The position numbers were made by a program, and so were the translations under genes. Positions 1 through 64,000 of a stretch of DNA of 64,000 bases are shown here, piece after piece. The stretch is taken from sequence record NC_019929.1; one strand, written 5' to 3'. Numbering within the stretch: position 1 is the first letter of the stretch; the number at the start of each line of letters is the position of its first letter. A model generated the notes under the pieces. It did not search any database. It worked only from the letters and a program-made list of their open reading frames with translations, and was not told the origin of the DNA.

Positions 1-1295
1 AGATTATTATCTCTCAGTTCCGTACCGACATCGTGCCGCTCGGTAAGTCTTTCTCGGATGTGAAGCTGAAAGATGAAGACACCAATAAAGCTGAGCCATG
101 GGAGAAGCAGGACAAATACAAAGAGCTGATTCGCTCTGCGGTGTATCTGCAAAAGACCATTGGCCACTACGCGTGTCTGATTCGTAATGTGCTGACCACC
201 AAGAACCTGCCAATCAACATTGCCAGGATGCCTGACGTGGTGCGTAGCGTAGGTGTGGTATCGGACACCGACTCCACGATGATGACTGCGCAGTGGTGGG
301 CACAGTGGTACACCGGACAACACTATGGTCGTGAGGCAACCCGTGTTTCCGATGCGATGATTTACCTGGCCACTCAACACTTGCGTCATTTGATGGCAAG
401 TATGTCAGTAAACATCGGTGTAGCAAAAGAGCGTCTGTTCCTGTACGCAATGAAGAACGAGTACAAGTTCGACTCCTTTGCCCTGACCACCAAAGCCAAG
501 CATTACTTCTCCATTATTACCGGACAGGAAGGCCAGCTGAAGAAAGACCCAGAGCTAGAAGTGAAGGGGGTTTCTCTGCGCACGTCGAACATTCCACCGG
601 TTATCATGAAAGAGTTCAAGCGTACCATCAAACAACTCTGTGAGATTGTTGCACGCGGCGACAAAATCGAAATCATTCCTCTGCTGGAGAAGGTCGCAGG
701 GATCGAGCACACCGTGGCGAATTCTATCCGCAGCGGTAACGCCGGTTACTTGAAAACCACCAACATCAAGGAACGTACCGCGTATAACGAGAACGACGAG
801 AAGAACTACCACTACCACCGTTTCTACAACGAAGTGTTCGGGCCGAAGTTTGGTCATATCGGTGAACCTCCGTACGACGGTGTGAAGTTGCCGGTTAGCT
901 TGCAGACTAAAACTGCGGTTAAGGAGTGGTTAGAGTCCATTAAAGATCCGATGATTAAAGCCTCTGCAACCCAGTGGTTTGAATCCACCAACTTCCGTAC
1001 TTACCGTACGCTGATTCTGCCAGAACACCTGGTAGAGAACTACGGGATTCCACAGGAGCTGATTGACATCGCGGATATTCGCCGTACTGCGTTTGCCACG
1101 GTTGAACCGTACTACCACATCCTGGAATGTCTGGGTGTGTTTATGATGGACAAGAACCGCACTCGACTGCTGTCAGATTACTACGGCGAATCGCTGGATG
1201 CGGAACTGGCCGAAGCCTTAGCCGAGGTCACGTATGTTCGTAACGATGAGCGTGAAGACGAGGATGAAGATGAAGAAGAAGGCGGTGAGGAATAA
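1..1295 (+). CDS. Split family-B DNA polymerase, C-terminal (palm/thumb) subunit, 5'-truncated (phiKZ gp50-like)
   Basis: Frame is open from the window edge (IIISQFRTDIVPLGK...). Contains SDTDST (motif C-like), AKHYF and LEVKGV polB-type motifs and an acidic C-terminal tail. Lies upstream of chimallin as in phiKZ-like phages. Confidence 0.8.
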   Translation, partial: IIISQFRTDIVPLGKSFSDVKLKDEDTNKAEPWEKQDKYKELIRSAVYLQKTIGHYACLIRNVLTTKNLPINIARMPDVVRSVGVVSDTDSTMMTAQWWAQWYTGQHYGREATRVSDAMIYLATQHLRHLMASMSVNIGVAKERLFLYAMKNEYKFDSFALTTKAKHYFSIITGQEGQLKKDPELEVKGVSLRTSNIPPVIMKEFKRTIKQLCEIVARGDKIEIIPLLEKVAGIEHTVANSIRSGNAGYLKTTNIKERTAYNENDEKNYHYHRFYNEVFGPKFGHIGEPPYDGVKLPVSLQTKTAVKEWLESIKDPMIKASATQWFESTNFRTYRTLILPEHLVENYGIPQELIDIADIRRTAFATVEPYYHILECLGVFMMDKNRTRLLSDYYGESLDAELAEALAEVTYVRNDEREDEDEDEEEGGEE

Positions 1296-1423
1296 TTTCT
1301 CGCACTTGTACCTAAGCCGTATGCCGCACCTGACCCGCAGAGTTGTTCTGTCACCGCCAGGTGGGTTGCAGCCGTCAATGGATACCGCGGGCTCACCGCG
1401 GTTCTACCACCGGGAGGAGAAAG

Positions 1424-1615
1424 ATGGCTTATCGTAATCCCTCCATCGCCAGCGCAGCCATCAGCGAAATCCGCAAAGAACTGGAAGAACGCGGCTGCAC
1501 CGATATCGTTCTGCATCGCGGTGGTGAGTTTGTACACATCACCGCCAAGCACCCGAAAAAGAATCGGGAGATAAATGTTTACGCCCAGCCGTACCTGGCA
1601 CAGGAGAATAAATGA
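1424..1615 (+). CDS. Small hypothetical protein (63 aa)
   Basis: ATG at 1424 preceded by GGAGGAG; stop overlaps the next start. The track start at 1343 is probably too early. Confidence 0.65.
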   Translation: MAYRNPSIASAAISEIRKELEERGCTDIVLHRGGEFVHITAKHPKKNREINVYAQPYLAQENK

Positions 1616-2073
1616 AAGAGGAAGAGAGTCGGTTCACGCCGATCCCGGATTACCGGGTACCGCTGGGCCTGGTTATTGAACAGCGTGACGGTAAGGGTAC
1701 CGCAGTTACTGTTACTTACCACCCTAACTCGCGCATCGGTCGTCAACTGTTAAAAGAAATGGAGTACCGCTATGTGGCGGTACTTGACCGTGATGAAACC
1801 GGCGTCCCGGAATACAGTGACTGCTACTTCATGAAAGAGCAGGCAATTGTTGAGATGTTGAATGCGCTGCCGTGGCTGCGTAATCAGTATCAGGTCATTG
1901 ATGGTTGGGTTGGGCCAGAGGTGCACGGGCCGAATGCGATTGTCGATATGGACTTTATGGTTATCGACAAGCTCGAGCGTACGCATCTGCATCGCTACAC
2001 CGATGAGAACGTTTCGAAGATTTGTAACGATCTCGGGGTGCAGTTCTACCAGAGCAAAAAAAGAAAGGAATAA
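1612..2073 (+). CDS. Hypothetical protein (153 aa)
   Basis: RBS CAGGAG, ATG overlapping the upstream stop, followed by a terminator hairpin. Confidence 0.75.
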   Translation: MKEEESRFTPIPDYRVPLGLVIEQRDGKGTAVTVTYHPNSRIGRQLLKEMEYRYVAVLDRDETGVPEYSDCYFMKEQAIVEMLNALPWLRNQYQVIDGWVGPEVHGPNAIVDMDFMVIDKLERTHLHRYTDENVSKICNDLGVQFYQSKKRKE

Positions 2074-2100
2074 CTCTACACCGAAGTGTAGAGTTATTTA
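2071..2100. terminator. Hairpin between convergent genes
   Basis: Perfect 11-bp stem TAACTCTACAC-CGAA-GTGTAGAGTTA. Confidence 0.65.
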
Positions 2101-2149
2101 CCTATTATATGGGAGATTCGAAAGAATCTTTGGCAGGAGAGAGTAAGTC

Positions 2150-3211
2150 TCAATTTTCGAGAGCTGCGTACAACGGTTTTATCAGGTTCAGTTGCAGATA
2201 CGTTTGCACTGACTTGGTTTGACGTTGTAACACTTTCGAATCCTCAAAGCGGGCGATGTCGATGTTCAAGTTCGATTTGAATTTGTCCATCGAAGGGTTG
2301 TCGTATTGCAGTACATACAACGCCCAGTACCAGTTAATGATGTTCTGGTGCCAACTGGCTTGTGTCGTCGAACCGGAATACCGGTGCTGCACACGGTCTA
2401 CCGCTGTAGAGGGGTCGAGAGGGTTCTCAAAGAATTGGGGGACGTGGGCTAATACCGTACCGGGGTGCGGTGTGCCTGCGAGAAGACTTTTGTGTATGTT
2501 CCGCGCGTGCCTAACCGTGAGGTCGTGCAATGGCGGAACGTTAACAACGCGCATCGGCAGGTCATCTTCCATCTCTTTATTAAACGCTACTGCCCGATGG
2601 ACATTCAGAAATGCGATGTCCATGTAGCTTGGCAACATGCGAGTAATCACATGACGCTGAGCATAAACCACGCTGGTCATCTGTTCCGTTGACTTTCGGT
2701 AATGCTGTTCCGCAAGAACGTATTGCCAAAGCAAGGCGACCAGGTTAATTTCAATGATTGCTACGCCCCGAGGTCGGTTATCGCCGAATTGCCAATTCAA
2801 ATTGGTATACTCGTGGTAGAGATAGACTGCGGGGGTGTAATCGCGAAATGGCAGATCCGGATCAACCGGACGAGCGACGAGAGAGATTATCTCATCTTGT
2901 CCCTCTATAAAGGCACCGTTATACACTTGCCCAAAGTTGCCGGGCGAAATGAGACGTAGTGCATTCCCTATATCGGACAGTTTGCGACGGCAGGCCCATT
3001 CGATATCAAGGTATTCAGGTTCAGCTGCATAGCCGATACTGGATAGGATTTTCAAGATGAGGTGACCGGATCCCACACGCGTCTGCACCGATTCGAGGAA
3101 GTTACGAATGCGCTGTTGATTATTTTTTACGGCAGCAACCAATTGTATAGCGGAAGGGTCCGCGACGTGACCCTTTATGGCCACTTGGTTTAACTCGGCT
3201 TGACTGAACAT
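2150..3211 (-). CDS. Conserved virion structural protein divergent from chimallin (phiKZ gp52-like)
   Basis: ATG at 3211 (MFSQAEL) with AAGGAG 6 nt upstream; minus-strand TATG at 3232-3235. Function assigned from synteny only. Confidence 0.55.
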   Translation of the reverse strand: MFSQAELNQVAIKGHVADPSAIQLVAAVKNNQQRIRNFLESVQTRVGSGHLILKILSSIGYAAEPEYLDIEWACRRKLSDIGNALRLISPGNFGQVYNGAFIEGQDEIISLVARPVDPDLPFRDYTPAVYLYHEYTNLNWQFGDNRPRGVAIIEINLVALLWQYVLAEQHYRKSTEQMTSVVYAQRHVITRMLPSYMDIAFLNVHRAVAFNKEMEDDLPMRVVNVPPLHDLTVRHARNIHKSLLAGTPHPGTVLAHVPQFFENPLDPSTAVDRVQHRYSGSTTQASWHQNIINWYWALYVLQYDNPSMDKFKSNLNIDIARFEDSKVLQRQTKSVQTYLQLNLIKPLYAALEN

Positions 3212-3262
3212 GACGGGCTCCTTTGGTTCCACATAGGAATTGGTCACAGTCAAAAAAATTAC

Positions 3263-3276
3263 AGATTGATATTATC
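3263..3276 (+). promoter_or_regulatory. Phage promoter motif AGATTGATATTATC upstream of chimallin
   Basis: Variant of the AGATA(G/T)ATATTA(T/C)C motif repeated in this window; a second variant AGATATTATTAC lies at 3358-3369. Confidence 0.55.
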
Positions 3277-3417
3277 ATAGTGAGAGTTCTGGTCTTCTGT
3301 CTGGTATATGTTATTGCAATAAGCGACGGCTTACCTGTATTCCATATATTCTCAGGCAGATATTATTACTGTGAACTTCACTACGATTGATATAAAACCA
3401 CTTAAGGAATATTTACC

Positions 3418-5274
3418 ATGGTAAAAGTAGTAGACACCAACGCAAACAACGCTTCTCAGAATGCTAACCTGAACACTGAAACTCAGGCACCTCTGGGCGG
3501 TAATGCATCTCAGCCTTCTGCTGCGGCAGCGGCTGCAAGCTCTCTCGGTAACGTGGGTCTGTTCGACCGTGCGTTCGGCTGGCAGAGCACCAACTCTTAC
3601 GCTTCCGCTTACGTTGCTCAACTCGAGGAACTGGCGAAAGAAAACTCCTACCTGCGTGGCTTCAAATGGGGCATCGTTGACGGCGTCGGCGCGGACATGG
3701 GTTCTGCGGCTTACATCGCTGGCGATTACAACGGTCACTGGCTGTACGGTATTCTGTTCTTCGAACGCGGTCAGTCTCTGCGTCTGAAAGAAACTACCGG
3801 TGGTGCTGAGTCTTACTACACCATCACTGAGCTGCTGGATACTGAGTTCCTGAAAACTGTATCCAAAACTATCCAGGCTACGCATCAGCTGCCTAACGCA
3901 CACTTCATGGCGGTGAACTCCGTACCTGACCTCGGCAAGCAGCTGAGCAAAGAGTGGGCGCAGCAGTTGACTGGTCAGCTGGCGCTGGGTATCTTCGGTC
4001 GTATCCAGGGCTTCCTGGGCCAGATGCAGCTGAGCAAATCCGATCGCTTCACCGCGCAGGTCTTCCAGCTGGACGATGGTTCTGTACTGGACGGCAACGG
4101 CCACGCACAACGTGCTGACTTCGGTGTGACCCTGGAACACGTTCCGGCAACCAGCGATAACAGCACCCCGACTCTGATGGACAACAGTCAGGCGCAGATG
4201 TATCCGCGTGTTCACGGTGTTGGCTATGTCAACATGCGTTTCACCGGCCAGAAACCTGCGGTTAACGGCGTGCCAGATCTCAAGCAGCTTCAGGCGGAAA
4301 TCGTCGTGTCGCTGATGGACTCTCAGGCCGAAGGTTCTCGCGTTCCGATGGAACGTCAGATTCTGGAACTGGCAGCGTTCGCAGAAATCGCCTCTATCGG
4401 CGGCTGGCGCGACCTGTTCATGAAAGGTCTGAACGGTACCGATCGTAAATGGTCTCGTGTGGTTGAATACCTGAACTGGGGTACCGACCAGCGTCCGGAC
4501 ATCTCCAAAATCGACAAGAGCCGCGAAGCGATTGAAGGTTGCCTGGATATGTTTGCACCGCGTGAAGCAGCGCTGGTTGTCAGCCATCGTGCCGGTAACG
4601 GTATCGGCGGTCTGTCTACCATCCTGTCTGAAATTGCCGGTAATTCCGATATCGCACTGAAACAGCTCCTCACCATTCTGAACGGCATGACCCCGCGTGC
4701 CAAGAAGTCTAACGACGAGCTGATCGGTACCACCGGTACTAAGAACTTCACTCAGCGCTTTGCCGCCGCACTTGGCAAAGATACCATCACCTGTGCTGAC
4801 GTCGTGAAAGCTGCCGTACCTACCGTATCCGGTGTGTACACTGGTAACACCCAGAAACGTAGCTTCCAGGACATGGACCTGGTGTCTGTGCTGACTAAGT
4901 TCGGCGACAACCAAACTGATGTGTACACTTACCTGCACGCTCAGTCCTACTCCCACCGTGAACTGAACGCCCGTGCTCAGCGTATCTACATGCTGAAACT
5001 GGCTGCGGTTCTGTTCGGTGCTAAAGATGCGCGCATCACCGGCGAATCTCTGGACATGGCTGTGAACCCGGTATTCGCGAAATGCGTACTGGACTTCGTG
5101 CGTGAGAACTGCAACTGGCAGCTGACTGGCGTATCTGCGCACAACAGCATCGCTAACTCCCTGTTCTTCAACAACGGCGGTGAGAACTTCACCCTGTCTG
5201 GAACTGGTAGCAGCGCGCAGGGTTCTGACTTCTCTCTGGGTGTATCAATCGGTAGCCTTGACCTGGGCCTGTAA
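3418..5274 (+). CDS. chmA: Chimallin, major phage nuclear shell protein
   Basis: 618 aa with strong codon bias. Segments DGNGHAQRADFGVT, QKRSFQDMDLVSVL and ITGESLDMAVNPVFAKCVLDF match the pattern I recall for 201phi2-1 chimallin. Lies immediately upstream of nvRNAP beta'. Confidence 0.85.
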   Translation: MVKVVDTNANNASQNANLNTETQAPLGGNASQPSAAAAAASSLGNVGLFDRAFGWQSTNSYASAYVAQLEELAKENSYLRGFKWGIVDGVGADMGSAAYIAGDYNGHWLYGILFFERGQSLRLKETTGGAESYYTITELLDTEFLKTVSKTIQATHQLPNAHFMAVNSVPDLGKQLSKEWAQQLTGQLALGIFGRIQGFLGQMQLSKSDRFTAQVFQLDDGSVLDGNGHAQRADFGVTLEHVPATSDNSTPTLMDNSQAQMYPRVHGVGYVNMRFTGQKPAVNGVPDLKQLQAEIVVSLMDSQAEGSRVPMERQILELAAFAEIASIGGWRDLFMKGLNGTDRKWSRVVEYLNWGTDQRPDISKIDKSREAIEGCLDMFAPREAALVVSHRAGNGIGGLSTILSEIAGNSDIALKQLLTILNGMTPRAKKSNDELIGTTGTKNFTQRFAAALGKDTITCADVVKAAVPTVSGVYTGNTQKRSFQDMDLVSVLTKFGDNQTDVYTYLHAQSYSHRELNARAQRIYMLKLAAVLFGAKDARITGESLDMAVNPVFAKCVLDFVRENCNWQLTGVSAHNSIANSLFFNNGGENFTLSGTGSSAQGSDFSLGVSIGSLDLGL

Positions 5275-5306
5275 GTCCCGGTTAAGTTGGTTGTAGTAAG
5301 TTAGGT

Positions 5307-5347
5307 AGGGACAGGGGCTAACGCCTCTGTCCCTTCTCTCTTTTTTT
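5307..5347 (+). terminator. Intrinsic terminator after chmA
   Basis: AGGGACAGGGGC-TAAC-GCCTCTGTCCCT followed by a T-run. Confidence 0.8.
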
Positions 5348-5361
5348 GTTGAGGTTGCAGA

Positions 5362-6963
5362 GTGGAAAAGGCACCGAAGTATTACGGCGTATCAGGCCGA
5401 TTGATTAACCATGACGGGTATTTGCGTGACCTCTATATCGAGGCAGCTGCAAAAGGCATTAAACCGCCAACCGTTATCAACGACGTTGCCAAGAACGGAG
5501 ATGCAATTGAAACAGCCGAGCTTATCGATCAGATAATTCAGAACCGAATCGTCGACGAAGAACTGAACTCGGCACCCATCTGTAGTCTGACCTGCGAGAA
5601 ACCGATTGCACACCGACCGAATCTGGGTCGTAAGTGTCCAACCTGTGGTTACGTGGTAACAGAGCACCGTATCGAATCTGAAGTCTGGGTTCGTGCACCG
5701 GATGAGATGGGTAATTTTATCAACCCGCGTTTCTGGGGTTTATTTAATGCCTTCTTTGGCAGCAAGTTCAAGAAGTTTGACCGCAACAAAGTGACCGTTG
5801 AGCGTGGTTCGGATTTGATGATGTGGATTATCGATCCCTATTATCGTCCGGATGAAGCCGATGGTAAACGTGCGCACGTAGTGAAACGTATCTTAGAGGA
5901 ACACCGCTTTGAACGTGGACTGCGGAACTTCATCGACCACCACAAAACAATCTTCGCCATCCTGACCAGCAGCGATGCCTGGCGGGAAATCTATCCACCC
6001 ACGCGTCACAATGCAGCAGCCTCTGAGTTGTTACGTTCTCAATGGCAGCACTTCTTTGAGACACAGGCGCACGCGTTCTTCCCAACGCACCTTCCGCTGT
6101 TATCACCAAAGCTGATTGTGACGGAAGAAGGACGTCGCGGTGTGATGATAGATCCGGTCTTTACCGGGGCAATTGATGCGGTGAAAAATATCGCATTGTT
6201 GTATACTCGCAGTAAACCGATTGAGTCCCGCTTCCTAATCAGTCGCGCAATCAAGGCCAATCGGCAGTTGGCGTACTTCTATATCGATTACCGTCGTGAA
6301 ACGATGGAAGGTAAGCCTGGACACTATCGCGCGAAAATAGGGTCAACCTATATTCCGTTTGGTGGCCGTGCAACCATTTCACCGATCTCGGAACCGCACG
6401 ATGCCTGGAAGCTAAAAGCTCCGTGGCGTTGGGCAGTGGGTCTGATGTCTGTGGATATCGAGAACAAGTTGCTACGCCGGGGGTACAGTCCTCGCCAGTG
6501 CGAACGCATCGTCGCGAAAGCGTGTATGCAGTATATGCCACTGGTGCACGAAATCTTCAAAGAGCTGATAGCGGAAACGCCTGGTGGTTTGGGGATTATG
6601 GTAGAGCCACTGCGTAACCCAACGTTGGTACAGTTGTCCGTACAGACGTTGTACATCGATGAGATTGTCACCGATGTGAACCAGTGTTCTCTGCGCATCT
6701 CTGACCGTGTGATTAAGATGGCGAACGGTGACTTCGATGGCGACCAATTCCAGGTACGTCGTCCAGTTGACCAGCGTGAAATGGAGCTGGCCTTGGCATA
6801 CCGTCCGGATAACGGCTTTATGTCCAGCACCGATGTAGACCGTGTCGAACATGGCATGATTTTACATAACGAGCTTATCAGTATGCAGAACCAGTTCCTC
6901 ATTGAGGCAGATGAGGATGCAGAGATGGGACTGTCGATAGAAGAGATACTTGCACAGGAGTAA
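5362..6963 (+). CDS. Non-virion RNA polymerase beta' subunit, N-terminal part (phiKZ gp55-like)
   Basis: Catalytic NGDFDGD, Zn-binding CSLTC...CPTC, RNPTL and GRATISP motifs; GTG start with GAGG RBS. Confidence 0.9.
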   Translation: MEKAPKYYGVSGRLINHDGYLRDLYIEAAAKGIKPPTVINDVAKNGDAIETAELIDQIIQNRIVDEELNSAPICSLTCEKPIAHRPNLGRKCPTCGYVVTEHRIESEVWVRAPDEMGNFINPRFWGLFNAFFGSKFKKFDRNKVTVERGSDLMMWIIDPYYRPDEADGKRAHVVKRILEEHRFERGLRNFIDHHKTIFAILTSSDAWREIYPPTRHNAAASELLRSQWQHFFETQAHAFFPTHLPLLSPKLIVTEEGRRGVMIDPVFTGAIDAVKNIALLYTRSKPIESRFLISRAIKANRQLAYFYIDYRRETMEGKPGHYRAKIGSTYIPFGGRATISPISEPHDAWKLKAPWRWAVGLMSVDIENKLLRRGYSPRQCERIVAKACMQYMPLVHEIFKELIAETPGGLGIMVEPLRNPTLVQLSVQTLYIDEIVTDVNQCSLRISDRVIKMANGDFDGDQFQVRRPVDQREMELALAYRPDNGFMSSTDVDRVEHGMILHNELISMQNQFLIEADEDAEMGLSIEEILAQE

Positions 6964-6966
6964 TGA

Positions 6967-7557
6967 ATGGCAGGCATGTGGTTGCAAGGTAGTACCGTCT
7001 GGGGCAGACAGTCGGAAGGTTCCGGAATGTTTGATACATTCAAAGAGAATTTCTCTCTTGATGGAATCGCGGCGGATATGCTCGACAGCGTGAAGAAACA
7101 CACCACGGAGTTAATCTCCCTGGAGCGCTGGCGCGAGACGTTTACTGCTGCCCGTAAGTTGCGTTATAACGACGTGACAGACGTGGTACGTCAGCTTGAT
7201 GAGCTGGGCGACTTCCAGTTCGCTAATGAAGCGTTGCAGCCTTTCCTCGTCGCTATGCCTGAGTATCGTAAGCTGTATAACGAGAAGATGGCCACTGGTT
7301 ATGAGAACGGGTATTCACAAATCGATGCGTTCCGCGGTAATGCATACATGCACACCGACGACAACTATCGTGAAGTGACCTCCGGTATGAGTACAGGATA
7401 CGATGACGAGAAGATTTGGATTTGGGCGTCCAATGAAAATCGTGCAAACCGTCTGTCCAGTATTCAGAAGGTGGAAATGCAAATCAACTGGACACGTATG
7501 CGTGACTTCGACTGGGAAGATGGTGATCCCTGTTCGGAACTCGGCGCTACGTGCTAA
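6967..7557 (+). CDS. Conserved hypothetical protein (possibly phiKZ gp59-like)
   Basis: 196 aa ORF coupled to the nvRNAP gene; identity from synteny only. Confidence 0.6.
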   Translation: MAGMWLQGSTVWGRQSEGSGMFDTFKENFSLDGIAADMLDSVKKHTTELISLERWRETFTAARKLRYNDVTDVVRQLDELGDFQFANEALQPFLVAMPEYRKLYNEKMATGYENGYSQIDAFRGNAYMHTDDNYREVTSGMSTGYDDEKIWIWASNENRANRLSSIQKVEMQINWTRMRDFDWEDGDPCSELGATC

Positions 7558-7559
7558 GA

Positions 7560-7588
7560 AAGAAGGGGCTTCGGCCTCTTCTTTTTTT
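7560..7588 (+). terminator. Intrinsic terminator
   Basis: AAGAAGGGGC-TTCG-GCCTCTTCTT followed by a T-run. Confidence 0.8.
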
Positions 7589-7604
7589 CTAAGAGGAAAA
7601 GAAG

Positions 7605-7991
7605 ATGCCGATAGCAGTAGGAACTCTGTCAACCCGTGGGTGGGCGAGAACCGCGAAAGAGCAGATTCGTGAACTGATGAATCATTACACTGAGGCAGGC
7701 TTTAGCCAGTCGCAGATTTATCAGGGTAACGTAAAATCGCTGGCGAAAGCCATGCAGGTCTTCTCGCAAGATCCCGATGGGTTGGCGAACCGTGTCAAAT
7801 CCGATCTCGAAAGCTTGTACGGGAATGTGTTCCCCGAAGGCGTTGAGGTCACCACGTCCTGGGAGTATGCTCAGGATTCCGACGTTCGTTACCGCATTAA
7901 CATTTCACTGCGGGTAATGAAGAACGGTGAGTGGATTGATACGGAGCGTTATGTGGAAACAGAATCAAGCACGGTTGAGGATGAGTCATGA
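7605..7991 (+). CDS. Small virion protein, possible T4 gp25-like baseplate wedge subunit
   Basis: 128 aa; the pattern ANRVKSDLESLY...VEVTT...YRINISLRV and the size fit the gp25-like fold (inference). Confidence 0.45.
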   Translation: MPIAVGTLSTRGWARTAKEQIRELMNHYTEAGFSQSQIYQGNVKSLAKAMQVFSQDPDGLANRVKSDLESLYGNVFPEGVEVTTSWEYAQDSDVRYRINISLRVMKNGEWIDTERYVETESSTVEDES

Positions 7992-8680
7992 GTCAGCAAA
8001 TTTTTAATGGTGTCCCGGTAGACGAACTCCACGGTAAGATGAAGTTTGAGTTCGATAAACTGTGCGACTTCGAAAAAGAATTGCTCGGTGGGCAATATGT
8101 GTGCAGTACCTTTACCGAAGCGATGTTTCGCCGACAGGGTCTGCCACTGCTGAGCGGGATGTTGGACAACACGTTTAACGAAGTGGCTTGGGAGAACTAC
8201 GTCGGGAACGCCTTTGTGCCCCTCCAGATTGTATCCGATCTCGACCACTCGCAGCTGCTGTTTACCATTCCCCCGCTGATGAACACTGGTCGCTCGTTGC
8301 AACACATCGAGGGACAGGTGAGCCTGACCGAAGAGACAGAGAACATCCGTTTACAGGCGGATATCATCTCCGAAGTTGGTGAGCAGCAAATGCACCAGAT
8401 GATTGACTCGACGCTCTCGGGCATTGAGCAACTGTCATATCTGGAAAATGCGGTTGCCGCGAAATACAAAATCGACTTACTTAACTGGATATTCCGTCGC
8501 TACCAGCTTAATGGGCAATTGGAATACCCGGATGGTTTGTTAGATGTTGTGGCATTTGCCGAAGGGAAGGGGGTTGCAGCGCCGAGCACCAAGGCTGCTG
8601 TTGCCGCACAACCTACGGCACAACCCGAAGTCAAACAAGTTAAGTCGGGCGGTATCGGCGATGGTGATGACGATTACTAA
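7988..8680 (+). CDS. Conserved hypothetical protein (230 aa)
   Basis: ATGA overlap with the upstream gene; normal codon usage. Confidence 0.7.
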   Translation: MSQQIFNGVPVDELHGKMKFEFDKLCDFEKELLGGQYVCSTFTEAMFRRQGLPLLSGMLDNTFNEVAWENYVGNAFVPLQIVSDLDHSQLLFTIPPLMNTGRSLQHIEGQVSLTEETENIRLQADIISEVGEQQMHQMIDSTLSGIEQLSYLENAVAAKYKIDLLNWIFRRYQLNGQLEYPDGLLDVVAFAEGKGVAAPSTKAAVAAQPTAQPEVKQVKSGGIGDGDDDY

Positions 8681-9812
8681 TCCACCTCACAAACCTGTGG
8701 GTGTGAAAAGAATCTTCAGTACCGGGGATGTGCACCTGCTGCATAAGCGGGTGCCAACCTGGCACATTGTCATGGTGTTTAAAGAAGCACTGTTGGCATG
8801 TGGAAATACGATTGATGCCCTTTATATAGCCGGGGACTTATTTGATGATTCCCGGCAGTTGCGCCAAGAGGATTCTCACGAAGCCGTGGGATTTCTGACC
8901 TGGTTGCTCAACTGGGCAAAAGAGACAAATACGGCTATCCGTATTGTTGAAGGTACACCGTCCCACGATCACAATCAATCGAAGATCGTCGAGTCACTCA
9001 ATGCAACCATTGGTGCCGATTGTCTGTATCTCGAGAAGATTGGTGTCTTTTACGATGGTGCACTGGAGGCACATGTCGGTTGGGTGCAGGATGAGTACAA
9101 GGCCATTGGCGCACCTGAAATTAATGCCAAATCCACCGAGGCGGAAATGGCAGAGTTGATGGCAACGCGCGGTTTGGAGAAAGTTGATTTCTTCTTCATG
9201 CACGGCTGTTTCCAGTTCCAACTCCCGATAGAGTCCCCCCGTTCGTTTAACGAGGAGTTTTGGGAATCGAGAGTCAATCATTTGATTATCATTCACCACG
9301 ACCACAGAAACAAACGTAAGGGTAAGATTCGTGTCACCGGCAGCCCTGAGAGGCTGGCACAAGGTGAAGAGGAAGACAAGGGTTTCGCCATTGTCGATTT
9401 CACCCCAGAGATTGCACGAGATTATTTCTTGGTCAATCCCCGCGCATGTCCGCAGCGCAAAGTACGGGCACAGGAAGACTATGAAGCGCAATACGCCGAA
9501 TGTCTCTCTGCTTTATCGTATATCGATTCCCATCCGTCCGCTAGTATCGGTCGGTTCGAAGTCGAGTATTACCCCGGCTCTCCACTGGCCGAGCATGTGA
9601 ATCAGTGGAAAAAAGAATATTCGTTCCACGTATCTGGGGAGCGAGTACGAACCTCCGAAGAGGAGGAGTTGTTGGTACAAGGCTTCTCTATCGATGCACC
9701 TGTCGATGAGATTATTACGCAAGACAACGTCGAGCGTATCATGTTGGAAGAGTTGGCACCGTTTAAATACGATGCTGCTATTGTCACCAGCATTATCAGG
9801 AGCGTTGCATGA
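8661..9812 (+). CDS. sbcD: SbcD/Mre11-like metallophosphoesterase nuclease
   Basis: Motifs GDVH, IAGDLFD, GTPSHD, MHG and HHDH. The start is uncertain (8661, 8667 or GTG 8703). Confidence 0.85.
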   Translation: MVMTITNPPHKPVGVKRIFSTGDVHLLHKRVPTWHIVMVFKEALLACGNTIDALYIAGDLFDDSRQLRQEDSHEAVGFLTWLLNWAKETNTAIRIVEGTPSHDHNQSKIVESLNATIGADCLYLEKIGVFYDGALEAHVGWVQDEYKAIGAPEINAKSTEAEMAELMATRGLEKVDFFFMHGCFQFQLPIESPRSFNEEFWESRVNHLIIIHHDHRNKRKGKIRVTGSPERLAQGEEEDKGFAIVDFTPEIARDYFLVNPRACPQRKVRAQEDYEAQYAECLSALSYIDSHPSASIGRFEVEYYPGSPLAEHVNQWKKEYSFHVSGERVRTSEEEELLVQGFSIDAPVDEIITQDNVERIMLEELAPFKYDAAIVTSIIRSVA

Positions 9813-10645
9813 CCCCTATTAGCGTTGACCGCAAATTTGGGTTTTATCAGATGTCCATCGCCAGTTCGCTGGCGTTTGAAGGGCTACTCCACACCGGCGA
9901 ACATGCCGACTGGAAAGGCGAACTGCCAATCCATGACTATCAGGAAATTTTCCTGAATCTCCGGACCTTGTTCCGTAACGCATTCTACGCGTTTGAAGAG
10001 AATCGTGAACGTTTAACAGCTGACGTCTTACTGACATCGATTGAAGAAGATATTACAAATATCATGGCTACCGCTCAGGCGGTAGCCCCTTCGGTGTTAT
10101 GTGTGCCGTATCTGTGCACGTATAAAAGTGCAAACAAAACGTTCCCGGAAGCTTCATTTCGTTCGATTGCCAGCGGGGAAAACAAGATGACGCCGACCAT
10201 GCTCCACTATAATGCACTGGAGCATGACGCGCTGAAATTGTTCGATGAGAAGTGGCCCGAAGCGTACCGTAAGTTCGATGTGTTCCCAGACGGTAAGCAC
10301 GACACCCTGATGTTAACCCATCTGCCAGCAGACTTGTTGGCACGTACTGATTTTCCGAAGTTAGGCTTGTTAGAGTCCCACACGGGGAAGGTGAAGACCC
10401 AACTCGAATGGTACACCAAGCTGAACAATAAACCTGAACAGATCCCGTTCAACAAAGCGTTCTTAACAATCTTTGGTGATGCGTATATGTTCGCCCCGTT
10501 AGACCGTAAAGTCCGTACCGTGTTACTGAAGACAGCGGAGAAATACCACTGGCGTCAGGACACAACCATGGATCGTATCTACAGTTGTTTGCGCCTGGTG
10601 AACGAACCCCATGTGATGGAATTCTTACGTCGCTGCTCCCGCTAA
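9809..10645 (+). CDS. Conserved protein, possible PIN/5'-3' exonuclease-like fold
   Basis: 278 aa; IFLNLRTLFRNAF and LMLTHLPADLL weakly resemble FEN/T4 RNase H motifs. Confidence 0.4.
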   Translation: MTPISVDRKFGFYQMSIASSLAFEGLLHTGEHADWKGELPIHDYQEIFLNLRTLFRNAFYAFEENRERLTADVLLTSIEEDITNIMATAQAVAPSVLCVPYLCTYKSANKTFPEASFRSIASGENKMTPTMLHYNALEHDALKLFDEKWPEAYRKFDVFPDGKHDTLMLTHLPADLLARTDFPKLGLLESHTGKVKTQLEWYTKLNNKPEQIPFNKAFLTIFGDAYMFAPLDRKVRTVLLKTAEKYHWRQDTTMDRIYSCLRLVNEPHVMEFLRRCSR

Positions 10646-10709
10646 AAATTTACGCATTAGGGTTATCCTGTGGGAACCCAAACATGCTTTACCGAAGGAA
10701 TTAATTTAA

Positions 10710-11384
10710 ATGGTCAATCAAAATATTTTCAAAGAGAAATGGCTTTATCCGCAGACTGAACCGGATCAGCAAAACCGTACCCGTAAGTTGGGTATTGAGC
10801 CGAATGATTTTAACGGTGATGTCGAAGGCATGAAGTTCAACTATTCCTTCGCTAAAGGTGAAGGTCTGTACTTCTCTGCCCCCTTGACCGTTTGCCGTGA
10901 CATCGTTGATACGCTGATCGCCACTCTGTCTAAACCAGAAAAATCGGTGATTAAGTTTACCAACGAAAACGGCAACAAACCGCCGGTCAGTATTCACGTT
11001 GGTCGTGATGAAAACCTGGTACCGTTCATGGCAATCTCTGGTGAAATCCAGGGCGCAGGCGCGCGCCAGAAGAAGTTCTACTTCTCTTATCCGAAAGGCT
11101 TCCGTGTATTCCGTAACGGTGAGCAGGTAAGCGATCTCGAATTGGCCGAACGTGCATGTCGTGCGTTTACCAAAAACTTCGACCTGTTCGTGCGTGACCT
11201 GGAAGAGAAGTACAAGCCGCGTGAGTTTAACAACACAGGCGGTGGTAACTTCGGTCGTGGCGGTTATAATGGCGGTGGCGGTAATGGTGGCGGAAACCGT
11301 GGTGGTAATAACGGTGGCGGTTATCAGCAGCAGCAGCAGTCTCAACCTCCGGCAACGGATTCCAGCTACGACGATTTCGTATAA
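10710..11384 (+). CDS. chmC: Nucleic-acid-binding protein with G/N/Q-rich tail, probable ChmC (phiKZ gp67-like)
   Basis: Lies just upstream of the gp68-like and PicA-like genes. Globular N-terminal region plus low-complexity tail GGGNFGRGGYNGGG...QQQQQ ending in acidic YDDFV. Confidence 0.55.
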   Translation: MVNQNIFKEKWLYPQTEPDQQNRTRKLGIEPNDFNGDVEGMKFNYSFAKGEGLYFSAPLTVCRDIVDTLIATLSKPEKSVIKFTNENGNKPPVSIHVGRDENLVPFMAISGEIQGAGARQKKFYFSYPKGFRVFRNGEQVSDLELAERACRAFTKNFDLFVRDLEEKYKPREFNNTGGGNFGRGGYNGGGGNGGGNRGGNNGGGYQQQQQSQPPATDSSYDDFV

Positions 11385-11398
11385 TTAATAAAGCGCAA

Positions 11399-11422
11399 AG
11401 CCCGAGGGAAATCCCTCGGGCT
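11399..11422 (+). terminator. Hairpin after putative chmC
   Basis: AGCCCGAGGG-AAAT-CCCTCGGGCT with no U-tract. Confidence 0.45.
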
Positions 11423-11464
11423 ACAAAGCTGCTATGTGTACAAGAGTGCAGTGAAAGAGAACTG

Positions 11465-11478
11465 AGATAGATATTATC
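11465..11478 (+). promoter_or_regulatory. Phage promoter motif AGATAGATATTATC
   Basis: Exact copy of the repeated intergenic motif, about 35 nt upstream of the ATG at 11514. Confidence 0.65.
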
Positions 11479-11513
11479 TTGGTGCAATCGACTATTCGCG
11501 GAGCTTTACCATA

Positions 11514-13160
11514 ATGAAAATTGAGAAAAATCGTGACCGCCTGGTCATCCGTCTGGATGATAAAGAGGTGGGGTTTAACGGTTTCCGTGGCACTCGTAAG
11601 GACTCTAACGTTCCTGATGTCTACGATGCCAAAGGAGCAGTGATTCCCCGTGACCGGATTATGTTCATGGAAATCGAACGTTATTGGATGACGTTGAGTG
11701 CTGACGAGAAAGCAGACCTGTTCGGGGCGTATGCTGAGCTGGAGCTGTTGGCCAACGAGCCACCGGAAGTGGTACGTAATCATACCCCTCGCTTGGTGGA
11801 AAAGATTTCTCGTTATCATCGTGCTGATCGCTTTAAGCAACTGTACCCACTCAGTTCTGTCTGGATTCCGGAAAACATGTCAGGGACTCATGATGACATG
11901 TCGACCAATTATCCGGAGGCGATGACGTATATCGTCTCGGACTATTACGAGCTGATTATCTTAGCGATGATGATTAAGCCGTTCATTCCGGTGTTCCTGA
12001 GCCTCGGGGCTTTCCCGACCAGTAAAGGCGCAGCGGTGGAGATGAAACGCAAGAACGTCTATAACCTGACGTACTGCATGGAACTCCTTAGCGATACCGA
12101 CATCATGAAGTTGCCTGCGATTCCAAAGCTGCGTGGCTTCCTGGATAGCGTGCTGGAGAAAGTCCAACGTGACCAATCCAACAAAGGCATGATGTCAACC
12201 AGCTTGTCTGTGCTGGCCACCGTCAGTGGTTACGGTACGGACATGATGGAAGAGTACGTGATGGCGTTCGCTATCATTCGTTTACTGTCGATGCGTCTGA
12301 TTGGGGCGGAACTGCCGAAAGGTACGATGGTAGAGAATAACATGGTGGCGGGCTTGTTCTTTAACGTGAAGCAGGAGATTGAGACGGGGTTTGCTGGTAA
12401 GATCTCGAATCAGAACGTGCTGTTAAAGCAACATCCTGAGAACGTGGTGTTCAACGGGGAACGCGGCAAGATTAACTCAACGGACTTGATTCAAGCCCGT
12501 ACCGCAGCACCGATTAAAGAGTACGTGCGTACTGAGGTCTTCTTTAAAGATTACCGCAAAGCGCTCAAGTGCCTGGACATCGCAGTTCCTCCGGCAGATG
12601 TGAAGACGCTGATTGATTCTGTTCAGCTGAATCACACCTCGCCGTTCTACGAGATGCACGAGTGGCTGATGGCTGCGGCATTGCATCGGTTTGCCGATAG
12701 GCGCACCTATAAAGACATTGACGCCGAGGCGTTCATGTGCGGTATGGGGTTAGCACAAGCGGTGTACCTGAACTACGGAATGCCTGAAATCGCACAGCTG
12801 CTTAGTTGTGAAATGATTCAGTCTGACCTCAGTACCGGGTATCCGATTGAACCTATCGACAATGAAATCAAAATAAAGACGGATAGATATTATCCTCAAG
12901 CATACCGTGGACAACGCAATACCAGCGAGTCCTCAACTTTACGTGATTCTCTCAACCTTCTGTTTCGTGAACACGTTGGGCCGTTCTTCTTCCATCTCAG
13001 GGCAACACCGGAAGCAGCCATGCTGCTCAAGTGTGAAATGGATATTGAAGCATACAGTCCGCACAAACGTATTCAGAACATGCTGGCCGAATTCTTGTTA
13101 ATTCAGGCACGCAAGAAAACTGAAGAAGTTGATTGGTTTAATGACAAAGCATCGGCTTGA
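11514..13160 (+). CDS. nvRNAP promoter-specificity (sigma-like) subunit (phiKZ gp68-like)
   Basis: 548 aa, predicted helical; size and position between the ChmC-like and PicA-like genes match gp68. Confidence 0.6.
   Translation: MKIEKNRDRLVIRLDDKEVGFNGFRGTRKDSNVPDVYDAKGAVIPRDRIMFMEIERYWMTLSADEKADLFGAYAELELLANEPPEVVRNHTPRLVEKISRYHRADRFKQLYPLSSVWIPENMSGTHDDMSTNYPEAMTYIVSDYYELIILAMMIKPFIPVFLSLGAFPTSKGAAVEMKRKNVYNLTYCMELLSDTDIMKLPAIPKLRGFLDSVLEKVQRDQSNKGMMSTSLSVLATVSGYGTDMMEEYVMAFAIIRLLSMRLIGAELPKGTMVENNMVAGLFFNVKQEIETGFAGKISNQNVLLKQHPENVVFNGERGKINSTDLIQARTAAPIKEYVRTEVFFKDYRKALKCLDIAVPPADVKTLIDSVQLNHTSPFYEMHEWLMAAALHRFADRRTYKDIDAEAFMCGMGLAQAVYLNYGMPEIAQLLSCEMIQSDLSTGYPIEPIDNEIKIKTDRYYPQAYRGQRNTSESSTLRDSLNLLFREHVGPFFFHLRATPEAAMLLKCEMDIEAYSPHKRIQNMLAEFLLIQARKKTEEVDWFNDKASA
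12882..12894 (+). promoter_or_regulatory. Promoter motif embedded in a coding sequence
   Basis: GATAGATATTATC inside the gp68-like CDS, about 285 nt upstream of the PicA-like gene. Confidence 0.5.
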
Positions 13161-13179
13161 CCTTAAGGAGTATTGAACA

Positions 13180-14943
13180 ATGGCAATGAAATTACTGAAA
13201 CTCGCAATGTATCCGGTTCAAGAAGTACCGGAGCAGATTCGTCGTCGTGTTGGCTTTAACGCCAGCACGGGTGCACTGGATGACCTCGCTACTGCGGTAG
13301 CCGTAGGGGGCACCAAAGCAACTGGTTCATTACAGTACCAGCAGGCGTTGTCACAAATCGTCGGCTTTGACGATACGAAGGAAGGCTTCGAGCGCCCATT
13401 CGTAAACGTCAGCGATAACGATGACAACCCAATCCAATTCCAGTTCGGGTCTAATGACACGGGTGTGTATAACTTCGTCGCGATTATCGTGGCGCAGCCG
13501 TTGGCGGGTACCCGTTCGCAGGAAACGCAGTATGTGGTTTCTGGTTACACCTCGCAGGCAGAGAAATCCCTGTTCGGTAAATTGCCAGATGACATGGTGC
13601 TGTACATTAACGACATCTACGGTCTGCAATGTACGTACGATGGTGATGGCCTGGGTGGTCGTCGTATCAACCCAGATTCCTATCGCCTGGTCGATAACTA
13701 CGTCCTGTCGAAATCACTGTCGCATATGGGCTACAGTGAAAACAGTGTGGACATCATCTCGGTGGCGAAATCCGCAGACATGGTGAAACGTATTGAACTG
13801 GCGTCGGACGAAGAGTTCATTCCAGATGCCAATACCATGTTGTCGCCGAATGCACAACATGCTCCACAGCTGCTGACCGGACAGTTAACCCGTCCAGAAG
13901 CGTTCGTCTCGGCTATCTCTAATGCGTACCTGTCAACCGCAGGTATCGATACGGAGCTGGGCCAGGTCGACAGCTTCTTTGCCGGTAACACCAGTATCGG
14001 TATCGATTCAGAACTGAGCAACCTGGGTGTGGTGCGTAACTTCAACAATTACGAACTCATCAAGGCCATGCGTTCTGCGCTGACCAATGCCACCTCCGAT
14101 GTAACCGGTGGCTGGAAAGCAACCAACAAAGCCACCTTCCGTCTGGCCGATTTACGTGCATGTATTTCGAACCCGCTGGATATGGATGTGTGGATTGGTG
14201 AATCGATCCGACTGGCTGAGCAACGTGGCCTGGGCCAAATCGAGCAGACTGATAGCTGGATTGGCTATAAAGACATGTCCACCCAGGGTTCACTCGTGGC
14301 GTATGACCTGGCAATGATGCTGGGTGCAACCATGACGCGTAACCTGCTCGGTGAAGTGTCGTTCATGTTTGATAACCGTAACTCGGATATCCTGCAAGAA
14401 CCGAAACTTCAGGTCTTCCCGCACAACGTGGGTTCTCTGACCGATGGCCCACTGCCAGATGTAATGGCTCGCCGTTTCCTGAACGACCTGCGTGCGGTGA
14501 TGGTACAAGTTACCAAGCACAACCGCATCCGCTGTAAAATGGTGGTCACCTGCTTAGTCGGCACGGTATCTCGTATTGAGATTACTATCGATGGCGACTT
14601 AACCGAATGGTACACCTTCGCATCGTTCATGCAGTTCCGTCTGCATAACGGTAACACAACCGATCTCACCTACGCCGGACGCCTGGCGAAGAATACCGCG
14701 CACCTGCTCAAGACCGTTGAAGAAGGTTTCAATGCGTACGAGCGTGACAACGGCATCAGCCGCATGAAGTCTAACCTACCAACCGGCTCTACAGGCGGTC
14801 TGGGTAGTGATTTAGGCGGACTGAATCCGAACGCGGTACTGGGCGACTCTTTAGGAGGTGGCCTGGGCGGTGGATTGGGTTCCGATAATCTCACCGGTGG
14901 ACTCGGTGGTGGTTTGGGCGGTGGTAAGCGCGGCGGACTCTAA
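13180..14943 (+). CDS. picA: Phage-nucleus protein import factor PicA/Imp1 (phiKZ gp69-like)
   Basis: 587 aa, directly after the gp68-like gene; C-terminal GGLG-repeat tail. Assignment is mainly by synteny. Confidence 0.6.
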   Translation: MAMKLLKLAMYPVQEVPEQIRRRVGFNASTGALDDLATAVAVGGTKATGSLQYQQALSQIVGFDDTKEGFERPFVNVSDNDDNPIQFQFGSNDTGVYNFVAIIVAQPLAGTRSQETQYVVSGYTSQAEKSLFGKLPDDMVLYINDIYGLQCTYDGDGLGGRRINPDSYRLVDNYVLSKSLSHMGYSENSVDIISVAKSADMVKRIELASDEEFIPDANTMLSPNAQHAPQLLTGQLTRPEAFVSAISNAYLSTAGIDTELGQVDSFFAGNTSIGIDSELSNLGVVRNFNNYELIKAMRSALTNATSDVTGGWKATNKATFRLADLRACISNPLDMDVWIGESIRLAEQRGLGQIEQTDSWIGYKDMSTQGSLVAYDLAMMLGATMTRNLLGEVSFMFDNRNSDILQEPKLQVFPHNVGSLTDGPLPDVMARRFLNDLRAVMVQVTKHNRIRCKMVVTCLVGTVSRIEITIDGDLTEWYTFASFMQFRLHNGNTTDLTYAGRLAKNTAHLLKTVEEGFNAYERDNGISRMKSNLPTGSTGGLGSDLGGLNPNAVLGDSLGGGLGGGLGSDNLTGGLGGGLGGGKRGGL

Positions 14944-14961
14944 TTTAAGGATTATGCACCC

Positions 14962-16326
14962 ATGAAGATTATTGACTTTTATACCTCGTTCCTGAAATCA
15001 CAAGGTTACGGGTTTGCAGCAGACTTACTGACGACCGATGACGGTCATCCGGCTGAGTTTACGTACAACAAAGTGAAGCGCCGTCTGGCGCTTCCTACCC
15101 CGGTCATGATTAAGAAAGGCATGGAAGACGACGATGGTCGTGAATGTCATGCTTTCCATCCGCTGTGCGAATCTGTACTGTCGGGCGAATCAGGCACCAT
15201 CCGTTTCCTGAAGAACAGCATTAAGACCCAGCTGTTCCTGCGCAACTTCGAACTGATTGATGCGATTCTCGAAACGGCAGCAGCAGGTAAGTCGGTACGT
15301 CTGGCCGGATACAAGAAATTCCTGAGCGATGTGATTTGCGAAGGGATGAAAGATCCGACCTTTGACGAGCGCCTGGTGAAATCCTGGGAAGCGGTGAAGG
15401 CGTACGTGTACGGCTTGTTGGAAAACGACAAGAAGTACAAAGTCACCAACATCTTCATTACCCCGTCAATGGAAATTGATGGCGTGAAGTTCATCCGTGT
15501 GGCTAACTATAAGCACATGTTTGAAGAAGAGTCCCTGGACGGTACCGCAACGTACTTCGGTGCGAAGGTGCAGCGTAAACAGGATAAAGTTATTATCCAC
15601 CGTTTACTCACCACCCTGTTTGGCTGGTATCCAGATGTCGTAGGGTCAAATGACTCTCGTCCGTACTTTGGTTGTCTGGCGCGTGGTTGGGCACAGTACG
15701 TGGTCAATTATAACCAGATTGTCAAAGGTCTGCGTGACCATACCCATCTGAAGCCACTGGAAGATGAGTGGATTGCTCAGCTGGATAACATGGAAGTGTA
15801 CGACAACGTGATTCAGACGTTACCGTACAATACTGGCCCACGTTCTGATACACCTGAAAAGGATACCAGTGCGCACGATTTCCGTTTAGATCGCCAACCA
15901 CCGGGACAACAGATCCCGATGAAGAAAGCGTCTGATGTGGCACCGGCCGAAGCAATGGATGACGATGACCCGGTTGCCTTCTTCCGTAAACGTGCGGCGG
16001 TAAACTCGACGTCGAACCCAATGAAGAACCTCTCTCCGGCCTTGCAGCGCATGTACGAAGAGAAAGGTAACATTGACCTGAACAAGCCCGAAGTGGCGCG
16101 TGTGTCGTTGGTTGATGCTTTTGGTGGTAAGAAAGAAGAGAAAGGTCTGAGTCTGCTGGGTAGTGGTGGTGGACTTGGCGGGGGTGGATTAGGCAGCAGT
16201 GGCGGCCTGGGTTCACTGGACAGCGCACTCGGAGGCGGCGGCTTAGGCGGCGGTGGTCTGGGTGGAGGCTTAGGTGGTGGGTTGGGCGGAAGCGGTGCTT
16301 TCAGCTCAGCGTTCAGCCGGGCATAA
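14962..16326 (+). CDS. Conserved nucleus-associated protein (phiKZ gp70-like)
   Basis: 454 aa; FHPLCESVLSGES core and a GGLG-repeat tail; follows the PicA-like gene. Confidence 0.55.
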   Translation: MKIIDFYTSFLKSQGYGFAADLLTTDDGHPAEFTYNKVKRRLALPTPVMIKKGMEDDDGRECHAFHPLCESVLSGESGTIRFLKNSIKTQLFLRNFELIDAILETAAAGKSVRLAGYKKFLSDVICEGMKDPTFDERLVKSWEAVKAYVYGLLENDKKYKVTNIFITPSMEIDGVKFIRVANYKHMFEEESLDGTATYFGAKVQRKQDKVIIHRLLTTLFGWYPDVVGSNDSRPYFGCLARGWAQYVVNYNQIVKGLRDHTHLKPLEDEWIAQLDNMEVYDNVIQTLPYNTGPRSDTPEKDTSAHDFRLDRQPPGQQIPMKKASDVAPAEAMDDDDPVAFFRKRAAVNSTSNPMKNLSPALQRMYEEKGNIDLNKPEVARVSLVDAFGGKKEEKGLSLLGSGGGLGGGGLGSSGGLGSLDSALGGGGLGGGGLGGGLGGGLGGSGAFSSAFSRA

Positions 16327-16333
16327 AAGAAGG

Positions 16334-16363
16334 AAGAAGGGACTGGGCGTCCCTTCTTTTTTT
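16334..16363. terminator. Bidirectional terminator
   Basis: AAGAAGGGAC-TGGGC-GTCCCTTCTT with A/T tracts, between convergent genes. Confidence 0.75.
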
Positions 16364-16688
16364 AGTCTTCGATAACGGTCGAGAGTATGTCATTGACGAC
16401 GCTGACATCCGGAACAAGCAGTTCGGTAATGGCAGGGGTGAAATTCATCGGGTCTTCTAACCCGTTGAGCAACATCATTGGGAAGACGATTGACGCATCG
16501 TAATCTTTGAGTCGGCAATAGGCATAGAAGTTGTGAATCTCTGGCCAGCTGTATCTCGGGTCAACAATCTCGGTTTTGGTCTTGGGGTGTTTACGCAAGA
16601 AGTCGGTGTAGTCGTGTAACACCTTCCAGGTTCTGGAACTGGGCGAAGGTATCACCTCGGTTAGGGTAGCAAAACTATCGAGCATCAC
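16362..16688 (-). CDS. Small conserved protein, possibly LysM/T4 gp53-like
   Basis: 108 aa with AGGAG RBS; pattern FYAYCRLKDY...MMLLNGLEDPMNF...LLVPD. Confidence 0.5.
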   Translation of the reverse strand: MMLDSFATLTEVIPSPSSRTWKVLHDYTDFLRKHPKTKTEIVDPRYSWPEIHNFYAYCRLKDYDASIVFPMMLLNGLEDPMNFTPAITELLVPDVSVVNDILSTVIED

Positions 16689-16707
16689 GCTTCTCCTAAA
16701 ATATAAT

Positions 16708-16721
16708 AGATAGATATTATC
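16708..16721 (+). promoter_or_regulatory. Phage promoter motif AGATAGATATTATC
   Basis: Exact motif copy upstream of the nvRNAP beta gene. Confidence 0.65.
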
Positions 16722-16753
16722 CTACTGAGGTAACCATAAGGAGCATTTAGCGT

Positions 16754-18994
16754 ATGAAGACACCAGTCGAACTCATGAGTAGTGTGGCTGACCGCGAAGC
16801 GGGCATTTCAATGGTATCGGGTGCGCGTGCATCCATGGTCGGTGGACATATGAAGTCCGCTGTGCCGGTAGACCATCCGCAGCCGTCCCCACACTTCACG
16901 GGGGCAGACGTGAACTACCACGACTTCGCCTTCAACGATATTGTTGAAGACAGCGGAACAACGTGTAGTTACATTACGAAAGACGGGCGTCAGCGACGTG
17001 CAACGTTTGCACGTTACGGTCGGCAAGGCGACTCTAAGGCATTGGAGTATGCCATCTTCTTTAAACGGGCTGAGCAAACAGTACAGAAGAAGACGATGAT
17101 TGATGTGTTGGAGATTAACTTCTACACCAACCACGATAACGTCTTCTCCTCAGAAAAGCGCGAAACGAATAAGTTGCGTTCGCTCTTGAACGGGGAAACC
17201 GAGCAGTTAGAAAAAGACGAAATCCTGACGACGTTCAACGCACTGAAAGACGGTGAGTTTGTCGATGGGGTAAGTCTGTCCACGGTGACGATGTCGCACC
17301 CTGACATCATTGAAGATGCGTACACCATCTCCAAAACCGCGGCATCGGTCATGCACGCATTCGGGTTGAAGACTATTGACTTCTCCTTGCGTGATGATGA
17401 GTTCCTGTTAGATGCGTATGGCTTTACCGATTTCAATGGGGTGCGCATTCCGCGCTATATGCCGTTGGTGGGTGATGCTGTGCGTGATGATGGTCTGGTG
17501 ATTGCAGCCCGTCGTTTTGATAAGCTGTACGCGGCAATTGATACCACACTCGGGGAAACGCAACACATTTCCCCACACATGGATCGTTGTGAATACGTGG
17601 ATGCCGATCCCGAACATTATCAGGCCAATTTAGATAATGACCTCGAGAAGATGGAACGGACAGGCTCGCGGGTGGTGGATATTCAGGTGTGGCGTGACGA
17701 AACCAGTTGCAGCCATGGCACCAACAATATCAACTGTACCGAAGAGAACAAACGCGAACTGGATAAGTACGCGATGGCACTGAAAGAGTATTACCGTGGC
17801 ATCGTGCGCTTCTACTTCGCTATGTCTCAGGACAAGAGCATTGTCTGGTCGCCAAAAGCCTGCGTGTTGCTGGACAAAGCCTTCGCTTCGGAAACTTACG
17901 AAGTGTATTCTGAGTTCCGTGATGAAATCAAGCAGGTGATTGACGAAGCTATCCGTCGTGGTGAGTACGGTAAAGACGGTGTGTCACAACAGATTATTTC
18001 CAAGCTGACCTCTCCGGTACAGCGCAGTCTGCGTGACCCTATCAATACCTATACCATCAAAATTGTGGTAAGCTACCCGATCCCGGTAACGGTGTCATCG
18101 AAAATCACTGACCGTTCAGGTACCAAAGGTATCGTGGGTCGGGTGCTGGACGATGAAGACATGCCGATTAACGAGTTCGGTGAGCGTGTTCACGTTATCC
18201 GTTCCATGAACGCCGTGGTACGTCGCTCGACCTACGCTGCGTTGTTCCACATGTATTGGTCGGCGGCGTCTGAGCAACTTAAGCTGCGAATGAAGCCTGA
18301 ACTGGATGCAGGTAACATCAATGGGGCCTGGGCAGTCATGATGGACTATCTGATGCGTTATAATCCCGATTGGGTTAACGCATTGAATGCCACGCATGAC
18401 ACAGATGAGCTGAAACAGAAACTCTTCGCAGAGATTTATGATTTCACCATCCGTATCTGGATGCCGCATGAGCTGGATGATTTGCCGGTGGACATCTCTG
18501 AACGTCTGGGCGAGTTCAAACCGAAGAAGTCGAAACTCCTGATTACCAATTACGACGGTAAGAAAGAGTGGACGAAGAACGAGTTCTACGTGGGCTTAGT
18601 GGAAACGTTGCGTCTGGATAAAACCGGTCGTGAGTTCTCCAGTATCTCCTCGATGTACCTGAACTTCATGGGGACTATCGATGCCTCTAATCAGGGCCGT
18701 GGCTCGTATCCGATTAACCTGAAAGGCTTAAAGTGGGGCGGGCCATCTGAGCACCGTTTACTCGAAGGCTTTGGCCCAGGCAACTATGACGAAGCGCATA
18801 ACCGTGCTAATGACCCGGCGGTTCACCGTGCTATCGTTACTGGGCTGTATAACTCTCCAACTCCAACTAACCCTGGTTACTTGGTGGATCGTAAGAAACT
18901 GCCAATGGGGGATTCGCAAGTGGATAGAATGATTCGTAACATTCACCGCGCCGAAGGGTTTGAGTTAATCCGTCCAGTACGGGAGGAGAAATAA
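16754..18994 (+). CDS. nvRNAP beta subunit, C-terminal part (phiKZ gp71-73-like)
   Basis: SSKITDRSGTKG keeps both lysines of the GDKxxxRHGNKG motif; also ARASMVGGHMKSAV and LKWGGPSEHR. Confidence 0.85.
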   Translation: MKTPVELMSSVADREAGISMVSGARASMVGGHMKSAVPVDHPQPSPHFTGADVNYHDFAFNDIVEDSGTTCSYITKDGRQRRATFARYGRQGDSKALEYAIFFKRAEQTVQKKTMIDVLEINFYTNHDNVFSSEKRETNKLRSLLNGETEQLEKDEILTTFNALKDGEFVDGVSLSTVTMSHPDIIEDAYTISKTAASVMHAFGLKTIDFSLRDDEFLLDAYGFTDFNGVRIPRYMPLVGDAVRDDGLVIAARRFDKLYAAIDTTLGETQHISPHMDRCEYVDADPEHYQANLDNDLEKMERTGSRVVDIQVWRDETSCSHGTNNINCTEENKRELDKYAMALKEYYRGIVRFYFAMSQDKSIVWSPKACVLLDKAFASETYEVYSEFRDEIKQVIDEAIRRGEYGKDGVSQQIISKLTSPVQRSLRDPINTYTIKIVVSYPIPVTVSSKITDRSGTKGIVGRVLDDEDMPINEFGERVHVIRSMNAVVRRSTYAALFHMYWSAASEQLKLRMKPELDAGNINGAWAVMMDYLMRYNPDWVNALNATHDTDELKQKLFAEIYDFTIRIWMPHELDDLPVDISERLGEFKPKKSKLLITNYDGKKEWTKNEFYVGLVETLRLDKTGREFSSISSMYLNFMGTIDASNQGRGSYPINLKGLKWGGPSEHRLLEGFGPGNYDEAHNRANDPAVHRAIVTGLYNSPTPTNPGYLVDRKKLPMGDSQVDRMIRNIHRAEGFELIRPVREEK

Positions 18995-21099
18995 TGCAGG
19001 GTCGTCACGTTCACGTTCGACAACTACGGGCACTGAATTCTGATCAAGTGTGGAAGCTTCGCGGGCGGTATTACGTGGAGTTTGATGACGGGAAGAAACT
19101 GGAGATGGCCTCTCGACACATCAAGTTGAGTTGGCCGTACTGGGGTATCTCGCGGTTCTATCCGCAAGTACCAACCCCATCGTCGCTGGCCTACCGTCAG
19201 GATGAGGTGGCCACGGATGACCGCCACATTGACTTTATGTCTGAGGCGAGTGTGCTGGCGCGTAAGGCGGGTATCGATCTCGCCGATACGCGTTATATCC
19301 TGAGCCAACATGTGTACGCTGATGCGTTCAACATGACGGTAAAGAACCTGCTTGCATACTGTACCACCATCGACTATGACACGATGATGGAAATCTATAA
19401 CCACGAGAACTTCGAGATTATCCGTGGGTGGGCCAAAGCCTATCCAACCGGGTATGACGAAGAAGGCGTGGATATGGTGGAGGAAGCGTATAAGCTTATC
19501 GAGAAAATCTTCCAGGACCCGGCACTGAAATACAATCCGGTGGTGATGTCGGTACTCGACAAAACCATCAAGATGAACCAGGTGCTCCAGGCATTCGTGC
19601 GTGGTAAAACGTCCGAGATTGACTCCCGCGTTTACTCCAATCAGGTGTGGGAAGGTTTCTTCACCGGGATGCATTCGGTCATCAGTCGACTGAAAGAGTC
19701 TGGCGCAACCTCGCGTTCGCATCTGTACAACACAGATAAGATTGCCGAAGCAGAGTACGCCTCGCGTAAATTGCAGCTGGCCGCGAACGTGCTGATGTAT
19801 TTCAGCTACGAGGACTGTGGGACGGAGCATGTTCATCATCATACCTTCCAGGACGTGACGATTGACATCAAAGCCCACAAGGCGATGAAGGGGATGCGTT
19901 ATCGCTTTGACGGCGAGACGGGCCCATGGCGTCGCTTTGAAGAAGACGAGTTCGATCAGGTCGTCGGTAAGCCTATCGTCTTCCGCAGTGCTATGACTTG
20001 TAAGAAGATGGCCGATCAGGGCATCTGTGCGATCTGTATGGGTGATTTGATTTACAACCTGTCTGAAGGCACATCACCGGGTCACCTGGCCTCTACCTCC
20101 ATCTCGGAGAAAGGTACCCAGGGGATTCTGTCCACCAAACACCTTGACTTCCTGCGTTATCTGCTCAACCTGGTGTTGACACCGCGCATGAAAGATTATC
20201 TGGTTGAGCACAAGCACAACTCCGTCAAAGGACTGTGCCTGCGGCCGAAGCCACAGTTTGGCGTGTGGGAAGAGTACGAACTCGTGGTTTCAGATAAGGT
20301 GTATTCCGAACTGAGCCAGATTGCGTACCATGAACACCTGGACGACATTGATGAAACGGCGTTACCGGAAATCACCGACCTGACATTCTACCGTCGGGAT
20401 GCGGATGGTCAGGTACTGTCCGAAGATTCGGTGGATGTGCGCATGGGGGTCTGTGGAAACTTCTCCAAAGCCTTCCTGCACTTCTTCTTGAAGCAGCGTG
20501 TTGACCTGCGCTTCCCCACCAAGAAAACGGTACACATCCCGTTGAAAGGCTGGGGCCAGAAACAACCACTGCTCATCTACACCAACCGTTCGGAATCCAT
20601 GGCAGAGTTCGTTGCCGGTCTTGAGACCAAGCTGCGTTCTGTTGCTGCGGATAAGAACGATGAAGTCGTGGAGATTATCAACGCCAACACGACGATGAAG
20701 ATGAACAAGAAGCAGGGCCGTGTGAAGCCAATCACCTTAGTGGAGATGGGCGGAGCCACGGAGAAACAGTGTACTTATGCACTGTTCGATACGTTCAAAT
20801 ACATCCAACGCAAGCTGGGTGGTATCCCGATGACGCATATTGCGATAATGCTTGCTATATCGCGTGTGGAATCCCCAACGAATTCGTTCCCGGCAGTCGG
20901 CTTTGACAGTGAAGAAGCCACCACTGTTTCCGGTAAACGTTTCGTTGACCACAATACGCTCATTGCGATTCGCTCAGCAGGCCCGATGTTGTTGTTCGAA
21001 GGTCAGCAGAATAACCTCGATAATGTCGGGTTCTATACAGATCACCACATTCCAGCCTCGTTGTACGATGGTGGGTTAGGTGCCGTGGTGGTGCATTAA
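18994..21099 (+). CDS. nvRNAP beta' subunit, C-terminal part (phiKZ gp74-like)
   Basis: YASRKLQL, EDCGT, FRSAMTC...GICAICMG zinc site and trigger-loop-like TQGILSTKH. Confidence 0.85.
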   Translation: MQGRHVHVRQLRALNSDQVWKLRGRYYVEFDDGKKLEMASRHIKLSWPYWGISRFYPQVPTPSSLAYRQDEVATDDRHIDFMSEASVLARKAGIDLADTRYILSQHVYADAFNMTVKNLLAYCTTIDYDTMMEIYNHENFEIIRGWAKAYPTGYDEEGVDMVEEAYKLIEKIFQDPALKYNPVVMSVLDKTIKMNQVLQAFVRGKTSEIDSRVYSNQVWEGFFTGMHSVISRLKESGATSRSHLYNTDKIAEAEYASRKLQLAANVLMYFSYEDCGTEHVHHHTFQDVTIDIKAHKAMKGMRYRFDGETGPWRRFEEDEFDQVVGKPIVFRSAMTCKKMADQGICAICMGDLIYNLSEGTSPGHLASTSISEKGTQGILSTKHLDFLRYLLNLVLTPRMKDYLVEHKHNSVKGLCLRPKPQFGVWEEYELVVSDKVYSELSQIAYHEHLDDIDETALPEITDLTFYRRDADGQVLSEDSVDVRMGVCGNFSKAFLHFFLKQRVDLRFPTKKTVHIPLKGWGQKQPLLIYTNRSESMAEFVAGLETKLRSVAADKNDEVVEIINANTTMKMNKKQGRVKPITLVEMGGATEKQCTYALFDTFKYIQRKLGGIPMTHIAIMLAISRVESPTNSFPAVGFDSEEATTVSGKRFVDHNTLIAIRSAGPMLLFEGQQNNLDNVGFYTDHHIPASLYDGGLGAVVVH

Positions 21100-21101
21100 G
21101 T

Positions 21102-21128
21102 AGAGGGGCCATGTGCCCCTCTTTTTTT
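21102..21128 (+). terminator. Intrinsic terminator
   Basis: AGAGGGGC-CATGT-GCCCCTCT followed by a T-run. Confidence 0.75.
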
Positions 21129-21141
21129 GTAGAGGGGTAGC

Positions 21142-22848
21142 ATGGTCGAGATTCACATGACTTACACGAGTATGGGGGTCAGGGTAGAAGTCCCCAACCG
21201 ACAGATGGAGTCGGCTATACTCGCGTGGGCCGAAGAGAATATGCACGCCCCCAAGATGGGCAAGCAACAAGGACGTATCACTACCGAAAGGGGGGATGCG
21301 TTTTATGTACACATTCCTTCCCTGCGCACATTTATCTTTCACCGTATGTTTGCTGACCGTATTCAGGCGCTGATCCAACGGGCGTCTTTAGAATACGGTG
21401 TTCGTTACAACCTGTATCAGCATCAGGTTGAACGCAGCGAGCCGTACCGTTGTACGTTTGACAATCCCGGCTTTGCCATGATGGAAACTGACGAGTCTTC
21501 TCGTTTCTTCTACCAGAACGAAGTTGTGGATGCTGCTTGCCAGCCAGATCGCCAACAAACCATCTTTGCCATTCAGACTGGTCGCGGAAAAACCAAAACC
21601 TGTATGAAAGTCATGGTAAAGAAAGGGGTACGCACACTGCTGATTCACCGACCCACGTATGTGTCCAAGTGGCTGTTTGACACCACAGAAGACCCTACAG
21701 GGCTGCGTGAAGATAAGGAAGGGGTATGGGTGGTGACGGGCGTACAGGCCGTCTACGAGGTGCTGGAGATGGGAGAAAACGGGGAACTCGACCGCCGGGG
21801 GATTAAGATTATTATTATCCCGACTGTGACCCTGCAACGCTTCCTGAAAGAGTACATCAACACCGCGGCAACTAACCCCGTGAACCTTGACCGGTTCTAC
21901 GACACGTTGGGCGTCGGTCTGTTGGCCATGGATGAAGTGCATGAGCATTTCCATCTGGTTTATCAGGCAGGGATTATGTTGAATCCCCCACCGAGTGTGG
22001 AGATGTCAGCCACACTGAAACCGGGTGCCAGCAAAGCGTTTATTGCTGAGCGGTATCTGGAACGTTTCCCGCCGGATTTGCGTATCTCGATCCCGGTCAT
22101 TCCCGTGGTGCATATCCGTGCACTGTATTACGCCATTGAAGATCGTAAGTTTGCGTTCTGGGCCGGGAAGATGACCCCGTACAACCACAAACTGTTCGAA
22201 GGGAAACTCATTAAAGAGAATCTCCACATCAGTTATGCGGAAATGTACTGGGACATGATTGAGAAAACCTACCTGAAAGAGTATCAGGTGGGGCAGAAAA
22301 TCTTGTGTATCTTTGCGACAGTGGCGATGTGCGAATTCTTCACAGAGTTTGTGAAGGACAAGCTTGCACAATCAGAGCAGTTCCATGCACTGATGGTGTC
22401 GAAGTTTAATGCGGGCGATTCGTATGACGACTTCATCTTAGCAGACATCTCTATCTCCACACCGGGGAAAGCAGGTACTGCGGTTGATAAGCCGGGGTTG
22501 GTACACATGTACATCTCGACCCCGGTTGAAGACCAACAGCTCAACGAGCAGATGGCCGGTCGTCCACGTAAAATCATGCACAAGGATTGGGGCGAAATCG
22601 ATCCGAAGGTGTGGTTGTTCCATTCGCACAACATACCGAAGCATTGCAACTATCTGAACTCGCGCCAGAAGTCACTGACCGATGTCGTGTTGTCCTTTAA
22701 GATTGCAACGTCTCCGTACGTCGTAAGGAAATCCAATGCTCACTCCGCCGCTTCCGCCCGCGCCAATGCCGCCTTATGTCGGGCTGACCTTAGCAAGTTT
22801 ACTCGAAACCGCTTTAAAAGCGTATCCCGGCGTAGAAGACGTCGCTAA
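21142..22848 (+). CDS. SF2 DExH helicase (phiKZ gp75-like)
   Basis: QTGRGKT (Walker A), DEVH, MSAT and QMAGRPR. Confidence 0.9.
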   Translation: MVEIHMTYTSMGVRVEVPNRQMESAILAWAEENMHAPKMGKQQGRITTERGDAFYVHIPSLRTFIFHRMFADRIQALIQRASLEYGVRYNLYQHQVERSEPYRCTFDNPGFAMMETDESSRFFYQNEVVDAACQPDRQQTIFAIQTGRGKTKTCMKVMVKKGVRTLLIHRPTYVSKWLFDTTEDPTGLREDKEGVWVVTGVQAVYEVLEMGENGELDRRGIKIIIIPTVTLQRFLKEYINTAATNPVNLDRFYDTLGVGLLAMDEVHEHFHLVYQAGIMLNPPPSVEMSATLKPGASKAFIAERYLERFPPDLRISIPVIPVVHIRALYYAIEDRKFAFWAGKMTPYNHKLFEGKLIKENLHISYAEMYWDMIEKTYLKEYQVGQKILCIFATVAMCEFFTEFVKDKLAQSEQFHALMVSKFNAGDSYDDFILADISISTPGKAGTAVDKPGLVHMYISTPVEDQQLNEQMAGRPRKIMHKDWGEIDPKVWLFHSHNIPKHCNYLNSRQKSLTDVVLSFKIATSPYVVRKSNAHSAASARANAALCRADLSKFTRNRFKSVSRRRRRR

Positions 22849-23119
22849 GGCGCTATGTACTGACCCTGTGTTGTCGCCTGCCTTCCATTACTACATGGTG
22901 GATGAGCACTTCGCAGGGATAATGATTCTCCAACGGGGCCTCACCTACTACGTTACGCGTAACTCCAGCATCCGTACGACAGCGTCGTACGAGCAGTACA
23001 GTTATGTGTTGTGGAATGAGAACCCCGCGGGGAACGTTGACCAAAACCCGAAGATGGCATACCGGCTGTTCTCGGAAAAATGGCACGATTGGGTCACTGT
23101 ACCGCACAATGCCAGTTAA
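22736..23119 (+). CDS. Hypothetical protein overlapping the helicase 3' end
   Basis: ATG at 22736 with AAGGA RBS; 113-nt overlap with the helicase. Confidence 0.55.
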   Translation: MLTPPLPPAPMPPYVGLTLASLLETALKAYPGVEDVAKALCTDPVLSPAFHYYMVDEHFAGIMILQRGLTYYVTRNSSIRTTASYEQYSYVLWNENPAGNVDQNPKMAYRLFSEKWHDWVTVPHNAS

Positions 23120-23178
23120 TAACGTGTCGGGTGTATAATGTGTATACACCCAACCCTTTCCCAATAAGGAATATTTCG

Positions 23179-23766
23179 ATGAGTCGTGCCAAAAAGTCCA
23201 ACGGTTTTAACCCTCGCCAGAACGCGCGTGACTATATCCGCAACGCGATGCAGGGTATTCTCAGCATCAGTCTGATGTTTGAAGAAGAAACCAAAATCCT
23301 GTCACAGAAAATCGACCGTGAGCGTGAAGTGTCATCCACCATCGGTTACGAACCCCTGCGTATCTTTACGCTGGAAAAACTGGATGAAGCCCAGGCCGGT
23401 TTCATCGGGTTAATGAAAGAAGGCAAAGAGAAACTCGATGCCCTGAACATTGAAGCTGACGCCACGGCGGTCGAGCTGCAAACCCTGGTGAACGAGAATC
23501 GCTGGGACACCATTAAAGACACCTATCCGGCGATGGAAATGGCCCTGGCTGCACACGCCACAGATGCCCACATCATCGGCCAACAGATTCAAGGTGCGGC
23601 CATTGAGATCCTGTCTCTGTATAATGGCCGTGTCAACTTCGTGAAGCAAGCTCTGAAAAGAGATATCGACTGGGACGTAGCACTGAAGATGCTGGCAGAA
23701 GCCGAAGCAGATCAGGCGAAGCCGGTTGAAGAAGCTGAAACCGTTGAGGAAGCTGCACATGTCTGA
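23179..23766 (+). CDS. Hypothetical helical protein (195 aa)
   Basis: ATG at 23179 after TAAGGA; the track start at 23080 is probably too early. Confidence 0.7.
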   Translation: MSRAKKSNGFNPRQNARDYIRNAMQGILSISLMFEEETKILSQKIDREREVSSTIGYEPLRIFTLEKLDEAQAGFIGLMKEGKEKLDALNIEADATAVELQTLVNENRWDTIKDTYPAMEMALAAHATDAHIIGQQIQGAAIEILSLYNGRVNFVKQALKRDIDWDVALKMLAEAEADQAKPVEEAETVEEAAHV

Positions 23767-25819
23767 ACCGTTAGATCAGCGCCCGTCCAACGTGCGCCGT
23801 CCCAATCTTAACCAGCCTGAGGTGTCGCAAGACACCCAGGAACTGGTGCTGCCACCGGCTGCGCAAATCCAGACCATGGATAGCGAAGACGCGGTGATGT
23901 TGATTAAGAAATCCAACCCTGGTTTTTCTTTTGCCCGTGCTGAGCAAGTGTACAACGAACACTACCCCGTTCAGCCGCTGCAAGTCGAAGAACCGGTGCT
24001 GCAACGCCCGGTGTATCAGCAGGAAGAACCCCCTGCCCCACCGGTTGCTCCTACGGTAGCGCCGGAAACACCAAAGGTGCCGGAGGAAACCGCCCACGTT
24101 ACCCAGCCCGCTGGCCCGGACACAACGATCTTCGTTGAGCCAAAACCAGAGCCGAAGGTAACGCATCAGCATGTGCACCAATCTGCGCCTGTGCAGAAAG
24201 AAACGACAGTGGACGATAAACCGTTCACTCCGGCTTCACCTGAAAAACAGGTACAGCACGCTGACCACGAAAAGAACGCTGCGCCGCAGGTGCGTCCGGG
24301 CGACAGCGAACGTCAGGTGAACTTTGGTAAAGGTGTGTATCAGCCCGAAACGGCTGAGCTGCCCGAAGACGACCGTGATGCGGTACTGACCGGCCTGCGT
24401 CGTTTGGTCGGCCCGATGCAAGACCCGAACTTAATCGGGAAAGACTTGCAGCGTTTCTTCTCCAGTGTGAAACGTTCCCCGGAAGACGGCCGTCTGTTGT
24501 TTGAAAGCGAAGAACAGCAAAACCGCTACGGTCTTATCTACGCGGCGCTGAACATGACCCCACCGACACTGCACAGTGGCGTGCAGGCGTTTGACCAGGC
24601 GTTAGAGCGTGCAGATACCCCGTGGGAACAGCGTGTACTGCTGCCGGGCTTTGATAAGCCTGCGGGTCTCATCTCCCCACGCAACAACATGCACACTGGC
24701 CCGATTGCTGCCCTGCGCCGTCGTCGCAAGACCGGTATTCCTAACTCGGTCTGGTTACCGGCTACCGGTATCTACGTCGGCTTCAAAGCACCGAACGAAC
24801 GTGAGTTCTGTGATTTCGATATGCAGCTGACGCTGGAAACGGCCACCATCGGGATGCAGACGTACGGCCTGATGCTGTCGTCCTCGTCCGGTGTCTATAT
24901 CCGCCACATGGTTGAGTTCGCCCTGCAATTCGTTACCGAGTGTACGCTCGACTGCGAAGGCAACGACATGAAGACCGTGCTGCTGGATAAGATTGACCTG
25001 GCTGACTACTGGCTGGTTATTCTGGGCCCAATCCAGGCGAAGTTCCCGGCCGGGTTACCATGGACACTGATTTGTGGTCGTGACGGTTGCGAACACGAAG
25101 AAAGTGTGAAGCTGAACATCGCCCGTTGTATCCGTATGGGTACCGGTCTGTACACCGACCTGCAACGTAACCTGTGGGCGCATCAGCGTGGTACCGATGA
25201 CTTCCTGATCAGTCAGGCAGAACAAGCGGAGTTCGTAAACAACCACCTGAAAGACCCGGCTGCTGTCTTTGAAAAAGATGGCGTGACCGTGACCTTCGGT
25301 CGTTGTTCTATCGGCGAGTTCTTCGACCACACCGAAAGCTGGATGGCGGACATCAATGCCTCAACCACCACGGCATTGTCGGCCAACGGTACGGAGCGTG
25401 AGAAAGAGAACCATATGCGCCTCACCGCAGAGACCCGTCGTCTGACCCGTTATGCCCACATGGTGGAATCTATCTCCGTGGTGGAAGAACAGGAAGTTGA
25501 CGGTGAGCTCGTGCAGACCACGCAGACGGAACGTGACTACAAGAAGATTGTCGTGATGCTCGAAGAGTTATCACCTGACCGTCTGTATGTCAGTCAGTTC
25601 GAAGAAGCGATGGCGCTGTATAATGAGCGCTCACGTCTGGCCGTCTTCGGCTACATGGGACAGAAATGTTCTGTGTGCGGTGGCGACCATGACGGTGAGA
25701 AAGAAGGTCTGTACCGTGGTATCGTTACCATTTCTCCGGACAGGGTTTTTTTCGAGCTCTCTCGAGTGGTGTCCGAGATTCAGAAGTTTCTGCTCAGACA
25801 ATACGGCGTTACTGGCTAG
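23759..25819 (+). CDS. T4 gp26-like baseplate hub/tail assembly protein with long disordered P/E/Q-rich N-terminus (phiKZ gp77-like)
   Basis: 686 aa from ATG 23759 (GAGGA RBS). GFKAPNERE, ICGRDGCEHEESVKLNI and KCSVCG Cys pairs resemble gp26-type hub proteins. Confidence 0.5.
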   Translation: MSEPLDQRPSNVRRPNLNQPEVSQDTQELVLPPAAQIQTMDSEDAVMLIKKSNPGFSFARAEQVYNEHYPVQPLQVEEPVLQRPVYQQEEPPAPPVAPTVAPETPKVPEETAHVTQPAGPDTTIFVEPKPEPKVTHQHVHQSAPVQKETTVDDKPFTPASPEKQVQHADHEKNAAPQVRPGDSERQVNFGKGVYQPETAELPEDDRDAVLTGLRRLVGPMQDPNLIGKDLQRFFSSVKRSPEDGRLLFESEEQQNRYGLIYAALNMTPPTLHSGVQAFDQALERADTPWEQRVLLPGFDKPAGLISPRNNMHTGPIAALRRRRKTGIPNSVWLPATGIYVGFKAPNEREFCDFDMQLTLETATIGMQTYGLMLSSSSGVYIRHMVEFALQFVTECTLDCEGNDMKTVLLDKIDLADYWLVILGPIQAKFPAGLPWTLICGRDGCEHEESVKLNIARCIRMGTGLYTDLQRNLWAHQRGTDDFLISQAEQAEFVNNHLKDPAAVFEKDGVTVTFGRCSIGEFFDHTESWMADINASTTTALSANGTEREKENHMRLTAETRRLTRYAHMVESISVVEEQEVDGELVQTTQTERDYKKIVVMLEELSPDRLYVSQFEEAMALYNERSRLAVFGYMGQKCSVCGGDHDGEKEGLYRGIVTISPDRVFFELSRVVSEIQKFLLRQYGVTG

Positions 25820-26241
25820 ACCACGACGAAGTACCATCCGACCAGATAATCACGACCCTCAAGTTGGATACCACCTCACTGTTCAAGCAGCGTAGTACCC
25901 GACCGATTACGTATCAGGAAGCCCACAACGAGTTGATGGAAGCTTACGATGCAACACTCGGCCTGGATACAGGTGAGAACCATATCGGGTTGTCAGAGTT
26001 TGAGAACCCGGTAACCGGTAGTCTGTACGAAATCTGGTATGCCACGTACCTGCGTGAGCAAATTGGTGAACACTTTCGTCTTTCGTTCGATGAGTTCTTA
26101 GACCGTCCTCGCTGGCAAATTATGATCATGCTGGAGGCGGTCAGGCGTCGCATGGCTATCCTCAACAAGGATATTCAGGCACAGCTTGAAGAGAACAAAG
26201 AGATGCGCGAATTGGAGAAAGAAAACAAGGGTCGTTCTTAA
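25753..26241 (+). CDS. -1 frame extension of the upstream gene (T4 gp51 / tail chaperone T-like segment)
   Basis: Frame is open from 25699 with no ATG or GTG until 25936 and no RBS before TTG 25864. Slippery T TTT TTC at 25747-25753; motif LSFDEFLDRPRWQIMIML. Confidence 0.6.
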   Translation, partial: RALSSGVRDSEVSAQTIRRYWLDHDEVPSDQIITTLKLDTTSLFKQRSTRPITYQEAHNELMEAYDATLGLDTGENHIGLSEFENPVTGSLYEIWYATYLREQIGEHFRLSFDEFLDRPRWQIMIMLEAVRRRMAILNKDIQAQLEENKEMRELEKENKGRS

Positions 26242-26273
26242 GGGGCTTCGGCCCCTTTTCCTTTTCTTTTTTT
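26240..26273 (+). terminator. Intrinsic terminator
   Basis: AAGGGGC-TTCG-GCCCCTT followed by a long pyrimidine run. Confidence 0.8.
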
Positions 26274-26310
26274 GCCTTGGTATGAATCCCCAAAGTGCTG
26301 GAAACCTCCC

Positions 26311-27174
26311 ATGATTGACATTTATACCGACTACGCGGCCGTACTGACGGTCAATCGCCATGAAGACCGTGCAGCGCCGATGCTAGACTTAGTGACCCTC
26401 GGTATCGATTACGGTTATGATGTGGCTTTAAGCGACGTGTATTTTGAACCGTCTTCTGACCCGGCGGATGAGACCATCCGGTTAGAAGGTATTATCGTGA
26501 AGTGTGCAGTCGCGCTCGGCAACCGCCTGGGCGTCGCCCTTAATCCACAAATCGTGTATCATAAACCCAAAGAGACCGTGCGTATCTTACACGGACTGCT
26601 GGAAAAGTTTGAAGACTTCGACGACAGCGATAGCCTGTACGGCATCGTGATGTCTGGCGAAACCCCTGAGCACATTCTTGAGAACATGTGCCGTGTTGTG
26701 TACGGTGACAACAACCTGCACTTCGAAGACCTCGTTATTTCAGTCGGCCCACGGGTGATGACCGTGATGCGTAACTACCTGGCGGCAGCAGCGCTGGAAG
26801 AACAGAAGGGTGACAACGATTACCTGCGTATCGGCCGTATCGCGGCGTATCTGCGTACCTTCCCCCAAAACCCGTCAGCGTTTGTGTTCCTGAACCTGCC
26901 GCAAGAACCGGACATGCTTGTGGTACAACAAGCGTTGTCGTTTGCGGACGACGAGTACAGCGACGATGAGTTACTGTTAATGTACGCGGTCGGGTTATCC
27001 GTGATTCCGTTCGATGACTTTGACGGGGCCTACGGTGCGTTGGCCGGGAACCTAGAAAAGATTAACACCGACAACTACCCTCCTCTGCCGATTCTGGAAC
27101 AGGGGTTGGCTGCCCTGAAAACCATCTACGGGCAAGACCGTGCGCAAGAGGAAGAGAATTATGAACAGGATTGA
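26311..27174 (+). CDS. Virion structural protein (phiKZ gp79-like)
   Basis: Likely ATG at 26311 (MIDIYTD); precedes the vRNAP subunit as in phiKZ. Function by synteny. Confidence 0.55.
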   Translation: MIDIYTDYAAVLTVNRHEDRAAPMLDLVTLGIDYGYDVALSDVYFEPSSDPADETIRLEGIIVKCAVALGNRLGVALNPQIVYHKPKETVRILHGLLEKFEDFDDSDSLYGIVMSGETPEHILENMCRVVYGDNNLHFEDLVISVGPRVMTVMRNYLAAAALEEQKGDNDYLRIGRIAAYLRTFPQNPSAFVFLNLPQEPDMLVVQQALSFADDEYSDDELLLMYAVGLSVIPFDDFDGAYGALAGNLEKINTDNYPPLPILEQGLAALKTIYGQDRAQEEENYEQD

Positions 27175-28468
27175 ATACCTGGTCGCAGCCTGTCACGCAG
27201 AAGCGTGGCGTCGACTGGTATGGCGTATTGCGGTGTTTAACGTGGCCATCTTTAATGAGGATGGGGAACCGCCTGAACCGTACGACCTGACTTACATTGA
27301 CGGCCTGCCGCATTTCTGGGATGTGCCGGTCGAAGATGAAGATGCGAAGTGGGTGCCGATTGAAGGGTGTAAAAAGGATGACGAACTGTTCATCCCGGAA
27401 GAACTCTTTGAGTTGCGTCCTGATATGTATCCCGGCTTAGAAGGCCCGGTGCAAACCTCCGTAGGGCGTTACGTCTTTAACTGGATTGTTATCTTCTACG
27501 CGTTCGGTACTCGCCTGCCGTACCAGGCGATTTCCAAGAACCCGCTGGAATACCAGAAAGAGATGTACCGCCGTTGTCTGGAACACGAAGACGATGAGCC
27601 AGAGAATGACGGGGCCATTCGTCCAAGCATGATAGGGCGCTTTGTAGGCGGTCTACACGAGCTTGCACCGATGACCCGTGGCATTGCCGCCACCGGCACG
27701 TTGCGTTCGCTGACGACCCACCCAGACGCGTATAAGGTACGTGACGCATTACTGCTTAAGCACAAAGACGAGCTGGATAACCCGGCCGTCATCGTGATGA
27801 TTGAAAAGGCATTGGATGAACTGGATAAGGAATGGTTGAGCGGTGACCAGTCTATCGAGTTCTACAATTCGCCGAAATCCCGAATGCGTCGTCGTAAACT
27901 GATGTTGATGTACGGTATTCAAACCGCATTTAAAGAGGGGAGTGACTTTACCCTGGTGCCAACCAGCCTGATGGAAGTTGATGAAGGCGGGATGAAGAAC
28001 CTGGTAGAGAAATTCAACGACACCCGTGAAGGGTCGTTCTCGCGTGGTGCGGAAACCGCGAAGGGGGGTGAGCAGGTACGTATCATTCAGATGATCTTCC
28101 AGAACCACCGTATCGTGGCCGGGGATTGTGGTACCAAGCTGACCCATCCGGTGGTCATTAACCTCGGCAACGTCACCCGTTATATCGGGATGAACGCCGT
28201 TGTAAACGGCAAACTGGTACAGCTGACTGAGGCGTATTTGAAAGAACAGCTGGGCAAAGTTGTCCGTCTGCGACGCCCCATCTTATGTCAACTGGGTCAC
28301 GTAGACTGCTGTGCTGCGTGCTCCTCGGCCCACAAAGCCGAAGAACCGCGTGCAATCGCCGCGGACATCTCCTCTGCGTTCTCCAACGTTATGACCAATG
28401 CGATGGGCGCAATGCACGGCCGTGAAACCGTCGTGCAGGAATTCGTACCGTTAATCCACATTACTTAA
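27161..28468 (+). CDS. Virion RNA polymerase beta' subunit fragment (phiKZ gp80-like)
   Basis: REGSFSRGAETAKGG, GDCGT, LRRPILC...CCAAC zinc site and GAMHG; ATG at 27161. Confidence 0.85.
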   Translation: MNRIEYLVAACHAEAWRRLVWRIAVFNVAIFNEDGEPPEPYDLTYIDGLPHFWDVPVEDEDAKWVPIEGCKKDDELFIPEELFELRPDMYPGLEGPVQTSVGRYVFNWIVIFYAFGTRLPYQAISKNPLEYQKEMYRRCLEHEDDEPENDGAIRPSMIGRFVGGLHELAPMTRGIAATGTLRSLTTHPDAYKVRDALLLKHKDELDNPAVIVMIEKALDELDKEWLSGDQSIEFYNSPKSRMRRRKLMLMYGIQTAFKEGSDFTLVPTSLMEVDEGGMKNLVEKFNDTREGSFSRGAETAKGGEQVRIIQMIFQNHRIVAGDCGTKLTHPVVINLGNVTRYIGMNAVVNGKLVQLTEAYLKEQLGKVVRLRRPILCQLGHVDCCAACSSAHKAEEPRAIAADISSAFSNVMTNAMGAMHGRETVVQEFVPLIHIT

Positions 28469-28479
28469 GGATTATTACC

Positions 28480-28983
28480 ATGGCTACAACTGATATTAAT
28501 ACCCAGGACGCACGTCCTACTGCTACCCAGCGTTTGGCAGCCTCGTACGGCCAGGATGACCAACACCAGGTTAAACTGATCACCACGCAGCTGGATGAAG
28601 CCGGTGCGGCAGTTGGCCCGAACAAGGCCAAAGGCACGCAGACCGAGAAAGATGCGTATAACAAGCTGCACAGCTCGTTCCGTGCGTTGATGGACTTACG
28701 TGGTCAGGCATTCCTCGACGCGTTCTACGCGTTCGTTGAAGCAGCCCAGAAACACAAAAAAGGCATCTTCTACCAACCGCTGGTCACCCGCTATGCGGAC
28801 GTGAACTTCCCGGACAGCTCTGAGCGCGAAGTGTTTGTCGTGTTCATCAACATGCTGGTACGTTTTGCCGGGGCTTCCGACAAACGTCGTTGGCTGGAGC
28901 TGAACAAAGTCAGTCGTGTGACTGACCGCGTAACCGACCAGGAACTGGCTTCGCTGCTGGCCCACGCGTTTGGTGCGGCTTAA
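28480..28983 (+). CDS. Conserved hypothetical protein (167 aa)
   Basis: TAAGGA RBS and strong codon bias. Confidence 0.75.
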   Translation: MATTDINTQDARPTATQRLAASYGQDDQHQVKLITTQLDEAGAAVGPNKAKGTQTEKDAYNKLHSSFRALMDLRGQAFLDAFYAFVEAAQKHKKGIFYQPLVTRYADVNFPDSSEREVFVVFINMLVRFAGASDKRRWLELNKVSRVTDRVTDQELASLLAHAFGAA

Positions 28984-28990
28984 ATAAAAG

Positions 28991-29029
28991 TACCCACTCC
29001 TTTGCGGGAGTGGGTATACTTCTTTTTTT
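28991..29029. terminator. Bidirectional terminator
   Basis: TACCCACTCC-TTTGCG-GGAGTGGGTA flanked by A- and T-tracts. Confidence 0.8.
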
Positions 29030-29030
29030 G

Positions 29031-30821
29031 TCAAAATCCGTTGATGTACTCAATCGGGTCAGTGACGGTTTCGCCTTGACGAACCAGGAAGGTGGTCAAC
29101 ACTTTATCTTTGTCTGGCAGACAGAAGAAGTCGTTGGCAATCTCCATCGCATTCACTCGCCCTGCGGTTAAGTTCACCCCAGTACGGCGACGAATCTCTT
29201 CGCTGACTCCGGTAATGCTTAACAGTTCAATCAGGGTAGTCTCACGCGATTGGTTCATCATGTTCGTGGCTGACGGGTACGCCTGGGTTAAGTCGGCATC
29301 CGCGGTTTGTCCACGGAAGGCAGAGTGGAACTGCGGTATCTCTTTCAAGATGTTCGTCAGACCATTCTCGGAGTTCATGCACGCGGTTAACGTCACAATC
29401 CATCCATCCGTCCCGATAACCTCCTCATCGTAATCGTTGCGCATCGCCTGACCGGTACACCCAATAACCAGACTCGGGTTCTGTTCATACAGGTAGTACG
29501 TAAAGGCCACACAGATACGTTTGGGTAGCGATGGGAAGATGTCGTACATCGAATAACCGGCCAGAATTGAGATTGCTGAGGCCAAGTCATTGGTCTTCTT
29601 GTCCAGCAGCAATATCATCAGGTTATCGAAGATGTTATAGACGCAATACTCCAGCGCAAAGTCTTTCTGCGCTTTCAAGTGCCATTCGAGTTTCTCCTCA
29701 TACGGCAACCCAGGGATGTCGAGTTTGTTTAATCCTAACTCGCTGTCCAGGATGGCGTTTAACTTGTACGACGGGCGCTGACCTTCGTGTACACGCAGAG
29801 AACGGAACAGACACATGGCATCGACAAAGAAAAAGGACGCCATGCAGTACAGAACGTGCCACTGTTGAGACGGGGCCTTGGTCAACGACTTCGACTCGGT
29901 CTTCTTCGATGCCTGGTCTTTCTTAAACCACACCTTACGGTACTTCTGCGGTACGCTCGGATGAGAGAAAACGTCTTCCGGGGCGATATTATCACGCTCT
30001 AACGCTTCAAGCATACGTGAAATATCGAACTCGTGGTTCCAGGCGACCATCAAGTCCGGTAAGCGTGGATGGATTTCTTCAAACATCCTGACCACGGCGT
30101 GACCAGAGGTGGCACACTCGTGGGCCGTGATGGTGAAGCCTTCCAATACGTTCTTGATTTTGATTTCGTCTTCGCCAGTCTTTTTGTTCTTGCCACGGAA
30201 CTCAATCTTCGACAGCATCTCCTGTGCACGTTTCAGTAACCGCTCACCGAAGTTCACTTTACCACAACGGGCAATGTAGTCCTGGGTGGCAAAGAAGTGA
30301 ATCTCGTCATCCAGCACGAAGCTCATTAACCACGGGTCACGCGAACCGTCCTCTTCACGCGTTTCCACGTCGTAGATACACAGGCGGTTAGGGGTGACGC
30401 TGTTGGGCCACTTCTTTAAATACTTCTGCTTAATCCAGCTGGTGACCGGTAAGTCCGCCCAATACACATACGGACTGGAACACACCTGGCGCAGACGTTT
30501 CTTCGGGTCAGGGAAACGCACACCTAGCCCGGCTTGAATGGTGATGGACATGCCCACATCAGTGGTCATAAACTCCTGCGTCTTACTGCGTTCTTCGTAC
30601 TCTTTTTTCTCTTGATGATTACGGTGCGGAGGCTGGGTAATATAGATAGGACGTTTGAGATTCTCACGTCCAAACACCCGTGGAATCAGCCTGCCGTCTT
30701 TAGTATGGATGACCTCTTTCACGAGGACAAAGTCGTTTTGCTTTTCATCGTCTGTCGCATAAGCGACATGCTTGCACTCTTTAGCGATTACGTCCTCGGG
30801 TGCAAAATAGTTATTGATCAT
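29031..30821 (-). CDS. Split family-B DNA polymerase, N-terminal subunit with 3'-5' exonuclease (phiKZ gp82-like)
   Basis: ExoI YDVET, ExoII WNHEFDI, ExoIII YNIFD and motif A-like DLTQAYPS. Probable start ATG at 30821 (MINNYF), not 31199. Confidence 0.85.
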   Translation of the reverse strand: MINNYFAPEDVIAKECKHVAYATDDEKQNDFVLVKEVIHTKDGRLIPRVFGRENLKRPIYITQPPHRNHQEKKEYEERSKTQEFMTTDVGMSITIQAGLGVRFPDPKKRLRQVCSSPYVYWADLPVTSWIKQKYLKKWPNSVTPNRLCIYDVETREEDGSRDPWLMSFVLDDEIHFFATQDYIARCGKVNFGERLLKRAQEMLSKIEFRGKNKKTGEDEIKIKNVLEGFTITAHECATSGHAVVRMFEEIHPRLPDLMVAWNHEFDISRMLEALERDNIAPEDVFSHPSVPQKYRKVWFKKDQASKKTESKSLTKAPSQQWHVLYCMASFFFVDAMCLFRSLRVHEGQRPSYKLNAILDSELGLNKLDIPGLPYEEKLEWHLKAQKDFALEYCVYNIFDNLMILLLDKKTNDLASAISILAGYSMYDIFPSLPKRICVAFTYYLYEQNPSLVIGCTGQAMRNDYDEEVIGTDGWIVTLTACMNSENGLTNILKEIPQFHSAFRGQTADADLTQAYPSATNMMNQSRETTLIELLSITGVSEEIRRRTGVNLTAGRVNAMEIANDFFCLPDKDKVLTTFLVRQGETVTDPIEYINGF

Positions 30822-30893
30822 GGGTTCACTCTCAAATCTGGTGGCTGCTATATTGATTTGCGGGTAGCGTAATTTTCTATTAAGGAACGTCAA

Positions 30894-32249
30894 ATGGGAC
30901 ACTGGCAAAGACACATTAAAACAGTGGCCGAAGCGCAAGCGGTGGCCAGGGAATCTATCCGATTCCAGGATAAAAAGAAACTCGCCGAGTTGGCGGATAT
31001 AGTTGGTAAATTCCGTGCGGCGGGGGACTTCTCTCCGGCGGGATACGATAGTTCTGGTGTGGCTGCCTGGGTTCTGAAAACCGTTGGTCTGACAATCCTG
31101 TTCCGTAACGGTGCCGAGCTGGGCGTCGTTGACGTGGTCTTCGCCGGAGTGGAACCACCGAAGCTGGATGCGAACAGCCCGATTGTCAGCAGCCTGCACC
31201 GTGTGTTCTATCAGGGCAACAAAGACCTCGACGTCTACAGCAAGTTCATTAAAGAGAACGAGCTGAACGGGGAGTTCGATGATGCGAACGCCAAGGTGTC
31301 GGGCGACCTCAGTAAAGTGCCATCCCCACTTTACCTGACCCCGAAAATGTTGACGTCCTTAGAGTTGTCGGATTTAGAAGTGGCCTCCGTGATTCTCCAC
31401 GAAGTGGGGCACGTCTACTACTACTTCCGTACGCTGATGCGCACCCTGATTACCAACCTGGTTGCTGATGCTGCGGCCAACCGCATGATGGAAACCGAAG
31501 ATGCTGCGGTGCGTCTGAAGGTGGTGAAGGATGTCGAGCGTATTCTTGATACCAAAGTGAACGAACCGGAAACCATTTGCAAAGAGTTCAAAAAAGAGAA
31601 CATCTATATGCACCTGGTGACCCAGACGTTGCTTGACCGTCCTTACGTGACCGGTGGGCAAGGGTTTGCGAACCGTACCTGGGAACGTGCAGCTGATGAC
31701 TTCGCCGCTCGCTTTGGCGCAGCGCCGTATCTGGCTTCGGCACTGTACAAGATGGAAAGCGATCGCTTCTATCTGTTCCGCAACCGTTCGTACATGAACT
31801 ACGGTGTGCACCTCACCATCGAGATGCTCGAAGTGGCTTACCTGATTGTGTCCTTTGCGACGCCGTTTGGAATGCTGTTCGGTTCAATCTCGCTGCTGTT
31901 CGGTCTGGTGATTAACGACCCAGAAAACACCATCTACGATCCGCCGCAGGAACGCTTTGAAACTATGCGCCGGAATTTGGTGGAAGAACTGAACACGCTG
32001 AAGGACAAGAACACCAAAGCGGCCAACGACCAACGTAAACGTATCCTGGATGGAATTGCGGCGGTAGACAACATCCTCAAAACAGTGAAGGATAAAGATA
32101 ACATCTATTCCTTCCTGATGAAGACGTTGACCCCAGCCGGGCGTCGTGAGCGCAAAGCGGTGGATTACCAGCGCTCGCTTGAGCGTTACCTGTCCAACGA
32201 CCTGCGTGTGGCATCAGCCAAACTGAACCAACTTGCTGCGGTAAAGTAG
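30894..32249 (+). CDS. Virion/head protein with zincin metallopeptidase motif
   Basis: LHEVGH followed by ERAADDFA, plus a hydrophobic segment near the C-terminus; first gene of the head protein cluster. Confidence 0.6.
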   Translation: MGHWQRHIKTVAEAQAVARESIRFQDKKKLAELADIVGKFRAAGDFSPAGYDSSGVAAWVLKTVGLTILFRNGAELGVVDVVFAGVEPPKLDANSPIVSSLHRVFYQGNKDLDVYSKFIKENELNGEFDDANAKVSGDLSKVPSPLYLTPKMLTSLELSDLEVASVILHEVGHVYYYFRTLMRTLITNLVADAAANRMMETEDAAVRLKVVKDVERILDTKVNEPETICKEFKKENIYMHLVTQTLLDRPYVTGGQGFANRTWERAADDFAARFGAAPYLASALYKMESDRFYLFRNRSYMNYGVHLTIEMLEVAYLIVSFATPFGMLFGSISLLFGLVINDPENTIYDPPQERFETMRRNLVEELNTLKDKNTKAANDQRKRILDGIAAVDNILKTVKDKDNIYSFLMKTLTPAGRRERKAVDYQRSLERYLSNDLRVASAKLNQLAAVK

Positions 32250-32311
32250 CAGGGGAGTCGGTCGGGCAACAACCGGAGTACCTCTGGATTACCTTACCGT
32301 ATCGATGGCAG

Positions 32312-32725
32312 GTGCTCTCAGCTGCACAGATTGACCACGACCTGAACGGGATGCGCTACGGCGTAGACCCGGTACCGTTGGTAGGCTATTCGAATAAGGT
32401 AGAAGCGATTAAAGCCGCTATCTCGTATGCCTCTATTCACAACGCAGGCACGGCACCAGGGGACGTGGATAAAACCATTGCCCCGATTATTGTGCAACAG
32501 CGTGGCAATACGTTACTGCTGAGAAGTACCGGACTGGCCAACAACCTGACAGAAGGCGACAAGACACACATCTACCGTGTCCGCACTGCCGAATGCTCAG
32601 AAGCCTGGCAACAGTCGTTCGATGGCTCCCCCGAATACTACACGTACGGCGCGACCACTTACGAAGAAGTCGAGTTTGACTCGATTCTTAATTTTATCAA
32701 AGGGGCAGGGCTAACCGTCTCTTAA
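32312..32725 (+). CDS. Hypothetical protein, probably virion (137 aa)
   Basis: GTG-start ORF filling the gap in a structural operon. Confidence 0.55.
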   Translation: MLSAAQIDHDLNGMRYGVDPVPLVGYSNKVEAIKAAISYASIHNAGTAPGDVDKTIAPIIVQQRGNTLLLRSTGLANNLTEGDKTHIYRVRTAECSEAWQQSFDGSPEYYTYGATTYEEVEFDSILNFIKGAGLTVS

Positions 32726-32739
32726 CCTAGGGTGATATC

Positions 32740-33183
32740 ATGACTCACAAAGTCTCTTTGAACTCGTTAGTTCTCGATTTTAAACGCACCAACGAAGGCA
32801 AGGGCGTACAAGCCCAGCGTGCCCTGACAGGGCTGGTTGCCTTTGCACTGGCCTACGCTGCTGACCTGCCGAACAATGGCCAGATGGGTGCCTCCGAAGT
32901 GGTGGGCCTGAAACTGCGTCCGATCATGCGCAACATCGTGTCTGATGTGAACGAGCTGTACTGCGTTGACCTCGGCACGATTGAAGACCTGACTGTGGGA
33001 TTGTATTGCAACCGCTACAACCAGGTCTGGGGTGGGCGCTTTGCTCTCGACTCTTTCTCGGTGAAAGAAATTTTCCACGATGCCGTGGGTGAAGATGTGT
33101 GGGACACTGTCGGTCTGTGGATTGAACGTTTCGCAGAAGCAGTGAACTTCTACATCGCTGAAACGCGAGGTCAGATTTCATGA
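32740..33183 (+). CDS. Hypothetical protein, probably virion (147 aa)
   Basis: ORF coupled (ATGA) to the next head protein gene. Confidence 0.65.
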   Translation: MTHKVSLNSLVLDFKRTNEGKGVQAQRALTGLVAFALAYAADLPNNGQMGASEVVGLKLRPIMRNIVSDVNELYCVDLGTIEDLTVGLYCNRYNQVWGGRFALDSFSVKEIFHDAVGEDVWDTVGLWIERFAEAVNFYIAETRGQIS

Positions 33184-34880
33184 CAATGGAAATGACGGGC
33201 AACAACACCCCACCCCAATGGCAACTCGGGGAAATTGGGGATGTGGTGCGCTCCCGCCTTGAGGAGCGCGTGTCGACGGTCAGCCAGCTTAACCTGTACA
33301 TGCAGCGTAACGAAGCTGACCTGATTTACGGTTCGCGTCTGTTGATGCAAATCGAAGCCATTCTGCACGAGGTACGTCGTTCCGGCTTGTCTCGTGACCT
33401 GGCAGTCGCGGTCGAGTCTACCCGTCCGGGTACCATCTCCCCGACTACCCGTTCTATTCTGACGTCGAACTTCACGAAGACCGGCCAGAAAGAAACCGTG
33501 GTGGCGCTGGAGTCCTGGGCAAACGCCGGGAAGATTGGCCTGATTATCCTGGCTCTGTCCTCAGTGATTAAAATCCTGGGCTGGATCATGGAGAAAGGTT
33601 CCGGTTTCGCCGGTGACGGTGGGCGCGATGAAGGTGCGTATAAAGAAGGCGTTGACAGCAAAGTCGAAAGCTTTAAAGTCGACGGTACCACGGTACTTGA
33701 CCAGCTGAATATCACCGCCATCAAAGACGCGTACATGGAAGCAGCAAAAGGTCTGAAAGGGCGTGCCCTGGAAAACCTGAACCTGGCCGTGACCCTCGCC
33801 GATGAAGTCTTCTCGAACATGAAAGCCGAAGAGTATCTGAATGCGCTCTCTAACGCACAGAAACGCTCTCCATTCACTAACCTGTTCAAAGGCTACAGCG
33901 AACGTCGTCAAAGCCAGCAGAGTGTGATTCACGACCTTCTGGACACCCTCCTGCAACTGAACGTGACTTCCGGCGTCTATCCGCATCAGACTGCGGAGAA
34001 AGCGTACCAGGGCTTACCGCCATCGGTGCGTAAAGCCGGGGTGAAAATCCCGAACGAGATGAACTACAAACAAGCCTCCAACGTGGTGGGTGAACTGACC
34101 GGTTACTTTGGTAACTTGCAGAAAACCTTCCACGAACTGGCTGCTCCGGCGTTGCTGGAGAGTTACCAGAAAGGCGGCAAGTCACAGGGCGTCGAAGGGA
34201 TCGGGACACTGTTTGGTCAGGCGCTGCAATCGTTGAACACCACGCTTTCCGGTTCTATCTCTGATGGGGCGGGTAAAGGCTTTAGCTCCTCGTCGTTTGC
34301 GGTCGTGGCCATCAAGCCGGAACAAGAGCGCGATTTGGTTGGCTACAACATCTACGACAACCTTGGCAGTCAGCGTAAGCTGGCGGTGGCCACTGGCACG
34401 GCGTTCTTCGGGGCGGCGTGTCTGGAAGAGTTGCGTCAGAATGTTAAGCTCTCCGTGGGCGATGAGCGTGAGCTGTTAGCGGTGGTCGTGAGCCTCGGCA
34501 AAACCGGGTTTACCACCAACACCTACGACACCAACCTCAACAAATACAGCACACTCAACAAAGCCGTTGAGCAAACGCTGAAAGAGTTAGAGGCGTGGCA
34601 GAAGCAGATGAAGAACAGTGACGGCGGGTTTGTGAAATACATCTCCGACGTCATCACCACCGAGCTGAAGCGTAATCCGACCGGACTGCGTACCAGCGGA
34701 CGTGAACTGTCCATGACGTATATGGATGGGGACGGTGATTTCTTCGAAGCGCTGAAAGCCAACATCACGCTGGTGAAACGTCTCTGTGAAGGTGTCGGGT
34801 CATTACAGGTGGTGCTCTCACGCGCCAAGCTGAACCCACTGGTGAAAGGCAATCGACAGACTGCTGAATCTGACGATTAA
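33180..34880 (+). CDS. Internal head/ejection protein (phiKZ gp86-like)
   Basis: 566 aa; candidate protease sites AVE-S and ALE-S followed by a hydrophobic helix (IGLIILALSSVIKILGW). Confidence 0.5.
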   Translation: MTMEMTGNNTPPQWQLGEIGDVVRSRLEERVSTVSQLNLYMQRNEADLIYGSRLLMQIEAILHEVRRSGLSRDLAVAVESTRPGTISPTTRSILTSNFTKTGQKETVVALESWANAGKIGLIILALSSVIKILGWIMEKGSGFAGDGGRDEGAYKEGVDSKVESFKVDGTTVLDQLNITAIKDAYMEAAKGLKGRALENLNLAVTLADEVFSNMKAEEYLNALSNAQKRSPFTNLFKGYSERRQSQQSVIHDLLDTLLQLNVTSGVYPHQTAEKAYQGLPPSVRKAGVKIPNEMNYKQASNVVGELTGYFGNLQKTFHELAAPALLESYQKGGKSQGVEGIGTLFGQALQSLNTTLSGSISDGAGKGFSSSSFAVVAIKPEQERDLVGYNIYDNLGSQRKLAVATGTAFFGAACLEELRQNVKLSVGDERELLAVVVSLGKTGFTTNTYDTNLNKYSTLNKAVEQTLKELEAWQKQMKNSDGGFVKYISDVITTELKRNPTGLRTSGRELSMTYMDGDGDFFEALKANITLVKRLCEGVGSLQVVLSRAKLNPLVKGNRQTAESDD

Positions 34881-34888
34881 AATAAAGG

Positions 34889-34926
34889 CTACCCACTCCC
34901 GAAAAGGAGTGGGTAGTTCTTTTTTA
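34889..34926. terminator. Bidirectional terminator
   Basis: CTACCCACTCC-CGAAAA-GGAGTGGGTAG followed by a T-run. Confidence 0.8.
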
Positions 34927-37881
34927 TTCTTTCGTGGTATCGTGGCGATTGTACGAGATAACGATGTCGTCTTTTAACCCGATGTCCCCGTTGGCTTCCA
35001 CATCGAGTTTCTTCCCGATGGTAGCCCGCGAAGCTTCGGAGACCACAGTGAACAGACGCATGTCTTTGTCTGGCCCCATGTTATCCAACTCTACCCCAAT
35101 CACTGACCCTTCCAGTGCGGTCTTCAACAGGTTCCCGATTTCCGTGGCAGACACGGTCAAGTTCGCGGCCAGATAATCGTTGATGACTTGTGAGGTCTTC
35201 TTCCGAATCTGGGCTAACAAATCGGTGTTGTTGCGGTTCGCAGCCGTCAGGTAGTATTTCACCGTGAACTGATTCTCGGCCGGGATAGGTGTCACCACCC
35301 CGTCTTCCGTACGGCAATCAATGTAACCCATCGTGGTGATAGGCACGAAGAAGCCGTCGGTCTGTTCGAGCAGAATCGGTTTCAGCTTCGGTAACGTTCC
35401 GGTCACGTAGTTAACAATGTCGTCTACTACCGAGGCCAGATACTGCTGGGCGGTTTGGGTAGTAGCGAATTTGTAACGGGCATCAAACACCGCCATCTCG
35501 CTGCGGAATTTAATGCTACGCGGTTTGGCAATCACCGGTTGACCATAGTCATCCATCACGAGGGTGTTCTTCTCGTGTTCGATTTCCTGTTTTCCGGTTA
35601 CCGGGTCAATCACCGGGTCACCTTTCCGGTGTTCGTAGACAATCTGCAACGGCGGGGTGGCGGCGGGGTCGTACTTGTATTCCGGTACCCCCTCAGCATC
35701 ACGTTTAATCACATCCACTTTCCAGGTGGCTAACACATCCTCCTGGTAATACTCGTAGTTGATGGTGTCCGTCACTGCACGGGCTTTACGCCAGTAGTAG
35801 GTCAGTGCTTTCCCCAGTTCGATTTTGAAAATCTCATGGGTAACACCAATCGCATCACGAGACGGCAGTGTGATTAAAGTGTCCATTTCCGCACGTTCGT
35901 AGTTCCCCGGATAGTAACCCGTGGTACCGTAGAACACGTTGAAGTCAGTCAGCAGAGCCACCGGCGTATCGACCGGATTCTCACTGGTCATGCGCGTGTT
36001 GGTCAGCACCAGTTCGTCATTACGGTCAACGTCGAGGTTACTTTCCAGCAGGAACTCCCAGACGCGTTCATTCCCTTGCTTACCCACCAGTTCCCCGTTG
36101 ATGTACGCCAGCGTGCCATCTGAGTTACGCGGGGTAAAGGAGATTTGCGCAAACACCTGTGAGTCGTCCAGGGCTTGGTACGGGGGTTCGGATTTGGTGA
36201 CTGTCCGCAACACGTACCCGGCTTCGGTCTTCTCAATGGTGTAGTCCGCGGTAACCACTGACAGTTCCGTGGTGACGTTGGTGGTAATGAAACGCTTGGA
36301 ACTGAGCTGCGGTTTGTCCAGCTGATAGATACGCACGTCGATGGCTTTGTTGTTGATGTCCACGACGTAGAAGAACGGGGTGAAGAGATACCGCGAGGTG
36401 TTCCCGGCATTCACCAGGTCTTCCTTACGCATCGTTTTCGCCAACTCGGTCATCTGTGCATCAATCGACAGACTGGTATCGGTAAAGCGGTACAGAGTAT
36501 CCGGGCCAATGGTCAGACGGTTACCGTTTACCTTCACCGTGGACAATGCCACCAGTTCATCCCAGGAGAAATACAGCGGGGCCGTAATTGTCCCAATCGG
36601 GGTACTGACTTTGGAGATTGTCGAGTCCATCATCGGGGCTGTCAGGAAGTAGGTACGCCCGGTGACATAGTCGTTCGGTTTAGACAGCGTCAGGCCGTAA
36701 TCCGACACAGTGGCTTCCAGTTGTTTCTCAGTGACCGGTAACCGGCGGGCACCCACGGCATTGTTCACCACACGTTCACGCAGTTCGTCAAACGACAATT
36801 GCCCACGACCCCCTTTCGCCATTTTCCCGGCAGCCGCGGCCAGCATTTTAATGGAGAAGGATTTAATCGGGTTGACGTAGTTGGCATCGTACTCACTGTT
36901 AAAATCACGCAGCGAGAAGGTGTACTCGTCAGCCGGATAGGCCGAGATGTCCAGACTGATGGGACCGAGCGTGGTGTAGACATCCATGCGCACTTCGCCA
37001 CTCACCAGATTCTTCGCCATGTAAATGGACGGAATGGTGCAGCGAAGACTGGATGAGCCCACCTGAATCAACGCTGTGGGAGTGTTCGGGTCATACACGT
37101 CACGGTTGTGCGTGTGACTGATTTCCACCCAGGTGGTGGTGTTCAGTAACTTGACCCACACCCGCACGTAGAAGAACTTGTTGGTGTAGGCACGGGTCAT
37201 CACAAAGGTGTTCTGCCCTTCGACCGTGTCCGATTCCGACTTCACGGAATACTGCATGGTTGGGATGTGAATCGCCAGCAGTTGTGAGGTGGTGGTGTTC
37301 GTGCTGGTCAGTTCCCATTCCAGGGCATTGGTGGACACCGGTGAAATCGGGGACTGGTTCTCGGTAATCCACAATACCTGAAACGCCGGAGACTCGTTGG
37401 TGCCATACGGCAGAACACGAATCTCAATCGGGTACTGAATCGCAAACGGGTAGCCCGAGACATTAAACACGGTGTCGCGGGGAATCACCACTTTACGAAT
37501 CCCGGCCACGTTCAACGGATAGGCTTTCGACAGAATCGAATCCACATCCAACAGCAGAATCAGTTCGGTACTGCCGGGTTGTGCAAATACATCCACGTAG
37601 TCGACGTCAGACATGTGACGGAACAAATCGTCGTAGGTCTGGGCCATGCTCGCAAATGTCTTCGGTACCGTTTCCCGTGAACCCATGATCGTCGTGTGGC
37701 CAATCATCGTGCCCATCTCCGCCAGGTAAGCCACCGGGTCAGTTGGGTCACGCAGCAGAATCTGCCCTTCGGCGTCTTCGACATCCTGGAGATGGTTTAA
37801 CTGAATCGACTGCATCGCGGCGGGGTGGTGCGCCAGCAGCAGCAGATTGTCAGCCATCGTTTTATACGTATTTGAACTCAT
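34924..37881 (-). CDS. Baseplate wedge protein (phiKZ gp87-like; T4 gp6/baseplate J-like)
   Basis: 985 aa; KGGRGQLSFDELRERV...PVTEKQLE resembles the baseplate-J motif; synteny agrees. Confidence 0.65.
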   Translation of the reverse strand: MSSNTYKTMADNLLLLAHHPAAMQSIQLNHLQDVEDAEGQILLRDPTDPVAYLAEMGTMIGHTTIMGSRETVPKTFASMAQTYDDLFRHMSDVDYVDVFAQPGSTELILLLDVDSILSKAYPLNVAGIRKVVIPRDTVFNVSGYPFAIQYPIEIRVLPYGTNESPAFQVLWITENQSPISPVSTNALEWELTSTNTTTSQLLAIHIPTMQYSVKSESDTVEGQNTFVMTRAYTNKFFYVRVWVKLLNTTTWVEISHTHNRDVYDPNTPTALIQVGSSSLRCTIPSIYMAKNLVSGEVRMDVYTTLGPISLDISAYPADEYTFSLRDFNSEYDANYVNPIKSFSIKMLAAAAGKMAKGGRGQLSFDELRERVVNNAVGARRLPVTEKQLEATVSDYGLTLSKPNDYVTGRTYFLTAPMMDSTISKVSTPIGTITAPLYFSWDELVALSTVKVNGNRLTIGPDTLYRFTDTSLSIDAQMTELAKTMRKEDLVNAGNTSRYLFTPFFYVVDINNKAIDVRIYQLDKPQLSSKRFITTNVTTELSVVTADYTIEKTEAGYVLRTVTKSEPPYQALDDSQVFAQISFTPRNSDGTLAYINGELVGKQGNERVWEFLLESNLDVDRNDELVLTNTRMTSENPVDTPVALLTDFNVFYGTTGYYPGNYERAEMDTLITLPSRDAIGVTHEIFKIELGKALTYYWRKARAVTDTINYEYYQEDVLATWKVDVIKRDAEGVPEYKYDPAATPPLQIVYEHRKGDPVIDPVTGKQEIEHEKNTLVMDDYGQPVIAKPRSIKFRSEMAVFDARYKFATTQTAQQYLASVVDDIVNYVTGTLPKLKPILLEQTDGFFVPITTMGYIDCRTEDGVVTPIPAENQFTVKYYLTAANRNNTDLLAQIRKKTSQVINDYLAANLTVSATEIGNLLKTALEGSVIGVELDNMGPDKDMRLFTVVSEASRATIGKKLDVEANGDIGLKDDIVISYNRHDTTKE

Positions 37882-39179
37882 TAGGTGGCACTCGACGTTA
37901 CGAGGGCATTGCCTGCATTATCCAACAGACCTGCCTTCTTGAGAATGTGCTGATAATCGTTTTGATAAACGTACCAGGTGAGTTTACGCCGCAAGGTGTC
38001 AATGTGGGGATAACCGTAATAGTTGAATAACGGCAACAGCTGCGGAGCAATGGGTACCAGTTGATCAGAACCAATCGGCTGGAAGTTACCGCTGGCGACA
38101 CTGCCCGGTACCGGCAGCATGTCCGGGTTAAACATCCCCACCACGGCATTGAACATTTCCATGTACAGCGGGTCATCGAAACGGGCACCAATAAACTGCC
38201 AGTTCAGGTTGATGGTGGTGTCATCCTGCATCTGCGGTTTGGAGTTATCGACGTTGGCCATTTGTCCGGCGTTGTCGTTCATCGGCCAACCCACACAAGC
38301 TGTCCAGAAACGAGTGATGTTCCCCAGGGCATCGTAGCGTAGACCGTACGCACGCGACTGGTAATCGATACGGCGTTGAATCGAGTTACGCATCTTCGGT
38401 TTGAACTTGCCCATCTTAATCCCGGACATGTACTCCAGCCAAATCCCCATCATGCGCATCACCGGGTTCCCGTACGGGTTGTTCAGCGTCATGGACATGC
38501 TGTACTGGTTGTTGACCTCGTGGGTCGAATCCACCATCCCCCACTGCTCACGCATAATCCCTTCGTTCGACATCCAGTTATCCACACTCTGATCCGGCAT
38601 CCCGGAGAGGCTCAGTAACTGTGTGCTGAGCAATGGTATGAATGCCTGAAGATTGTCGAACATGATTTCCGAGAGGAACGGTGTACCCAGACGGTTCACC
38701 CGACGCCCCTTCACCATCGGTGGGTCGGAGAAACCTAACTCAAAGTCAGGGTCTAACGCCGCCAAAATGGAATAGTCAAGTGAGGACCGAGGCTGTGACG
38801 CCATGTTAGACATTTTGCGTGAGTTCGCAATGTTGTCAAAGCACAGGTTGAAGTCCGGTCGGGTAATAAAGGTTAACCCACCGTATTCCCGGTTAATCGG
38901 CGTAGGGTTAGACGCCATCATATGGTTAAACCCCATATAGGGGTTGGTCATACGCTGCGCAGCTAGACCCAAACCTACTGTAAGACGGATGCGATCATTC
39001 CACCCGGACAGTTCACTGTTCTTGTCGTACGCGGTGGTCGGGTTATTGTTGTTTAACCGCCCGTTGAAATACCCCGCGACAGACGGGACTGCATCCTGGT
39101 TATTGGGGTTCAGTTCGGTGTCGGTCAAATCGGTATTCGGGTCATACCCCGGATTGTTCTTATCAGTCTCGTTACTCAT
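37881..39179 (-). CDS. Baseplate/tail-tube-like structural protein (phiKZ gp88-like)
   Basis: SMTLNNPYGNPVMRMMGIWLEYM...GWPM...INLNWQF fits the tube-fold (gp19/gp48/gp54) pattern. Confidence 0.5.
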   Translation of the reverse strand: MSNETDKNNPGYDPNTDLTDTELNPNNQDAVPSVAGYFNGRLNNNNPTTAYDKNSELSGWNDRIRLTVGLGLAAQRMTNPYMGFNHMMASNPTPINREYGGLTFITRPDFNLCFDNIANSRKMSNMASQPRSSLDYSILAALDPDFELGFSDPPMVKGRRVNRLGTPFLSEIMFDNLQAFIPLLSTQLLSLSGMPDQSVDNWMSNEGIMREQWGMVDSTHEVNNQYSMSMTLNNPYGNPVMRMMGIWLEYMSGIKMGKFKPKMRNSIQRRIDYQSRAYGLRYDALGNITRFWTACVGWPMNDNAGQMANVDNSKPQMQDDTTINLNWQFIGARFDDPLYMEMFNAVVGMFNPDMLPVPGSVASGNFQPIGSDQLVPIAPQLLPLFNYYGYPHIDTLRRKLTWYVYQNDYQHILKKAGLLDNAGNALVTSSAT

Positions 39180-39205
39180 CTTTAACTCCGGAGTTTAGCT
39201 AAAAA

Positions 39206-40459
39206 ATGTCAGATAAAACACTTGAGACCTCAGTGGTCAATATTCTCTCGAGATTCCCTGACTTGCTGCGCCAGCGCGCAGAGTCAACGGAAGAATTCAA
39301 CGCGGTGCTTAACAATGAGCACATCACGCTGGTTGAGCAAAGCCTACTGGGTCTGGATTATCTTCCGGGTATTCTCGAAAAACTCCAAATCTTGCTGGCT
39401 GCTAACCAGTTGACCGCAATCTCTTTGCTGGTCGGTGTTCCTGAGGTAGATATCCTCGGCACCCTGGACAAAGTTAGCACCCAACGTAATGTCCTGGACA
39501 ACGCCGCACGCAGCGGCGCACGCCTGGCGAAGTTTGCCGTGGGCGAGTCATCCCGCTTTGGCTTGCCGTCATACGATAAAACCGCCATCGCTGTGGGTGA
39601 ATCTCGCCGTCCGGGTGGTCGTGGTCGAGGCAGTGATTTCATGATGGGCGCAAACGCCAAGTATGACGATTACTCCTCTATTGGTGGCGATAACGTGACC
39701 AATAACGACAACAGCCGTAACGACAACCGTACCACGAACCACACGGTCAATAACATTGACGGTTCGGGTAAGGCCGGGAAAGTCGCCGCGACTCTGCCGA
39801 GCAATACCTTGAAACAACTGCATGAGCAGGAAGGGTTGTCGAACGGTAAGCTGTTCTCTGTGACCTTCGAGCGTGACGGTAATAAGGTTGAGCTGCCAAT
39901 GCAGTTACGCCTGGCGGTGAAATCCCTGCCAACCGAACAAATCGAAACCATCATTGCATTCAGCGACCAGACCAAAACGTTCTGGGAACGTGTGCTGCGT
40001 GCCAAAGTGGGTTCTCTGAGCTACGCGAAAGACATCGCGCTGTGTAACGACCTTATCGACGAGTACCGTAAGAACCGCTACCGTGATAAGTCCGGCTACT
40101 ACCGCAAGATGATGGAGAAGAAGAACGGCAACTGGCTGTCTGGTCTGCTGAGCCTGTCTCCGTCTATCAACAATGCCTCGTCTATCATGGTGGTGTCGCA
40201 GGACACTATCGACGGGCTGTCTGCCCAGCTCGGTGGTGACTTCGACGACTTCAACGTCCGTCAGCGTGTGTTCCAGGATACCCTGACAGTTTACTACGTT
40301 GTGGTAGACACCGTCTGGAACCGTGTCACCATCTATACTCGTGGCCAGGCTTCTCCGCGTGAAATGGACAAGTCTGACTTTAGTAAAGCGAAGGCCGGTA
40401 GCGGCGATGTGAATAAAATCATCGAAGCTTATCGTTCAGGCGCGCAACCGGTTCTTTAA
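39206..40459 (+). CDS. Virion head protein (phiKZ gp89-like)
   Basis: 417 aa; duplicated AVGES segments and an Asn-rich linker; synteny. Confidence 0.55.
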   Translation: MSDKTLETSVVNILSRFPDLLRQRAESTEEFNAVLNNEHITLVEQSLLGLDYLPGILEKLQILLAANQLTAISLLVGVPEVDILGTLDKVSTQRNVLDNAARSGARLAKFAVGESSRFGLPSYDKTAIAVGESRRPGGRGRGSDFMMGANAKYDDYSSIGGDNVTNNDNSRNDNRTTNHTVNNIDGSGKAGKVAATLPSNTLKQLHEQEGLSNGKLFSVTFERDGNKVELPMQLRLAVKSLPTEQIETIIAFSDQTKTFWERVLRAKVGSLSYAKDIALCNDLIDEYRKNRYRDKSGYYRKMMEKKNGNWLSGLLSLSPSINNASSIMVVSQDTIDGLSAQLGGDFDDFNVRQRVFQDTLTVYYVVVDTVWNRVTIYTRGQASPREMDKSDFSKAKAGSGDVNKIIEAYRSGAQPVL

Positions 40460-40469
40460 GGGGTAAGAA

Positions 40470-41408
40470 ATGCCGATTCCAAATGCGTTGGCGATGCTAC
40501 TGCCAACTTTCGAATCTACGAATTTGAAAAACCAACTGTCATCCAACTGCGATGCCATTGGTGATGCGTTGCTGCCACAGTTCGTGAACTTGCAAGAACT
40601 CGTGGGCACAGTCCAGGGCAAACCGTTTAAGTCTAAACCGGTTGCCGAGTTATCCGAGAACTTCGTGAAGTATCTCCATCAGTCCGGTCTGGACGTGAAG
40701 GGGCTGCGTAACGCCAGTATGCTCGAGTACGTGATTGCGTCCATGGAAAACGTTCTGCAACTGCGCCCGTTCCTGGAACAGTGCATTACCCGTGACATCG
40801 GCAAAACGCTGGTGACATCCTCGCTGACGTTCAACAAACAAACCGTGTTGCAGATACTCGACCTGATCGACTTCTTCACCGGTTACAGCAGCATCCTGGT
40901 CAACTACATCACCGCCGAAGAAATTGCGTCTATCGAAGGGTCGAACATTGCAGTGAAGGGAATCGGTCCGAAAGACCTTCAATACCTGCAAACGCGTTCT
41001 ATCTCTTACGGTATTGCGGTGCGTGTGCTGGCGACGCCGATTGCTAAGTTGAAAGCGGACTATGCGGAAATCCCCGAAGCTGTCTTCGATGAAGACACGT
41101 ACAACGATTTAGTCAAACAGTTCGGTTCGAGCTCGACTGATCCGTTGGGTATGTCTTCTGTGCCGTTCCCGTTATCGCTCATCTACCGTGCTCGCCTGAA
41201 CTGGGCCGAGTGGCAGATGGATCGTTACGACGAATGTGTCGAAGCTGCTAAGGCGACTGAACTGCGTATCCTGCTGTACAAAAAGCAACAGGCCGACGGT
41301 AAGGGTGATGCGCACATTGAGAAACTCATCGAAGCGCACGAAAAGCGTTTGATGGAACTCAAGTACAAACGTGAGCGTCTGGAGAAAAAATACGGGCTGG
41401 CTGCGTAA
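40470..41408 (+). CDS. Virion head protein (phiKZ gp90-like)
   Basis: 312 aa with a C-terminal coiled coil; synteny. Confidence 0.55.
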   Translation: MPIPNALAMLLPTFESTNLKNQLSSNCDAIGDALLPQFVNLQELVGTVQGKPFKSKPVAELSENFVKYLHQSGLDVKGLRNASMLEYVIASMENVLQLRPFLEQCITRDIGKTLVTSSLTFNKQTVLQILDLIDFFTGYSSILVNYITAEEIASIEGSNIAVKGIGPKDLQYLQTRSISYGIAVRVLATPIAKLKADYAEIPEAVFDEDTYNDLVKQFGSSSTDPLGMSSVPFPLSLIYRARLNWAEWQMDRYDECVEAAKATELRILLYKKQQADGKGDAHIEKLIEAHEKRLMELKYKRERLEKKYGLAA

Positions 41409-41429
41409 GCCCGTTAGCAGGAGTGTCTC

Positions 41430-41990
41430 ATGTCTGTAGAAACCAATCCGGATTTTAATCTGGCCGAGAAGAAAATCAAAAACTTCATGGCCATCATGAC
41501 CCAAAACCCCGTGGAAACACACGACGATAAGTTGATTCACGAAACGCTGCAAGCGTGTGCGGTGGTCTTGCCTTACTTTCGTATGCTGGGTGCCCAGTCC
41601 GTCCAGGATGTATTATATGACGAATATCCGCAAGTCGGTTTTACGTTTAATACGTTCTACAACGAGTCTGTCGCATTCTTGCTGGATGGCAAGCGCCGTT
41701 CAACGTCCCTTGGCCAGTGGTCGGTGTTGATGACAACGTACATGAACGACGTACACAACACCAAGTCTGTAGAACATACCGGTGGGCTGGGTAGCCGCTT
41801 GATTGCAGCTGCTTACGGTCGTGCGGGTAAAGTTCGTGATATGGGTAAAGCACATCAAACGTGGACAGCGGATGCGCGCCTATTATCTTATGCAGACCAC
41901 GAACTGCTGGCACGGTGGATGACACGTCCTAACGGGTTGTCTGATATGATCTCGTCGTTAGCAGTGTTTTTAAAAATCGCACGTCCCTAA
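41430..41990 (+). CDS. Virion protein (186 aa)
   Basis: CAGGAG RBS; lies within the head operon. Confidence 0.6.
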   Translation: MSVETNPDFNLAEKKIKNFMAIMTQNPVETHDDKLIHETLQACAVVLPYFRMLGAQSVQDVLYDEYPQVGFTFNTFYNESVAFLLDGKRRSTSLGQWSVLMTTYMNDVHNTKSVEHTGGLGSRLIAAAYGRAGKVRDMGKAHQTWTADARLLSYADHELLARWMTRPNGLSDMISSLAVFLKIARP

Positions 41991-42045
41991 GGGGGCCCCT
42001 ATCCAGGGGCGTGTAATTGGGTTATAACCAAAGGAACCAAACGAA

Positions 42046-43326
42046 ATGGCAAATTTTGCACAACGTAAGATGGCCCGCGAGTCCGTTGAGACCGAAGGCG
42101 ATGTAATCGACGGTATCAGCAACGTTGAACCGGCTGAAGAAAACATCGACGTCCAGCTGGCCGAAGTTGCCTCTATGGACGGTCAGCTCGAGCAGCTGGA
42201 AGGTGACGGCGAAACTCTGTCTACTGACACCCAGCGTACCGAAGCAGCGATCGACTCTGCTGACGAAGCGATCGAAAACGGCGAAGAACAACCGGAAGAA
42301 GCCATTGCCCACACCGAAGTGGCGCAAGAGTCTATCCGTCGTCGCTGGGGCATTGACCGCACCAAACTGGCGCGTGAATCATTCCGCCGTGGTCGCGGCA
42401 TGACCAAAGCCGCTCAGGAAGGCTGGAAAGATACCCTGAAGGATCTGTACAAGCGCTTCATCGAATTCTGTAAAGAAGTGATTGGCAAGATCAAAGATCT
42501 GAAACTGAAATACATCAACGTTGGTAAGTCGGCACAGAAACGTGCGAAGGCGTACCAGGAAGCGATCCGTAAGCTGGGCAAAGTTAAGAGCGGCAAAGAG
42601 AACATCTCTGGCGGCTTCATTAGCAAACTGTCTATCGAAGGTAAATTCGACGTTGCTGGTTCTATCGCTATCGCGAAAGACGTGACCGGCGGTAAAGTGA
42701 AAGGCGCGATCACTGCTCTGTCTAAACAGGCTGATGAAACTGCGGTTGCTGTTGCCAAAGGCACCGGCGATGCGTTCTCTGCGCTGAAAGGCAACGAAGC
42801 TGTGACTCTGTTCGGTACTGCTGCGACCAAACTGCGCAACCTGCCGCAGTTCGAAGATGCTGAATCTCAGCGTCTGCTGGCCCTGCCGGGCAACGCGTAC
42901 ATCCAGTCTGGTAATAAGAAACTGGCTGGCGGTCATGATTTCACCGCGATCGCGTTCATGTCAACTGGCGACAACAGCGAAGAGAAAGAAGTGTCTGTAC
43001 CTAACGCTTCTGCTCTGTCTTCTGCTGCGTCTGCGCTGGACTCTATCGGCAAGAGCTTTGAAGCTGTGCTGAAAGATTTCCGTGTGTATGACACCGAAAT
43101 CGAGAAGCTGCAACAGGCAGCTGAGAAAGCGGCTTCTGCGCTGGATAAATCCAACGACGAAACCGAGTGGGAAGGTCTGCGTTCTGCACGCTCTGCGGCT
43201 GACCAGTCTGTTAAGAACTACCAGACTCTGAACCGTGCCGTGAACTACGTTGGTAACACTGTTATCAGCGGCCTGAACGGTTACATCGGTGCTGGTATCG
43301 GCGCGTACGAAAAGTCTAAAGCTTAA
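42046..43326 (+). CDS. Abundant inner-head protein, paralog 1 (phiKZ gp93 family / SPN3US gp53-like)
   Basis: Acidic propeptide with ARE-S, AQE-S and AQE-G sites; extreme codon bias; paralogous to the next gene. Confidence 0.75.
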   Translation: MANFAQRKMARESVETEGDVIDGISNVEPAEENIDVQLAEVASMDGQLEQLEGDGETLSTDTQRTEAAIDSADEAIENGEEQPEEAIAHTEVAQESIRRRWGIDRTKLARESFRRGRGMTKAAQEGWKDTLKDLYKRFIEFCKEVIGKIKDLKLKYINVGKSAQKRAKAYQEAIRKLGKVKSGKENISGGFISKLSIEGKFDVAGSIAIAKDVTGGKVKGAITALSKQADETAVAVAKGTGDAFSALKGNEAVTLFGTAATKLRNLPQFEDAESQRLLALPGNAYIQSGNKKLAGGHDFTAIAFMSTGDNSEEKEVSVPNASALSSAASALDSIGKSFEAVLKDFRVYDTEIEKLQQAAEKAASALDKSNDETEWEGLRSARSAADQSVKNYQTLNRAVNYVGNTVISGLNGYIGAGIGAYEKSKA

Positions 43327-43397
43327 TCGTATAGCTGTAGCTCGGTTTCCAAATCATTAACGGCGGTACAAGTGTGCCGCCCAGAGGATCAAAGAAG

Positions 43398-44651
43398 ATG
43401 GCAAATTTTGCGCAAAAACAAGCTGCCCGTGAATCGATCGAAGGTGCAGGCACCATCGTTCCGGACGGTATCGAACTGCCAGCGGAGTCCGTAGAAGGTA
43501 CTCTGGCTGACATCGAGCACGACACCAAACCTATCGACCAGATGGATGCGGAAGCAGACGTCCTGTCCGAAGATGGTGACGAAACTGATGCACAGCTGGA
43601 TGCAGTTGATTCTGCCCAGGCTGCTGCTGATGGCGAAGGTGACGACGCTGACATGGAAGCGGAAGAAGATATGCCTGACGATGCAGCCGATGCGCTGGAT
43701 GTTGCTCAGGAATCTATCCGTAAGCGTTGGGGCTTCGAACACCGCACCAGCGTTGCTCGCGAAAGCTACGGTTCTCGTAACCGCCGTAAGGTCGCTCGTG
43801 AATCCCTGTGGGATGACATCAAAGCGTTCCTGAAGCGTATCTGGGAATGGCTGAAAGAGCAGGGTCGTAAAGTGAAAGACCGCTGGCTGAAATTCAGCAA
43901 CCAGGGTAAATCTATCCAGGCGCGCGCGAAAAAGTACGACGGTGCGATCCGTAACCTCGGCAAGCAGAAGAAAGACACCATTTCTGGTGGCTTCATCAAG
44001 CAGCTGACCAAAGGCGGCAAGTTCGTTGGTAACGACGTACCTGCGCTGAAAGCGGTATCCGATGAAATCGGTGCTATCTACGCTGCGCAGGAAACCACCG
44101 TGTCTAAACTGACCGGTCTGGTGGCTGGCGTTGAAGGTGGCAAACTGAAGGCTGGCTTCGCAGAAGCGGTCAACGGTAGCGTACTGAAGAAAAATGGCAA
44201 CGTTGACCTGCTGGGCAACCAGGTAGGTAAAGCAGAAATCACTGGCGAAGGCGACGAAGTCAATGCGTCCTTCACCGTGGTCGAAGCTGAAGGCAGCGTG
44301 GAAAGCTCGGTTTCTACTCCGAACGCATCTACCCTGTCCTCTCTGGTAGCCTTCTTCAACCAGCTCGGTAAGAAAGTGGAAGAAAACGTGAAAGCGTACC
44401 ACAAGAACAACCAGGCTGTTGATAAGTACGAACGTGCTATCGAAGGGCTGCTCAAGCGTATTGACAACGTGAAAATCGATGACAATCCTGAGCTGACCAG
44501 CAATGTCCGTGTTGCCCGCCGTGCTATCACTGTCGGTAACCAGATCATCTCCTACACTGAGCGCTGCATCGCGACTGGTCAGAAAAACCTGATCAGCGGC
44601 GTAAACGGCTACATCAGTGCTGGTATTGCTGCGCACGAAAAGTCTAAGTAA
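43398..44651 (+). CDS. Abundant inner-head protein, paralog 2 (SPN3US gp54-like)
   Basis: Same MANFAQ..ARES start, ISGGFI core and NGYIxAGIxA.EKSK end as paralog 1; ATG at 43398. Confidence 0.75.
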   Translation: MANFAQKQAARESIEGAGTIVPDGIELPAESVEGTLADIEHDTKPIDQMDAEADVLSEDGDETDAQLDAVDSAQAAADGEGDDADMEAEEDMPDDAADALDVAQESIRKRWGFEHRTSVARESYGSRNRRKVARESLWDDIKAFLKRIWEWLKEQGRKVKDRWLKFSNQGKSIQARAKKYDGAIRNLGKQKKDTISGGFIKQLTKGGKFVGNDVPALKAVSDEIGAIYAAQETTVSKLTGLVAGVEGGKLKAGFAEAVNGSVLKKNGNVDLLGNQVGKAEITGEGDEVNASFTVVEAEGSVESSVSTPNASTLSSLVAFFNQLGKKVEENVKAYHKNNQAVDKYERAIEGLLKRIDNVKIDDNPELTSNVRVARRAITVGNQIISYTERCIATGQKNLISGVNGYISAGIAAHEKSK

Positions 44652-44664
44652 TTAGGCTGGCGAC

Positions 44665-44702
44665 ATCCCCCACTTCGGTGGGGGATTTCCCTTTCTTTTT
44701 TT
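44665..44702 (+). terminator. Intrinsic terminator
   Basis: ATCCCCCAC-TTCG-GTGGGGGAT followed by a pyrimidine run. Confidence 0.8.
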
Positions 44703-44724
44703 GTCCCGGATTATAAATTGTTTC

Positions 44725-44737
44725 AGATATATATTAC
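44725..44737 (+). promoter_or_regulatory. Early (vRNAP-type) promoter AGATATATATTAC
   Basis: Contains TATATTAC, the early promoter consensus reported for phiKZ; heads an accessory cassette. Confidence 0.7.
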
Positions 44738-44793
44738 CTAAGTGAGATTCTATATTGAATCTTTTCCCCCAACCCATTTAAGGAATATTTATC

Positions 44794-45450
44794 ATGAACA
44801 ATATCTTAACTTTTGCTGGCGTTACCCCAACTGTTGTTGAGAACGGTCGTCTGTCATTCGCGAAAGGCGAAGACCGTATGTCTATTACTAAACTCGAACT
44901 CCACGCGATTAACCTGTGGCTGGCGAGCATGGATGCCCATAACCTACCAACCCTGTTGAAGGTCGGTAGTAGCATCTTCACTGTGGCGAATACCACCACC
45001 ATTCCGAGCCAGGAATACGTTGCCCTGCTGAAAGCAACAAAGGCTGGTCAGTTCGGTACCGATACTTTACTGCAATGCGGTGCACGCTTTATCCACGACG
45101 AAGTGGAGATGATTGGTAATGCCGACAACCCACTGTATCTGCGCCAGGTTGAAGGGGCATGTGAAGCGGTGTTCGGTTATTCGGTTACCGTACCGAACGG
45201 GACTGAGAAAGACCTCGTGGAAAGCGTCGTGAAAGATGCCATCAAATCCACAGCCACGAAACTCGGCAGCGGGTCTATCCCAACCATCACCCGTCAGCTG
45301 AGCACCCTGGCCGAAGAAGTGCACCTGCAAACCCTGCTGCAAAGCTACGAACGTATGACCGTTACCGTCCACGCGTCTTCCCTGCTCGATGACCTGTTGG
45401 ACGTTGTCGACAGTTTGATGCTGCCGGTCACCCTGAAAGAAGCCGCATAA
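44794..45450 (+). CDS. Early hypothetical protein (218 aa)
   Basis: TAAGGA RBS downstream of the early promoter. Confidence 0.75.
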   Translation: MNNILTFAGVTPTVVENGRLSFAKGEDRMSITKLELHAINLWLASMDAHNLPTLLKVGSSIFTVANTTTIPSQEYVALLKATKAGQFGTDTLLQCGARFIHDEVEMIGNADNPLYLRQVEGACEAVFGYSVTVPNGTEKDLVESVVKDAIKSTATKLGSGSIPTITRQLSTLAEEVHLQTLLQSYERMTVTVHASSLLDDLLDVVDSLMLPVTLKEAA

Positions 45451-45461
45451 GCGGCTTTTTT
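45440..45461 (+). terminator. Short terminator-like hairpin
   Basis: AAGCCGC-ATAA-GCGGCTT plus TTTT, overlapping the stop codon. Confidence 0.55.
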
Positions 45462-45513
45462 ACACTTCAACGTAACATTATGTTTTCGACCATTACCAGT
45501 AAGGAGTATTAAC

Positions 45514-46074
45514 ATGCGTACCATTAACCTGCAAGACGTAAAAGACATCGACGCTACTTCAACCCCACTGATGAACGAGCTGTCCATTCTCACGATGTCC
45601 AACGGCGAAGAAATTGTTATTCCTCGCCCGGTGATGCTTGGCCTGGCATTGTTTGTACATGCCGCCTACGGGGCCGCATCCAAGAAATCTATTCTGAATT
45701 ACGACGGCTACCAGTTCGTGATTCCTGACCGTCTGGATTACCAGCCGTTTATCGACCTCCAGATGTTCTACAAATACCTGATCTCCGCAGGTCTGTCACA
45801 CATGTCGAAAGTGTACATCCGCGACTATTCCCGTATTGAGCACTTCTACCGCCGCAAACAAGAGCGTGTACCGGTTGAAGTTGACGGCTATCAGACACGC
45901 CTTATCATGAAGCCACACTCCTTCGAGTTACTGGAGTGTGAGCTGGACATCGAACAGCATCAGTTACGCAATGACTTGATGCGTGGTTATAACCTGCCCA
46001 TGGGCGAAGTCAAAGGGTTGCGTGAACGATCTGGCGATGCAAACTGGTGGGCGAATTCCCGTGCTGCGAAATAA
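45514..46074 (+). CDS. Hypothetical protein (186 aa)
   Basis: TAAGGAG RBS preceded by TTCGACCATTA. Confidence 0.75.
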   Translation: MRTINLQDVKDIDATSTPLMNELSILTMSNGEEIVIPRPVMLGLALFVHAAYGAASKKSILNYDGYQFVIPDRLDYQPFIDLQMFYKYLISAGLSHMSKVYIRDYSRIEHFYRRKQERVPVEVDGYQTRLIMKPHSFELLECELDIEQHQLRNDLMRGYNLPMGEVKGLRERSGDANWWANSRAAK

Positions 46075-46083
46075 GGAGGTCGA

Positions 46084-46434
46084 ATGGAATTCCAATATAC
46101 AGCAAAAACCACACCATCGGCTGTTACCTTTCGTTTCGAAGAACGCGGGGTAAAGCATGAGTACGCTGTGTTAGCAGAGGATGTGCAGGACGCACTCCTC
46201 AAGATGACTGACCCGAATTGGCTAGGTGAGCTAACCCTGCGTTTAAAGACCCCTGTGGCCTGCACAGGGACGTTCTCAGGTGCAACCATGCAGCACATCG
46301 TTTTAGAGGTACAGGGCCGCTCAGCGCGTTTCACGTACTTTACAGACAGCATGGTCACCCGAACGTTTTCCCGTAATCAATTGGTACGCTGTATGCGTGG
46401 ACTGATTAAAGAACTGAATAAGGAAGCGAGATGA
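46084..46434 (+). CDS. Hypothetical protein (116 aa)
   Basis: AGGAGG RBS. Confidence 0.7.
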   Translation: MEFQYTAKTTPSAVTFRFEERGVKHEYAVLAEDVQDALLKMTDPNWLGELTLRLKTPVACTGTFSGATMQHIVLEVQGRSARFTYFTDSMVTRTFSRNQLVRCMRGLIKELNKEAR

Positions 46435-47033
46435 AAATCTCTTTGATTGCAGCAGTAGACCGTAACAACGTGATTGGGCGTTCAGCTTCTTTTGCTTTGC
46501 CCTGGCGTCTACCGGCGGATTTGAAGAACTTCAAAGAAGTGACGATGGGGAAGACGTGTATCGTGGGGCGCAAGACCTGGGAGTCGTTTGACTCCACGCC
46601 ACTGCCGGGGCGTAAGTTCATCATCATTACCCGTCACCCGGATGACCTACAGGTCAAACTGCGTCGTCCGGAACAACCGCTGGATTCAGCAATAGGGGCG
46701 ACCAGTATCGGTGCTGCCCTGGCGTTGTGTGAAGAAGAGGGGTTGAATGAGGTGTTCATTATCGGAGGTGCTGAGATTTATCATCAGTGCTTGCCGATGG
46801 CGCACGCAGTTTACCTTTCACGGATTGATCTCGTGGTAGAAGACGGGGACGTGTTCTTCCCGGATATCAACCGCGACGATTTCCGTTTGGATGTCAGTCT
46901 CACGCATCTGCCGGACGGTGAATCCCACACCCACCGCTGGACGTATCAAATCTGGAACCGTATTGAAAAACCTAAGCCGGTTCGTCGTTACCCTGGTCAC
47001 GTTGTCAAAAATCTTTCTCTGGAATTACGCTAA
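46431..47033 (+). CDS. folA: Dihydrofolate reductase
   Basis: LIAAVDRNNVIG, LPWRLPADLKNFK, IVGRKTWES, FIIGGAEIY and GDVFFP. Confidence 0.95.
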   Translation: MKISLIAAVDRNNVIGRSASFALPWRLPADLKNFKEVTMGKTCIVGRKTWESFDSTPLPGRKFIIITRHPDDLQVKLRRPEQPLDSAIGATSIGAALALCEEEGLNEVFIIGGAEIYHQCLPMAHAVYLSRIDLVVEDGDVFFPDINRDDFRLDVSLTHLPDGESHTHRWTYQIWNRIEKPKPVRRYPGHVVKNLSLELR

Positions 47034-47371
47034 TGAACCCGAACAACTCCTATCCCGTTAAACGTATCACCCTGACTGAAGAAGGCGCAGTAACTGCTCG
47101 TGCGTTGACCAGCTGCCCCATGAAACTGACAGACGTGCTTATCGGCCAGGACGGTATCTTCCTGATTTTCGGTGAGCGTGACCGTGTCTTCCACCGCGTC
47201 GACCAGCCCGAAGAGTTTCTGCAACTCGCCGCGACGTTGGGCGACCAGGAACAGACCTCTGATGTGGCTATCAACGTAACCCCGAGTGATTTGTTCATTG
47301 TACGTGACAAACACAGCGCTTGTGGTTTACGTGCAGTGCGCTGGAAACGCGAGTGGTTAGCTCGCGCCTAA
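47033..47371 (+). CDS. Hypothetical protein (112 aa)
   Basis: TAATG coupling to the DHFR gene. Confidence 0.7.
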   Translation: MNPNNSYPVKRITLTEEGAVTARALTSCPMKLTDVLIGQDGIFLIFGERDRVFHRVDQPEEFLQLAATLGDQEQTSDVAINVTPSDLFIVRDKHSACGLRAVRWKREWLARA

Positions 47372-47408
47372 TTAACCAATTCGACCATTACCCTTAAGGA
47401 ATACCACA

Positions 47409-48473
47409 ATGAGAGCACCGCAAGCAGACGCAACCTGGATGAAGTTTGGCGACGATATTGAGCAAGCTATCGGCGCAATGCCAAAACCTAAGACCCCGGA
47501 AGAATTAAGAATTGAGCAGTTTGCTGAATTCAAAATCGAAACCCATCGTAAACAGTTAGGCGCGTACGGTCTGGTTAATTCGTTTAACCGCCTCCTTCGC
47601 CTGACCGTTTCAGTTGAAGCCCGCCGCAAGATGACGATGCCTGATCTTGACGAAGTGCTCCGTAAACACCCGCGTCTTTTTAAAGAGACAACGACGGTAA
47701 CGGAGTTCTTTGAAATGGGCTTACCTAAGTTAAGACTTAAACCGGAAGAGGTTATGATATTCAACCAGGCGTCGGGTTGTTGGATATCTTACCTTGACGT
47801 TATCGAGCGTACAGATGTCTCTCAGTTAACGCTGGGTGAGCTGAAAGTAATGAAGCGCGATGTTGGCTATACGGTTGATCTCAAAGCAATCATCGCTGCG
47901 CTCGAGAATGAAATCTTTGAAGTTGAAAAGCTACGGGTTAAGATTACGGTGAAGGGTAACTTCGGCAAACGTTCCTACAAAGCCATGTGGCCAACGCCGG
48001 TGTCGGCCACTACGCTGGCGGTGAACTGGATACAGAAGCGACTGGCATCTATGCAGGTGTATCCGGAGGAGGTGCAGTTTACACTTCCGGATGGACGCAA
48101 AGCTGACGGTATCCATTTGGTGTCAACCAAATCTAAACTACGCATCACTGACCTCCGTTTCAAAGACGAGGACTTATTACCCGTGGGTACCCGACCAACA
48201 ACAGTCGGCGCACTGGAGAACAAAATTCTCCAGCAAGAAGGGGTGATGGTTGTTCTGCGTCTTCCTGCAAACAACACACTACCTTACTTCTTCATCAAAC
48301 GGTCTGCTGACAATCTTCCCGTTCAGGAATACGTCCGTAGAGTGTTGAGTCGATATGAACTCAACCCGGAAGATGTGGTGTTCATTCACGGTGATACAAT
48401 GCGTCCGTTTAATCCGGATGAGTTTTACACCATGGGACAGTTACGCGAAACCTATAAGGGTAAAGCGAAATAA
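47409..48473 (+). CDS. Hypothetical protein with three internal repeats (354 aa)
   Basis: TAAGGA RBS preceded by AATTCGACCATTA; three PE(E/D)V motifs. Confidence 0.7.
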   Translation: MRAPQADATWMKFGDDIEQAIGAMPKPKTPEELRIEQFAEFKIETHRKQLGAYGLVNSFNRLLRLTVSVEARRKMTMPDLDEVLRKHPRLFKETTTVTEFFEMGLPKLRLKPEEVMIFNQASGCWISYLDVIERTDVSQLTLGELKVMKRDVGYTVDLKAIIAALENEIFEVEKLRVKITVKGNFGKRSYKAMWPTPVSATTLAVNWIQKRLASMQVYPEEVQFTLPDGRKADGIHLVSTKSKLRITDLRFKDEDLLPVGTRPTTVGALENKILQQEGVMVVLRLPANNTLPYFFIKRSADNLPVQEYVRRVLSRYELNPEDVVFIHGDTMRPFNPDEFYTMGQLRETYKGKAK

Positions 48474-48476
48474 CAT

Positions 48477-48507
48477 CAGGGGGCTTCGGCTCCCTGTTTT
48501 TTTTTTT
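48477..48507 (+). terminator. Intrinsic terminator
   Basis: CAGGGGGC-TTCG-GCTCCCTG followed by T11. Confidence 0.8.
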
Positions 48508-48548
48508 GCATTTTCAGCCAGTGATATGACTACAACGAGGGAAAGCCC

Positions 48549-50060
48549 ATGCAACAGTATTTTGAACTCCCATCGTTGGACGCAACTATTCGCAAACCGA
48601 TTGTTGACGGTGTCGTGCAACGTGTCCTGAACGAATCCGGTATTGAACAAGCCTCCGTCATCTTTGAAGACGAGATTAACAATACTGCGTACCAGCCTGG
48701 CTCAACCCTTGGGGATGAAGTTCCGGTTGATTACGCTTCGCCTGAACGCGTGTACGTAGAAGTCGAAGAAGAACGTGATGAGTACGCTCGCATTAACCGT
48801 CAAGTCGGAATGCAAGCTGAACCGTACTTCTTTGAGAACGCCAAAGACCAGGTACGCGCATGGCCCGTCCGCACGATGTACAACATTACGATTACGCTAC
48901 GCCGCACCAGCGCGTCGCGTGATGAATTGCTGCGCTGGACAAACCGTCTGGACTCTTTAATCGATATGGGACGCTTCTCGGTGATGACCGAGGCCGAAGC
49001 ATTCTATTATATTCCGCGCCCTGCCCTGCATCTGCTGAACGCGTGTTATGTGGCTGCCGGTACCCGTGTGCCCGAGTTTGATGATTTCAAAGCGTACCTG
49101 AAAGCCCACTTTACCCCCGATGTCTTTGTGGCCGGGAACGTGGCCGGTGGCCAGGAAGCGTTATCGGTACGGTATTCGCCGACCCGTCTGGAAACCGTGT
49201 ACGATGTGCAGGTGCCCGCCTGGGACAAAGACGAGAACCGCTGGGAAGCGACATTCGTTGTACGCTTCTCGTACCAGCGCCCGGAAGAGATTGTGGTGTC
49301 GTATCCATACATCATCAATCAAACCCCGTTACCAGAAGAATACTGGCCAGAGATTGACCCGCCGTGGGTGTCGAACGAGGAAGAGGTGCAGCGCCATGCG
49401 CAGCAAAAGAACCTCGACGGTACCTGGTGGATTAATGAATCCCGCCAGTTGATTCGTCTGCCGTATCTGCTCTCACCGACCGAGCAGTTTGAACGTACGC
49501 ACTCCCCGCTAAAGAACAAGCTGCTGCACATCTTTGGCACTGACGTGGTGTTCGATGAGGACAACATGACCAGCCCGAAAGTGCTAAGCGTCGATGACTT
49601 GCCGTACGTCTGGAACAAAGACCTGCTGCCGTACATCGAACATTGCCGGGCGATTGACCCGACCGGACAACGGGGGGTATTCCGTACCGAGTTGTTTGAG
49701 GAGGGACAGATCATTGAACCGCGTTTCTATAACTGGGACAACGGTACCTTTGCCCTGAAAGGTCGTGATGTGTTGGTCAACAAAGGCTACTACTTGACCG
49801 AGTCGGTGATTTACGACTGGCGGAACCTTGACCTTTGGCCACTCCAGTTATACCCGAAAGCCGCGAAGGTGTTAATTGAATGGTTATTCCCCGAGTGGGA
49901 CGTACCAGCCTGGTGGTGGGATTTGCCGAAGTTCCCACCGAGTGTGGAGGACGACATCAAGAACCTCACCAAAACGCCAGACAAACGGATTCTGTTAACC
50001 ATCTTTAACACCACCATCTTTACCATGCGAGGTACTGAGAATGTTGAAAGCGTCGCGTGA
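48549..50060 (+). CDS. Virion structural protein, possible neck/tail terminator (T4 gp15-like)
   Basis: 503 aa; PVRTMYNITITLRRT.SRDELLRW resembles the gp15 pattern; TATG at 48525. Confidence 0.45.
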   Translation: MQQYFELPSLDATIRKPIVDGVVQRVLNESGIEQASVIFEDEINNTAYQPGSTLGDEVPVDYASPERVYVEVEEERDEYARINRQVGMQAEPYFFENAKDQVRAWPVRTMYNITITLRRTSASRDELLRWTNRLDSLIDMGRFSVMTEAEAFYYIPRPALHLLNACYVAAGTRVPEFDDFKAYLKAHFTPDVFVAGNVAGGQEALSVRYSPTRLETVYDVQVPAWDKDENRWEATFVVRFSYQRPEEIVVSYPYIINQTPLPEEYWPEIDPPWVSNEEEVQRHAQQKNLDGTWWINESRQLIRLPYLLSPTEQFERTHSPLKNKLLHIFGTDVVFDEDNMTSPKVLSVDDLPYVWNKDLLPYIEHCRAIDPTGQRGVFRTELFEEGQIIEPRFYNWDNGTFALKGRDVLVNKGYYLTESVIYDWRNLDLWPLQLYPKAAKVLIEWLFPEWDVPAWWWDLPKFPPSVEDDIKNLTKTPDKRILLTIFNTTIFTMRGTENVESVA

Positions 50061-51393
50061 CCAAACCACGTTCGTTCCCGTGGAACCGGAAACCCCTATC
50101 CTGAATAAACCACAGGACGGGGTAAAGGAAACCACGAACATCGTGACCCAGCCACTGCGCACTACGGTGACGGACTTTGACCGTATCCCGAAACAGTACC
50201 TGATGAAGTACGTGGAAGGGTCAGCCTGGCCAGTGGACTTCTTCAACTTCCTGAAAGGGAAGAACGATGCGAAGAAGTTCTTTGACACGCAGGTCATTAC
50301 GCCTGACCAGCAGTTAGAGAAAATCATCGGGATGGAACTGCGGGTAACGTCTGCCCTCGACCGTTCGCAAGACGGGCAGAACAAAACCTTCTCCCTGACG
50401 GGTTCTGCTACGGTGGCCAATACCATTGCGCCGAACGAAGGTTGCTTCTTCGTGGCCCCGATTGGCGACGACCGCTATGCGTTGTTTAACATCACCTCGG
50501 TTACCCGGATGTCGAACAACAAAGTGGCGACGTACAATATCGAGTACGGGATGCTGTTCGAAGTGTCCCCGGCGATTGCGGAAACCCTGCGTCAGTGTAC
50601 CGTGCGGGAATGGTACTACGTAGCGGAACGAGCGTGGACGGGGGGTGATACGTTACTGTCCCCGAACGAGTACCGCAGCTTCCTGAAACTGGGCGATGCT
50701 GTACTCGACATTGAAACCACGTACGTGAAGCGTTTCTGGAATTCGGAAACACAGACACTGTTGTTCCCCCGCGACTGGCGTGTGTACGGGTTGAAGGGGG
50801 CGTCGTACTACGACGTGTTCCTGTGCTTGTTTGTGCGCACCATCGGTCTACGGGCTGTGGGTAAGGATATTCAGATTTATCCGCATCCGCCAAAGAACGT
50901 GGAAGATGTTGAGTGTCTGTTCACGGCGATTGCCAAACAACAACCGACGTTCCTCAAGTCGTACAACAAACCGAACGGGGCGTATCTGGTTAATACCTTC
51001 CGGACGATGCAAACCCGTAACTCGGTTGCCTGGTCGCGTATCACCAATACCCGTTACTTTAGTGATGACCTGCGCTCACCGAAACAGTTTCCGGCCGAGT
51101 GGGTGAAGTTCACGCCGTTTGACCCGACCATCGTCGACAAATACCGCGGGAACGAAGGGGAATCGCTTCCGGCGTTCTTGCCGTTAACGTATAACCCGTA
51201 TCTGTTGTCGGAAACGTTCTACAACGGCTCGTACAGTTCGTTGCTGGAATACGGTTTGAATCTCTACCTCAATAAGCGTGCAGTCTCCTCCGAGATTGCG
51301 TTGAAGCTGGCTGAGGTGTGCAACACGTTACCAGTGGATGCCCAGTTCTATTACATCCCCCTGGTGTACGTGCTGTTGAAATACGCGAGGTAG
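50041..51393 (+). CDS. Virion structural protein, possible neck/head-closure (T4 gp14-like)
   Basis: 450 aa; APNEGCFFVAPIGD..YALFNITSV resembles the gp14 PxEGDLIY..LFEI pattern. Confidence 0.5.
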   Translation: MLKASRDQTTFVPVEPETPILNKPQDGVKETTNIVTQPLRTTVTDFDRIPKQYLMKYVEGSAWPVDFFNFLKGKNDAKKFFDTQVITPDQQLEKIIGMELRVTSALDRSQDGQNKTFSLTGSATVANTIAPNEGCFFVAPIGDDRYALFNITSVTRMSNNKVATYNIEYGMLFEVSPAIAETLRQCTVREWYYVAERAWTGGDTLLSPNEYRSFLKLGDAVLDIETTYVKRFWNSETQTLLFPRDWRVYGLKGASYYDVFLCLFVRTIGLRAVGKDIQIYPHPPKNVEDVECLFTAIAKQQPTFLKSYNKPNGAYLVNTFRTMQTRNSVAWSRITNTRYFSDDLRSPKQFPAEWVKFTPFDPTIVDKYRGNEGESLPAFLPLTYNPYLLSETFYNGSYSSLLEYGLNLYLNKRAVSSEIALKLAEVCNTLPVDAQFYYIPLVYVLLKYAR

Positions 51394-51397
51394 TAGC

Positions 51398-51946
51398 GTG
51401 CAACAACGTGACCCAAAGTTTACCGCAGCCTTTATGCTGTTTCACAAGTGGGTGTTCTGGCGCGTACCGGAGTACGCGACCATTACCAAGTACGCCAGTC
51501 AGGAACACGGGTTGTTCTTACCGGAAGACCCGAAGAAAGCCCGTGCGATTCTGCTCAACAAAAAGAGCATCTATTTGCATCCCTCGGAAGCGGCGGTGTA
51601 CGCGGCAACCGGTGGGGCATTAGACATCACCGACCCGAATGACGCGATCATGGTCTACGGGTGGATTATGGAACATCTGGCAGACTGGTTACGGTATATG
51701 GAACAACCGCACTTGATGGTACGTCCTGTGCCAATGGAAGGGTTGCGGCAGTTCAATGCCCTGGCAGGAAAACTGTTCCCGGTCGCCAACCGCTATGGCT
51801 ACTTTAAGAAGCCAGAACGGACAATGGTGTCCGCAGTACAGGCCCTGTTCGGGGAAGTCCGGGAAGAAGTTCAGCAGCACCGGTTTAACGATACGATTAT
51901 GCGGCGTATCGAGAAGGTGTATCGTCAACGTGGAGGAATGCTCTAA
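51398..51946 (+). CDS. Conserved hypothetical protein (182 aa)
   Basis: GTG start with GAGG RBS; TAATG coupling to the next gene. Confidence 0.65.
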   Translation: MQQRDPKFTAAFMLFHKWVFWRVPEYATITKYASQEHGLFLPEDPKKARAILLNKKSIYLHPSEAAVYAATGGALDITDPNDAIMVYGWIMEHLADWLRYMEQPHLMVRPVPMEGLRQFNALAGKLFPVANRYGYFKKPERTMVSAVQALFGEVREEVQQHRFNDTIMRRIEKVYRQRGGML

Positions 51947-53256
51947 TGTCGTTTGGTCGGTTACAGAAAATTGCGAATACGCACATTTCACAAGCGGCAG
52001 GATTACCGGCCATCGATTACGGGGCATTTATCACTGTACGCGGTGCGCCGTTAACGGTGCTGAAAATCGTCTCGCTGATTCATGCCAGCAACTTCGTTAA
52101 CGACATGGCGACGCTCACTCACTTGACGGTGGCGGTGCCGTTTAGCCAGATGCGATTAACGACGTCTGCGGCAGAAGGTGATATCAAAATCAAACTTATC
52201 CTGCGTAACGGGAACAAGATTGCCGGACGGTTCAGTTACCGGGGCATCGCGATTAATAACCGCGACCACGATATGGAATCCCCGACCATGTTCCTGGGGG
52301 AGTCGAACGACAAATCCCTGGCGTTGGTAACGTTTGAGTTGATGGATGAGGCGATGTGGTTCTTGCGGGTACGGCAAGTGGGGGGTATTTATCACGATAC
52401 GAACCCGCTGACCGTGGCCCGATCGATTCTGGCGGATACTCTGCCCACTGGAGCGGCATCCGAAGGGCAGTTGCTGAGCCTGTCTTACGACGAGGAAGAA
52501 CAGCAGGGGTATCGGGATATACTGATACCGGACTCGCAGGATTTCTTGTCGGTGTTCGATTACCTGCAAAAGCATTACGGCATTTACAGCAAAGGGCTGG
52601 GTGTCTTTTTGTATATGCAGCGCTGGCATCTGTTCCAGCCGTGGGACTCGAAGAAGTTTACCGGGGCGAAGAAGAAACTCGTTATCATCAACCTGCCGCG
52701 TGAGATGGCCTCACAACTTGACCGGACGTGTCAGGTGTCAGGTGATACCGTGTACTTGATTTGTGGTGGGGATGTCGTGGCGATGGAGTCGAAAGACGAA
52801 GACGCGATGAACAAAGGGACGGGGTATCGGGTAGGTTCACTGCGCGTGTTAGATGGGCGTGCAACGTCGTTCTCCCCAGGGGAGATTTCAACCACGACGT
52901 CCGCGGACTTTGTTTCTCAGGCTGACCCGAATGCGTATCCGGGGGGTGTGGTAAACGCACCGATTGATCCAAAGCAGCATTTCTCTGACACGGATAAACC
53001 GCAACGCTCGAGCCTGGCCGCCCGTAACGGGACGATTACCAAGACCACTTGGAACCGTTCCACTCACGGGGTGCTGACGCCGGGGATGGCGGTGAAGTAT
53101 ATGTATGCGAACGACTATGGCGTCTATTCCCGCTACGGTACCTTGGCCGCTGAGGTCTTCCAGTCAGCCCAAGACGGCCAGACGATGGCCTCGGGTCGAT
53201 ACAATACGCAGTCCCAGTTAACCCTGTGGCTCACCGAAGAAAAATTTACAGACTAA
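51946..53256 (+). CDS. Baseplate hub protein (phiKZ gp101-like; T4 gp27-like)
   Basis: 436 aa; GGIYHDTNPLTVARSIL, FDYLQKHYGIYSKG and LTPGMAVKY; synteny. Confidence 0.6.
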   Translation: MSFGRLQKIANTHISQAAGLPAIDYGAFITVRGAPLTVLKIVSLIHASNFVNDMATLTHLTVAVPFSQMRLTTSAAEGDIKIKLILRNGNKIAGRFSYRGIAINNRDHDMESPTMFLGESNDKSLALVTFELMDEAMWFLRVRQVGGIYHDTNPLTVARSILADTLPTGAASEGQLLSLSYDEEEQQGYRDILIPDSQDFLSVFDYLQKHYGIYSKGLGVFLYMQRWHLFQPWDSKKFTGAKKKLVIINLPREMASQLDRTCQVSGDTVYLICGGDVVAMESKDEDAMNKGTGYRVGSLRVLDGRATSFSPGEISTTTSADFVSQADPNAYPGGVVNAPIDPKQHFSDTDKPQRSSLAARNGTITKTTWNRSTHGVLTPGMAVKYMYANDYGVYSRYGTLAAEVFQSAQDGQTMASGRYNTQSQLTLWLTEEKFTD

Positions 53257-53300
53257 CGTAGTGTTATGTCGAAACACACCAAAACCTTAAGGACTTTTCA

Positions 53301-54101
53301 ATGAAAGCGATCCACACGTTTCGCATGTCAGGACAAACGCTTCTGAGCATCGACGAATACGAGAAAAAGAACTTCTCTAAACCGGCGAAGTTATTTGAAC
53401 GTTGTGTGCAGCTGATGCCGCATGGGCAGCAACAGCAGCTGGATTTTATCATGGCCTCGTCCATGGATAAGACCGTTGCCGTCATCTTTACTGTTGACGG
53501 TGTTCAAAGCAAACGTGACCTCGCGATCACTGATGAGGGTAGTCTCGGTGACCTGCTGTTCCGTCACGCCCTGACTACTGCGGTTATCAGTGGGGCGCTG
53601 GAAGCGCAGTACGGGTTTGCCTACTGCTACTTCTACGCCCAGAAAATCTCCAACACCATCGTCCCTGGTGACCCGGATACGTACCCGCAATACATTGAAC
53701 AGCTGACTCCGGCTGAGTTCAACGAAAGTGCGGACTACGAGTTCAACGTCTTCCGCTTTACCATGGTCGGCGAATCGCGTGTGAAAGAATACACCACGGC
53801 TTTCCGTGCGGTGGTACGTTACGCGGTGCTGTCGTCTGACGAAGGGCTGTCCAGTAACTTCAATGAGGTGTTCCCGGTCTTGCAGTTGGGGCCATACATC
53901 ACCTTCAACGGTTACGTACCATTCCCAGCCCAAATCATCGGGCCGTTGAACGACAATTCGATTCTGCCGATTGCCGAAGATCGCGACCTGTTCGCGTCCA
54001 ACGCGGTACTGCTGGTGAACGATACGCGTTTCAACATCTCCATCCAGGCGGGTATCAATGACCACGCAATCGCGGTCACGGATAAGATGGCGCTGCGTTA
54101 A
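53301..54101 (+). CDS. Hypothetical protein (266 aa)
   Basis: TAAGGA RBS; AAAATTTAC (phiKZ middle-promoter-like) at 53241-53249. Confidence 0.7.
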   Translation: MKAIHTFRMSGQTLLSIDEYEKKNFSKPAKLFERCVQLMPHGQQQQLDFIMASSMDKTVAVIFTVDGVQSKRDLAITDEGSLGDLLFRHALTTAVISGALEAQYGFAYCYFYAQKISNTIVPGDPDTYPQYIEQLTPAEFNESADYEFNVFRFTMVGESRVKEYTTAFRAVVRYAVLSSDEGLSSNFNEVFPVLQLGPYITFNGYVPFPAQIIGPLNDNSILPIAEDRDLFASNAVLLVNDTRFNISIQAGINDHAIAVTDKMALR

Positions 54102-54105
54102 GACC

Positions 54106-54142
54106 TACCCGACCTCCTTGTGGGGTCGGGTATCCTTTATTT
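54106..54142 (+). terminator. Terminator hairpin
   Basis: TACCCGACC...GGTCGGGTA followed by T-rich sequence. Confidence 0.6.
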
Positions 54143-54276
54143 GTTTGCTAAACGCCACACAGCGAAGATAACGTGTGCTAAGGCAACGTATGTACCGCAA
54201 TCGCTTAAAACTCGTTACAGTGCGTTTGAGAGCGTTTTTAAGGCATTGAAAAGAAAGTTTGACTCCAATGTTTTTC

Positions 54277-54289
54277 AGATATATATTAC
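54277..54289 (+). promoter_or_regulatory. Early (vRNAP-type) promoter AGATATATATTAC
   Basis: Shares TTTCAGATATATATTACCTA with the copy at 44721; heads the second accessory cassette. Confidence 0.7.
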
Positions 54290-54347
54290 CTACATGAGAG
54301 AAAACAATTATCTCTCTAATCCGACCATTTCCTAAAGGAGTTTTACC

Positions 54348-54593
54348 ATGACTAAAATCGCATTCATCAAAGACATGACCAAATGCTTCGGTATCGCAGT
54401 GATGATTCTCGCATCTGCCATCATTGGCTTCCTGTCTCCGTTCGCCGTAATTGACGGTGTAACCTATCTGACCGGTAACATGGTTATCGGTGCGCTTACC
54501 GGTGGTGCATGGGGTGCAACCTTGCTTGTCGGCTGCTTCATGGGTTGGGACAAAGCACTGGTTAACTACCTGAAAGCCAAATTCAAAAAGTAA
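54348..54593 (+). CDS. Small membrane protein, paralog A (81 aa)
   Basis: Two hydrophobic helices; AAGGAG RBS; paralog at 55320. Confidence 0.75.
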   Translation: MTKIAFIKDMTKCFGIAVMILASAIIGFLSPFAVIDGVTYLTGNMVIGALTGGAWGATLLVGCFMGWDKALVNYLKAKFKK

Positions 54594-54602
54594 TACCCCT
54601 CT

Positions 54603-54639
54603 AGGCCACCACATGGTGGCCTTTTTAATTCGACCATTA
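54603..54639 (+). promoter_or_regulatory. Hairpin plus AATTCGACCATTA element
   Basis: AGGCCACC-ACAT-GGTGGCCT-TTTT immediately followed by the repeated 13-mer. Confidence 0.6.
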
Positions 54640-54657
54640 TCCCATTAGGAGCAGTAA

Positions 54658-55257
54658 ATGAACACAATTGAAATGGCAGTAAAAGCGAAAAACGAAGACC
54701 AGCTGGTGAATGCCGTTCTTTATAAACTGTCCCAAAAGTTCGGACACCAATACGTTTCCAGCGGCTTCCAGAATTTGACCACGCGGCCAAGCGGGGAGTA
54801 CGTGTTGCCGGAGAAACTCCAGGCAGCAAAAACCGATAACTATTACGGAGTCCTGGTACACCACATCCAAGCCGCATTGGCTGCGCAGTATGTGGGCTGT
54901 ACTGTCCGTGTGAGCCTGGCGCAATATTACCGCGATGGCGATATTGACCCGATCGGTTTCTTTTGCGTTCATGTTGAACATCCTGACGATGGACAGGTCA
55001 TCAATTTCGTGGTTTATCTTCACCCGCTGGAAGCAGCATTCCACGCGGTGGATTTGAACCGGCTTGTTGAGATGAAGACGCTCGCAACACGCGAAACTCC
55101 AATCGTGGTACTTACCCACGATATGATTTTAGAAGTAACCGGAATGGACTACGTAGATGGATACGTGATTGATTCCGTCAGCATTGCCGCACATGCCGCA
55201 GGCTGGTCAGATACCGAGCAATATGGACTGTCGTTGTTACTGTCCGCGATTAACTAA
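54658..55257 (+). CDS. Hypothetical protein (199 aa)
   Basis: TAGGAG RBS. Confidence 0.7.
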   Translation: MNTIEMAVKAKNEDQLVNAVLYKLSQKFGHQYVSSGFQNLTTRPSGEYVLPEKLQAAKTDNYYGVLVHHIQAALAAQYVGCTVRVSLAQYYRDGDIDPIGFFCVHVEHPDDGQVINFVVYLHPLEAAFHAVDLNRLVEMKTLATRETPIVVLTHDMILEVTGMDYVDGYVIDSVSIAAHAAGWSDTEQYGLSLLLSAIN

Positions 55258-55264
55258 ACACAAC

Positions 55265-55298
55265 CGGGAGAGGAAGCTCTCCCGTAATTCGACCATTA
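55265..55298 (+). promoter_or_regulatory. Hairpin plus AATTCGACCATTA element
   Basis: CGGGAGAG-GAAG-CTCTCCCG followed by the 13-mer. Confidence 0.6.
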
Positions 55299-55319
55299 AG
55301 CATAACAGGACACCTTAAG

Positions 55320-55565
55320 ATGACCGACGCTGAAATCAACTTCACAACACCACTCACGTTCAAACGCATTACCCTGGCCATCATTGCAGTCGTTGTTGTA
55401 CTGCTGTCGCCTTTCGTTGTAACCGATGTAACCACGTATTTAACCGGCAGTGAATCCCTCGGGGAACTCATTGGCGGGCTTTGGGGTGTGCTGCTGGTAG
55501 CAACCTTTTACTTTGGTTGGGATACCCTGCTGCTGAACCACCTGCGCACCAAGTTCACGAAATAA
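55320..55565 (+). CDS. Small membrane protein, paralog B (81 aa)
   Basis: 27/53 ungapped identities with paralog A over the C-terminal part. Confidence 0.75.
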   Translation: MTDAEINFTTPLTFKRITLAIIAVVVVLLSPFVVTDVTTYLTGSESLGELIGGLWGVLLVATFYFGWDTLLLNHLRTKFTK

Positions 55566-55615
55566 GCTTTACCCTTAACACAATTCGACTATTAACTATC
55601 TCAAGGAATACGACC

Positions 55616-55759
55616 ATGATCTCTCGCAAACACAAACTCGCTATCTATTCTATCGCTGTTGCTGTACTGGTAACCGTTGGCATGATGACCATCAACAATG
55701 ACTACAACACTTGCCGCGCTAACGGTAACTCAGTAGCACTGTGCACAGGACGCGGCTAA
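55616..55759 (+). CDS. Small membrane-anchored peptide with two Cys (47 aa)
   Basis: AAGGA RBS; basic N-terminus, hydrophobic helix, then CRANGNSVALC. Confidence 0.6.
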   Translation: MISRKHKLAIYSIAVAVLVTVGMMTINNDYNTCRANGNSVALCTGRG

Positions 55760-55760
55760 G

Positions 55761-55946
55761 ATGACTTTCTCTGATAACGCGTTCGCTGAATTCCTGTCCA
55801 ACCCACGTATCAAACGCGAGTGGGACAATCTGTCTAATGGCTCCCGTCATCGCCAACACGATGATGAGGTGACGCACGTCACTGCCCAAGTGTTACTGGT
55901 GGATTCCACCGGTATCGCCTATCCCCAATTCGAAGAGAGTTACTAA
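55761..55946 (+). CDS. Small hypothetical protein (61 aa)
   Basis: Starts 1 nt after the upstream stop. Confidence 0.6.
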   Translation: MTFSDNAFAEFLSNPRIKREWDNLSNGSRHRQHDDEVTHVTAQVLLVDSTGIAYPQFEESY

Positions 55947-55947
55947 C

Positions 55948-56118
55948 ATGGCTGTAATGCAAAACGCTGACGGTAGTATTCGTGTGCTGGAAGACAATGA
56001 AACGGTTGTCCGCGGCGAAGAAAAGGAAAAGGTGTTCATCGCCGCCCCGAAGAACGTCGTGAAGCCAGATTGGAAAAACGACCTGGCCGAATTCCGCAAA
56101 CAGCTGGAGAAGAAATAA
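55948..56118 (+). CDS. Small hypothetical protein (56 aa), absent from the ORF track
   Basis: MAVMQNADGS...FRKQLEKK fills the gap exactly and is TAATG-coupled to the next gene. Confidence 0.6.
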   Translation: MAVMQNADGSIRVLEDNETVVRGEEKEKVFIAAPKNVVKPDWKNDLAEFRKQLEKK

Positions 56119-56681
56119 TGGACATGAAGAAAGAGTTCGACTTCAAGAATCACAAACCGGATACCACAACCAAGCATTACTTTGGAAAAGAAGAACTGGA
56201 CGGTGTTGTTATTCACGACAAACTGGACGATTCGAAAGTGCCAGAAAGTGACTACGCTACCCGTAAGCAACAACTGGCACAAACTGAGCTGGACAAGTTT
56301 GACGTCTCTCGTGGCTTACCGGAAAGTCTTAAACCATGGAACCTCCCACCGGAGAACGTGGGTAAGGGTGTGGTATTGAAGCACATCTTGCATGAAGACC
56401 TTCCTGTTGACGCCAACGGTAAGGTTGCTGACCTTGCCCCGCCACGCGGGATGTATCGTGACGAAGACGGTAACTTTCGTGACCTGAAGGAGCTCCGTAA
56501 ACGTGACCTACTGTTAGGCGGTGATTTCGAAGACGGTGAAGTAGTTAAAATCATCAAAGGGTTAGGTGCAGACTACGACGGTATCTCTTTACCGCTGCAT
56601 AAACCCTCCCGCGCAGAGAAGTCCGTCAGTAAATACCGCAATGTGATGAATGGGCTTATCGCTCGCGCATCCAAGAAGTAA
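56118..56681 (+). CDS. Hypothetical protein (187 aa)
   Basis: ATG at 56118 with GGAG RBS. Confidence 0.7.
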   Translation: MDMKKEFDFKNHKPDTTTKHYFGKEELDGVVIHDKLDDSKVPESDYATRKQQLAQTELDKFDVSRGLPESLKPWNLPPENVGKGVVLKHILHEDLPVDANGKVADLAPPRGMYRDEDGNFRDLKELRKRDLLLGGDFEDGEVVKIIKGLGADYDGISLPLHKPSRAEKSVSKYRNVMNGLIARASKK

Positions 56682-56688
56682 ATCCAAC

Positions 56689-56714
56689 GCCACCTTCGGG
56701 TGGCTTTATTTTTT
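56689..56714 (+). terminator. Intrinsic terminator
   Basis: GCCACC-TTCG-GGTGGC followed by a T-rich tract. Confidence 0.7.
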
Positions 56715-56732
56715 CCCTTAAGGAATATTGTA

Positions 56733-57611
56733 ATGTTAACCATCGACCAATTCTTACCGAAGTCCGCAGGCGCAGCACCAAGCGCTGAGAACGCATCAAT
56801 TGTCTACAAGCACGAGGAAGGTTATCGTTTAACCCGCCATCAGGGCGGTAGCACTGACGTCTTCTTTGTGGTGTGGGACGGTAACACCATTATCGCTTCT
56901 GGCTCTTACAACAGTTTGCAGATGCCAGAACGCCTGGCCAACGAAGACAAAATTCAAACGGTTTACCGAGTCCTGGCCCGTGGAGCCATCTGGTTACTGG
57001 TGCTGACCCGTGACCCAATTGCCCGTTTAACGGCATTGGACAAATACAACGACTTCGTAGAAGCCATCACCCAACTTGAAGACTATCAGGATGACCGTGT
57101 AACGCGTGCCATGAGCAGCTGGAAGGAAGAAGGTGAGATTGCACACTTTGCCGGTAACGCTATCCTGGCGCGCGCTGAGGCGCTGTATTTGGCCTTCCCA
57201 ACCTGGAACTACGAAGTCATCAGCAAAGAAGTCGACGGCGTGAAGATGGAGGCGATGGTGCAATACGGTGTGCCGGGTATTCGCCTGCTCTACACCGTGA
57301 AGAACGTGGATGAGAAAGCCCGTGCTGGACAAGAGCTGAAACGCTGGTACACGTTACCGCTTGACGGCGACTGGTACACCGCTGCCGATAATCACCTTGC
57401 AGTAATGTCACAAATCGCCCAGGGCAATAAAGCCGAGATGGAAGAACCTGCTCAACCGCAGGCTAAGCCTGCTGGGCGGCCGAAGCAAGACTTCACCTGT
57501 GAGCAGTGCGGCGCGACGTATGAGATTATGCCGTTCAACCGTTTCGAAGCTGTGAAGGTGCGTTGTAAAGAATGCGGTCACGACCAGGTTGATGCCTACC
57601 GGGCAAAATAA
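56733..57611 (+). CDS. Hypothetical protein with C-terminal zinc ribbon (292 aa)
   Basis: TAAGGA RBS, ATG at 56733; CEQCG...CKECG. Confidence 0.7.
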   Translation: MLTIDQFLPKSAGAAPSAENASIVYKHEEGYRLTRHQGGSTDVFFVVWDGNTIIASGSYNSLQMPERLANEDKIQTVYRVLARGAIWLLVLTRDPIARLTALDKYNDFVEAITQLEDYQDDRVTRAMSSWKEEGEIAHFAGNAILARAEALYLAFPTWNYEVISKEVDGVKMEAMVQYGVPGIRLLYTVKNVDEKARAGQELKRWYTLPLDGDWYTAADNHLAVMSQIAQGNKAEMEEPAQPQAKPAGRPKQDFTCEQCGATYEIMPFNRFEAVKVRCKECGHDQVDAYRAK

Positions 57612-57616
57612 AAGAG

Positions 57617-57652
57617 ACCCTACTCCTTCGGGAGTAGGGTAGTTCTTTTTTT
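57617..57652. terminator. Bidirectional terminator
   Basis: ACCCTACTCC-TTCG-GGAGTAGGGT with A- and T-tracts. Confidence 0.8.
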
Positions 57653-57721
57653 GTCCTTATTTTTTTTTGTGTTCGAGGACGCATAAACTGCCGTAGGGGA
57701 GCCTAAGCTCCCCGGTCGCTG

Positions 57722-59287
57722 TTACGCGAACAATTCATCACCCATTCCACCGGTGAAGAAGTTGATTGACGACGCTGTTACGGTTTCTTCTTTATCACAG
57801 TCCCAAGGCAAAATGCCCACATCCGCAAAAGGTAATACAGTGTAGTGATGTGCTTCTTTGGTATCAATAATCGTACGATGTTTACCACGCTGCACTTCCA
57901 GGAAGCTGTGTCCATTCACAACACGCTTGTTGAAGTACATCTCACCATCGGCTTCGTTATCCAGACTTGAACAGTCGGAATACAACCCACGACCTGGCAA
58001 GCTCTTACAGAACCCGATTGGGTCTAAGGCTTTCAGACGTTTCCCTTCTGGGGAAATCTGGTGCGGGGCAATCATGAACCCGCGGTTACGCACGACCTGG
58101 TAGTTACGGGCCATACGGTAAATTTCTTTGATGTCACTACCGACTACGCCGTTACCGTGACCACCTTTACTGATAGTCCCCAGGTAATCTGCGCGAATAC
58201 CGACAACGTGATAGCCACGACGTTTCAAGTCGAGAATCAGGTCGTTGATGTAGTGCACTTTAAAATCGGAGTTGGTGTGCTTCTGGAACACGTAATCCCA
58301 ACCCTGTGCCTGAATCTTACCACACAGGTAATCTGACATCTGCGTTGTATGAGCAAGCTTTTCTTCCGCCGTCGCTTCTGCCGGTAACACCATGCGTGGT
58401 GCTTCACCTTCGAAGTGACCGTAGATTTGCTGATACCCGTATGCCAGGTTAACGTCGAGTTCGTTTTCCAGGCTCAAGTCCAGGATAATCGGTTGCAAGG
58501 TTCCCTTCACATCTGCCATGACTTTCTCAGGCGTGTTGAAGATAGGTACCGACAACGTCAGTAACAGACTGAACAATGACTTACAGTTAAAAGGAAGTGC
58601 AGGCATCAGCCACATCTCTTCCGTTATACCCTTATTACAGCCCAGCATTTGGTTGATAGATTTCCAACCCGTCTGCAAGCCATTACCCGCTGCCTTCTTG
58701 TTAATCGAGTCAAAGACTTTGATAAAGGGAGCGCGATTATCCGTCACCAGTTCACCAACCAGTGATGGAATCTTATTATGAGAGCGTTCGCTGAACGTGG
58801 AAAGCGTATCTTTGAGTTCGCTTAACGCGGTTTGTAAGTCAACGCGCGTTTCCGTACCGTTCAGTGAGCCGATAGCACGTCCTAACCGTTGCTTCAATTG
58901 CACGCCCTGAATACACTGGCGAAGCTGGAAGTAATATTGTGACACCTGACGGTTAAGATGCTCGATACGTTTCTCTGGGTCTTCAGGAACATCGTCTTCC
59001 AGGAACTTGGTAATCGTATCGTATAGAGGACGTACTTGAGTGGTGGCCAACTTCAAACGCTTCATGACGTTTGCGTGGTCGTAAGTCATGCCGCCGTCTA
59101 TGATGGATGTGATGATGTCCTTGATTTCGACGAGCGCGGACCTTTCGTCCCCTTCCTCGGCGTACTCAGGAAGCTTAGCCTCAAGCAAAACTTTTCTTAT
59201 GACATCGTGGTCCCTATCTGGGTCAGTCAAAAGACTTTCTGCGTAAAGAGCGGCTAAGGCTGTTATCAACATCATTTTATTGTTCAT
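57722..59287 (-). CDS. dnaB: DnaB-like replicative helicase (phiKZ gp118-like)
   Basis: GLQTGWKSINQMLG, LSLEN, IRADYL, APHQIS and QRGKHR; lies divergently upstream of the capsid operon. Confidence 0.85.
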   Translation of the reverse strand: MNNKMMLITALAALYAESLLTDPDRDHDVIRKVLLEAKLPEYAEEGDERSALVEIKDIITSIIDGGMTYDHANVMKRLKLATTQVRPLYDTITKFLEDDVPEDPEKRIEHLNRQVSQYYFQLRQCIQGVQLKQRLGRAIGSLNGTETRVDLQTALSELKDTLSTFSERSHNKIPSLVGELVTDNRAPFIKVFDSINKKAAGNGLQTGWKSINQMLGCNKGITEEMWLMPALPFNCKSLFSLLLTLSVPIFNTPEKVMADVKGTLQPIILDLSLENELDVNLAYGYQQIYGHFEGEAPRMVLPAEATAEEKLAHTTQMSDYLCGKIQAQGWDYVFQKHTNSDFKVHYINDLILDLKRRGYHVVGIRADYLGTISKGGHGNGVVGSDIKEIYRMARNYQVVRNRGFMIAPHQISPEGKRLKALDPIGFCKSLPGRGLYSDCSSLDNEADGEMYFNKRVVNGHSFLEVQRGKHRTIIDTKEAHHYTVLPFADVGILPWDCDKEETVTASSINFFTGGMGDELFA

Positions 59288-59301
59288 GGAGCATCCTTAA
59301 A

Positions 59302-59826
59302 ATGCAGATTCGTTTTAGTCCACCGTGGGAAGTTCAACCTAACATAGATAAAGGGGCTGCTGTTAAAAGTTTGGAATTGCTCCAGGCAAGCTTCTTTAAC
59401 TGGTTATATGACAGCCCAAAAGGTTTCAGTTCCATTATTTTGCCAGAAGTCGGTCCGATTCCCATCTACAAAGCGTTGATGGCTCCGCCGTTACTTCCAG
59501 CTAAATATTATGACCAGGTGTTGAATCTGGTCGAAAGTGGTACCGATGCTTCTCTTACTGATTTATATGGGGAAGCATTCTCTGGTCGTCTACGTTGGGT
59601 ATTCACACAGCGTGGCGGCGTCATTGTGGCGTCATTTGCAGAAGCGAAGTCCGGACCGGGTTTCTCTTTGGGTGAAGACCACGCTGCGAAAAAGATGTTC
59701 TGCGCAGAACTTTTTAAATATGTGCGTACCAAGACTCGCGTCGTGGATGATACGTTCAGCACTTCTACGCAGTTCGCAACTCATGAAGTGCTGACGCAAC
59801 TTTACGCATGTCATTTATCTCAATAA
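59302..59826 (+). CDS. Capsid-operon protein (phiKZ gp119-like)
   Basis: 174 aa between DnaB and the major capsid gene; synteny. Confidence 0.6.
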   Translation: MQIRFSPPWEVQPNIDKGAAVKSLELLQASFFNWLYDSPKGFSSIILPEVGPIPIYKALMAPPLLPAKYYDQVLNLVESGTDASLTDLYGEAFSGRLRWVFTQRGGVIVASFAEAKSGPGFSLGEDHAAKKMFCAELFKYVRTKTRVVDDTFSTSTQFATHEVLTQLYACHLSQ

Positions 59827-59837
59827 GGTTGAATGAA

Positions 59838-62147
59838 ATGAAAGATACCCGAATCTCTAATCTGGAGAAGCTCGTCAACGCGGGTAACGAGCTTGTAGCC
59901 AACGTATCGGCTGGTACCTCCGCTTCCGATGTGTGGTCAACTGTTGTTGCTGGTGAATCTGTTCGTAAAAACGCGAAAGCTTTTAGCTCGCTGAACGACA
60001 GCGCTGCCCAGCAGTACCAAACCGTGTTCCCTGGCAAAAGCATGTCTCATGCTGCCCAGGTAGCTTCTGCAATGATTCTGGGTGCTGCCGGTCACGGTAT
60101 GGATCTGGTTCAGGCCGTTGCTCACGAAAGCGCGAATCCGAAGTACGACAAGTACATGCCGATCGCTATCCCTGGTGCCGCTACTCTGGCTGCTGACTAC
60201 GGTAAAGACCCGCTGGTTGCGCGTGAGTATTACACCAACAAAGACTACGACCGTAACCTGGGTCTGACCTGGACTCTGAACGTTCGTGCTCTGGAAACGC
60301 AGTCTAAGTTCGCTGAGACGCTGTTCCCAACCATCACCGTTGAAACCAACGATGTTGGTATTACCGTTCGTACCAAAGTTACTACTGTAACCCGTGGTAT
60401 TCTGAACGCGCTGCTGACCAAAGATGTGGTTGAAGACCACCGTCAGCCGCTGCACAACGCCCTGTCGAACCACAAAGTTCTGCAAGATGACGCGATTCGC
60501 ATCGTACCTTACGTGATGGAAACCGGCGACAACGCTGAATACTTCATCGACGCAGGCATCGTGCCGAACGAAAACGTGCAGCTGGGCCGCGTACCGCCGT
60601 ACCCAACTAACTACCTGACCTTCGAAAAAGAACGTCTGAACCTGTTCCAGCTGGCTGCTCATCCGGGCATCGTGCAGGAAGGTTACGACGAAACTGACGA
60701 AATCGCGCCAGGTGCTGCTCTGGGTAGCCTACTGATCTCCGTTCGTAAACCGAGCGAAGATGTTGCTGATGGTGCGCTGATCAAGCTGAACGTACGCGAC
60801 ATGCAGTTCGCTACCTTCCAGCGTCCTCCTGAAGGTGACGGTCGTGAGCTGGTGCTCCAGTTCCGTCGCACTGCGTTCTCTCTGAACGCCAAGTCTCTGG
60901 ACTGGAAAGGCGATGACATCCCTGCACTGGCTGCACTGGCTCAGAACCAGTACACGCTGAAGTACAGCATGAACATCACCATGTCACTGTTCACCAACGG
61001 TCAGTATTCTGGTCGTGTTGACGTGTCTGGTAAGTCACTGACCATCGAAGGTCTGTTCGACGCCACTGGTAACCTGGTCGATACCAAAACTGGTACCGGT
61101 AAAGTTATCATGGACGGCCTGAAACTGGAACTGCTGGGCTGGCGTTTCGACGGTACTCGTACCAACGAAAACCGGAGAACCCAGGGCTTGCTGCTGGACC
61201 CAATCTGGGAACAGGAGAACTACAAGCTGCAATACGGTTCCCCGATCATGACCAAATCGCCGGTTGGTGTTGAGTATGACGACACCGAGCGCCTGGATGA
61301 CCTGGTTTCTGCGGTTAACATCCGTAACGAAATGCTGGCTATCACCCAGACTCTGAGCTACACCGAAGCTGTGAAAAATGCTTTCGAAAGCATGATCACT
61401 CCGTGGGACAAACCAGCCATCCGTGGTCTGGGTCGTCACTGGGTTGCTCCGTGGTACAAAGAGAGCGACTACAACGTCGATCAGGTTATCCAGTCTCTGG
61501 ATACCAAAGATGCACTGATCAACGCCCGTCAGGGTCTGGTACAGCGTATCGGTGACCAGGTTACTCGTGCAATCCAGGACAGCCGCTTCATGCCTGCCCT
61601 GCGCCTGCTGACTGCTAACCCGGACGCACTGCCGAAAGTCGTTATCGCAACTGATGAGCCAACTGCTGCTATGCTGCTGCTGACCCAGGGTGACCAGCGT
61701 CTGCTGGGCGATCGCTACGAGTACGAAGTCATCACCACCAACGATGACCGCTGGCGTATCTGGAATGCCGCGGATGAGTCTTGGACTCGCCGTCTGCAAT
61801 GGGTACTGAAAGTGCCTACCGTTGATGACGGTTCTTACTGTGTTCTGAACTGGGGTAACCACTTCTGGTCTCCGATCATGGTAACCAACATCAACATCCA
61901 GCGTAACGGCGCGACCAGCAAAGAGCTGGCTGTGCAGCCACGTAACGCCCACATCTGTCACTGCCCGATCACTGGCCTCATCTGGATCAAAGGTATCACC
62001 AAATACGTTGAAAGCAAACTGGCTTACAACGTGTCTGTTGAATCCAATGGTACCGGTGCGACCGATGGCGGCAACGGCGGTAACGTAGGCGGCGATACTA
62101 CTGGTGCTGGCACCGGTGGTACTGGCGGCGCGGGTACTGGTTCTTAA
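59838..62147 (+). CDS. Major capsid protein precursor (phiKZ gp120-like)
   Basis: 769 aa from ATG 59838; extreme codon bias, candidate maturation site VARE-Y, FAETLFPTITV and QPRNAHI; G/T-rich tail. Confidence 0.85.
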   Translation: MKDTRISNLEKLVNAGNELVANVSAGTSASDVWSTVVAGESVRKNAKAFSSLNDSAAQQYQTVFPGKSMSHAAQVASAMILGAAGHGMDLVQAVAHESANPKYDKYMPIAIPGAATLAADYGKDPLVAREYYTNKDYDRNLGLTWTLNVRALETQSKFAETLFPTITVETNDVGITVRTKVTTVTRGILNALLTKDVVEDHRQPLHNALSNHKVLQDDAIRIVPYVMETGDNAEYFIDAGIVPNENVQLGRVPPYPTNYLTFEKERLNLFQLAAHPGIVQEGYDETDEIAPGAALGSLLISVRKPSEDVADGALIKLNVRDMQFATFQRPPEGDGRELVLQFRRTAFSLNAKSLDWKGDDIPALAALAQNQYTLKYSMNITMSLFTNGQYSGRVDVSGKSLTIEGLFDATGNLVDTKTGTGKVIMDGLKLELLGWRFDGTRTNENRRTQGLLLDPIWEQENYKLQYGSPIMTKSPVGVEYDDTERLDDLVSAVNIRNEMLAITQTLSYTEAVKNAFESMITPWDKPAIRGLGRHWVAPWYKESDYNVDQVIQSLDTKDALINARQGLVQRIGDQVTRAIQDSRFMPALRLLTANPDALPKVVIATDEPTAAMLLLTQGDQRLLGDRYEYEVITTNDDRWRIWNAADESWTRRLQWVLKVPTVDDGSYCVLNWGNHFWSPIMVTNINIQRNGATSKELAVQPRNAHICHCPITGLIWIKGITKYVESKLAYNVSVESNGTGATDGGNGGNVGGDTTGAGTGGTGGAGTGS

Positions 62148-62169
62148 TCAGTAGTCGAACGTTAGGATT

Positions 62170-62206
62170 AGCTTACTCCCTTCGGGGAGTAAGCTTTTTC
62201 TTTTTT
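62170..62206 (+). terminator. Intrinsic terminator after the capsid gene
   Basis: AGCTTACTCCC-TTCG-GGGAGTAAGCT followed by a T-run. Confidence 0.85.
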
Positions 62207-62222
62207 ATCCTAAAATTTCACG

Positions 62223-62235
62223 GATAGATATTATC
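62223..62235 (+). promoter_or_regulatory. Phage promoter motif GATAGATATTATC
   Basis: Motif copy about 40 nt upstream of the ATG at 62275. Confidence 0.65.
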
Positions 62236-62274
62236 TACATGACAACCGACTGTTCTATCTAAAGGAGAATATAA

Positions 62275-63117
62275 ATGGCTTTCCGTTACGAGTTAAAGCA
62301 CCTGGATAATATTAAACGTGTGTTTGGTGGGATGATGCTCGAGTTTAATACCGAGAATTATAGCTTCCGCCCGCCCGTTTTTCTTTCGAGTGTTAAGTTC
62401 GATTTGCTTCACAACTTTATTGAATTGCAGCTTCGACAGATGAAAGGGGATTTTGGTAAGTATAAAGACCTTGAGGGCGTGGACACCAAGAAGGTCACTA
62501 TCCTGACTTTTTCGGATAAACTTTCTTTCCTTATTGGTAACGGCTATAGCTCTACGGACGACCCGAAGTTTGAGCAGGAGACCATTGCAAGCCACACTAA
62601 ATTTATGGAGTTGACTGGACTTTATCGACCAGGGATAGCTATTACTGATCTGGTAAAAGACCACAATCTGCATCGTTGTAGTGTGGTGCGATTACAGCAT
62701 TGTATTTATCACCCCAGTATTCCAAGAGAAGAACCCTTAGTGGAGCTTCGCGATAATGGCCACCGCGATATGTCGAGTTTACTGCACGACGTTAGTCGCT
62801 GGTACTCAGCCGACCAGGACGACGTATATGGGTTGGTGGTTAAAGATAAAGGCGATATTGCAGCGCTGGGGCACCTTAATCCGTTTACCCTGGAACATCA
62901 ACACAACGGTCGGGCGTGGGTGCCAATTCGTCCATTACCAGAGACGACCTCGAATGAGCTTTCGGCGGTGGCAGATGTGCTAGGGGGTATCGCCAATATG
63001 GGTTCTTTACCTGAACATGATTACCATTTGAAGATGGTGAATGGTCTGGGCGAAGTGGCGGTCGGTCGGTTAACTAAGCAGCAAATCATGGAGTTGGCTA
63101 ATCGGTTAATAAAGTAG
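62275..63117 (+). CDS. Hypothetical protein (280 aa)
   Basis: AAGGAG RBS; relatively AT-rich codons. Confidence 0.7.
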   Translation: MAFRYELKHLDNIKRVFGGMMLEFNTENYSFRPPVFLSSVKFDLLHNFIELQLRQMKGDFGKYKDLEGVDTKKVTILTFSDKLSFLIGNGYSSTDDPKFEQETIASHTKFMELTGLYRPGIAITDLVKDHNLHRCSVVRLQHCIYHPSIPREEPLVELRDNGHRDMSSLLHDVSRWYSADQDDVYGLVVKDKGDIAALGHLNPFTLEHQHNGRAWVPIRPLPETTSNELSAVADVLGGIANMGSLPEHDYHLKMVNGLGEVAVGRLTKQQIMELANRLIK

Positions 63118-63173
63118 CGCTATCTTTTTACGCTACACGCAGTCGTTATGCGGGTCGCGTTCAAAGTATTCTG

Positions 63174-63187
63174 AGATAGATATTATC
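63174..63187 (+). promoter_or_regulatory. Phage promoter motif AGATAGATATTATC
   Basis: Exact motif copy about 40 nt upstream of the ATG at 63227. Confidence 0.65.
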
Positions 63188-63226
63188 TACGTGGTTGTAT
63201 CTATTGGTTTTTAACTGGGATGCGAA

Positions 63227-64000
63227 ATGAATCGTTATGATTTAGACATTGAACCGACGATTACGCAGCGACCCATGTATCATGGTGTCGTGAAGAAGAC
63301 CATCTCCTACGAAAACAATACAGGTATTCCTGTCCACGTCACTGAACTCAGTGGCGGCAGCTTTATCTTGGCCCCGTCGTCACATACGGCGTCGGAGTTC
63401 GGTATCGTCATTTACGTGACGTATAAAGCAGTCGGTGGACAGGCTAACCTGACGGGGCTTCGCGAAGGATTTCCTGCGAAGCAGTTTTCACAAATGTGCC
63501 GTGAGATACAAGAGTCGGGTGAGACCACATTGATGTACGTGGTGTCAGATATCTCGGCATTGATGCACGGTGACTTGGTGGTGTTGAAGAAGCTAGGTAT
63601 GGCGTTTTCTACACAACCGGTCAGACTTGATTCCAATCCCATTGCATTGCCGGGTGGTGAACGGAGCGAGTTTACGTTGGGGGTCGTGGTTGTACAGCGG
63701 TACGACGATCCGAAGGTATATCGTTGGGTACGGTTCTATACCACGCAAGTGGAAGTAGACCCTATCCGGTCGAAGTATTACGATGAAGGGATTTACATGG
63801 TGATTGGTGGTGGGAAGTTAGCAGAGGGTGGCAGGATGTTGCATTTCACATTCGAAGACCCACTGTCACCGTTCCGGGTATTTGCATCTGAAGACGAGTC
63901 GAAGGCGTATCGTTGGATGGACGCAATTCCAGACCTGCGTGATTTGCGCAGTAAGCTGGAAACCAACTACCAATCAAAACTTCAGGATTTAGACGATAGA
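63227..64000 (+). CDS. Hypothetical protein, 3'-truncated (possibly phiKZ gp122-like)
   Basis: Read manually: MNRYDLDIEPTITQRP...YENNTGIPVHVTELSG..., with no stop before the window end. Not in the ORF track. Confidence 0.7.
   Translation, partial: MNRYDLDIEPTITQRPMYHGVVKKTISYENNTGIPVHVTELSGGSFILAPSSHTASEFGIVIYVTYKAVGGQANLTGLREGFPAKQFSQMCREIQESGETTLMYVVSDISALMHGDLVVLKKLGMAFSTQPVRLDSNPIALPGGERSEFTLGVVVVQRYDDPKVYRWVRFYTTQVEVDPIRSKYYDEGIYMVIGGGKLAEGGRMLHFTFEDPLSPFRVFASEDESKAYRWMDAIPDLRDLRSKLETNYQSKLQDLDDR

Follow-up and report, generated by a model that had tools for sequence, protein, structure and literature searches.

Glycine- and leucine-rich tails on the PicA/Imp1 orthologue of Erwinia phage phiEaH2 and on its neighbour: candidate adhesion modules at the phage nuclear shell

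Introduction

PicA, also named Imp1 (gp69 in PhiKZ and gp63 in PhiPA3), is the essential selective protein importer of the Chimalliviridae. Its puncta on the nuclear shell and its requirement in selective import are known only in PhiKZ, PhiPA3 and Goslar (PMC11087766). For the passage of folded proteins through the closed chimallin shell, a pore, a flippase-like mechanism and an unfoldase have been listed as options, and for the phage nucleus no pore scaffold or transport receptor is known (10.1101/2024.03.27.586873). The conserved protein encoded next to PicA, gp70 in PhiKZ and gp64 in PhiPA3, has been reported as shell-associated or nuclear: in PhiPA3 both gp63 and gp64 are localised at the shell (PMC10643120), and PhiKZ gp70 is listed as nuclear (10.1101/2024.03.27.586873). 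The published descriptions of PicA/Imp1 that we consulted make no mention of a tail.

A tail has been described on another product of the same operon, ChmC (PhiPA3 gp61, PhiKZ gp67 or Imp6), a shell-associated protein that binds RNA through a folded Whirly-like domain; in PhiPA3 its Gly-rich disordered tail drives the formation of condensates and localisation to the shell (10.1101/2023.09.22.559000). FG-like repeats containing Leu only are cohesive if hydrophobic enough, and can form selective phases (10.1101/2022.10.14.512266). In the literature that we searched, which contained the Imp1 study as 10.1101/2024.03.27.586873, we found no description of Gly/Leu tails on PicA or gp70 proteins, and no paper pairing the phage nucleus with FG repeats or PicA with intrinsic disorder. 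Here we describe tails of this kind on the PicA and gp70 orthologues of Erwinia phage phiEaH2.

Results

Identity of the genes and organisation of the locus

The window, the whole 64-kb stretch of DNA that was analysed, belongs to phiEaH2, a nucleus-forming relative of SPN3US (Table 1). The 587-aa protein matches phrog_3141 over its full length (E 9e-160), as does PhiKZ gp69 (E 3e-179), and a direct BLASTP match between the two is collinear (E 8e-4); both are of similar length and occupy the same position in a conserved block that runs from ChmC through gp68, PicA and gp70 to the non-virion RNA polymerase genes. ChmA, the companion by which membership of the PicA/Imp1 family is recognised, is encoded in the same phage, its close homologue Asesino gp39 being known to form the shell by GFP tagging (PMC11724907). 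The 454-aa neighbour, directly downstream of picA, shares phrog_3520 with PhiKZ gp70 (BLASTP E 2e-10). The gene order of gp68 homologue, PicA and gp70, followed by the beta subunit of the non-virion RNA polymerase (nvRNAP), is conserved in 15 phages including PhiKZ, PhiPA3 and 201phi2-1, and the two nvRNAP subunits form the downstream end of this block, with tblastn matches to PhiKZ 071-073. Judged by protein family and synteny, the 587-aa protein is an orthologue of PicA/Imp1, as an earlier note on this DNA had supposed, and the neighbour is an orthologue of PhiKZ gp70 / PhiPA3 gp64. The same note took the neighbour for a shell or import protein; the family is not a known importer, though PhiPA3 gp64 is shell-associated (PMC10643120).

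Searches by tblastn and by word-based protein comparison with phiEaH2 proteins gave no homologues beyond the SPN3US-like clade, and the link to PhiKZ is therefore drawn from the shared PHROG families and synteny. With a PicA profile, a full HMMER search over 1.84 billion representatives retrieved 52 proteins, among them distant relatives about 500 aa long, most of which have short or charged tails. Neither PicA, whose folded domain has no structural relatives, nor the gp70 N-domain had a relative in the PDB by sequence or by Foldseek (best E-values 0.18 and 0.049; TM-scores 0.1-0.2). Pfam gave no match for either tail protein or for the ChmA homologue, and the latter had no sequence match in the PDB.

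The palindrome behind the gp70 gene lies between this gene and a convergent minus-strand ORF and, from its sequence, is probably a two-way terminator closing the operon. A minus-strand ORF of similar size is found at the same place in PhiEaH1, RAY, RSF1, pVa-21 and others.

Table 1. Positions of the features in the phiEaH2 window
Feature	Position (nt)	Strand	Basis or remark
ChmA (chimallin, nuclear shell protein) homologue, 618 aa	3418..5274	+	91% identity to Asesino gp39
ChmA disordered N-tail, about aa 1-48	3418-3561	+	LG-type motifs, also at C-terminal end
ChmC/Imp6 homologue, 224 aa	10710..11384	+	phrog_3284, as PhiKZ gp67
Tail of ChmC homologue, Gly/Asn/Arg/Tyr/Gln-rich, acidic-hydrophobic tip	about 11205-11384	+	
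PhiKZ gp68 homologue (non-virion RNA polymerase subunit), 548 aa	11514..13160	+	phrog_3209, as PhiKZ gp68; synteny
PicA/Imp1 orthologue, 587 aa; folded part aa 1-532	13180..14943	+	phrog_3141, BLASTP, gene order
Gly/Leu tail of PicA orthologue, aa 533-587	14776..14940	+	composition, pLDDT, dN/dS
PhiKZ gp70 / PhiPA3 gp64 orthologue, 454 aa	14962..16326	+	phrog_3520, BLASTP, synteny
Folded N-domain of gp70 orthologue, aa 1-287	14962-15822	+	AlphaFold2; remainder predicted disordered
Gly/Leu tail of gp70 orthologue, aa 390-454	16129..16323	+	composition, pLDDT, dN/dS
GC-rich palindrome with flanking T/A runs	16334..16358	.	sequence; terminator-like match
Small conserved ORF, 108 aa (ORF scan) or 107 aa (annotation)	16362..16688	-	phrog_3455
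Two non-virion RNA polymerase subunits, 746 and 701 aa	16754..21099	+	phrog_3295, phrog_3015

Composition and predicted disorder of the two tails

The GGLG strings that the earlier note had read in the two adjacent ORFs are present in the translations; the length of 50-60 aa given there fits PicA, while the tail of the neighbour is about 65 aa long. Of the 55 residues in the PicA tail, 24 are Gly, 12 are Leu and 5 are charged, and this tail was recorded as the longest PicA tail in our survey; of the 65 in the gp70 tail, 30 are Gly, 12 are Leu and 7 are charged, with five of the seven charges confined to the first five residues of the tail. Both are thus 44-46% Gly and 18-22% Leu with Leu at every 4-5 residues, the gaps between hydrophobic residues in PicA also being mostly 4-5. 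Each tail carries about 12-14 hydrophobic residues (hereafter stickers), and the residues that are neither hydrophobic nor charged are Gly, Ser, Thr and Asn. When the whole window was scanned in six frames for segments of 30 aa containing 13 or more Gly, five were detected, and only those at the adjacent C-termini of PicA and gp70 carried Leu as well.

In the AlphaFold2 model of the PicA orthologue (mean pLDDT 73), residues 533-587 score 32-43. In that of the gp70 orthologue, residues 1-287 score around 90, most of residues 288-454 below 50, and residues 388-454 as low as 35-38. Both tails are thus predicted to be intrinsically disordered. The regular spacing, the low charge and this prediction together agree with the proposal that Gly spacers alternate with periodic hydrophobic stickers.

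The tails resemble the GLFG and SxFG types of FG-nucleoporins such as Nup98 in being low in charge and, by prediction, disordered, with Gly/Ser/Asn/Thr/Gln spacers between regular hydrophobic stickers, and both sets of proteins are located at the boundary of a DNA compartment. They are not homologous, however, and phiEaH2 employs Leu, with no FG dipeptide in either tail. The stickers are 4-5 residues apart, compared with roughly 12 or more in FG-nucleoporins, and about 12 are carried on 55-65 aa, compared with dozens of motifs over hundreds of residues. Gly runs broken every few residues by a bulky aliphatic or aromatic side chain are also found in the glycine-loop tails of keratins, in loricrin and in other Gly-rich domains, for which weak adhesive contacts have been proposed. 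Keratins and loricrin are unrelated to the phage proteins and come from unrelated organisms, and the likeness is one of composition only.

Compared with the characterised phage proteins, the PhiKZ PicA tail is a Gln/Pro/Asn-rich segment of about 26 aa without Gly/Leu repeats. In E. coli, co-purification of PhiKZ gp70 with Imp1 was not observed (10.1101/2024.03.27.586873), a negative result to be qualified by this short Gln/Pro tail of the PhiKZ protein. The gp70 orthologues of PhiKZ and PhiPA3 agree with the phiEaH2 neighbour in PHROG and position, the chemistry of the tail being specific to each clade. The ChmC homologue of phiEaH2 has a tail of the ChmC type. Such tails, although Gly-rich and disordered like those of PicA and gp70, consist of an Asn/Gly(/Arg/Tyr/Gln)-rich segment followed by an acidic cluster at the tip, and Leu and Phe are nearly absent from them. 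Those of PicA and gp70 contain Leu and little Asn, and have no acidic tip.

Selection on the protein sequence

Repeats of this kind could be produced by replication slippage, an assembly error or translation in a wrong frame, and it is true that the strand opposite to GGN-rich DNA contains long open frames. Tandem Repeats Finder, however, detected no array in the tails at a score of at least 30; the longest exact DNA repeat within a tail is 9-10 nt, and the GGLG tetrapeptides are all spelled differently in DNA (5/5 in PicA and 7/7 in gp70). The same sequence is contained in two GenBank records, phage Stratton has it at 99.4%, and all 17 related loci, as well as dozens of proteins in databases, have tails. 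Comparison with a 93%-identical Asesino-like relative gave 19 synonymous and 15 non-synonymous codon differences in the PicA tail (dN/dS about 0.19), and 25 and 13, respectively, in the gp70 tail (dN/dS about 0.11), indicating selection on the protein. Along PicA, dN is 0.23 in the tail versus 0.04 in the folded part. An artefact was therefore rejected, its probability being negligible in view of the absence of DNA repeats, the matching records, the related loci and the purifying selection. The view that varied codons reflect selection at the protein level rather than slippage holds on all three counts, repeat search, spellings and dN/dS.

Variation of the tails between lineages

Across the SPN3US-like lineages, Leu is exchanged for Phe in the PicA and gp70 tails together. 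The index of Phe minus Leu is correlated between the two tails (r = 0.92, n = 11 lineages, permutation p 7.5e-4), a co-variation based on some ten lineages, with only two switches of the sticker among them, and uncorrected for phylogeny; the Gly fractions are also correlated (r = 0.75). The replacement is nearly complete and bimodal, with a Leu fraction of 0-0.05 in F-type tails and a Phe fraction of 0-0.08 in L-type tails. Two separate lineages have F-type tails, one nested among L-type phages (57-62% identity) and the other at about 42%; one of the two has true FG repeats. FG motifs were found in lineages L005-L008 only, with 4-5 FG in the PicA tails and 5-8 in the gp70 tails, and sister lineages carry FG, SFG and GFG motifs. 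The N-tail and the C-terminal end of ChmA follow the same switch (r = 0.94 and 0.92, respectively), whereas no switch is seen in the ChmC tail of these genomes. In the folded domains a shift in the same direction amounts to only 0.03, about ten-fold below that of the tails. GC content was considered as the cause of the switch and explains little of it (r = -0.54, p 0.09).

Tails of PicA and gp70 from the same phage share more 4-mers than mismatched pairs (mean 2.18 versus 0.95; p 0.002). For phiEaH2 itself composition alone accounts for the shared 4-mers (5 observed, 5.8 after shuffling), while in one lineage a specific 7-residue motif is found in both proteins beyond what composition predicts (p 5e-4). 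On these comparisons, the joint change of sticker in PicA and gp70 favours a shared cohesive or co-assembly role.

In the survey of homologous C-termini, Gly/Leu or FG tails are found in the SPN3US-like clade, and in many other clades the PicA tail is short or missing. The tails measure 26-78 aa with about 5-14 stickers; PicA of RAY, SA002, SPLA10 and SNUABM_48 has no tail, indicating that the tail is dispensable for the core function of the PicA family. In all clades examined, gp70 proteins consist of a folded N-domain and a long C-terminal half of low complexity, the tail being Gly/Leu, FG, NPF or Ser-Leu-Leu in SPN3US-like phages, Met/Gln/Pro in PhiKZ, PhiPA3, RAY and SA002, and Arg/Asp/Glu in Moabite, PhiEaH1, RSF1, SPLA10 and pVa-21.

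Discussion

The reading that we prefer, with a probability of roughly 45%, is that the tails are weak, multivalent, like-with-like adhesion modules that gather PicA and gp70 at the shell. Each tail would be a disordered module of flexible Gly spacers with a hydrophobic sticker at every 4-5 residues. Adhesion between such modules would hold PicA/Imp1 and the gp70/gp64-family protein together, and would also attach them to the similarly flavoured disordered tails of ChmA, so that PicA and gp70 would be concentrated in the same shell-associated hub. We infer from the above comparisons that the tails may contact each other or ChmA and may control localisation and clustering. This adhesion reading is weakened by the small number of switches, by the parallel shift in the folded domains, by the compositional origin of the 4-mers shared in phiEaH2 and by the modest number of stickers, about 12 per tail. 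The failure of PhiKZ gp70 to co-purify with Imp1 and the absence of PicA tails in some phages weaken it as well.

Alternatively, the tails, and in particular their last residues, might imitate the N- and C-terminal docking segments of ChmA, plug into the grooves in ChmA protomers that receive such tails, and thereby anchor PicA and gp70 on the lattice. ChmA lattices are indeed held by terminal segments that dock on neighbouring subunits (PMC9365700), the ChmA tails take part in the same Leu/Phe switch, PicA and ChmA end in almost the same 4-5 residues in lineages L012, L013/L014 and L017, and a Gly-Leu-Leu-type C-terminal tip is common to PicA and gp70 in PhiPA3 and 201phi2-1. As a general rule, copying of the ChmA tip was rejected, since it holds in these three SPN3US-like lineages only and no similarity of tips is seen in phiEaH2, SPN3US, PhiKZ or 201phi2-1. 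Moreover, a single docking peptide needs far less than these repeats, and the co-varying N-tail of ChmA precedes the docking segment and is dispensable for incorporation into the shell in 201phi2-1 (PMC9365700). We keep anchoring by mimicry as a rival, and regard it as unlikely. It is more doubtful still that the tails are only flexible linkers or entropic bristles without a specific partner, sharing their stickers through common descent and lineage-wide drift. Tail length and chemistry do vary widely across the family, the tails evolve faster than the folded domains, Leu-to-Phe is a single base change, only two switches were observed, and the folded domains shift slightly in parallel. Drift of this kind is, however, difficult to reconcile with a dN/dS well below 1 in both tails, with a bimodal and nearly complete replacement of stickers against a shift of 0.03 in the folded parts, with the unswitched ChmC tail of the same genomes, with the weak relation to GC content and with the 7-residue motif recurring in both proteins of one lineage; uncharged hydrophobic tails would also make poor solubilising bristles.

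The earlier note had gone further and proposed a cohesive gate or mesh at pores of the phage nucleus, or co-assembly of the two proteins. The cohesive or co-assembly part is favoured by the co-variation; the pore gate is conjecture. As a gate, many tails around an opening of the shell would form a cohesive hydrophobic phase, excluding inert proteins and admitting cargo licensed by PicA. The uncharged, predicted disordered tails with closely spaced hydrophobic residues would suit such a phase, as would the true FG repeats of some lineages, and the PicA punctum on the shell collects stalled cargo (PMC11087766, PMC12908238). Leu-only FG-like phases can be selective, and the motif specificity of native receptors offers a parallel to the co-variation (10.1101/2022.10.14.512266). 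Against the gate, the phage tails are far shorter than the hundreds of residues of nucleoporin FG domains, and repeats engineered to carry two Leu in every 12 residues failed to phase separate (10.1101/2022.10.14.512266). Several clades have no PicA tails, the gp70 tails of other clades are rich in Arg/Asp or Met/Gln/Pro, the import-selectivity mutations of PhiKZ map to the folded part of PicA (PMC11087766), and no pore has been seen. We therefore consider a gate very unlikely; the broader proposition, that FG-like repeats of PicA, gp70 and ChmA, Leu-Gly in phiEaH2 and true Phe-Gly in sister lineages, form a cohesive hydrophobic phase at the import site that aids selective passage and whose stickers co-evolve lineage by lineage, in convergence with eukaryotes, is equally a long shot.

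A condensate-forming disordered tail was already known on one shell-associated protein, ChmC. What is new is that a large clade of phages has tails of another, hydrophobic type on the essential importer and on the conserved protein beside it, that importer, neighbour and shell protein change their sticker residue together, and that true FG repeats exist in some natural relatives. If the gate reading were true, the convergence with the nuclear pore would be striking. On the more modest reading, the tails account for the fact that the gp70 family is always half disordered, and the clade-specific chemistries, Arg/Asp-rich or Met/Gln/Pro-rich, merit study in their own right. The tails provide a concrete and cheap handle on the parts that make contact at the shell, with the L-type and F-type phages offering a natural comparison.

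Source phage and conserved gene block

Over 13180-16326, identity was 100% with Erwinia phage phiEaH2 of the genus Erskinevirus (JX316028.1), which infects the bacterium Erwinia amylovora, 99.4% with phage Stratton and 84% with phage Asesino. The homologue of ChmA (the nuclear shell protein chimallin) is 91% identical to Asesino gp39, of which the GFP fusion encircles the phage DNA during infection (PMC11724907), and this places phiEaH2 almost certainly among the nucleus-forming Chimalliviridae. The genes for an SbcD-like nuclease, gp66, ChmC, gp68, PicA, gp70, a small minus-strand ORF and the beta subunit of the non-virion RNA polymerase (nvRNAP) are aligned in the same order in PhiKZ, PhiPA3, 201phi2-1, Moabite, SA002, RTH11, PhiEaH1, Centimanus, RAY, RSF1, SPLA10, C-ZP2022, pVa-21, SNUABM_48 and Asesino, and no gene in the region is broken.

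The ORFs of the PicA and gp70 homologues are separated by 18 nt. The palindrome between the convergent gp70 homologue and minus-strand ORF is probably a two-way terminator. The ORF of the second nvRNAP subunit, like Asesino gp52, begins at the stop codon that ends the preceding gene; the CDS deposited in GenBank for phiEaH2 starts 213 nt later, encodes 630 aa, and is thus probably short at the N-terminus.

Features of the tail-protein genes and their surroundings in phiEaH2
Feature	Position (nt)	Strand	Description
ChmA homologue	3418-5274		618-aa ORF
ChmC/Imp6 homologue C-terminus	11205-11384 (gene 10710-11384)		Gly/Asn/Arg/Tyr/Gln-rich tail
PicA homologue	13180-14943	+	587 aa
Open frame opposite PicA tail	14670-14894	-	74 aa, Pro/Arg/Ser-rich
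PicA-homologue tail	14776-14940		aa 533-587; 24 Gly and 12 Leu per 55 residues
gp70 homologue	14962-16326	+	454 aa
Open frame opposite gp70 tail	15722-16228	-	168 aa, Pro/Arg/Ser-rich
gp70-homologue tail	16129-16323		aa 390-454; 30 Gly and 12 Leu per 65 residues
Palindrome	16334-16358		GC-rich, 10-bp stem, T and A runs on its flanks
Small ORF	16362-16688	-
Second nvRNAP subunit	18994-21099		701-aa ORF
Gly-rich segment	62037-62144	+	36 aa, Gly/Thr/Ala/Asn-rich, within an open frame

Identity and predicted structure of the two tail proteins

The 587-aa protein was correctly described as PicA-like in the earlier note. It matches phrog_3141 end to end (E 9e-160), as does PhiKZ gp69 (E 3e-179), known as PicA (PMC11087766) or Imp1 (10.1101/2024.03.27.586873), and is collinear with gp69 by BLASTP (E 8e-4) in the same gene order. 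The 454-aa protein shares phrog_3520 with PhiKZ gp70 (BLASTP E 2e-10), and the upstream 548-aa and 224-aa proteins fall into the PHROGs of PhiKZ gp68 and gp67. The neighbour had also been taken for a shell or import protein, which is half right: PhiPA3 gp64 is located at the shell, as are gp61 and gp63, each with a listed SPN3US homologue (PMC10643120), and the proteins examined here are about 65% identical to their SPN3US counterparts; PhiKZ gp70, however, though listed as a nuclear protein, failed to co-purify with Imp1 when the two proteins were produced in E. coli (10.1101/2024.03.27.586873). Among the hits given in the examined section of an antisense screen, PhiKZ gene 070 is not listed (PMC12571901).

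Profile HMMs built on the conserved regions, together with AlphaFold2, defined the tail boundaries. For the PicA homologue (24-sequence alignment), aa 1-532 are predicted to be folded (mean pLDDT 73, pTM 0.71) and the tail has pLDDT 32-43. The N-domain of the gp70 homologue (aa 1-287) is confidently predicted (pLDDT about 90), followed by predicted disorder, with pLDDT 35-38 in the Gly/Leu tail. PDB searches by sequence and by model gave no significant relative for either protein, consistent with the published absence of structural homologues of PicA.

Composition of the tails and selection

Translation gave both C-termini as described in the earlier note. A hydrophobic residue recurs at every 4-5 positions, and charged residues number 5 in the PicA tail and 7 in the gp70 tail. 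When the entire 64-kb window was scanned in six frames, only five segments had at least 13 Gly per 30 residues, of which only the two tails contain Leu; a Gly-rich segment lies near 62 kb (Table). The claim that varied codons argue against DNA slippage holds: no tandem DNA repeat was detected by Tandem Repeats Finder, the longest exact DNA repeat within a tail is 9-10 nt, and every GGLG tetrapeptide (5/5 and 7/7) has a unique DNA spelling. CTG accounts for 4/12 and 6/12 Leu codons in the tails and 32/50 and 20/32 in the gene bodies; the even spread in the tails, in these small numbers, fits avoidance of repeated DNA. The minus-strand frames opposite the tails are annotated in no relative and are a by-product of GGN-rich codons.

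Against the Asesino-like relative L018, dN/dS was 0.23/1.22 for the PicA tail and 0.22/1.88 for the gp70 tail, versus 0.04/0.69 and 0.07/0.87 for the respective folded parts. The ratios are rough because dS is near saturation, but both tails are under purifying selection, for PicA weaker than in the folded part, in agreement with the proposal that selection acts on the protein.

Tails in related phages

Within the SPN3US-like clade, homologue C-termini were surveyed for Gly/Leu or Gly/Phe repeats in 17 IMG/VR loci and in 37 PicA and 42 gp70 proteins from a large protein collection. Every member surveyed has both tails, with lineage-specific hydrophobic residues (stickers). The tails of phiEaH2, SPN3US and Asesino-like phages have Gly/Leu; those of ChrisDB, Caitlin and Wellington-like phages have Ser-Leu-Leu or Asn-Ser-Leu-Leu-Asp; those of CR5, Derbicus and Phobos have Asn-Pro-Phe and Gly-Phe; and those of the four uncultivated contigs L005-L008 have true FG repeats (SFG, GFG, FGG), numbering 4-5 FG per PicA tail and 5-8 per gp70 tail. 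In ChrisDB/Caitlin-like phages (loci L009-L011; database proteins P0009-P0019 and P0050-P0063), the 6-7-residue sequence Thr/Gly-Asn-Ser-Leu-Leu-Asp is present in two copies per PicA tail and in one or two per gp70 tail; it has the look of a short linear motif common to both proteins and exceeds what composition would give.

Outside the SPN3US-like clade, gp70 proteins always retain a long low-complexity tail, 109-340 aa beyond the N-domain, rich in Met/Gln/Pro (PhiKZ, PhiPA3, RAY, SA002, SNUABM_48) or in Arg/Asp/Glu (Moabite, PhiEaH1, Centimanus, RSF1, SPLA10, pVa-21). The Arg/Asp-rich tails are reminiscent of charged tails found on eukaryotic RNA-processing proteins. In the gp70 homologues at L002 and L020-L033 (14 diverse phages), the long low-complexity C-terminal half is constant and its chemistry clade-dependent; the family as a whole has Met/Gln/Pro-rich, Arg/Asp/Glu-rich and Gly plus Leu/Phe versions. 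PicA tails outside the SPN3US-like clade are short (0-32 aa), Gln/Pro-rich, charged (Arg/Ser/Asp-rich in pVa-21 and PhiEaH1) or absent; that of phiEaH2, 55 aa, is the longest in the survey. The label 'Med15 subunit of mediator complex protein' on the gp70 homologue adjoining PicA in phage Churi (OM718002.1, hit H139) is probably false, caused by the Gln-rich low-complexity tail.

Concerted change of stickers in PicA, gp70 and ChmA

A Phe-minus-Leu index was determined for each tail in 11 lineage representatives. Between PicA and gp70 tails this index was correlated (r = 0.92; p 7.5e-4 by permutation), as was Gly content (r = 0.75); these comparisons and those that follow cover about ten lineages and two switches and are phylogenetically uncorrected. 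Matched PicA/gp70 pairs shared 2.18 4-mers versus 0.95 for mismatched pairs (p 0.002), and in one lineage a 7-residue motif is found in both proteins far above composition expectation (p 5e-4); in phiEaH2, 4-mer sharing showed no excess over composition. On the identity matrix, Phe-type tails fall into two groups lying apart: L005-L008, nearest to the Leu-type phiEaH2 and SPN3US (57-62% identity), and CR5, Derbicus and Phobos, about 42% identical to all others; at least two concerted switches therefore took place. The disordered N-tail of ChmA (r = 0.94 and 0.92) and its C-terminal end track the same index, the N-tail having two FG in L005 and L007 versus one or two LG in most Leu-type phages.

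As controls, folded domains moved in the same direction within a range of 0.03 versus 0.36 in the tails, locus GC content was weakly related (r = -0.54, p 0.09), and the ChmC tail of the same genomes stayed Gly/Asn/Arg/Tyr with no switch. The ChmC tail ends in a short tip, acidic then hydrophobic, and 14 of 15 sampled phage clades have a tip of this type. In combining a nucleic-acid-binding fold with a Gly-rich linker and an acidic tip, the ChmC homologue recalls bacterial SSB.

Possible role of the tails

The most economical reading, and a plausible one by analogy, casts the tails as weak multivalent adhesion modules, which would hold PicA and the gp70 protein to each other at the shell and would also keep both with like-flavoured ChmA tails. 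Two precedents make this plausible: the disordered tail of PhiPA3 ChmC forms condensates and is required for shell localisation (10.1101/2023.09.22.559000), and engineered leucine-only FG-like repeats phase-separate and stay selective if hydrophobic enough (10.1101/2022.10.14.512266). Native receptors are motif-specific toward FG-like repeats (same study), in parallel to the lineage-wise matching of stickers.

The tails may, in a stronger reading, form the nucleoporin-like gate at phage-nucleus pores proposed in the earlier note, but their valence is low, several clades have no PicA tail, gp70 tails of other clades are charged, and the PhiKZ selectivity mutations sit in the folded domain (PMC11087766). 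They may instead dock into ChmA grooves by imitating ChmA terminal segments (PMC9365700), which is supported by near-identical C-terminal tips in three lineages, although phiEaH2, PhiKZ and 201phi2-1 lack such tips. At the SPN3US-like locus pairs L046/L012, L047/L013, L048/L014 and L050/L017, the final 4-5 PicA residues are a near match to the ChmA end on the same contig, and at L017 the gp70 homologue end matches it too; a PicA/ChmA tip match was not found in phiEaH2, SPN3US, PhiKZ or 201phi2-1. Neutral drift is disfavoured by the dN/dS values of the tails, by the near-complete, bimodal sticker replacement and by the unswitched ChmC tail.

At the phage nucleus, ChmC is already known to have a disordered, condensate-prone tail. 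The literature searched, which covered the Imp1 study in its preprint form (10.1101/2024.03.27.586873), described no PicA/Imp1 or gp64/gp70-family tails of the hydrophobic Gly/Leu or FG kind, nor any concerted tail switching with ChmA. With their putative function, the Gly/Leu tails represent a lead of real interest.

Follow-up and report, generated by a model that had tools for sequence, protein, structure and literature searches.

A probable programmed −1 ribosomal frameshift predicted to give short and long isoforms of the Chimalliviridae core protein cg18

Introduction

Comparative analysis of nucleus-forming jumbo phages suggests that core gene cg18 of the Chimalliviridae probably carries an ancient programmed −1 ribosomal frameshift site, at which a conserved U-run near the 3' end of the gene would give rise to a short and a long isoform of the protein, and that the small open reading frame (ORF) downstream is probably part of cg18 in this clade rather than a gene of its own. 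We analyzed a 64-kb stretch of DNA from Erwinia phage phiEaH2 (hereafter, the window), in which a 686-codon ORF is followed by a stop-free stretch in the −1 frame. The features that the argument uses are listed below.

23,759–26,241, plus strand: whole two-frame gene as interpreted in this analysis (cg18/phiKZ-gp77 family with its −1-frame extension)
23,759–25,819, plus strand: 0-frame ORF of 686 aa from ATG, ending with a TAG stop (AFQ96767.1; phrog_8054, phrog_4585)
25,699–26,241, plus strand: −1-frame stop-free stretch of 180 codons followed by a TAA stop
25,699–25,819, plus strand: overlap zone in which both frames are open, including the invariant seven-T run and C
25,820–25,863, plus strand: −1-frame segment from the 0-frame stop up to the earliest potential start codon
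25,760–25,784, plus strand: candidate weak stem-loop, beginning 6 nt past the slippery motif
26,240–26,273, plus strand: intrinsic terminator (GC hairpin and T-tract) directly after the −1-frame stop
23,179–23,766, plus strand: upstream neighbor, hypothetical (phrog_8045), in the position of phiKZ gp78 beside gp77 by synteny alone
26,311–27,174, plus strand: downstream neighbor, hypothetical (phrog_7807), equivalent to phiKZ gp79 (core gene cg19) by synteny alone
27,161–28,468, plus strand: virion RNA polymerase beta-type subunit, equivalent to phiKZ gp80 by annotation and synteny
21,142–22,848, plus strand: putative ATP-dependent DNA helicase, equivalent to phiKZ gp75 (cg17) by annotation and synteny

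For the 686-aa ORF, an alternative upstream start at TTG 23,726 is possible. The small gene listed in databases (AFQ96768.1 in phiEaH2; phrog_7580) corresponds to the distal 102–136 codons alone of the −1-frame stretch. Because no terminator lies between the two ORFs and an intrinsic terminator follows the −1-frame stop, both are expected to reside on one transcript. The locus is not adjacent to a tape-measure gene, and an initial annotation of this DNA had described it as far from any; around it lie genes for a helicase and a virion RNA polymerase subunit and the two genes in the positions of gp78 and gp79.

Results

A slippery heptamer close to the 3' end of the 686-codon gene

Seven T residues followed by C lie close to the 3' end of the 686-codon gene in the X_XXY_YYZ phase. 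The initial annotation had placed the heptamer T TTT TTC at 25,747–25,753, 22 codons before the stop, and we confirmed its position and phase; the second Phe codon of the site is the 22nd codon ahead of the 0-frame stop. In 0-frame phase the heptamer reads U_UUU_UUC in the window, as it does in every SPN3US-like genome examined. The −1 frame is open from 25,699, after a TGA, and is free of stops to 26,241, again as described before, with 162 codons lying past the slippery site. The proposed products of 686 aa and about 827 aa agree with the arithmetic (665 + 162).

The window contains 11 runs of at least seven T, 10 of which follow GC hairpins as the T-tracts of intrinsic terminators, and the slippery run is the sole one within a long ORF. 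The codon pair used at the site is also rare: Phe-Phe is encoded by TTT-TTC in 5 of the 75 pairs in the window, versus 42 of 75 for TTC-TTC. The T-run pattern exceeds chance. Within the overlap zone the seven-T run and C form the only conserved slippery motif, and the −1 frame opens just 12 nt ahead of the run in the phages Machina and pEa_SNUABM_6, which pins the shift site. Among the −1 heptamers of E. coli, the most efficient class includes U_UU.U_UU.Y; U_UU.Y ranks second among −1 tetramers, and IS elements use U_UU.U_UU.C (PMC4066793).

Conservation in SPN3US-like genomes

The SPN3US-like set comprised 15 GenBank records and four metagenomic contigs (36–43% protein identity), giving 19 genomes from five genera plus metagenomes, and was supplemented with 17 IMG/VR loci that are partly duplicates of these genomes. 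The initial annotation had proposed a search for the heptamer and the open −1 frame in related genomes, and both proved to be conserved throughout the 19 genomes and the 17 loci. The T-run is invariant (19/19 and 17/17), its distance to the 0-frame stop is constant in the 19 genomes, and its three synonymous positions have an entropy of 0 versus a mean of 1.3 bits at nearby third positions. In each of the 19 genomes, the −1 frame is interrupted by one to five stops over the 50 codons that lead up to the run and stays open over the 150 codons that follow.

Protein-level conservation in the −1 frame also begins at the run. When the −1-frame translation was used as a tblastn query, 62 records with identities as low as 50% aligned from residue 1, which lies directly after the run. 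The segment at 25,820–25,863 is conserved at the protein level in relatives to about 50% identity, and its nucleotide variability is maximal at −1-frame third positions. The variability maximum accordingly lies at 0-frame third positions upstream and shifts to −1-frame third positions past the 0-frame stop. Within the overlap zone, the first half is constrained in both frames. Judged from these patterns of variability, both frames are subject to purifying selection.

The arrangement across the Chimalliviridae

The 686-codon gene belongs to the phiKZ gp77 family, which is core gene cg18 of the Chimalliviridae. The phiEaH2 protein gave tblastn matches to PHIKZ077, PhiPA3 074 and RAY gp267, the model of its upstream part matched cg18 homologs in Foldseek with E-values of 1e-17 to 1e-24, and the gene neighborhood of the phiKZ gp77 family is retained. 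In the core-gene table, cg18 corresponds to Goslar gp081, phiKZ gp077 and RAY gp267 (PMC10299810, supplement). As regards nomenclature, one GenBank record names a cg18 homolog 'T4 gp26 like'.

Nine further lineages were compared, namely phiKZ, PhiPA3, RAY, SA002, RSF1, FLC8, LucasX, JM-2012 and Vibrio phage pVp-JHP1101. In all nine, the downstream ORF is in the −1 frame, which remains open for 153–235 codons, and a run of T5–T8 is present at the homologous Phe-Phe position, the Phe-Phe pair itself being invariant in the protein alignment. Together with the SPN3US-like phages, the −1 relation holds in 10 of 10 lineages, and the chance of this is about 1 in 59,000, assuming that the lineages are independent. 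The heptamer U_UUU_UUU is present in phiKZ, SA002, RAY, RSF1, FLC8, LucasX and JM-2012, and only the A-site tetramer remains in PhiPA3 (T6) and the Vibrio phage (T5); T8 runs are found in five lineages. The −1-frame products are homologous between lineages, including portions upstream of the annotated starts. The proposal that −1 recoding extends the 686-aa gene into the downstream ORF is thus supported much more strongly, and over a much wider phylogenetic range, than the initial annotation could show.

These comparisons bear on the explanation that the arrangement is an artefact or a product of decay, that is, a homopolymer miscall in assembly or a real frameshift mutation. Homopolymers are indeed prone to error, and a low-quality metagenomic contig (P0005) and the record SEGD1 merge the two frames in other ways. 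However, run length and geometry are identical in the 19 SPN3US-like genomes and 17 IMG/VR loci, many of them from different submitters; the −1-frame translation is kept from its first residue in the 62 records noted above, the 60+ related records likewise coming from many submitters; both frames are under purifying selection; and the two-frame arrangement is retained over genera sharing as little as 20–25% protein identity. We regard this explanation as effectively refuted by the comparative data.

Start signals and annotation of the small ORF

All GenBank records examined, except SEGD1, annotate two separate genes, and no slippage annotation is present in any of the roughly two dozen records inspected, out of the 60+ related ones. 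The annotated start of the small ORF differs in nearly every genome, and the ORF was left uncalled in one metagenomic contig. SEGD1 has a single CDS of 795 aa with a T-run of the same length as in all relatives; we rejected this CDS as evidence for a natural fusion, as its frames merge via a short aberrant stretch unique to that record.

If the two-gene annotation were right, the small ORF would have a weak or non-canonical start of its own, or be reached by re-initiation past the upstream stop, and the T-run and the −1 relation would be by-products of the Phe-Phe pair. Besides the annotation itself, this reading can draw on the protein-level invariance of Phe-Phe, which favors T-rich codons, and on remoter stand-alone homologs of the −1-frame part, which are 130–146 aa long and start with Met. 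It also has the Vibrio phage on its side, in which a good GAGGAG-ATG start precedes the small ORF and, for this reason, independent initiation may occur in that lineage. The initial annotation had named a normal ATG with a ribosome-binding site in relatives as an observation that would count against recoding; such a start was found in the Vibrio phage, but no conserved start codon or ribosome-binding site for the small ORF was found among the SPN3US-like genomes. There, the candidate starts are spread from +36 to +231 nt, are of various codon types and lack a ribosome-binding site. In phiEaH2 the first candidates are TTG 25,864, TTG 25,933 and ATG 25,936, none of which has a Shine–Dalgarno match upstream, confirming that there is no ATG or GTG before 25,936 and no ribosome-binding site at TTG 25,864. 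Moreover, protein conservation and the third-position signature set in immediately past the run, ahead of all candidate starts; −1-frame stops are frequent shortly before the run and absent after it; the −1 relation recurs in all 10 lineages; and the synonymous sites of the run are fixed despite the preference for TTC-TTC at Phe-Phe. Two ordinary genes are therefore a very unlikely explanation, and a −1 shift at the run accounts for the arrangement better.

RNA structure and the nature of the proposed slippage

RNA stimulators were sought on both sides of the site. Downstream, the candidate stem-loop at 25,760–25,784 has 7 pairs with a bulge, of which one pair covaries with four pair types; its stability, about −4 to −8 kcal/mol, is not better than that of shuffled sequence. 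The consensus fold downstream of the site reaches −2.4 kcal/mol, folding Z-scores range from −1.6 to +0.7 across all clades, and RNA folding in the nine lineages gave no shared structure; no strong downstream stimulator is evident in the sequences folded. No upstream SD-like element was apparent in the aligned sequences, and Rfam gave no match to a known frameshift element.

The long form might instead arise by transcriptional slippage, in which the RNA polymerase, of phage or host, stutters at the T-run, producing a fraction of mRNAs with an altered number of U residues that are translated normally. This would yield the same products as a ribosomal shift and could also operate jointly with ribosomal slippage. 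The homopolymer is the conserved element, the RNA stimulator typical of ribosomal shifting is not evident, and the T8 runs of five lineages are long enough for RNA polymerase slippage to contribute. phiKZ-like phages transcribe with their own multisubunit polymerases, which is likewise compatible with stuttering on the run. Efficient transcriptional slippage in bacteria usually requires runs of about nine or more, whereas the runs here are only T5–T8, and the lineages with T5–T6 hold the same frame relation. Furthermore, the run is always phased as a heptamer or at least as an A-site tetramer on the second Phe codon, which speaks against transcriptional slippage because a polymerase is indifferent to phase. 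A7 and T7 runs are scarce in E. coli genes in every frame, partly owing to polymerase stuttering (PMC4066793), a point in favor of the transcriptional route. On balance we consider that route unlikely, and a ribosomal rather than a transcriptional shift is most likely.

Domain organization and family searches

In the 686-aa product, residues 1 to about 230 are rich in Pro, Glu and Gln and predicted to be disordered, residues about 230–640 form a confidently modeled alpha/beta core with two conserved Cys pairs, and the final 22 residues are helical. For the −1-frame part, AF2 gave a poor model (pLDDT 51). Scans of both parts against Pfam, NCBIfam and PHROGs returned unnamed phage families only, single and profile sequence searches of the PDB gave no match, and Foldseek of the upstream AF2 model against the PDB gave nothing under E=0.4.

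Against BFVD, the upstream part gave a marginal Foldseek match to a 'T4-like baseplate hub assembly protein' (E=1.3e-3, target TM 0.49). T4 gp26 itself matches PF12322; the phiEaH2 protein has no Pfam match even at E<=10, and PF12322 is missing from the few families matched by any of 29 homologs at E<=0.1. With hhalign, the upstream part aligned to T4 gp26 with a probability of 21% over 18 columns and to a gp26-family profile with a probability of 1.6%, 15–18 columns being aligned across the gp26 comparisons. A T4 gp26/gp51-like fold of the upstream part is weakly suggested by the model comparison, and we tentatively propose that cg18 may act in assembly, in the manner of the baseplate-hub chaperones T4 gp26 and gp51. 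The initial annotation had likened the distal −1-frame part to T4 gp51, a resemblance that did not hold up, with hhalign probabilities below 1% (0.3% against gp51 and 0.1% against gp26).

Naturally fused relatives were sought in three ways. HMMER searches with the −1-frame part against 1.84 billion representatives found none: the matches were about 70–165 aa long, except for a spurious repeat protein, a shuffled record and a contig full of errors, all three of which we rejected as fusions. When the upstream part was used in a word-index search, only proteins of 530–706 aa were returned and no fused form of about 830 aa, and tblastn with the JM-2012 tail found no remoter fused form.

Discussion

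The comparisons point to a programmed −1 ribosomal shift, which would proceed as follows. A fraction of host ribosomes on the U-run would slip back one base, with P- and A-site tRNA-Phe re-pairing in the −1 frame on a heptamer of the U_UUU_UUY type. The slipped ribosomes would bypass the 0-frame stop 22 codons on and continue for about 160 codons. The short isoform of 686 aa would carry the conserved 22-residue helix at its C-terminus, and the long isoform of about 827 aa would have a linker and a conserved helical domain in place of that helix. Since no strong stimulator was found, shift efficiency is probably low and the long form probably the minor product.

A more speculative idea, to which we give little chance, is that the U-run is a regulated switch, the ratio of long to short cg18 shifting during infection and timing an assembly step such as baseplate hub nucleation. 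Two phage-encoded RNA polymerases could stutter differently on the U-run, or phage factors on host ribosomes could change slippage. If true, nucleus-forming phages would have conserved, since their origin, a developmental timer based on recoding.

The recoding event appears to be previously undescribed, in line with the initial annotation, which knew of no such report for chimalliviruses. We found no paper on frameshifting in phiKZ-like phages, phiKZ gp77 or SPN3US gp39/gp40 in a search that mostly covered literature outside subscription journals, and the papers covered make no mention of the trans-frame protein. A programmed shift would change the annotation of a core gene in nucleus-forming jumbo phages, including phiKZ, PhiPA3, RAY and SPN3US, to one gene with two isoforms, and the small hypothetical gene (PHIKZ076.4, PhiPA3 gp073, SPN3US gp40) would join the core gene set. 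It would also extend deeply conserved phage recoding beyond the tail-chaperone and capsid examples, and a very simple signal with no obvious stimulator would inform the minimal needs of programmed shifting. The predicted product of about 90 kDa can be sought in these phages by proteomics, ribosome profiling and cryo-EM, and the results offer a tentative lead towards a hub or assembly role for the cg18 protein.

Comparison with known systems

The initial annotation had drawn a parallel with lambda G/GT and P2 E/E', of which the logic stands, namely a −1 shift at the 3' end and an extended product, and membership of that family does not, given the differences in position, size and gene family. 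As in those systems, the −1 slippery heptamer of cg18 lies close to the 3' end of a morphogenesis-type phage gene, and the predicted products are a shorter, major form and one with a C-terminal extension. No strong RNA stimulator is obvious, and the position is conserved among many phages despite sequence divergence. However, lambda G/GT and P2 E/E' are sited between the tail tube and tape-measure genes, which cg18 is not, and their upstream product is about 100–150 aa versus 686 aa for cg18. Pfam, NCBIfam, PHROG and fold searches gave no tail-chaperone match for cg18.

The IS3/IS911 OrfA-OrfAB systems use the same heptamer class and also join overlapping ORFs by a −1 shift. In IS elements a clear hairpin or pseudoknot usually accompanies the site, often together with an SD-like stimulator upstream; neither is evident at the cg18 site, and cg18 is not a transposase. 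T4 gene 26/26' also gives two isoforms from one gene, but via internal initiation. Proteins of the gp26 family share short Cys motifs with cg18: they have two Cys pairs and end just past a near-invariant Phe-Phe, and cg18 has the same order; however, PF12322 and PHROG searches gave no match, cg18 is three times the length of the T4 gp26-family proteins, and its −1-frame tail is unlike both gp51 and gp26 by hhalign.

In T7 and T3, a −1 shift in gene 10 gives the major and minor capsid proteins 10A and 10B. That shift likewise occurs on Phe codons by the end of a late gene and substitutes a longer tail, leaving isoforms that are otherwise nearly identical. The gene family and function differ from those of cg18, and the cg18 extension, at about 160 residues, is far longer than that of 10B, constituting a conserved domain that is a free-standing protein in some distant relatives.

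Junction between the upstream gene and the small ORF

Near its 3' end, the upstream ORF carries seven T followed by C, which span two Phe codons in the phase of an X_XXY_YYZ heptamer. The initial annotation had placed a slippery heptamer, T TTT TTC, in the 686-aa gene, and it is indeed present there and in phase. The -1 frame, claimed to be open to 26241, contains no stops from 25699 to that position, and the reported shortage of starts was borne out, with the first TTG at 25864, the first ATG at 25936 and no ribosome-binding site (RBS) at any candidate.

23759-25819, + strand: upstream ORF, 686 aa counted from ATG, stop TAG
25864, + strand: TTG, earliest -1-frame start candidate, no RBS
25933, + strand: TTG, next candidate, no RBS
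25936, + strand: ATG, next candidate, no RBS

Among the 11 runs of at least seven T in the 64-kb window, 10 are T-tracts of terminators, each preceded by a GC hairpin, and the run at the junction is the sole one within a long ORF. Phe-Phe pairs in the long ORFs of the window are encoded by TTT-TTC in 5 of 75 cases, versus 42 of 75 for TTC-TTC. A terminator lies directly 3' of the -1-frame stop, and none was found between the two ORFs in the window.

The ten runs 3' of GC-rich hairpins (5341, 7582, 16357, 21122, 26267, 29023, 44696, 48497, 57646 and 57660), several with a GGGGCTTCGGCCCC-like stem, form a dense, intergenic set of intrinsic-terminator-like sites on the + strand. Elsewhere, 22736-23119 contains an ORF that runs over the helicase gene's 3' end in a different frame; Stratton, Asesino and SPN3US have it as an annotated gene, phiEaH2 does not.

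Conservation in the SPN3US-like clade

The window region is 100% identical to phiEaH2 (JX316028, genus Erskinevirus). Its nearest relatives by DNA identity are Stratton (99.2%) and Asesino (83.7%), the latter shown by experiment to be a nucleus-forming phage (PMC11724907), and the SPN3US-like phages of Salmonella, Escherichia and Proteus are ~73-79% identical. The junction comparison covered 15 GenBank genomes (spread over Erskinevirus, Seoulvirus, Machinavirus, Wellingtonvirus and Derbicusvirus), 4 metagenomic contigs with an upstream protein of just 36-43% identity, and 17 IMG/VR loci, which are partly duplicates of the GenBank genomes. The heptamer and the open -1 frame, whose conservation in related genomes the initial annotation proposed as a check, were both kept: the run and its C were identical, the distance from the run to the 0-frame stop was constant, and the -1 frame was open as far as the small-ORF stop in every member of the sample. 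The eight motif positions had zero entropy in 19 genomes, including three 0-frame third positions, against a mean of 1.31 bits at upstream third positions. Each of the 19 genomes had 1-5 -1-frame stops in the 50 codons 5' of the run and none in the 150 codons 3' of it. In two members, Machina and pEa_SNUABM_6, the open stretch of the -1 frame begins just 12 nt 5' of the run, which leaves scant space for an alternative shift site.

Within this clade, the small ORF lacks an independent start. Its in-frame ATG, GTG and TTG codons are spread over +36 to +231 nt in the SPN3US-like genomes, with no Shine-Dalgarno match at any candidate; the annotated start differs in nearly all genomes, and in one metagenomic contig the gene caller predicted nothing at the site. 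Translation from an ordinary ATG and RBS in relatives that lack the slippery site, which would have spoken against a shift, was not found in the SPN3US-like sample, where the run is invariant and the starts are scattered. The two frames were searched and aligned separately. When the -1-frame translation was used in tblastn, the alignment began at residue 1, immediately 3' of the run, in 62 records with identities down to 50%. Codon-position variability likewise passes from the 0 frame to the -1 frame across the junction.

Table. Codon-position variability (bits, positions 1/2/3) in 19 genomes
Region; 0 frame; -1 frame
Upstream of the run; 0.86/0.73/1.31; not applicable
First half of the overlap; 0.15/0.49/0.63; shared constraint
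Past the 0-frame stop, ahead of most start candidates; not applicable; 0.79/0.48/1.31

All position classes vary less in this initial half of the overlap than upstream of the run, which is consistent with two coding constraints and possibly with an RNA element too. We regard the run as a conserved signal, not as a break.

Enterobacteria phage SEGD1 (locus L018, KU726251, 596-2983) is the only record that annotates one 795-aa CDS over the two ORFs. The length of its T-run is that of all others, and the frames merge via a short stretch slightly 5' of the run; this stretch departs in sequence and length from SPN3US, which is near-identical to SEGD1 otherwise. This single CDS probably reflects a record-specific sequence or assembly problem; otherwise, it would be a real variant making the long form only. 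Deposits of Salmonella phages SPFM6, 7, 8, 10, 12, 14 and 20 hold shuffled or fragmentary pieces of the region (database proteins P0003, P0082-P0085 and P0103-P0107), P0003, for instance, including short pieces of the -1-frame protein tiled in reverse order, and suggest local misassembly. The 312-aa metagenomic protein P0005 passes from the upstream protein to the -1 frame via an indel far 5' of the run, and its terminal residues are garbled; it derives from a low-quality contig and was rejected as a natural fusion.

Conservation in the cg18/phiKZ gp77 family

The upstream protein is a member of the phiKZ gp77 family. It matched PHIKZ077, PhiPA3 gp074, RAY gp267 and others in tblastn at 21-25% identity, its fold matched homologues from Special G, Eowyn, RSF1, RP12 and PS1 (E = 1e-17 to 1e-24), and the neighbourhood is conserved (gp75 helicase, gp78, gp79 and gp80 virion RNA polymerase subunit). 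A core-genome study lists this protein as cg18 (Goslar gp081, phiKZ gp077 and RAY gp267), labelled 'hypothetical protein' (PMC10299810 supplement).

All nine lineages compared outside the SPN3US-like clade possess a T-run at the homologous Phe-Phe position, an annotated downstream small ORF in the -1 frame, and a 0-frame stop 13-22 codons past Phe-Phe; their -1 frame opens at or just 5' of the run and continues for 153-235 codons without a stop.

Table. T-run length in lineages outside the SPN3US-like clade
T8: RAY, RSF1, FLC8, LucasX, JM-2012
T7: phiKZ, SA002
T6: PhiPA3
T5: Vibrio phage pVp-JHP1101

Under independence, a -1 relation in 10 of 10 lineages has a chance of ~1 in 59,000, a figure that overstates the case because the lineages share ancestry. 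Despite this ancestry, an unconstrained intergenic spacer would soon lose the relation. The -1-frame translations are homologous in all lineages and, between related lineages such as phiKZ/PhiPA3 or RAY/SA002, are conserved 5' of the annotated starts too. The arrangement of the run and the -1 frame is far older than the SPN3US-like clade.

PHIKZ076.4 (phiKZ locus L023, 4377-4619) comprises just the final 80 of the 171 codons over which the -1 frame is open, and the annotation of RAY gp266 (locus L024, 3688-4236) overlaps gp267 by 136 nt; the two look like symptoms of one unrecognised shift. The small ORF of pVp-JHP1101 (locus L011, 2848-3342), with a T5 run only, has a strong GAGGAG-ATG start, and this lineage may use independent initiation in place of the shift, the -1 relation persisting.

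Probable mechanism of the proposed shift

H_HH.U_UU.Y heptamers rank among the most efficient -1 motifs in E. coli, where U_UU.Y is second among tetramers; IS elements make use of U_UU.U_UU.C (PMC4066793). Every lineage keeps the A-site tetramer over the second Phe codon, and most keep the full heptamer; tRNA re-pairing on either would lead into the -1 frame. Polymerase stuttering at the run is the alternative. A kept phase is what tRNA re-pairing predicts; to stuttering, phase does not matter and T5-T6 runs are short, and ribosomal slippage at the run is therefore favoured.

No convincing RNA stimulator was found in the consensus fold, a candidate hairpin, other clades or Rfam. The consensus fold 3' of the run is weak (-2.4 kcal/mol); the hairpin, 6 nt 3' of the run (7 pairs, -4 to -8 kcal/mol), is not better than shuffled sequence, and at one of its pairs four pair types occur (AU 7, UA 7, UG 2, GC 1, one mismatch); no structure near the run is common to other clades, and Rfam gave no match at the junction. 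It is therefore likely that the shift is inefficient and that the long form is a minor product, as in lambda GT.

Predicted protein isoforms

In the AF2 model of the 686-aa form (mean pLDDT 68), residues 1 to ~230 are disordered and ~230-640 form a confident alpha/beta core, with two invariant Cys pairs within or bordering it. The long N-terminal region (window 23759-24450) is rich in Pro, Glu, Gln and Val and predicted to be disordered, with a short helix (residues ~34-68) modelled with confidence. Conservation in the alignment is poor here, and the region therefore probably accounts for most of the length spread among homologues (530-706 aa). The last 22 residues, which the long form would replace, are modelled as a helix with pLDDT in the 60s. 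Their sequence is under 0-frame constraint over the overlap's first half, and this suggests a functional role for the short form as well. The -1-frame part was modelled poorly (pLDDT 51) as mainly helical with a long C-terminal helix. Since some distant relatives encode its homologue (~130-146 aa) with its own Met, the tail is a real domain able to stand alone.

Function and comparison with known systems

Neither the upstream ORF nor the -1-frame part matched a named family in Pfam, NCBIfam or PHROGs, and PDB sequence and fold searches gave no match. The one clue to function is the T4 gp26/gp51 'baseplate hub assembly chaperone' family (PF12322): a fold match to a 'T4-like baseplate hub assembly protein' was marginal (E=1.3e-3, target TM 0.49), BFVD names one homologue 'Baseplate protein', and one GenBank note on a homologue reads 'T4 gp26 like'. 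Short motif matches occur in identical order in cg18 and the gp26 family, namely the first Cys pair and an N-L motif, and later CxxCG, a basic-Gly motif and a near-invariant Phe-Phe near the C-terminus. Because profile-profile probabilities of cg18 against T4 gp26 or the gp26 family are 1.6-21%, the relation is a lead and not membership; the gp51 likeness proposed for the distal -1-frame part was unsupported by profile comparison with gp51 and gp26. T4 gene 26 likewise yields two isoforms, via internal initiation. The Goslar virion structure paper makes no mention of gp081, which is consistent with a non-structural or low-copy role.

The records examined carry no slippage annotation, and we found no published description of such a shift in the open-access papers searched (most subscription journals lie outside this scope), in agreement with the earlier claim for chimalliviruses. 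The putative cg18 shift, an apparently undescribed case of a known kind of recoding, stands out for its age and for its spread across the whole family of nucleus-forming phages, in one of their core genes. As for the proposed G/GT-like tail chaperone, the recoding logic holds, and membership in a tail-chaperone family was rejected. The logic of the shift matches that of lambda G/GT, P2 E/E' and T7 10A/10B, and the motif class of the run is that of IS3-type elements.

Follow-up and report, generated by a model that had tools for sequence, protein, structure and literature searches.

In T4, RegA acts at AU-rich, poorly conserved sites that overlap the AUG, and RegB cuts within GGAG. The epsilon sequence of T7 gene 10 is a translational enhancer that lies 5′ of the SD sequence and pairs with 16S rRNA. 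T4-type phages also carry promoter-early stem-loops (PeSLs), described by Arbiol et al. in 2010 (PMC2839356) and Comeau et al. in 2014 (PMC4122927). In the jumbo phages phiKZ and 201phi2-1, promoters show an AT-rich early motif, an AT-rich middle motif at -24 and a late T(-3)ATG(+1) motif, and the late motif of AR9 is AACA-N6-TA (PMC7598289; PMC11512511). ChmC is a nucleus-associated RNA-binding protein of chimalliviruses, for which no sequence motif and little specificity among phage mRNAs were found (Enustun et al. 2024, PMC11077065).

Here, we analysed a window of 64,000 nt (record NC_019929.1, positions 179051-243050) of Erwinia phage phiEaH2, an SPN3US-like jumbo phage. A 13-letter motif lies just 5′ of the ribosome-binding site of about 16 phiEaH2 early genes. 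Its consensus is AATTCGACYATTA and its core is TCGACYAT. No earlier description of it was found; early mRNAs probably carry it as a so far undescribed control signal. The features of the window are given below.

11469-11478, + strand: class-B early promoter core (virion RNAP type) AGATATTATC, 5′ of the nvRNAP gp68-like gene
11485-11497, + strand: motif variant CAATCGACTATTC, 14.9 bits, 8 nt past the class-B core and 16 nt before the ATG at 11514
44726-44747, + strand: class-A early promoter GATATATATTACCTAAGTGAGA, head of the gp239-gp244 unit
45440-45461, + strand: terminator-like hairpin AAGCCGC-ATAA-GCGGCTT with T-run, 3′ of gp239, ending about 21 nt before the motif at 45483
45483-45495, + strand: motif TTTTCGACCATTA after a conserved TATG, 18.8 bits; gp240 ATG at 45514
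47378-47390, + strand: motif AATTCGACCATTA, 22.0 bits, 6 nt past the gp243 stop codon with no terminator; gp244 ATG at 47409
54278-54299, + strand: class-A early promoter GATATATATTACCTACATGAGA, head of the gp250-gp256 unit
54296-54316, + strand: leader stem-loop GAGAGA-N9-TCTCTC, in the promoter-motif interval of gp250
54318-54330, + strand: motif variant AATCCGACCATTT, 17.2 bits; gp250 ATG at 54348
54603-54627, + strand: terminator hairpin AGGCCACCACATGGTGGCCT with T-run
54627-54639, + strand: motif AATTCGACCATTA; gp251 ATG at 54658; left breakpoint, in the comparison with Asesino, of the gp251-gp252 indel
55265-55284, + strand: GC hairpin CGGGAGAGGAAGCTCTCCCG with no T-run, abutting the motif
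55286-55298, + strand: motif AATTCGACCATTA; gp252 ATG at 55320
55582-55594, + strand: motif AATTCGACTATTA; gp253 ATG at 55616; right breakpoint of the gp251-gp252 indel
62226-62255, + strand: class-B core (62226-62235), then a weak motif variant CAACCGACTGTTC (62243-62255); gp262 ATG at 62275

Distribution of the motif

The sequence TTCGACYATTA occurs five times in the window, always on the + strand, against 0.03 expected (100 shuffles), and the whole phiEaH2 genome holds eight exact copies of this 11-mer. The five copies are at 45485, 47380, 54629, 55288 and 55584. The sequence-only reading had located them correctly, with 13-mer starts at 47378, 54627, 55286 and 55582; the variants that it had listed at 54318 and 11485-11497 are real and have the same placement relative to the start codon, and two copies do directly follow GC hairpins (54603-54622 and 55265-55284). 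It had proposed a genome-wide search and an analysis of position bias. A weight matrix gave 17 matches of at least 14 bits in the phiEaH2 genome, compared with 2.9 in Markov controls, and 15 of the 17 were on the coding strand with an SD between motif and ATG. The coding strand holds all 15-16 plausible sites, and leave-one-out matrix scores of the motif sites range from 10.3 to 21.7 bits. At 14 of the 15 sites, an SD and an ATG were found 27-34 nt from the motif start, for which the background rate is 0.55% (binomial p ~3e-31). The motif thus lies upstream of start codons as first described, but the distance given then (about 18-30 nt) has to be corrected: the motif ends 16-21 nt from the ATG in these 15 sites, with one exception of 8 nt, and starts 29-34 nt from it. 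Nor is the motif confined to the two early cassettes in which it had seemed concentrated: the approximately 16 copies are spread over the genome, in every class-A early unit, and the motif is present in three other genera too.

Relation to early promoters

The motif sites all fall within early transcription units, those of the virion RNA polymerase, and at least one is present in every one of the seven class-A units, which are headed by the seven strongest early promoters. Among the motif-bearing genes is that of the nvRNAP gp68-like subunit (ATG 11514), whose 548-aa product is homologous to PHIKZ068, the fifth non-virion RNAP subunit. Others encode small accessory proteins, a protein with an HD domain and an HTH protein. 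Downstream of class-A promoters, the motif follows after about 35-48 nt with a stem-loop between, as in gp250; analogous stem-loops are found downstream of the other class-A promoters. In the gp68-like gene, it follows 8 nt after the class-B promoter, the AGATATTATC core of which is kept upstream of the orthologue in Asesino, SEGD1, Machina and Kwan, and in the gp240 family it follows a conserved TATG by 3-4 nt. Inside operons, the motif occurs after a terminator, after a hairpin without T-run, or right after a stop codon. It precedes four consecutive genes of one operon (gp250-gp253), and the first gene of the gp239-gp244 unit is without it. Because promoter spacing varies while the ATG distance is fixed, the motif tracks the start codon and not the transcription start. 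The three promoter types at differing distances, the operon-internal sites and the fixed ATG distance therefore point to an mRNA leader element, and our tentative reading, to which we give a probability of roughly 0.45, is that this element controls translation of the early regulon. Of the functions suggested earlier, the anatomy (fixed SD/ATG distance, variable promoter distance, strand and orthologous leaders) favours an RNA-level element at the translation initiation region.

Some observations sit uneasily with a leader element. Two copies start exactly at the end of a terminator T-run, a classical place for a promoter. Machina and two of the phiEaH2 sites have a motif-SD gap of 1-4 nt, the other sites one of 8-12 nt, and such lineage-variable spacing is awkward for one rigid protein footprint over both; the whole range of 1-12 nt also fits a promoter starting at the motif end. 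The motif may accordingly be a third phage promoter class, compact (roughly -12 to +1) and read either by an altered virion RNAP or by the non-virion RNAP together with a specificity factor particular to the lineage. Such promoters would give short leaders and sustain early genes once read-through from the early promoters stops. The motif is indeed orientation-specific and always 5′ of genes, and its size is close to that of the AR9 late promoter, -11 to +1 (PMC7598289; PMC11512511). Moreover, jumbo-phage middle/late promoters are poorly defined, with no motif assigned to 24 of the 67 known in 201phi2-1 (PMC7598289; PMC11512511), and some AR9 genes have tandem early and late promoters (PMC7598289). 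However, the ATG distance is tighter than for recognisable promoters (class-B leaders are 29-67 nt), in the gp68-like and gp240 families the motif follows another promoter-like element by only 3-8 nt, so that the promoters would have to overlap, and in Machina a start after the motif would put the SD at the extreme 5′ end. Two RNAP promoter classes can be recognised without the motif, namely the AGATATTATC type and TTTACG-N13-(G/A)TATGAC, the latter resembling the phiKZ middle/late class (PMC7598289). Both are kept in all six genomes (6/6), Derbicus included, whereas the motif varies by genus and is absent from the Derbicus genome. It has no TATG and is not AT-rich, and although it is similar to the T7 promoter from -17 to -8, there is no single-subunit RNAP. 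A third promoter class thus appears rather unlikely to us.

The position of motif sites downstream of early promoters would also suit a DNA operator, at which a phage transcription factor would block or pause early transcription. A candidate is the Cro/C1-type HTH protein gp026 (HTH_3, E 1.4e-9), which is encoded by the first gene of a class-A unit and whose leader carries the motif in three genera. But the motif is not palindromic, its orientation to the gene is identical in every copy, and copies deep in operons, one per cistron at a fixed ATG distance, would be unneeded by a roadblock operator. We regard this as the least probable of the explanations considered.

Structure and pairing of the leader

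In predicted folds, the motif was mostly unpaired, with a mean of 0.64 compared with about 0.55 over whole segments, and the 35 nt upstream of it folded more stably than those of other genes (-8.5 against -5.7 kcal/mol, p=0.039). Approximately half of the copies lie 0-10 nt past a stable hairpin, one of them a non-terminator without T-run. The hairpins, the predicted single-stranded state and the location between cistrons of one operon (gp250-gp253) would be in line with an endoribonuclease site, cut by a phage enzyme or by one of the host that works with a specificity factor from the phage. Cleavage would split polycistronic early transcripts, with the hairpin protecting the upstream 3′ end and a short leader left downstream, or it would inactivate early mRNAs, as T4 RegB does. 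The consensus of RNase E is RAUUW / RN-WUU, and the motif has two AUU triplets that are weakly RNase E-like. However, the best-conserved part, UCGAC, is not RNase E-like, and in Machina and Kwan conservation does not extend to the AUU parts. A processing site requires no fixed ATG distance, and the gp68-like and gp240 copies are at the presumed transcript 5′ end, where there is nothing to remove. No homologue of RegB (PF10715), nor of RegA (PF01818), was found in phiEaH2. A cleavage site is therefore a quite unlikely explanation.

No complementarity of the motif to E. coli 16S, 23S or 5S rRNA was found beyond that of shuffled controls (motif/16S pairing, -9.7 kcal/mol; shuffle mean, -9.8). Since most phiEaH2 copies already come with a strong SD, an enhancer is not obviously needed.

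Conservation across genera

The core TCGACYAT was found 5′ of orthologous genes in Erskinevirus, Seoulvirus, Machinavirus and Wellingtonvirus, and in the leaders of seven orthologous gene families of these four genera the motif is conserved while the flanks have diverged. With three of the 12 motif positions fixed by anchoring, identities of motif and flanks were 0.81 vs 0.46/0.62 in SEGD1, 0.67 vs 0.22/0.12 in Machina and 0.58 vs 0.40/0.17 in Kwan. Because the core is kept in orthologous leaders whose flanks are unalignable, selection acts on the motif sequence itself. The gene of gp253 (47 aa) has the motif upstream in all five genomes that possess it, and the gp250 orthologue of Asesino carries the full consensus AATTCGACCATTA. 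The spacing to SD and ATG is strict in Machina, where eight of nine sites have 21 nt. Machina and Kwan both have the motif fused to an unusual SD (GACTATCGAGGA and TCGACTRATCAYAGAGGCC, respectively) in place of their customary TAAGGAG, suggesting that motif and SD may be read as a single unit.

Gene gain and loss at the motif

Gene cassettes are swapped at the motif, and several gains or replacements between phiEaH2 and Asesino break there. Breakpoints at the motif or leader are at record positions 38359, 148095/148495, 233676/234632 and 241327. The ends of the gp251-gp252 indel (233676 and 234632) are the starts of two motif copies; gp252 is an 81-aa paralogue of gp250. Where phiEaH2 has a 131-aa gene, flanked by the copies at 148074 and 148505, Asesino has an unrelated one. 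An extra gene, gp055, stands between a promoter-motif and a terminator-motif, and gp262 gives way to another gene in Asesino, the break falling at its ATG. A hairpin-motif-SD module of about 58 nt, containing the AGGCCACCACATGGTGGCCT hairpin, recurs at record 38720 and is thus common to two junctions of unrelated genes. The locus 5′ of the 47-aa gene has 0, 1 or 3 extra genes depending on the genus, each with its own motif copy. These loci, and synteny with SEGD1 that is broken at 5 of 7 motif junctions but at 51 of 181 others (p=0.026), are what would be seen if the motif were primarily a DNA-level recombination handle (a PeSL-like linker) or a functionless leader copy spread by recombination. 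Against Asesino, however, enrichment was not significant (2/8 vs 30/222), and most other phiEaH2/Asesino indels are without the motif. Whole-gene indels necessarily break in intergenic regions, early accessory genes are the most plastic anyway, 13 nt is short for homologous exchange, and across four genera the core persists in orthologous leaders whose flanks cannot be aligned. The expected coincidence of breakpoints with the motif is thus seen at several loci, but its enrichment is modest and confounded with the plasticity of early accessory genes, and a primary role in recombination, or a mere spread of functionless copies, is very improbable.

Proposed mode of action

Under the leader-element reading, early mRNAs would arise at promoters of the AGATAT(AT)ATTAYC type, transcribed by the virion RNA polymerase that the phage injects. 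Directly 5′ of the SD, roughly between -31 and -18 relative to the AUG, the element would be exposed as single-stranded RNA, in many cases straight after a 5′ or inter-cistronic hairpin. We infer that it acts as RNA and is bound by a trans-acting factor that recognises its sequence, most probably a phage protein particular to this lineage, which would set translation of early mRNAs, either shutting it off (as T4 RegA) or boosting it. No motif-binding protein was identified, and phylogenetic profiling leaves 42 candidates. As a by-product, the repeats may act as short homologies for insertion, loss and replacement of cassettes, because the same 13-60 nt are repeated before many small genes.

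Comparison with known systems

Like T7 gene 10 epsilon, the motif is immediately 5′ of the SD, but its rRNA complementarity is no better than that of shuffles. Like jumbo-phage RNAP promoters, which serve two multisubunit RNAPs, it is a short orientation-specific word 5′ of genes; unlike them, it is neither AT-rich nor TATG, and sites of the AGATATTATC and TATG types precede it within the same leaders. T4 RegA and RegB sites are likewise cis signals in the initiation region of a subset of early mRNAs, where one phage protein acts on many messages, whereas the phiEaH2 motif is 5′ of the SD and has a GC-containing core. ChmC crosslinks phage mRNAs in peaks near start codons, those of operon-internal genes too, which is where the motif lies; these data come from PhiPA3 and not from an SPN3US-like phage (PMC11077065), and the peaks are cited here as a precedent for the leader element. 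Like the motif, the PeSLs of T4-type phages are repeated composite intergenic modules (promoter and/or stem-loop, SD, ATG) placed before small early genes of unknown function in plastic regions (PMC2839356; PMC4122927). In both, indels and replacements between relatives break in the module, and the downstream gene carries its own expression signals. However, a PeSL is defined by a sigma-70-like promoter for the host RNAP, whereas most phiEaH2 copies have no promoter and those present are of the virion-RNAP type. PeSLs also lack the 13-nt word that phiEaH2 has between hairpin and SD and that different genera share in the leaders of orthologues.

Occurrence and conservation of the motif

The window matches Erwinia phage phiEaH2 (NC_019929.1, 243,050 bp; genus Erskinevirus), an SPN3US-like jumbo phage, with 100% identity at record positions 179051-243050 on the + strand; subtracting 179050 from a record position gives the window coordinate. 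The repeat that a sequence-only reading had noticed ahead of ribosome-binding sites was confirmed: the window contains five copies of the 11-mer TTCGACYATTA, each on the + strand, against 0.03 expected, and a 13-mer search of the window allowing up to two mismatches added a site at 54318. Across the whole phiEaH2 genome there are eight exact 11-mers, all on the + strand and each followed by a Shine-Dalgarno sequence (SD) and then an ATG. A weight matrix was built from 15 sites (leave-one-out scores of 10.3-21.7 bits) and applied at a cut-off of at least 14 bits with Markov controls. It gave 17 matches in the genome against 2.9 in the controls. At 15 of them the motif ends 16-21 nt (8 nt at one) before an ORF-opening ATG; the other two, at record positions 241975 and 217079, lie within genes and resemble chance matches. 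The proposed placement at a short distance from start codons was borne out as well, SD and ATG lying 27-34 nt from the motif start at 14 of 15 sites versus 0.55% of random positions (p ~3e-31).

About 13 positions are informative (A-A/T-T-[T/C]-C-G-A-C-Y-A-T-T-A), four or five of the 13 letters being G or C, and the aligned sites have no conserved letters 5′ of these positions. The motif is a real, conserved cis element. It is apparently undescribed so far; a literature search with the motif string returned only unrelated primer coincidences. Scanning IMG/VR for the motif with an SD yielded 47 contigs, nearly all with a single chance match. An uncultivated viral contig of 246,337 bp (IMGVR_UViG_3300031418_000005) has two exact matches to motif and SD and is probably a further relative.

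Versions of the motif in related phages were determined from whole genomes. The 9-mer TCGACYATT occurs nine times forward versus twice reverse in Asesino (Erskinevirus) and ten times versus once in SEGD1 (Seoulvirus SPN3US); forward counts are zero in Machina (Machinavirus), three in Kwan (Wellingtonvirus) and two in Derbicus. Machina uses (T/A)(C/T/A)GACT(A/T)TCGAGGA, with the SD fused on and 21 nt to the ATG in eight of nine cases, and the Kwan version is AATCGACTRATCAYAGAGGCC. No version of the motif was found in the whole Derbicus genome. Seven gene families have the motif in between two and five genomes each. The 47-aa gp253 family has it in all five; the others are a 142-aa family, a 223-aa HD protein, a 325-aa family, an HTH protein, the gp68-like protein (a homologue of a non-virion RNA polymerase subunit) and a 186-aa family. 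Orthologous leaders keep the core and differ in upstream context, which may be a promoter with stem-loop or the end of another gene. With phiEaH2 as the reference, and with 3 of 12 motif positions fixed by anchoring, identity in the motif exceeds that in the two flanks in SEGD1 (0.81 vs 0.46/0.62), Machina (0.67 vs 0.22/0.12) and Kwan (0.58 vs 0.40/0.17). The word is thus under selection and is more than a recent copy.

According to PHROGs and Pfam, almost all motif-bearing genes are of unknown function; the exceptions are gp026, a Cro/C1-type HTH protein, gp170, an HD-domain protein, and the gp68-like protein, the 548-aa product of window 11514-13160.

Early promoters and the motif-bearing regulon

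AT-rich promoters of one strongly conserved family, AGATAT(AT)ATTA(C/T)C-T-nn-GTGA, are found in phiEaH2; in phiKZ-like phages such promoters are attributed to the virion RNA polymerase (PMC7598289). The family has two forms. Class A (seven copies) reads cAGATATAT(A/TT)TTACYTAGGTGAGA, with a short 5′ stem-loop after each copy, and class B (about 17 copies) contains AGATATTATC, whose core scores on both strands because it is nearly palindromic. The family is near letter-for-letter identical across Erskinevirus, Seoulvirus, Machinavirus and Wellingtonvirus; Derbicus has the variant ATATATGTTATC.

Early promoters, motif contexts and selected genes in the window
11469, 44726, 54278, 62226, 63178 and others: sites of the AT-rich early promoter family
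11514-13160 (+): 548-aa "hypothetical protein", PHIKZ068 homologue
47378 and 55582: internal-cistron motif copies directly after a stop codon
54348-54593 (+): gp250
54603-54622: terminator hairpin with T-run, followed by an internal-cistron motif copy
55265-55284: hairpin without T-run, followed by an internal-cistron motif copy
55320-55565 (+): gp252

All motif sites fall in units headed by a class-A or class-B promoter, and all seven class-A units include at least one motif-bearing gene. The order promoter, stem-loop, motif, SD, ATG is found in five class-A units, and copies also precede second, third and fourth cistrons (gp056, gp170, gp240, gp244, gp251, gp252 and gp253). At the class-A promoters at record 87451, outside the window, and at window 44726, the stem-loop is present, the motif is missing before the first gene, and it stands only on later cistrons. 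These first genes are gp239 at window 44726 and, behind a long leader, gp102 at record 87451.

Some further features of these regions were observed. The gene of the 548-aa protein is driven by a class-B early promoter, and the protein matches PHIKZ068 (PDB 7ogp_B, E 1e-9), which in the non-virion RNA polymerase of phiKZ is the fifth subunit, the one for promoter specificity. The genes gp250 and gp252 encode paralogous 81-aa hydrophobic proteins (phrog_16811), a pair that is a single copy in Asesino. Outside the window, record 165160-165230 contains AT-rich repeated promoter-like words, AGATATTATTAAATATATTAAAATATATTAATATCTTTAGATATA; this stretch adjoins the Asesino genome ends (Asesino 245289) and may be a region related to replication or packaging.

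Leader element or promoter

All six genomes show enrichment, upstream of genes, for a second promoter-like class composed of TTTACG and, after about 13 nt, (G/A)TATGAC; it is a candidate promoter class of the non-virion RNA polymerase. It corresponds to the phiKZ middle motif, AT-rich near -24, and late motif, TATG at the start (PMC7598289). With the AT-rich and TATGAC classes, each polymerase thus has a recognisable kind of promoter, stable across genera.

Examples of the TATGAC class
Window 48524: ATATGAC before gp245
Window 53270-53290: GTGTTATGTCG before gp249
Record 25797
Record 83847 (-)
Record 153381 (-)

The motif resembles neither class. Where jumbo-phage late promoters have T(-3)A(-2)T(-1)G(+1), it has (C/T)ATT, or TATC in Machina, and it is not the AT-rich word of about 10 nt near -10 that marks early promoters, lying instead downstream of AGATAT(AT)ATTAYC words. 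It could nevertheless be a third, compact promoter class with transcription starting at its end. The spacing from motif to SD, which spans 1-12 nt, the two copies that start at the end of a terminator T-run and the 24 of 67 mapped 201phi2-1 promoters without an assigned motif (PMC11512511) are consistent with this, but both polymerases already have their cross-genus-stable classes and the motif, unlike these, alters between genera and is missing from Derbicus. We regard a third promoter class as somewhat unlikely.

Other promoter types were considered. A T7-type promoter was rejected, despite a likeness to TAATACGACT, because a single-subunit RNA polymerase (PF00940) was unmatched in the phage genome, a search in which control genomes were silent too. 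Sigma-70-like promoters were also rejected: 44000-57000 holds seven matches, below the shuffle expectation of 10.6, and most motif copies are without a promoter-like site. Only one class-A site overlaps such a match, at 54259-54287 (+), where TTGACT, 17 nt and TATATT (10 of 12 matches) coincide with the early promoter of gp250; host RNA polymerase might therefore also fire there.

The motif keeps a constant distance to SD and ATG, whereas its distance to promoters varies: class-A cores precede it by about 35-48 nt, the class-B core of the gp68-like gene by 8 nt and, in the gp240 family, a conserved TATG by 3-4 nt. Further copies lie inside operons. The SDs of motif-bearing genes are CGAGGA in Machina and AGAGGCC in Kwan, versus the usual TAAGGAG of those phages, as if motif and SD formed one unit. 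In predicted folds of the 15 leaders the motif is mostly unpaired (mean 0.64 vs about 0.55 for whole segments), and its 35 upstream nucleotides fold more strongly than those at other genes (-8.5 vs -5.7 kcal/mol, p = 0.039). The fixed SD and ATG distance, the varying promoter distance, the atypical SDs and the folds therefore favour a leader element acting on translation initiation. We give a probability of about 45% to the reading that a lineage-specific factor controls translation of the early regulon through this mRNA element. Of the remaining readings, an RNA processing site seems unlikely and a DNA operator highly improbable.

Partners of the motif were sought among RNAs and proteins. Duplexes with E. 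coli 16S, 23S and 5S rRNA were no better than for shuffled motifs, which rejects an rRNA-pairing enhancer. No complement was found in the non-coding RNA/tRNA cluster at 167-171 kb, the only good complements in the phage being the motif's own opposite strand, and the folds of the 15 leaders have no intramolecular pairing partner in common. A six-frame genome search gave no match to RegA (PF01818) or RegB (PF10715), with control genomes equally silent and the sensitivity thus unproven. Phylogenetic profiling (presence in the four motif-bearing relatives, absence from Derbicus) left 42 ORFs, a number too large for a candidate factor to be singled out.

A possible address tag on early messages

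The PhiPA3 protein ChmC binds close to start codons, with no sequence motif found for it (PMC11077065), which makes a reading by an RNA-binding protein plausible, as a lead only. In one form of this reading, which we consider quite unlikely, the motif would be an address tag on the immediate-early mRNAs of these nucleus-forming, SPN3US-like phages. The reader would be a phage RNA-binding protein, ChmC-like or new, injected with the DNA or made first. This protein would either deliver tagged messages, made in the early infection vesicle or in the phage nucleus, to host ribosomes with priority over host mRNAs, or gate the export of these messages. If true, a bacterial virus would sort mRNAs by a signal coded in their sequence.

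To our knowledge, what is known of how nucleus-forming jumbo phages control their genes concerns almost entirely the two RNA polymerases and their promoters. A well-defined 13-nt word marking a regulon of about 16 early messages, and conserved across four genera infecting Erwinia and Salmonella, offers a concrete experimental handle, and SPN3US is an established genetic model.

Cassette exchange at the motif and comparison with T4

The suggestion that breakpoints of gene gain and loss coincide with the motif was examined by blastn of phiEaH2 against Asesino. It held for four phiEaH2/Asesino events, which break at the motif or its leader, and for junctions compared with SEGD1; enrichment at Asesino junctions was not significant. 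Asesino lacks a 956-bp segment with gp251 and gp252: the alignment breaks off at record 233676 and picks up again at 234632, in each case on the first base of a motif copy. The gp250 terminator hairpin is retained in Asesino, and a single copy precedes the gp253 orthologue. The 131-aa gene flanked by the copies at 148074 and 148505 is replaced by an unrelated gene of 132-134 aa in Asesino and SEGD1. In phiEaH2, gp055 with a terminator-motif-SD module stands between the class-A leader and gp056, whose orthologue directly follows the promoter in Asesino, SEGD1 and Machina. gp262 is replaced in Asesino from the ATG onward.

Record 38720 and 233654, both between unrelated genes, share a 58-nt module made up of hairpin GGCCACCACAYGGTGGCC, T-run, motif and CCATTAGGAGCA. 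The number of extra genes upstream of the conserved 47-aa gene is zero in SEGD1, one each in Asesino, Machina and Kwan, and three in phiEaH2; every extra gene has a motif copy of its own. Synteny is broken at 2 of 8 motif junctions vs 30 of 222 others relative to Asesino, and at 5 of 7 vs 51 of 181 relative to SEGD1 (p = 0.026). The link is statistically modest, and early accessory genes are plastic anyway. We take exchange at the motif repeats to be real but secondary, as argued likewise for the promoter-early stem-loop cassettes (PeSLs) of T4 (PMC2839356, PMC4122927); that the motif is a recombination handle and nothing else appears very unlikely. PeSL-like exchange is thereby documented outside T4 relatives and helps to explain the turnover of small early accessory genes in jumbo phages.

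A mark of T4 PeSLs is the formation of minicircles, circular excision products between neighbouring elements. Each PeSL has a strong sigma-70-like promoter (-35/-10 with an AT-rich upstream region), which most motif copies of phiEaH2 lack. The PeSL stem-loop is a terminator or attenuator; about half of the motif copies follow a stable hairpin, which may act likewise, and others have none. Both kinds of element have an SD and start codon at the 3′ end (14 of 15 motif sites), and the indel and replacement breakpoints seen at PeSLs between close relatives are likewise found at the four phiEaH2/Asesino loci.
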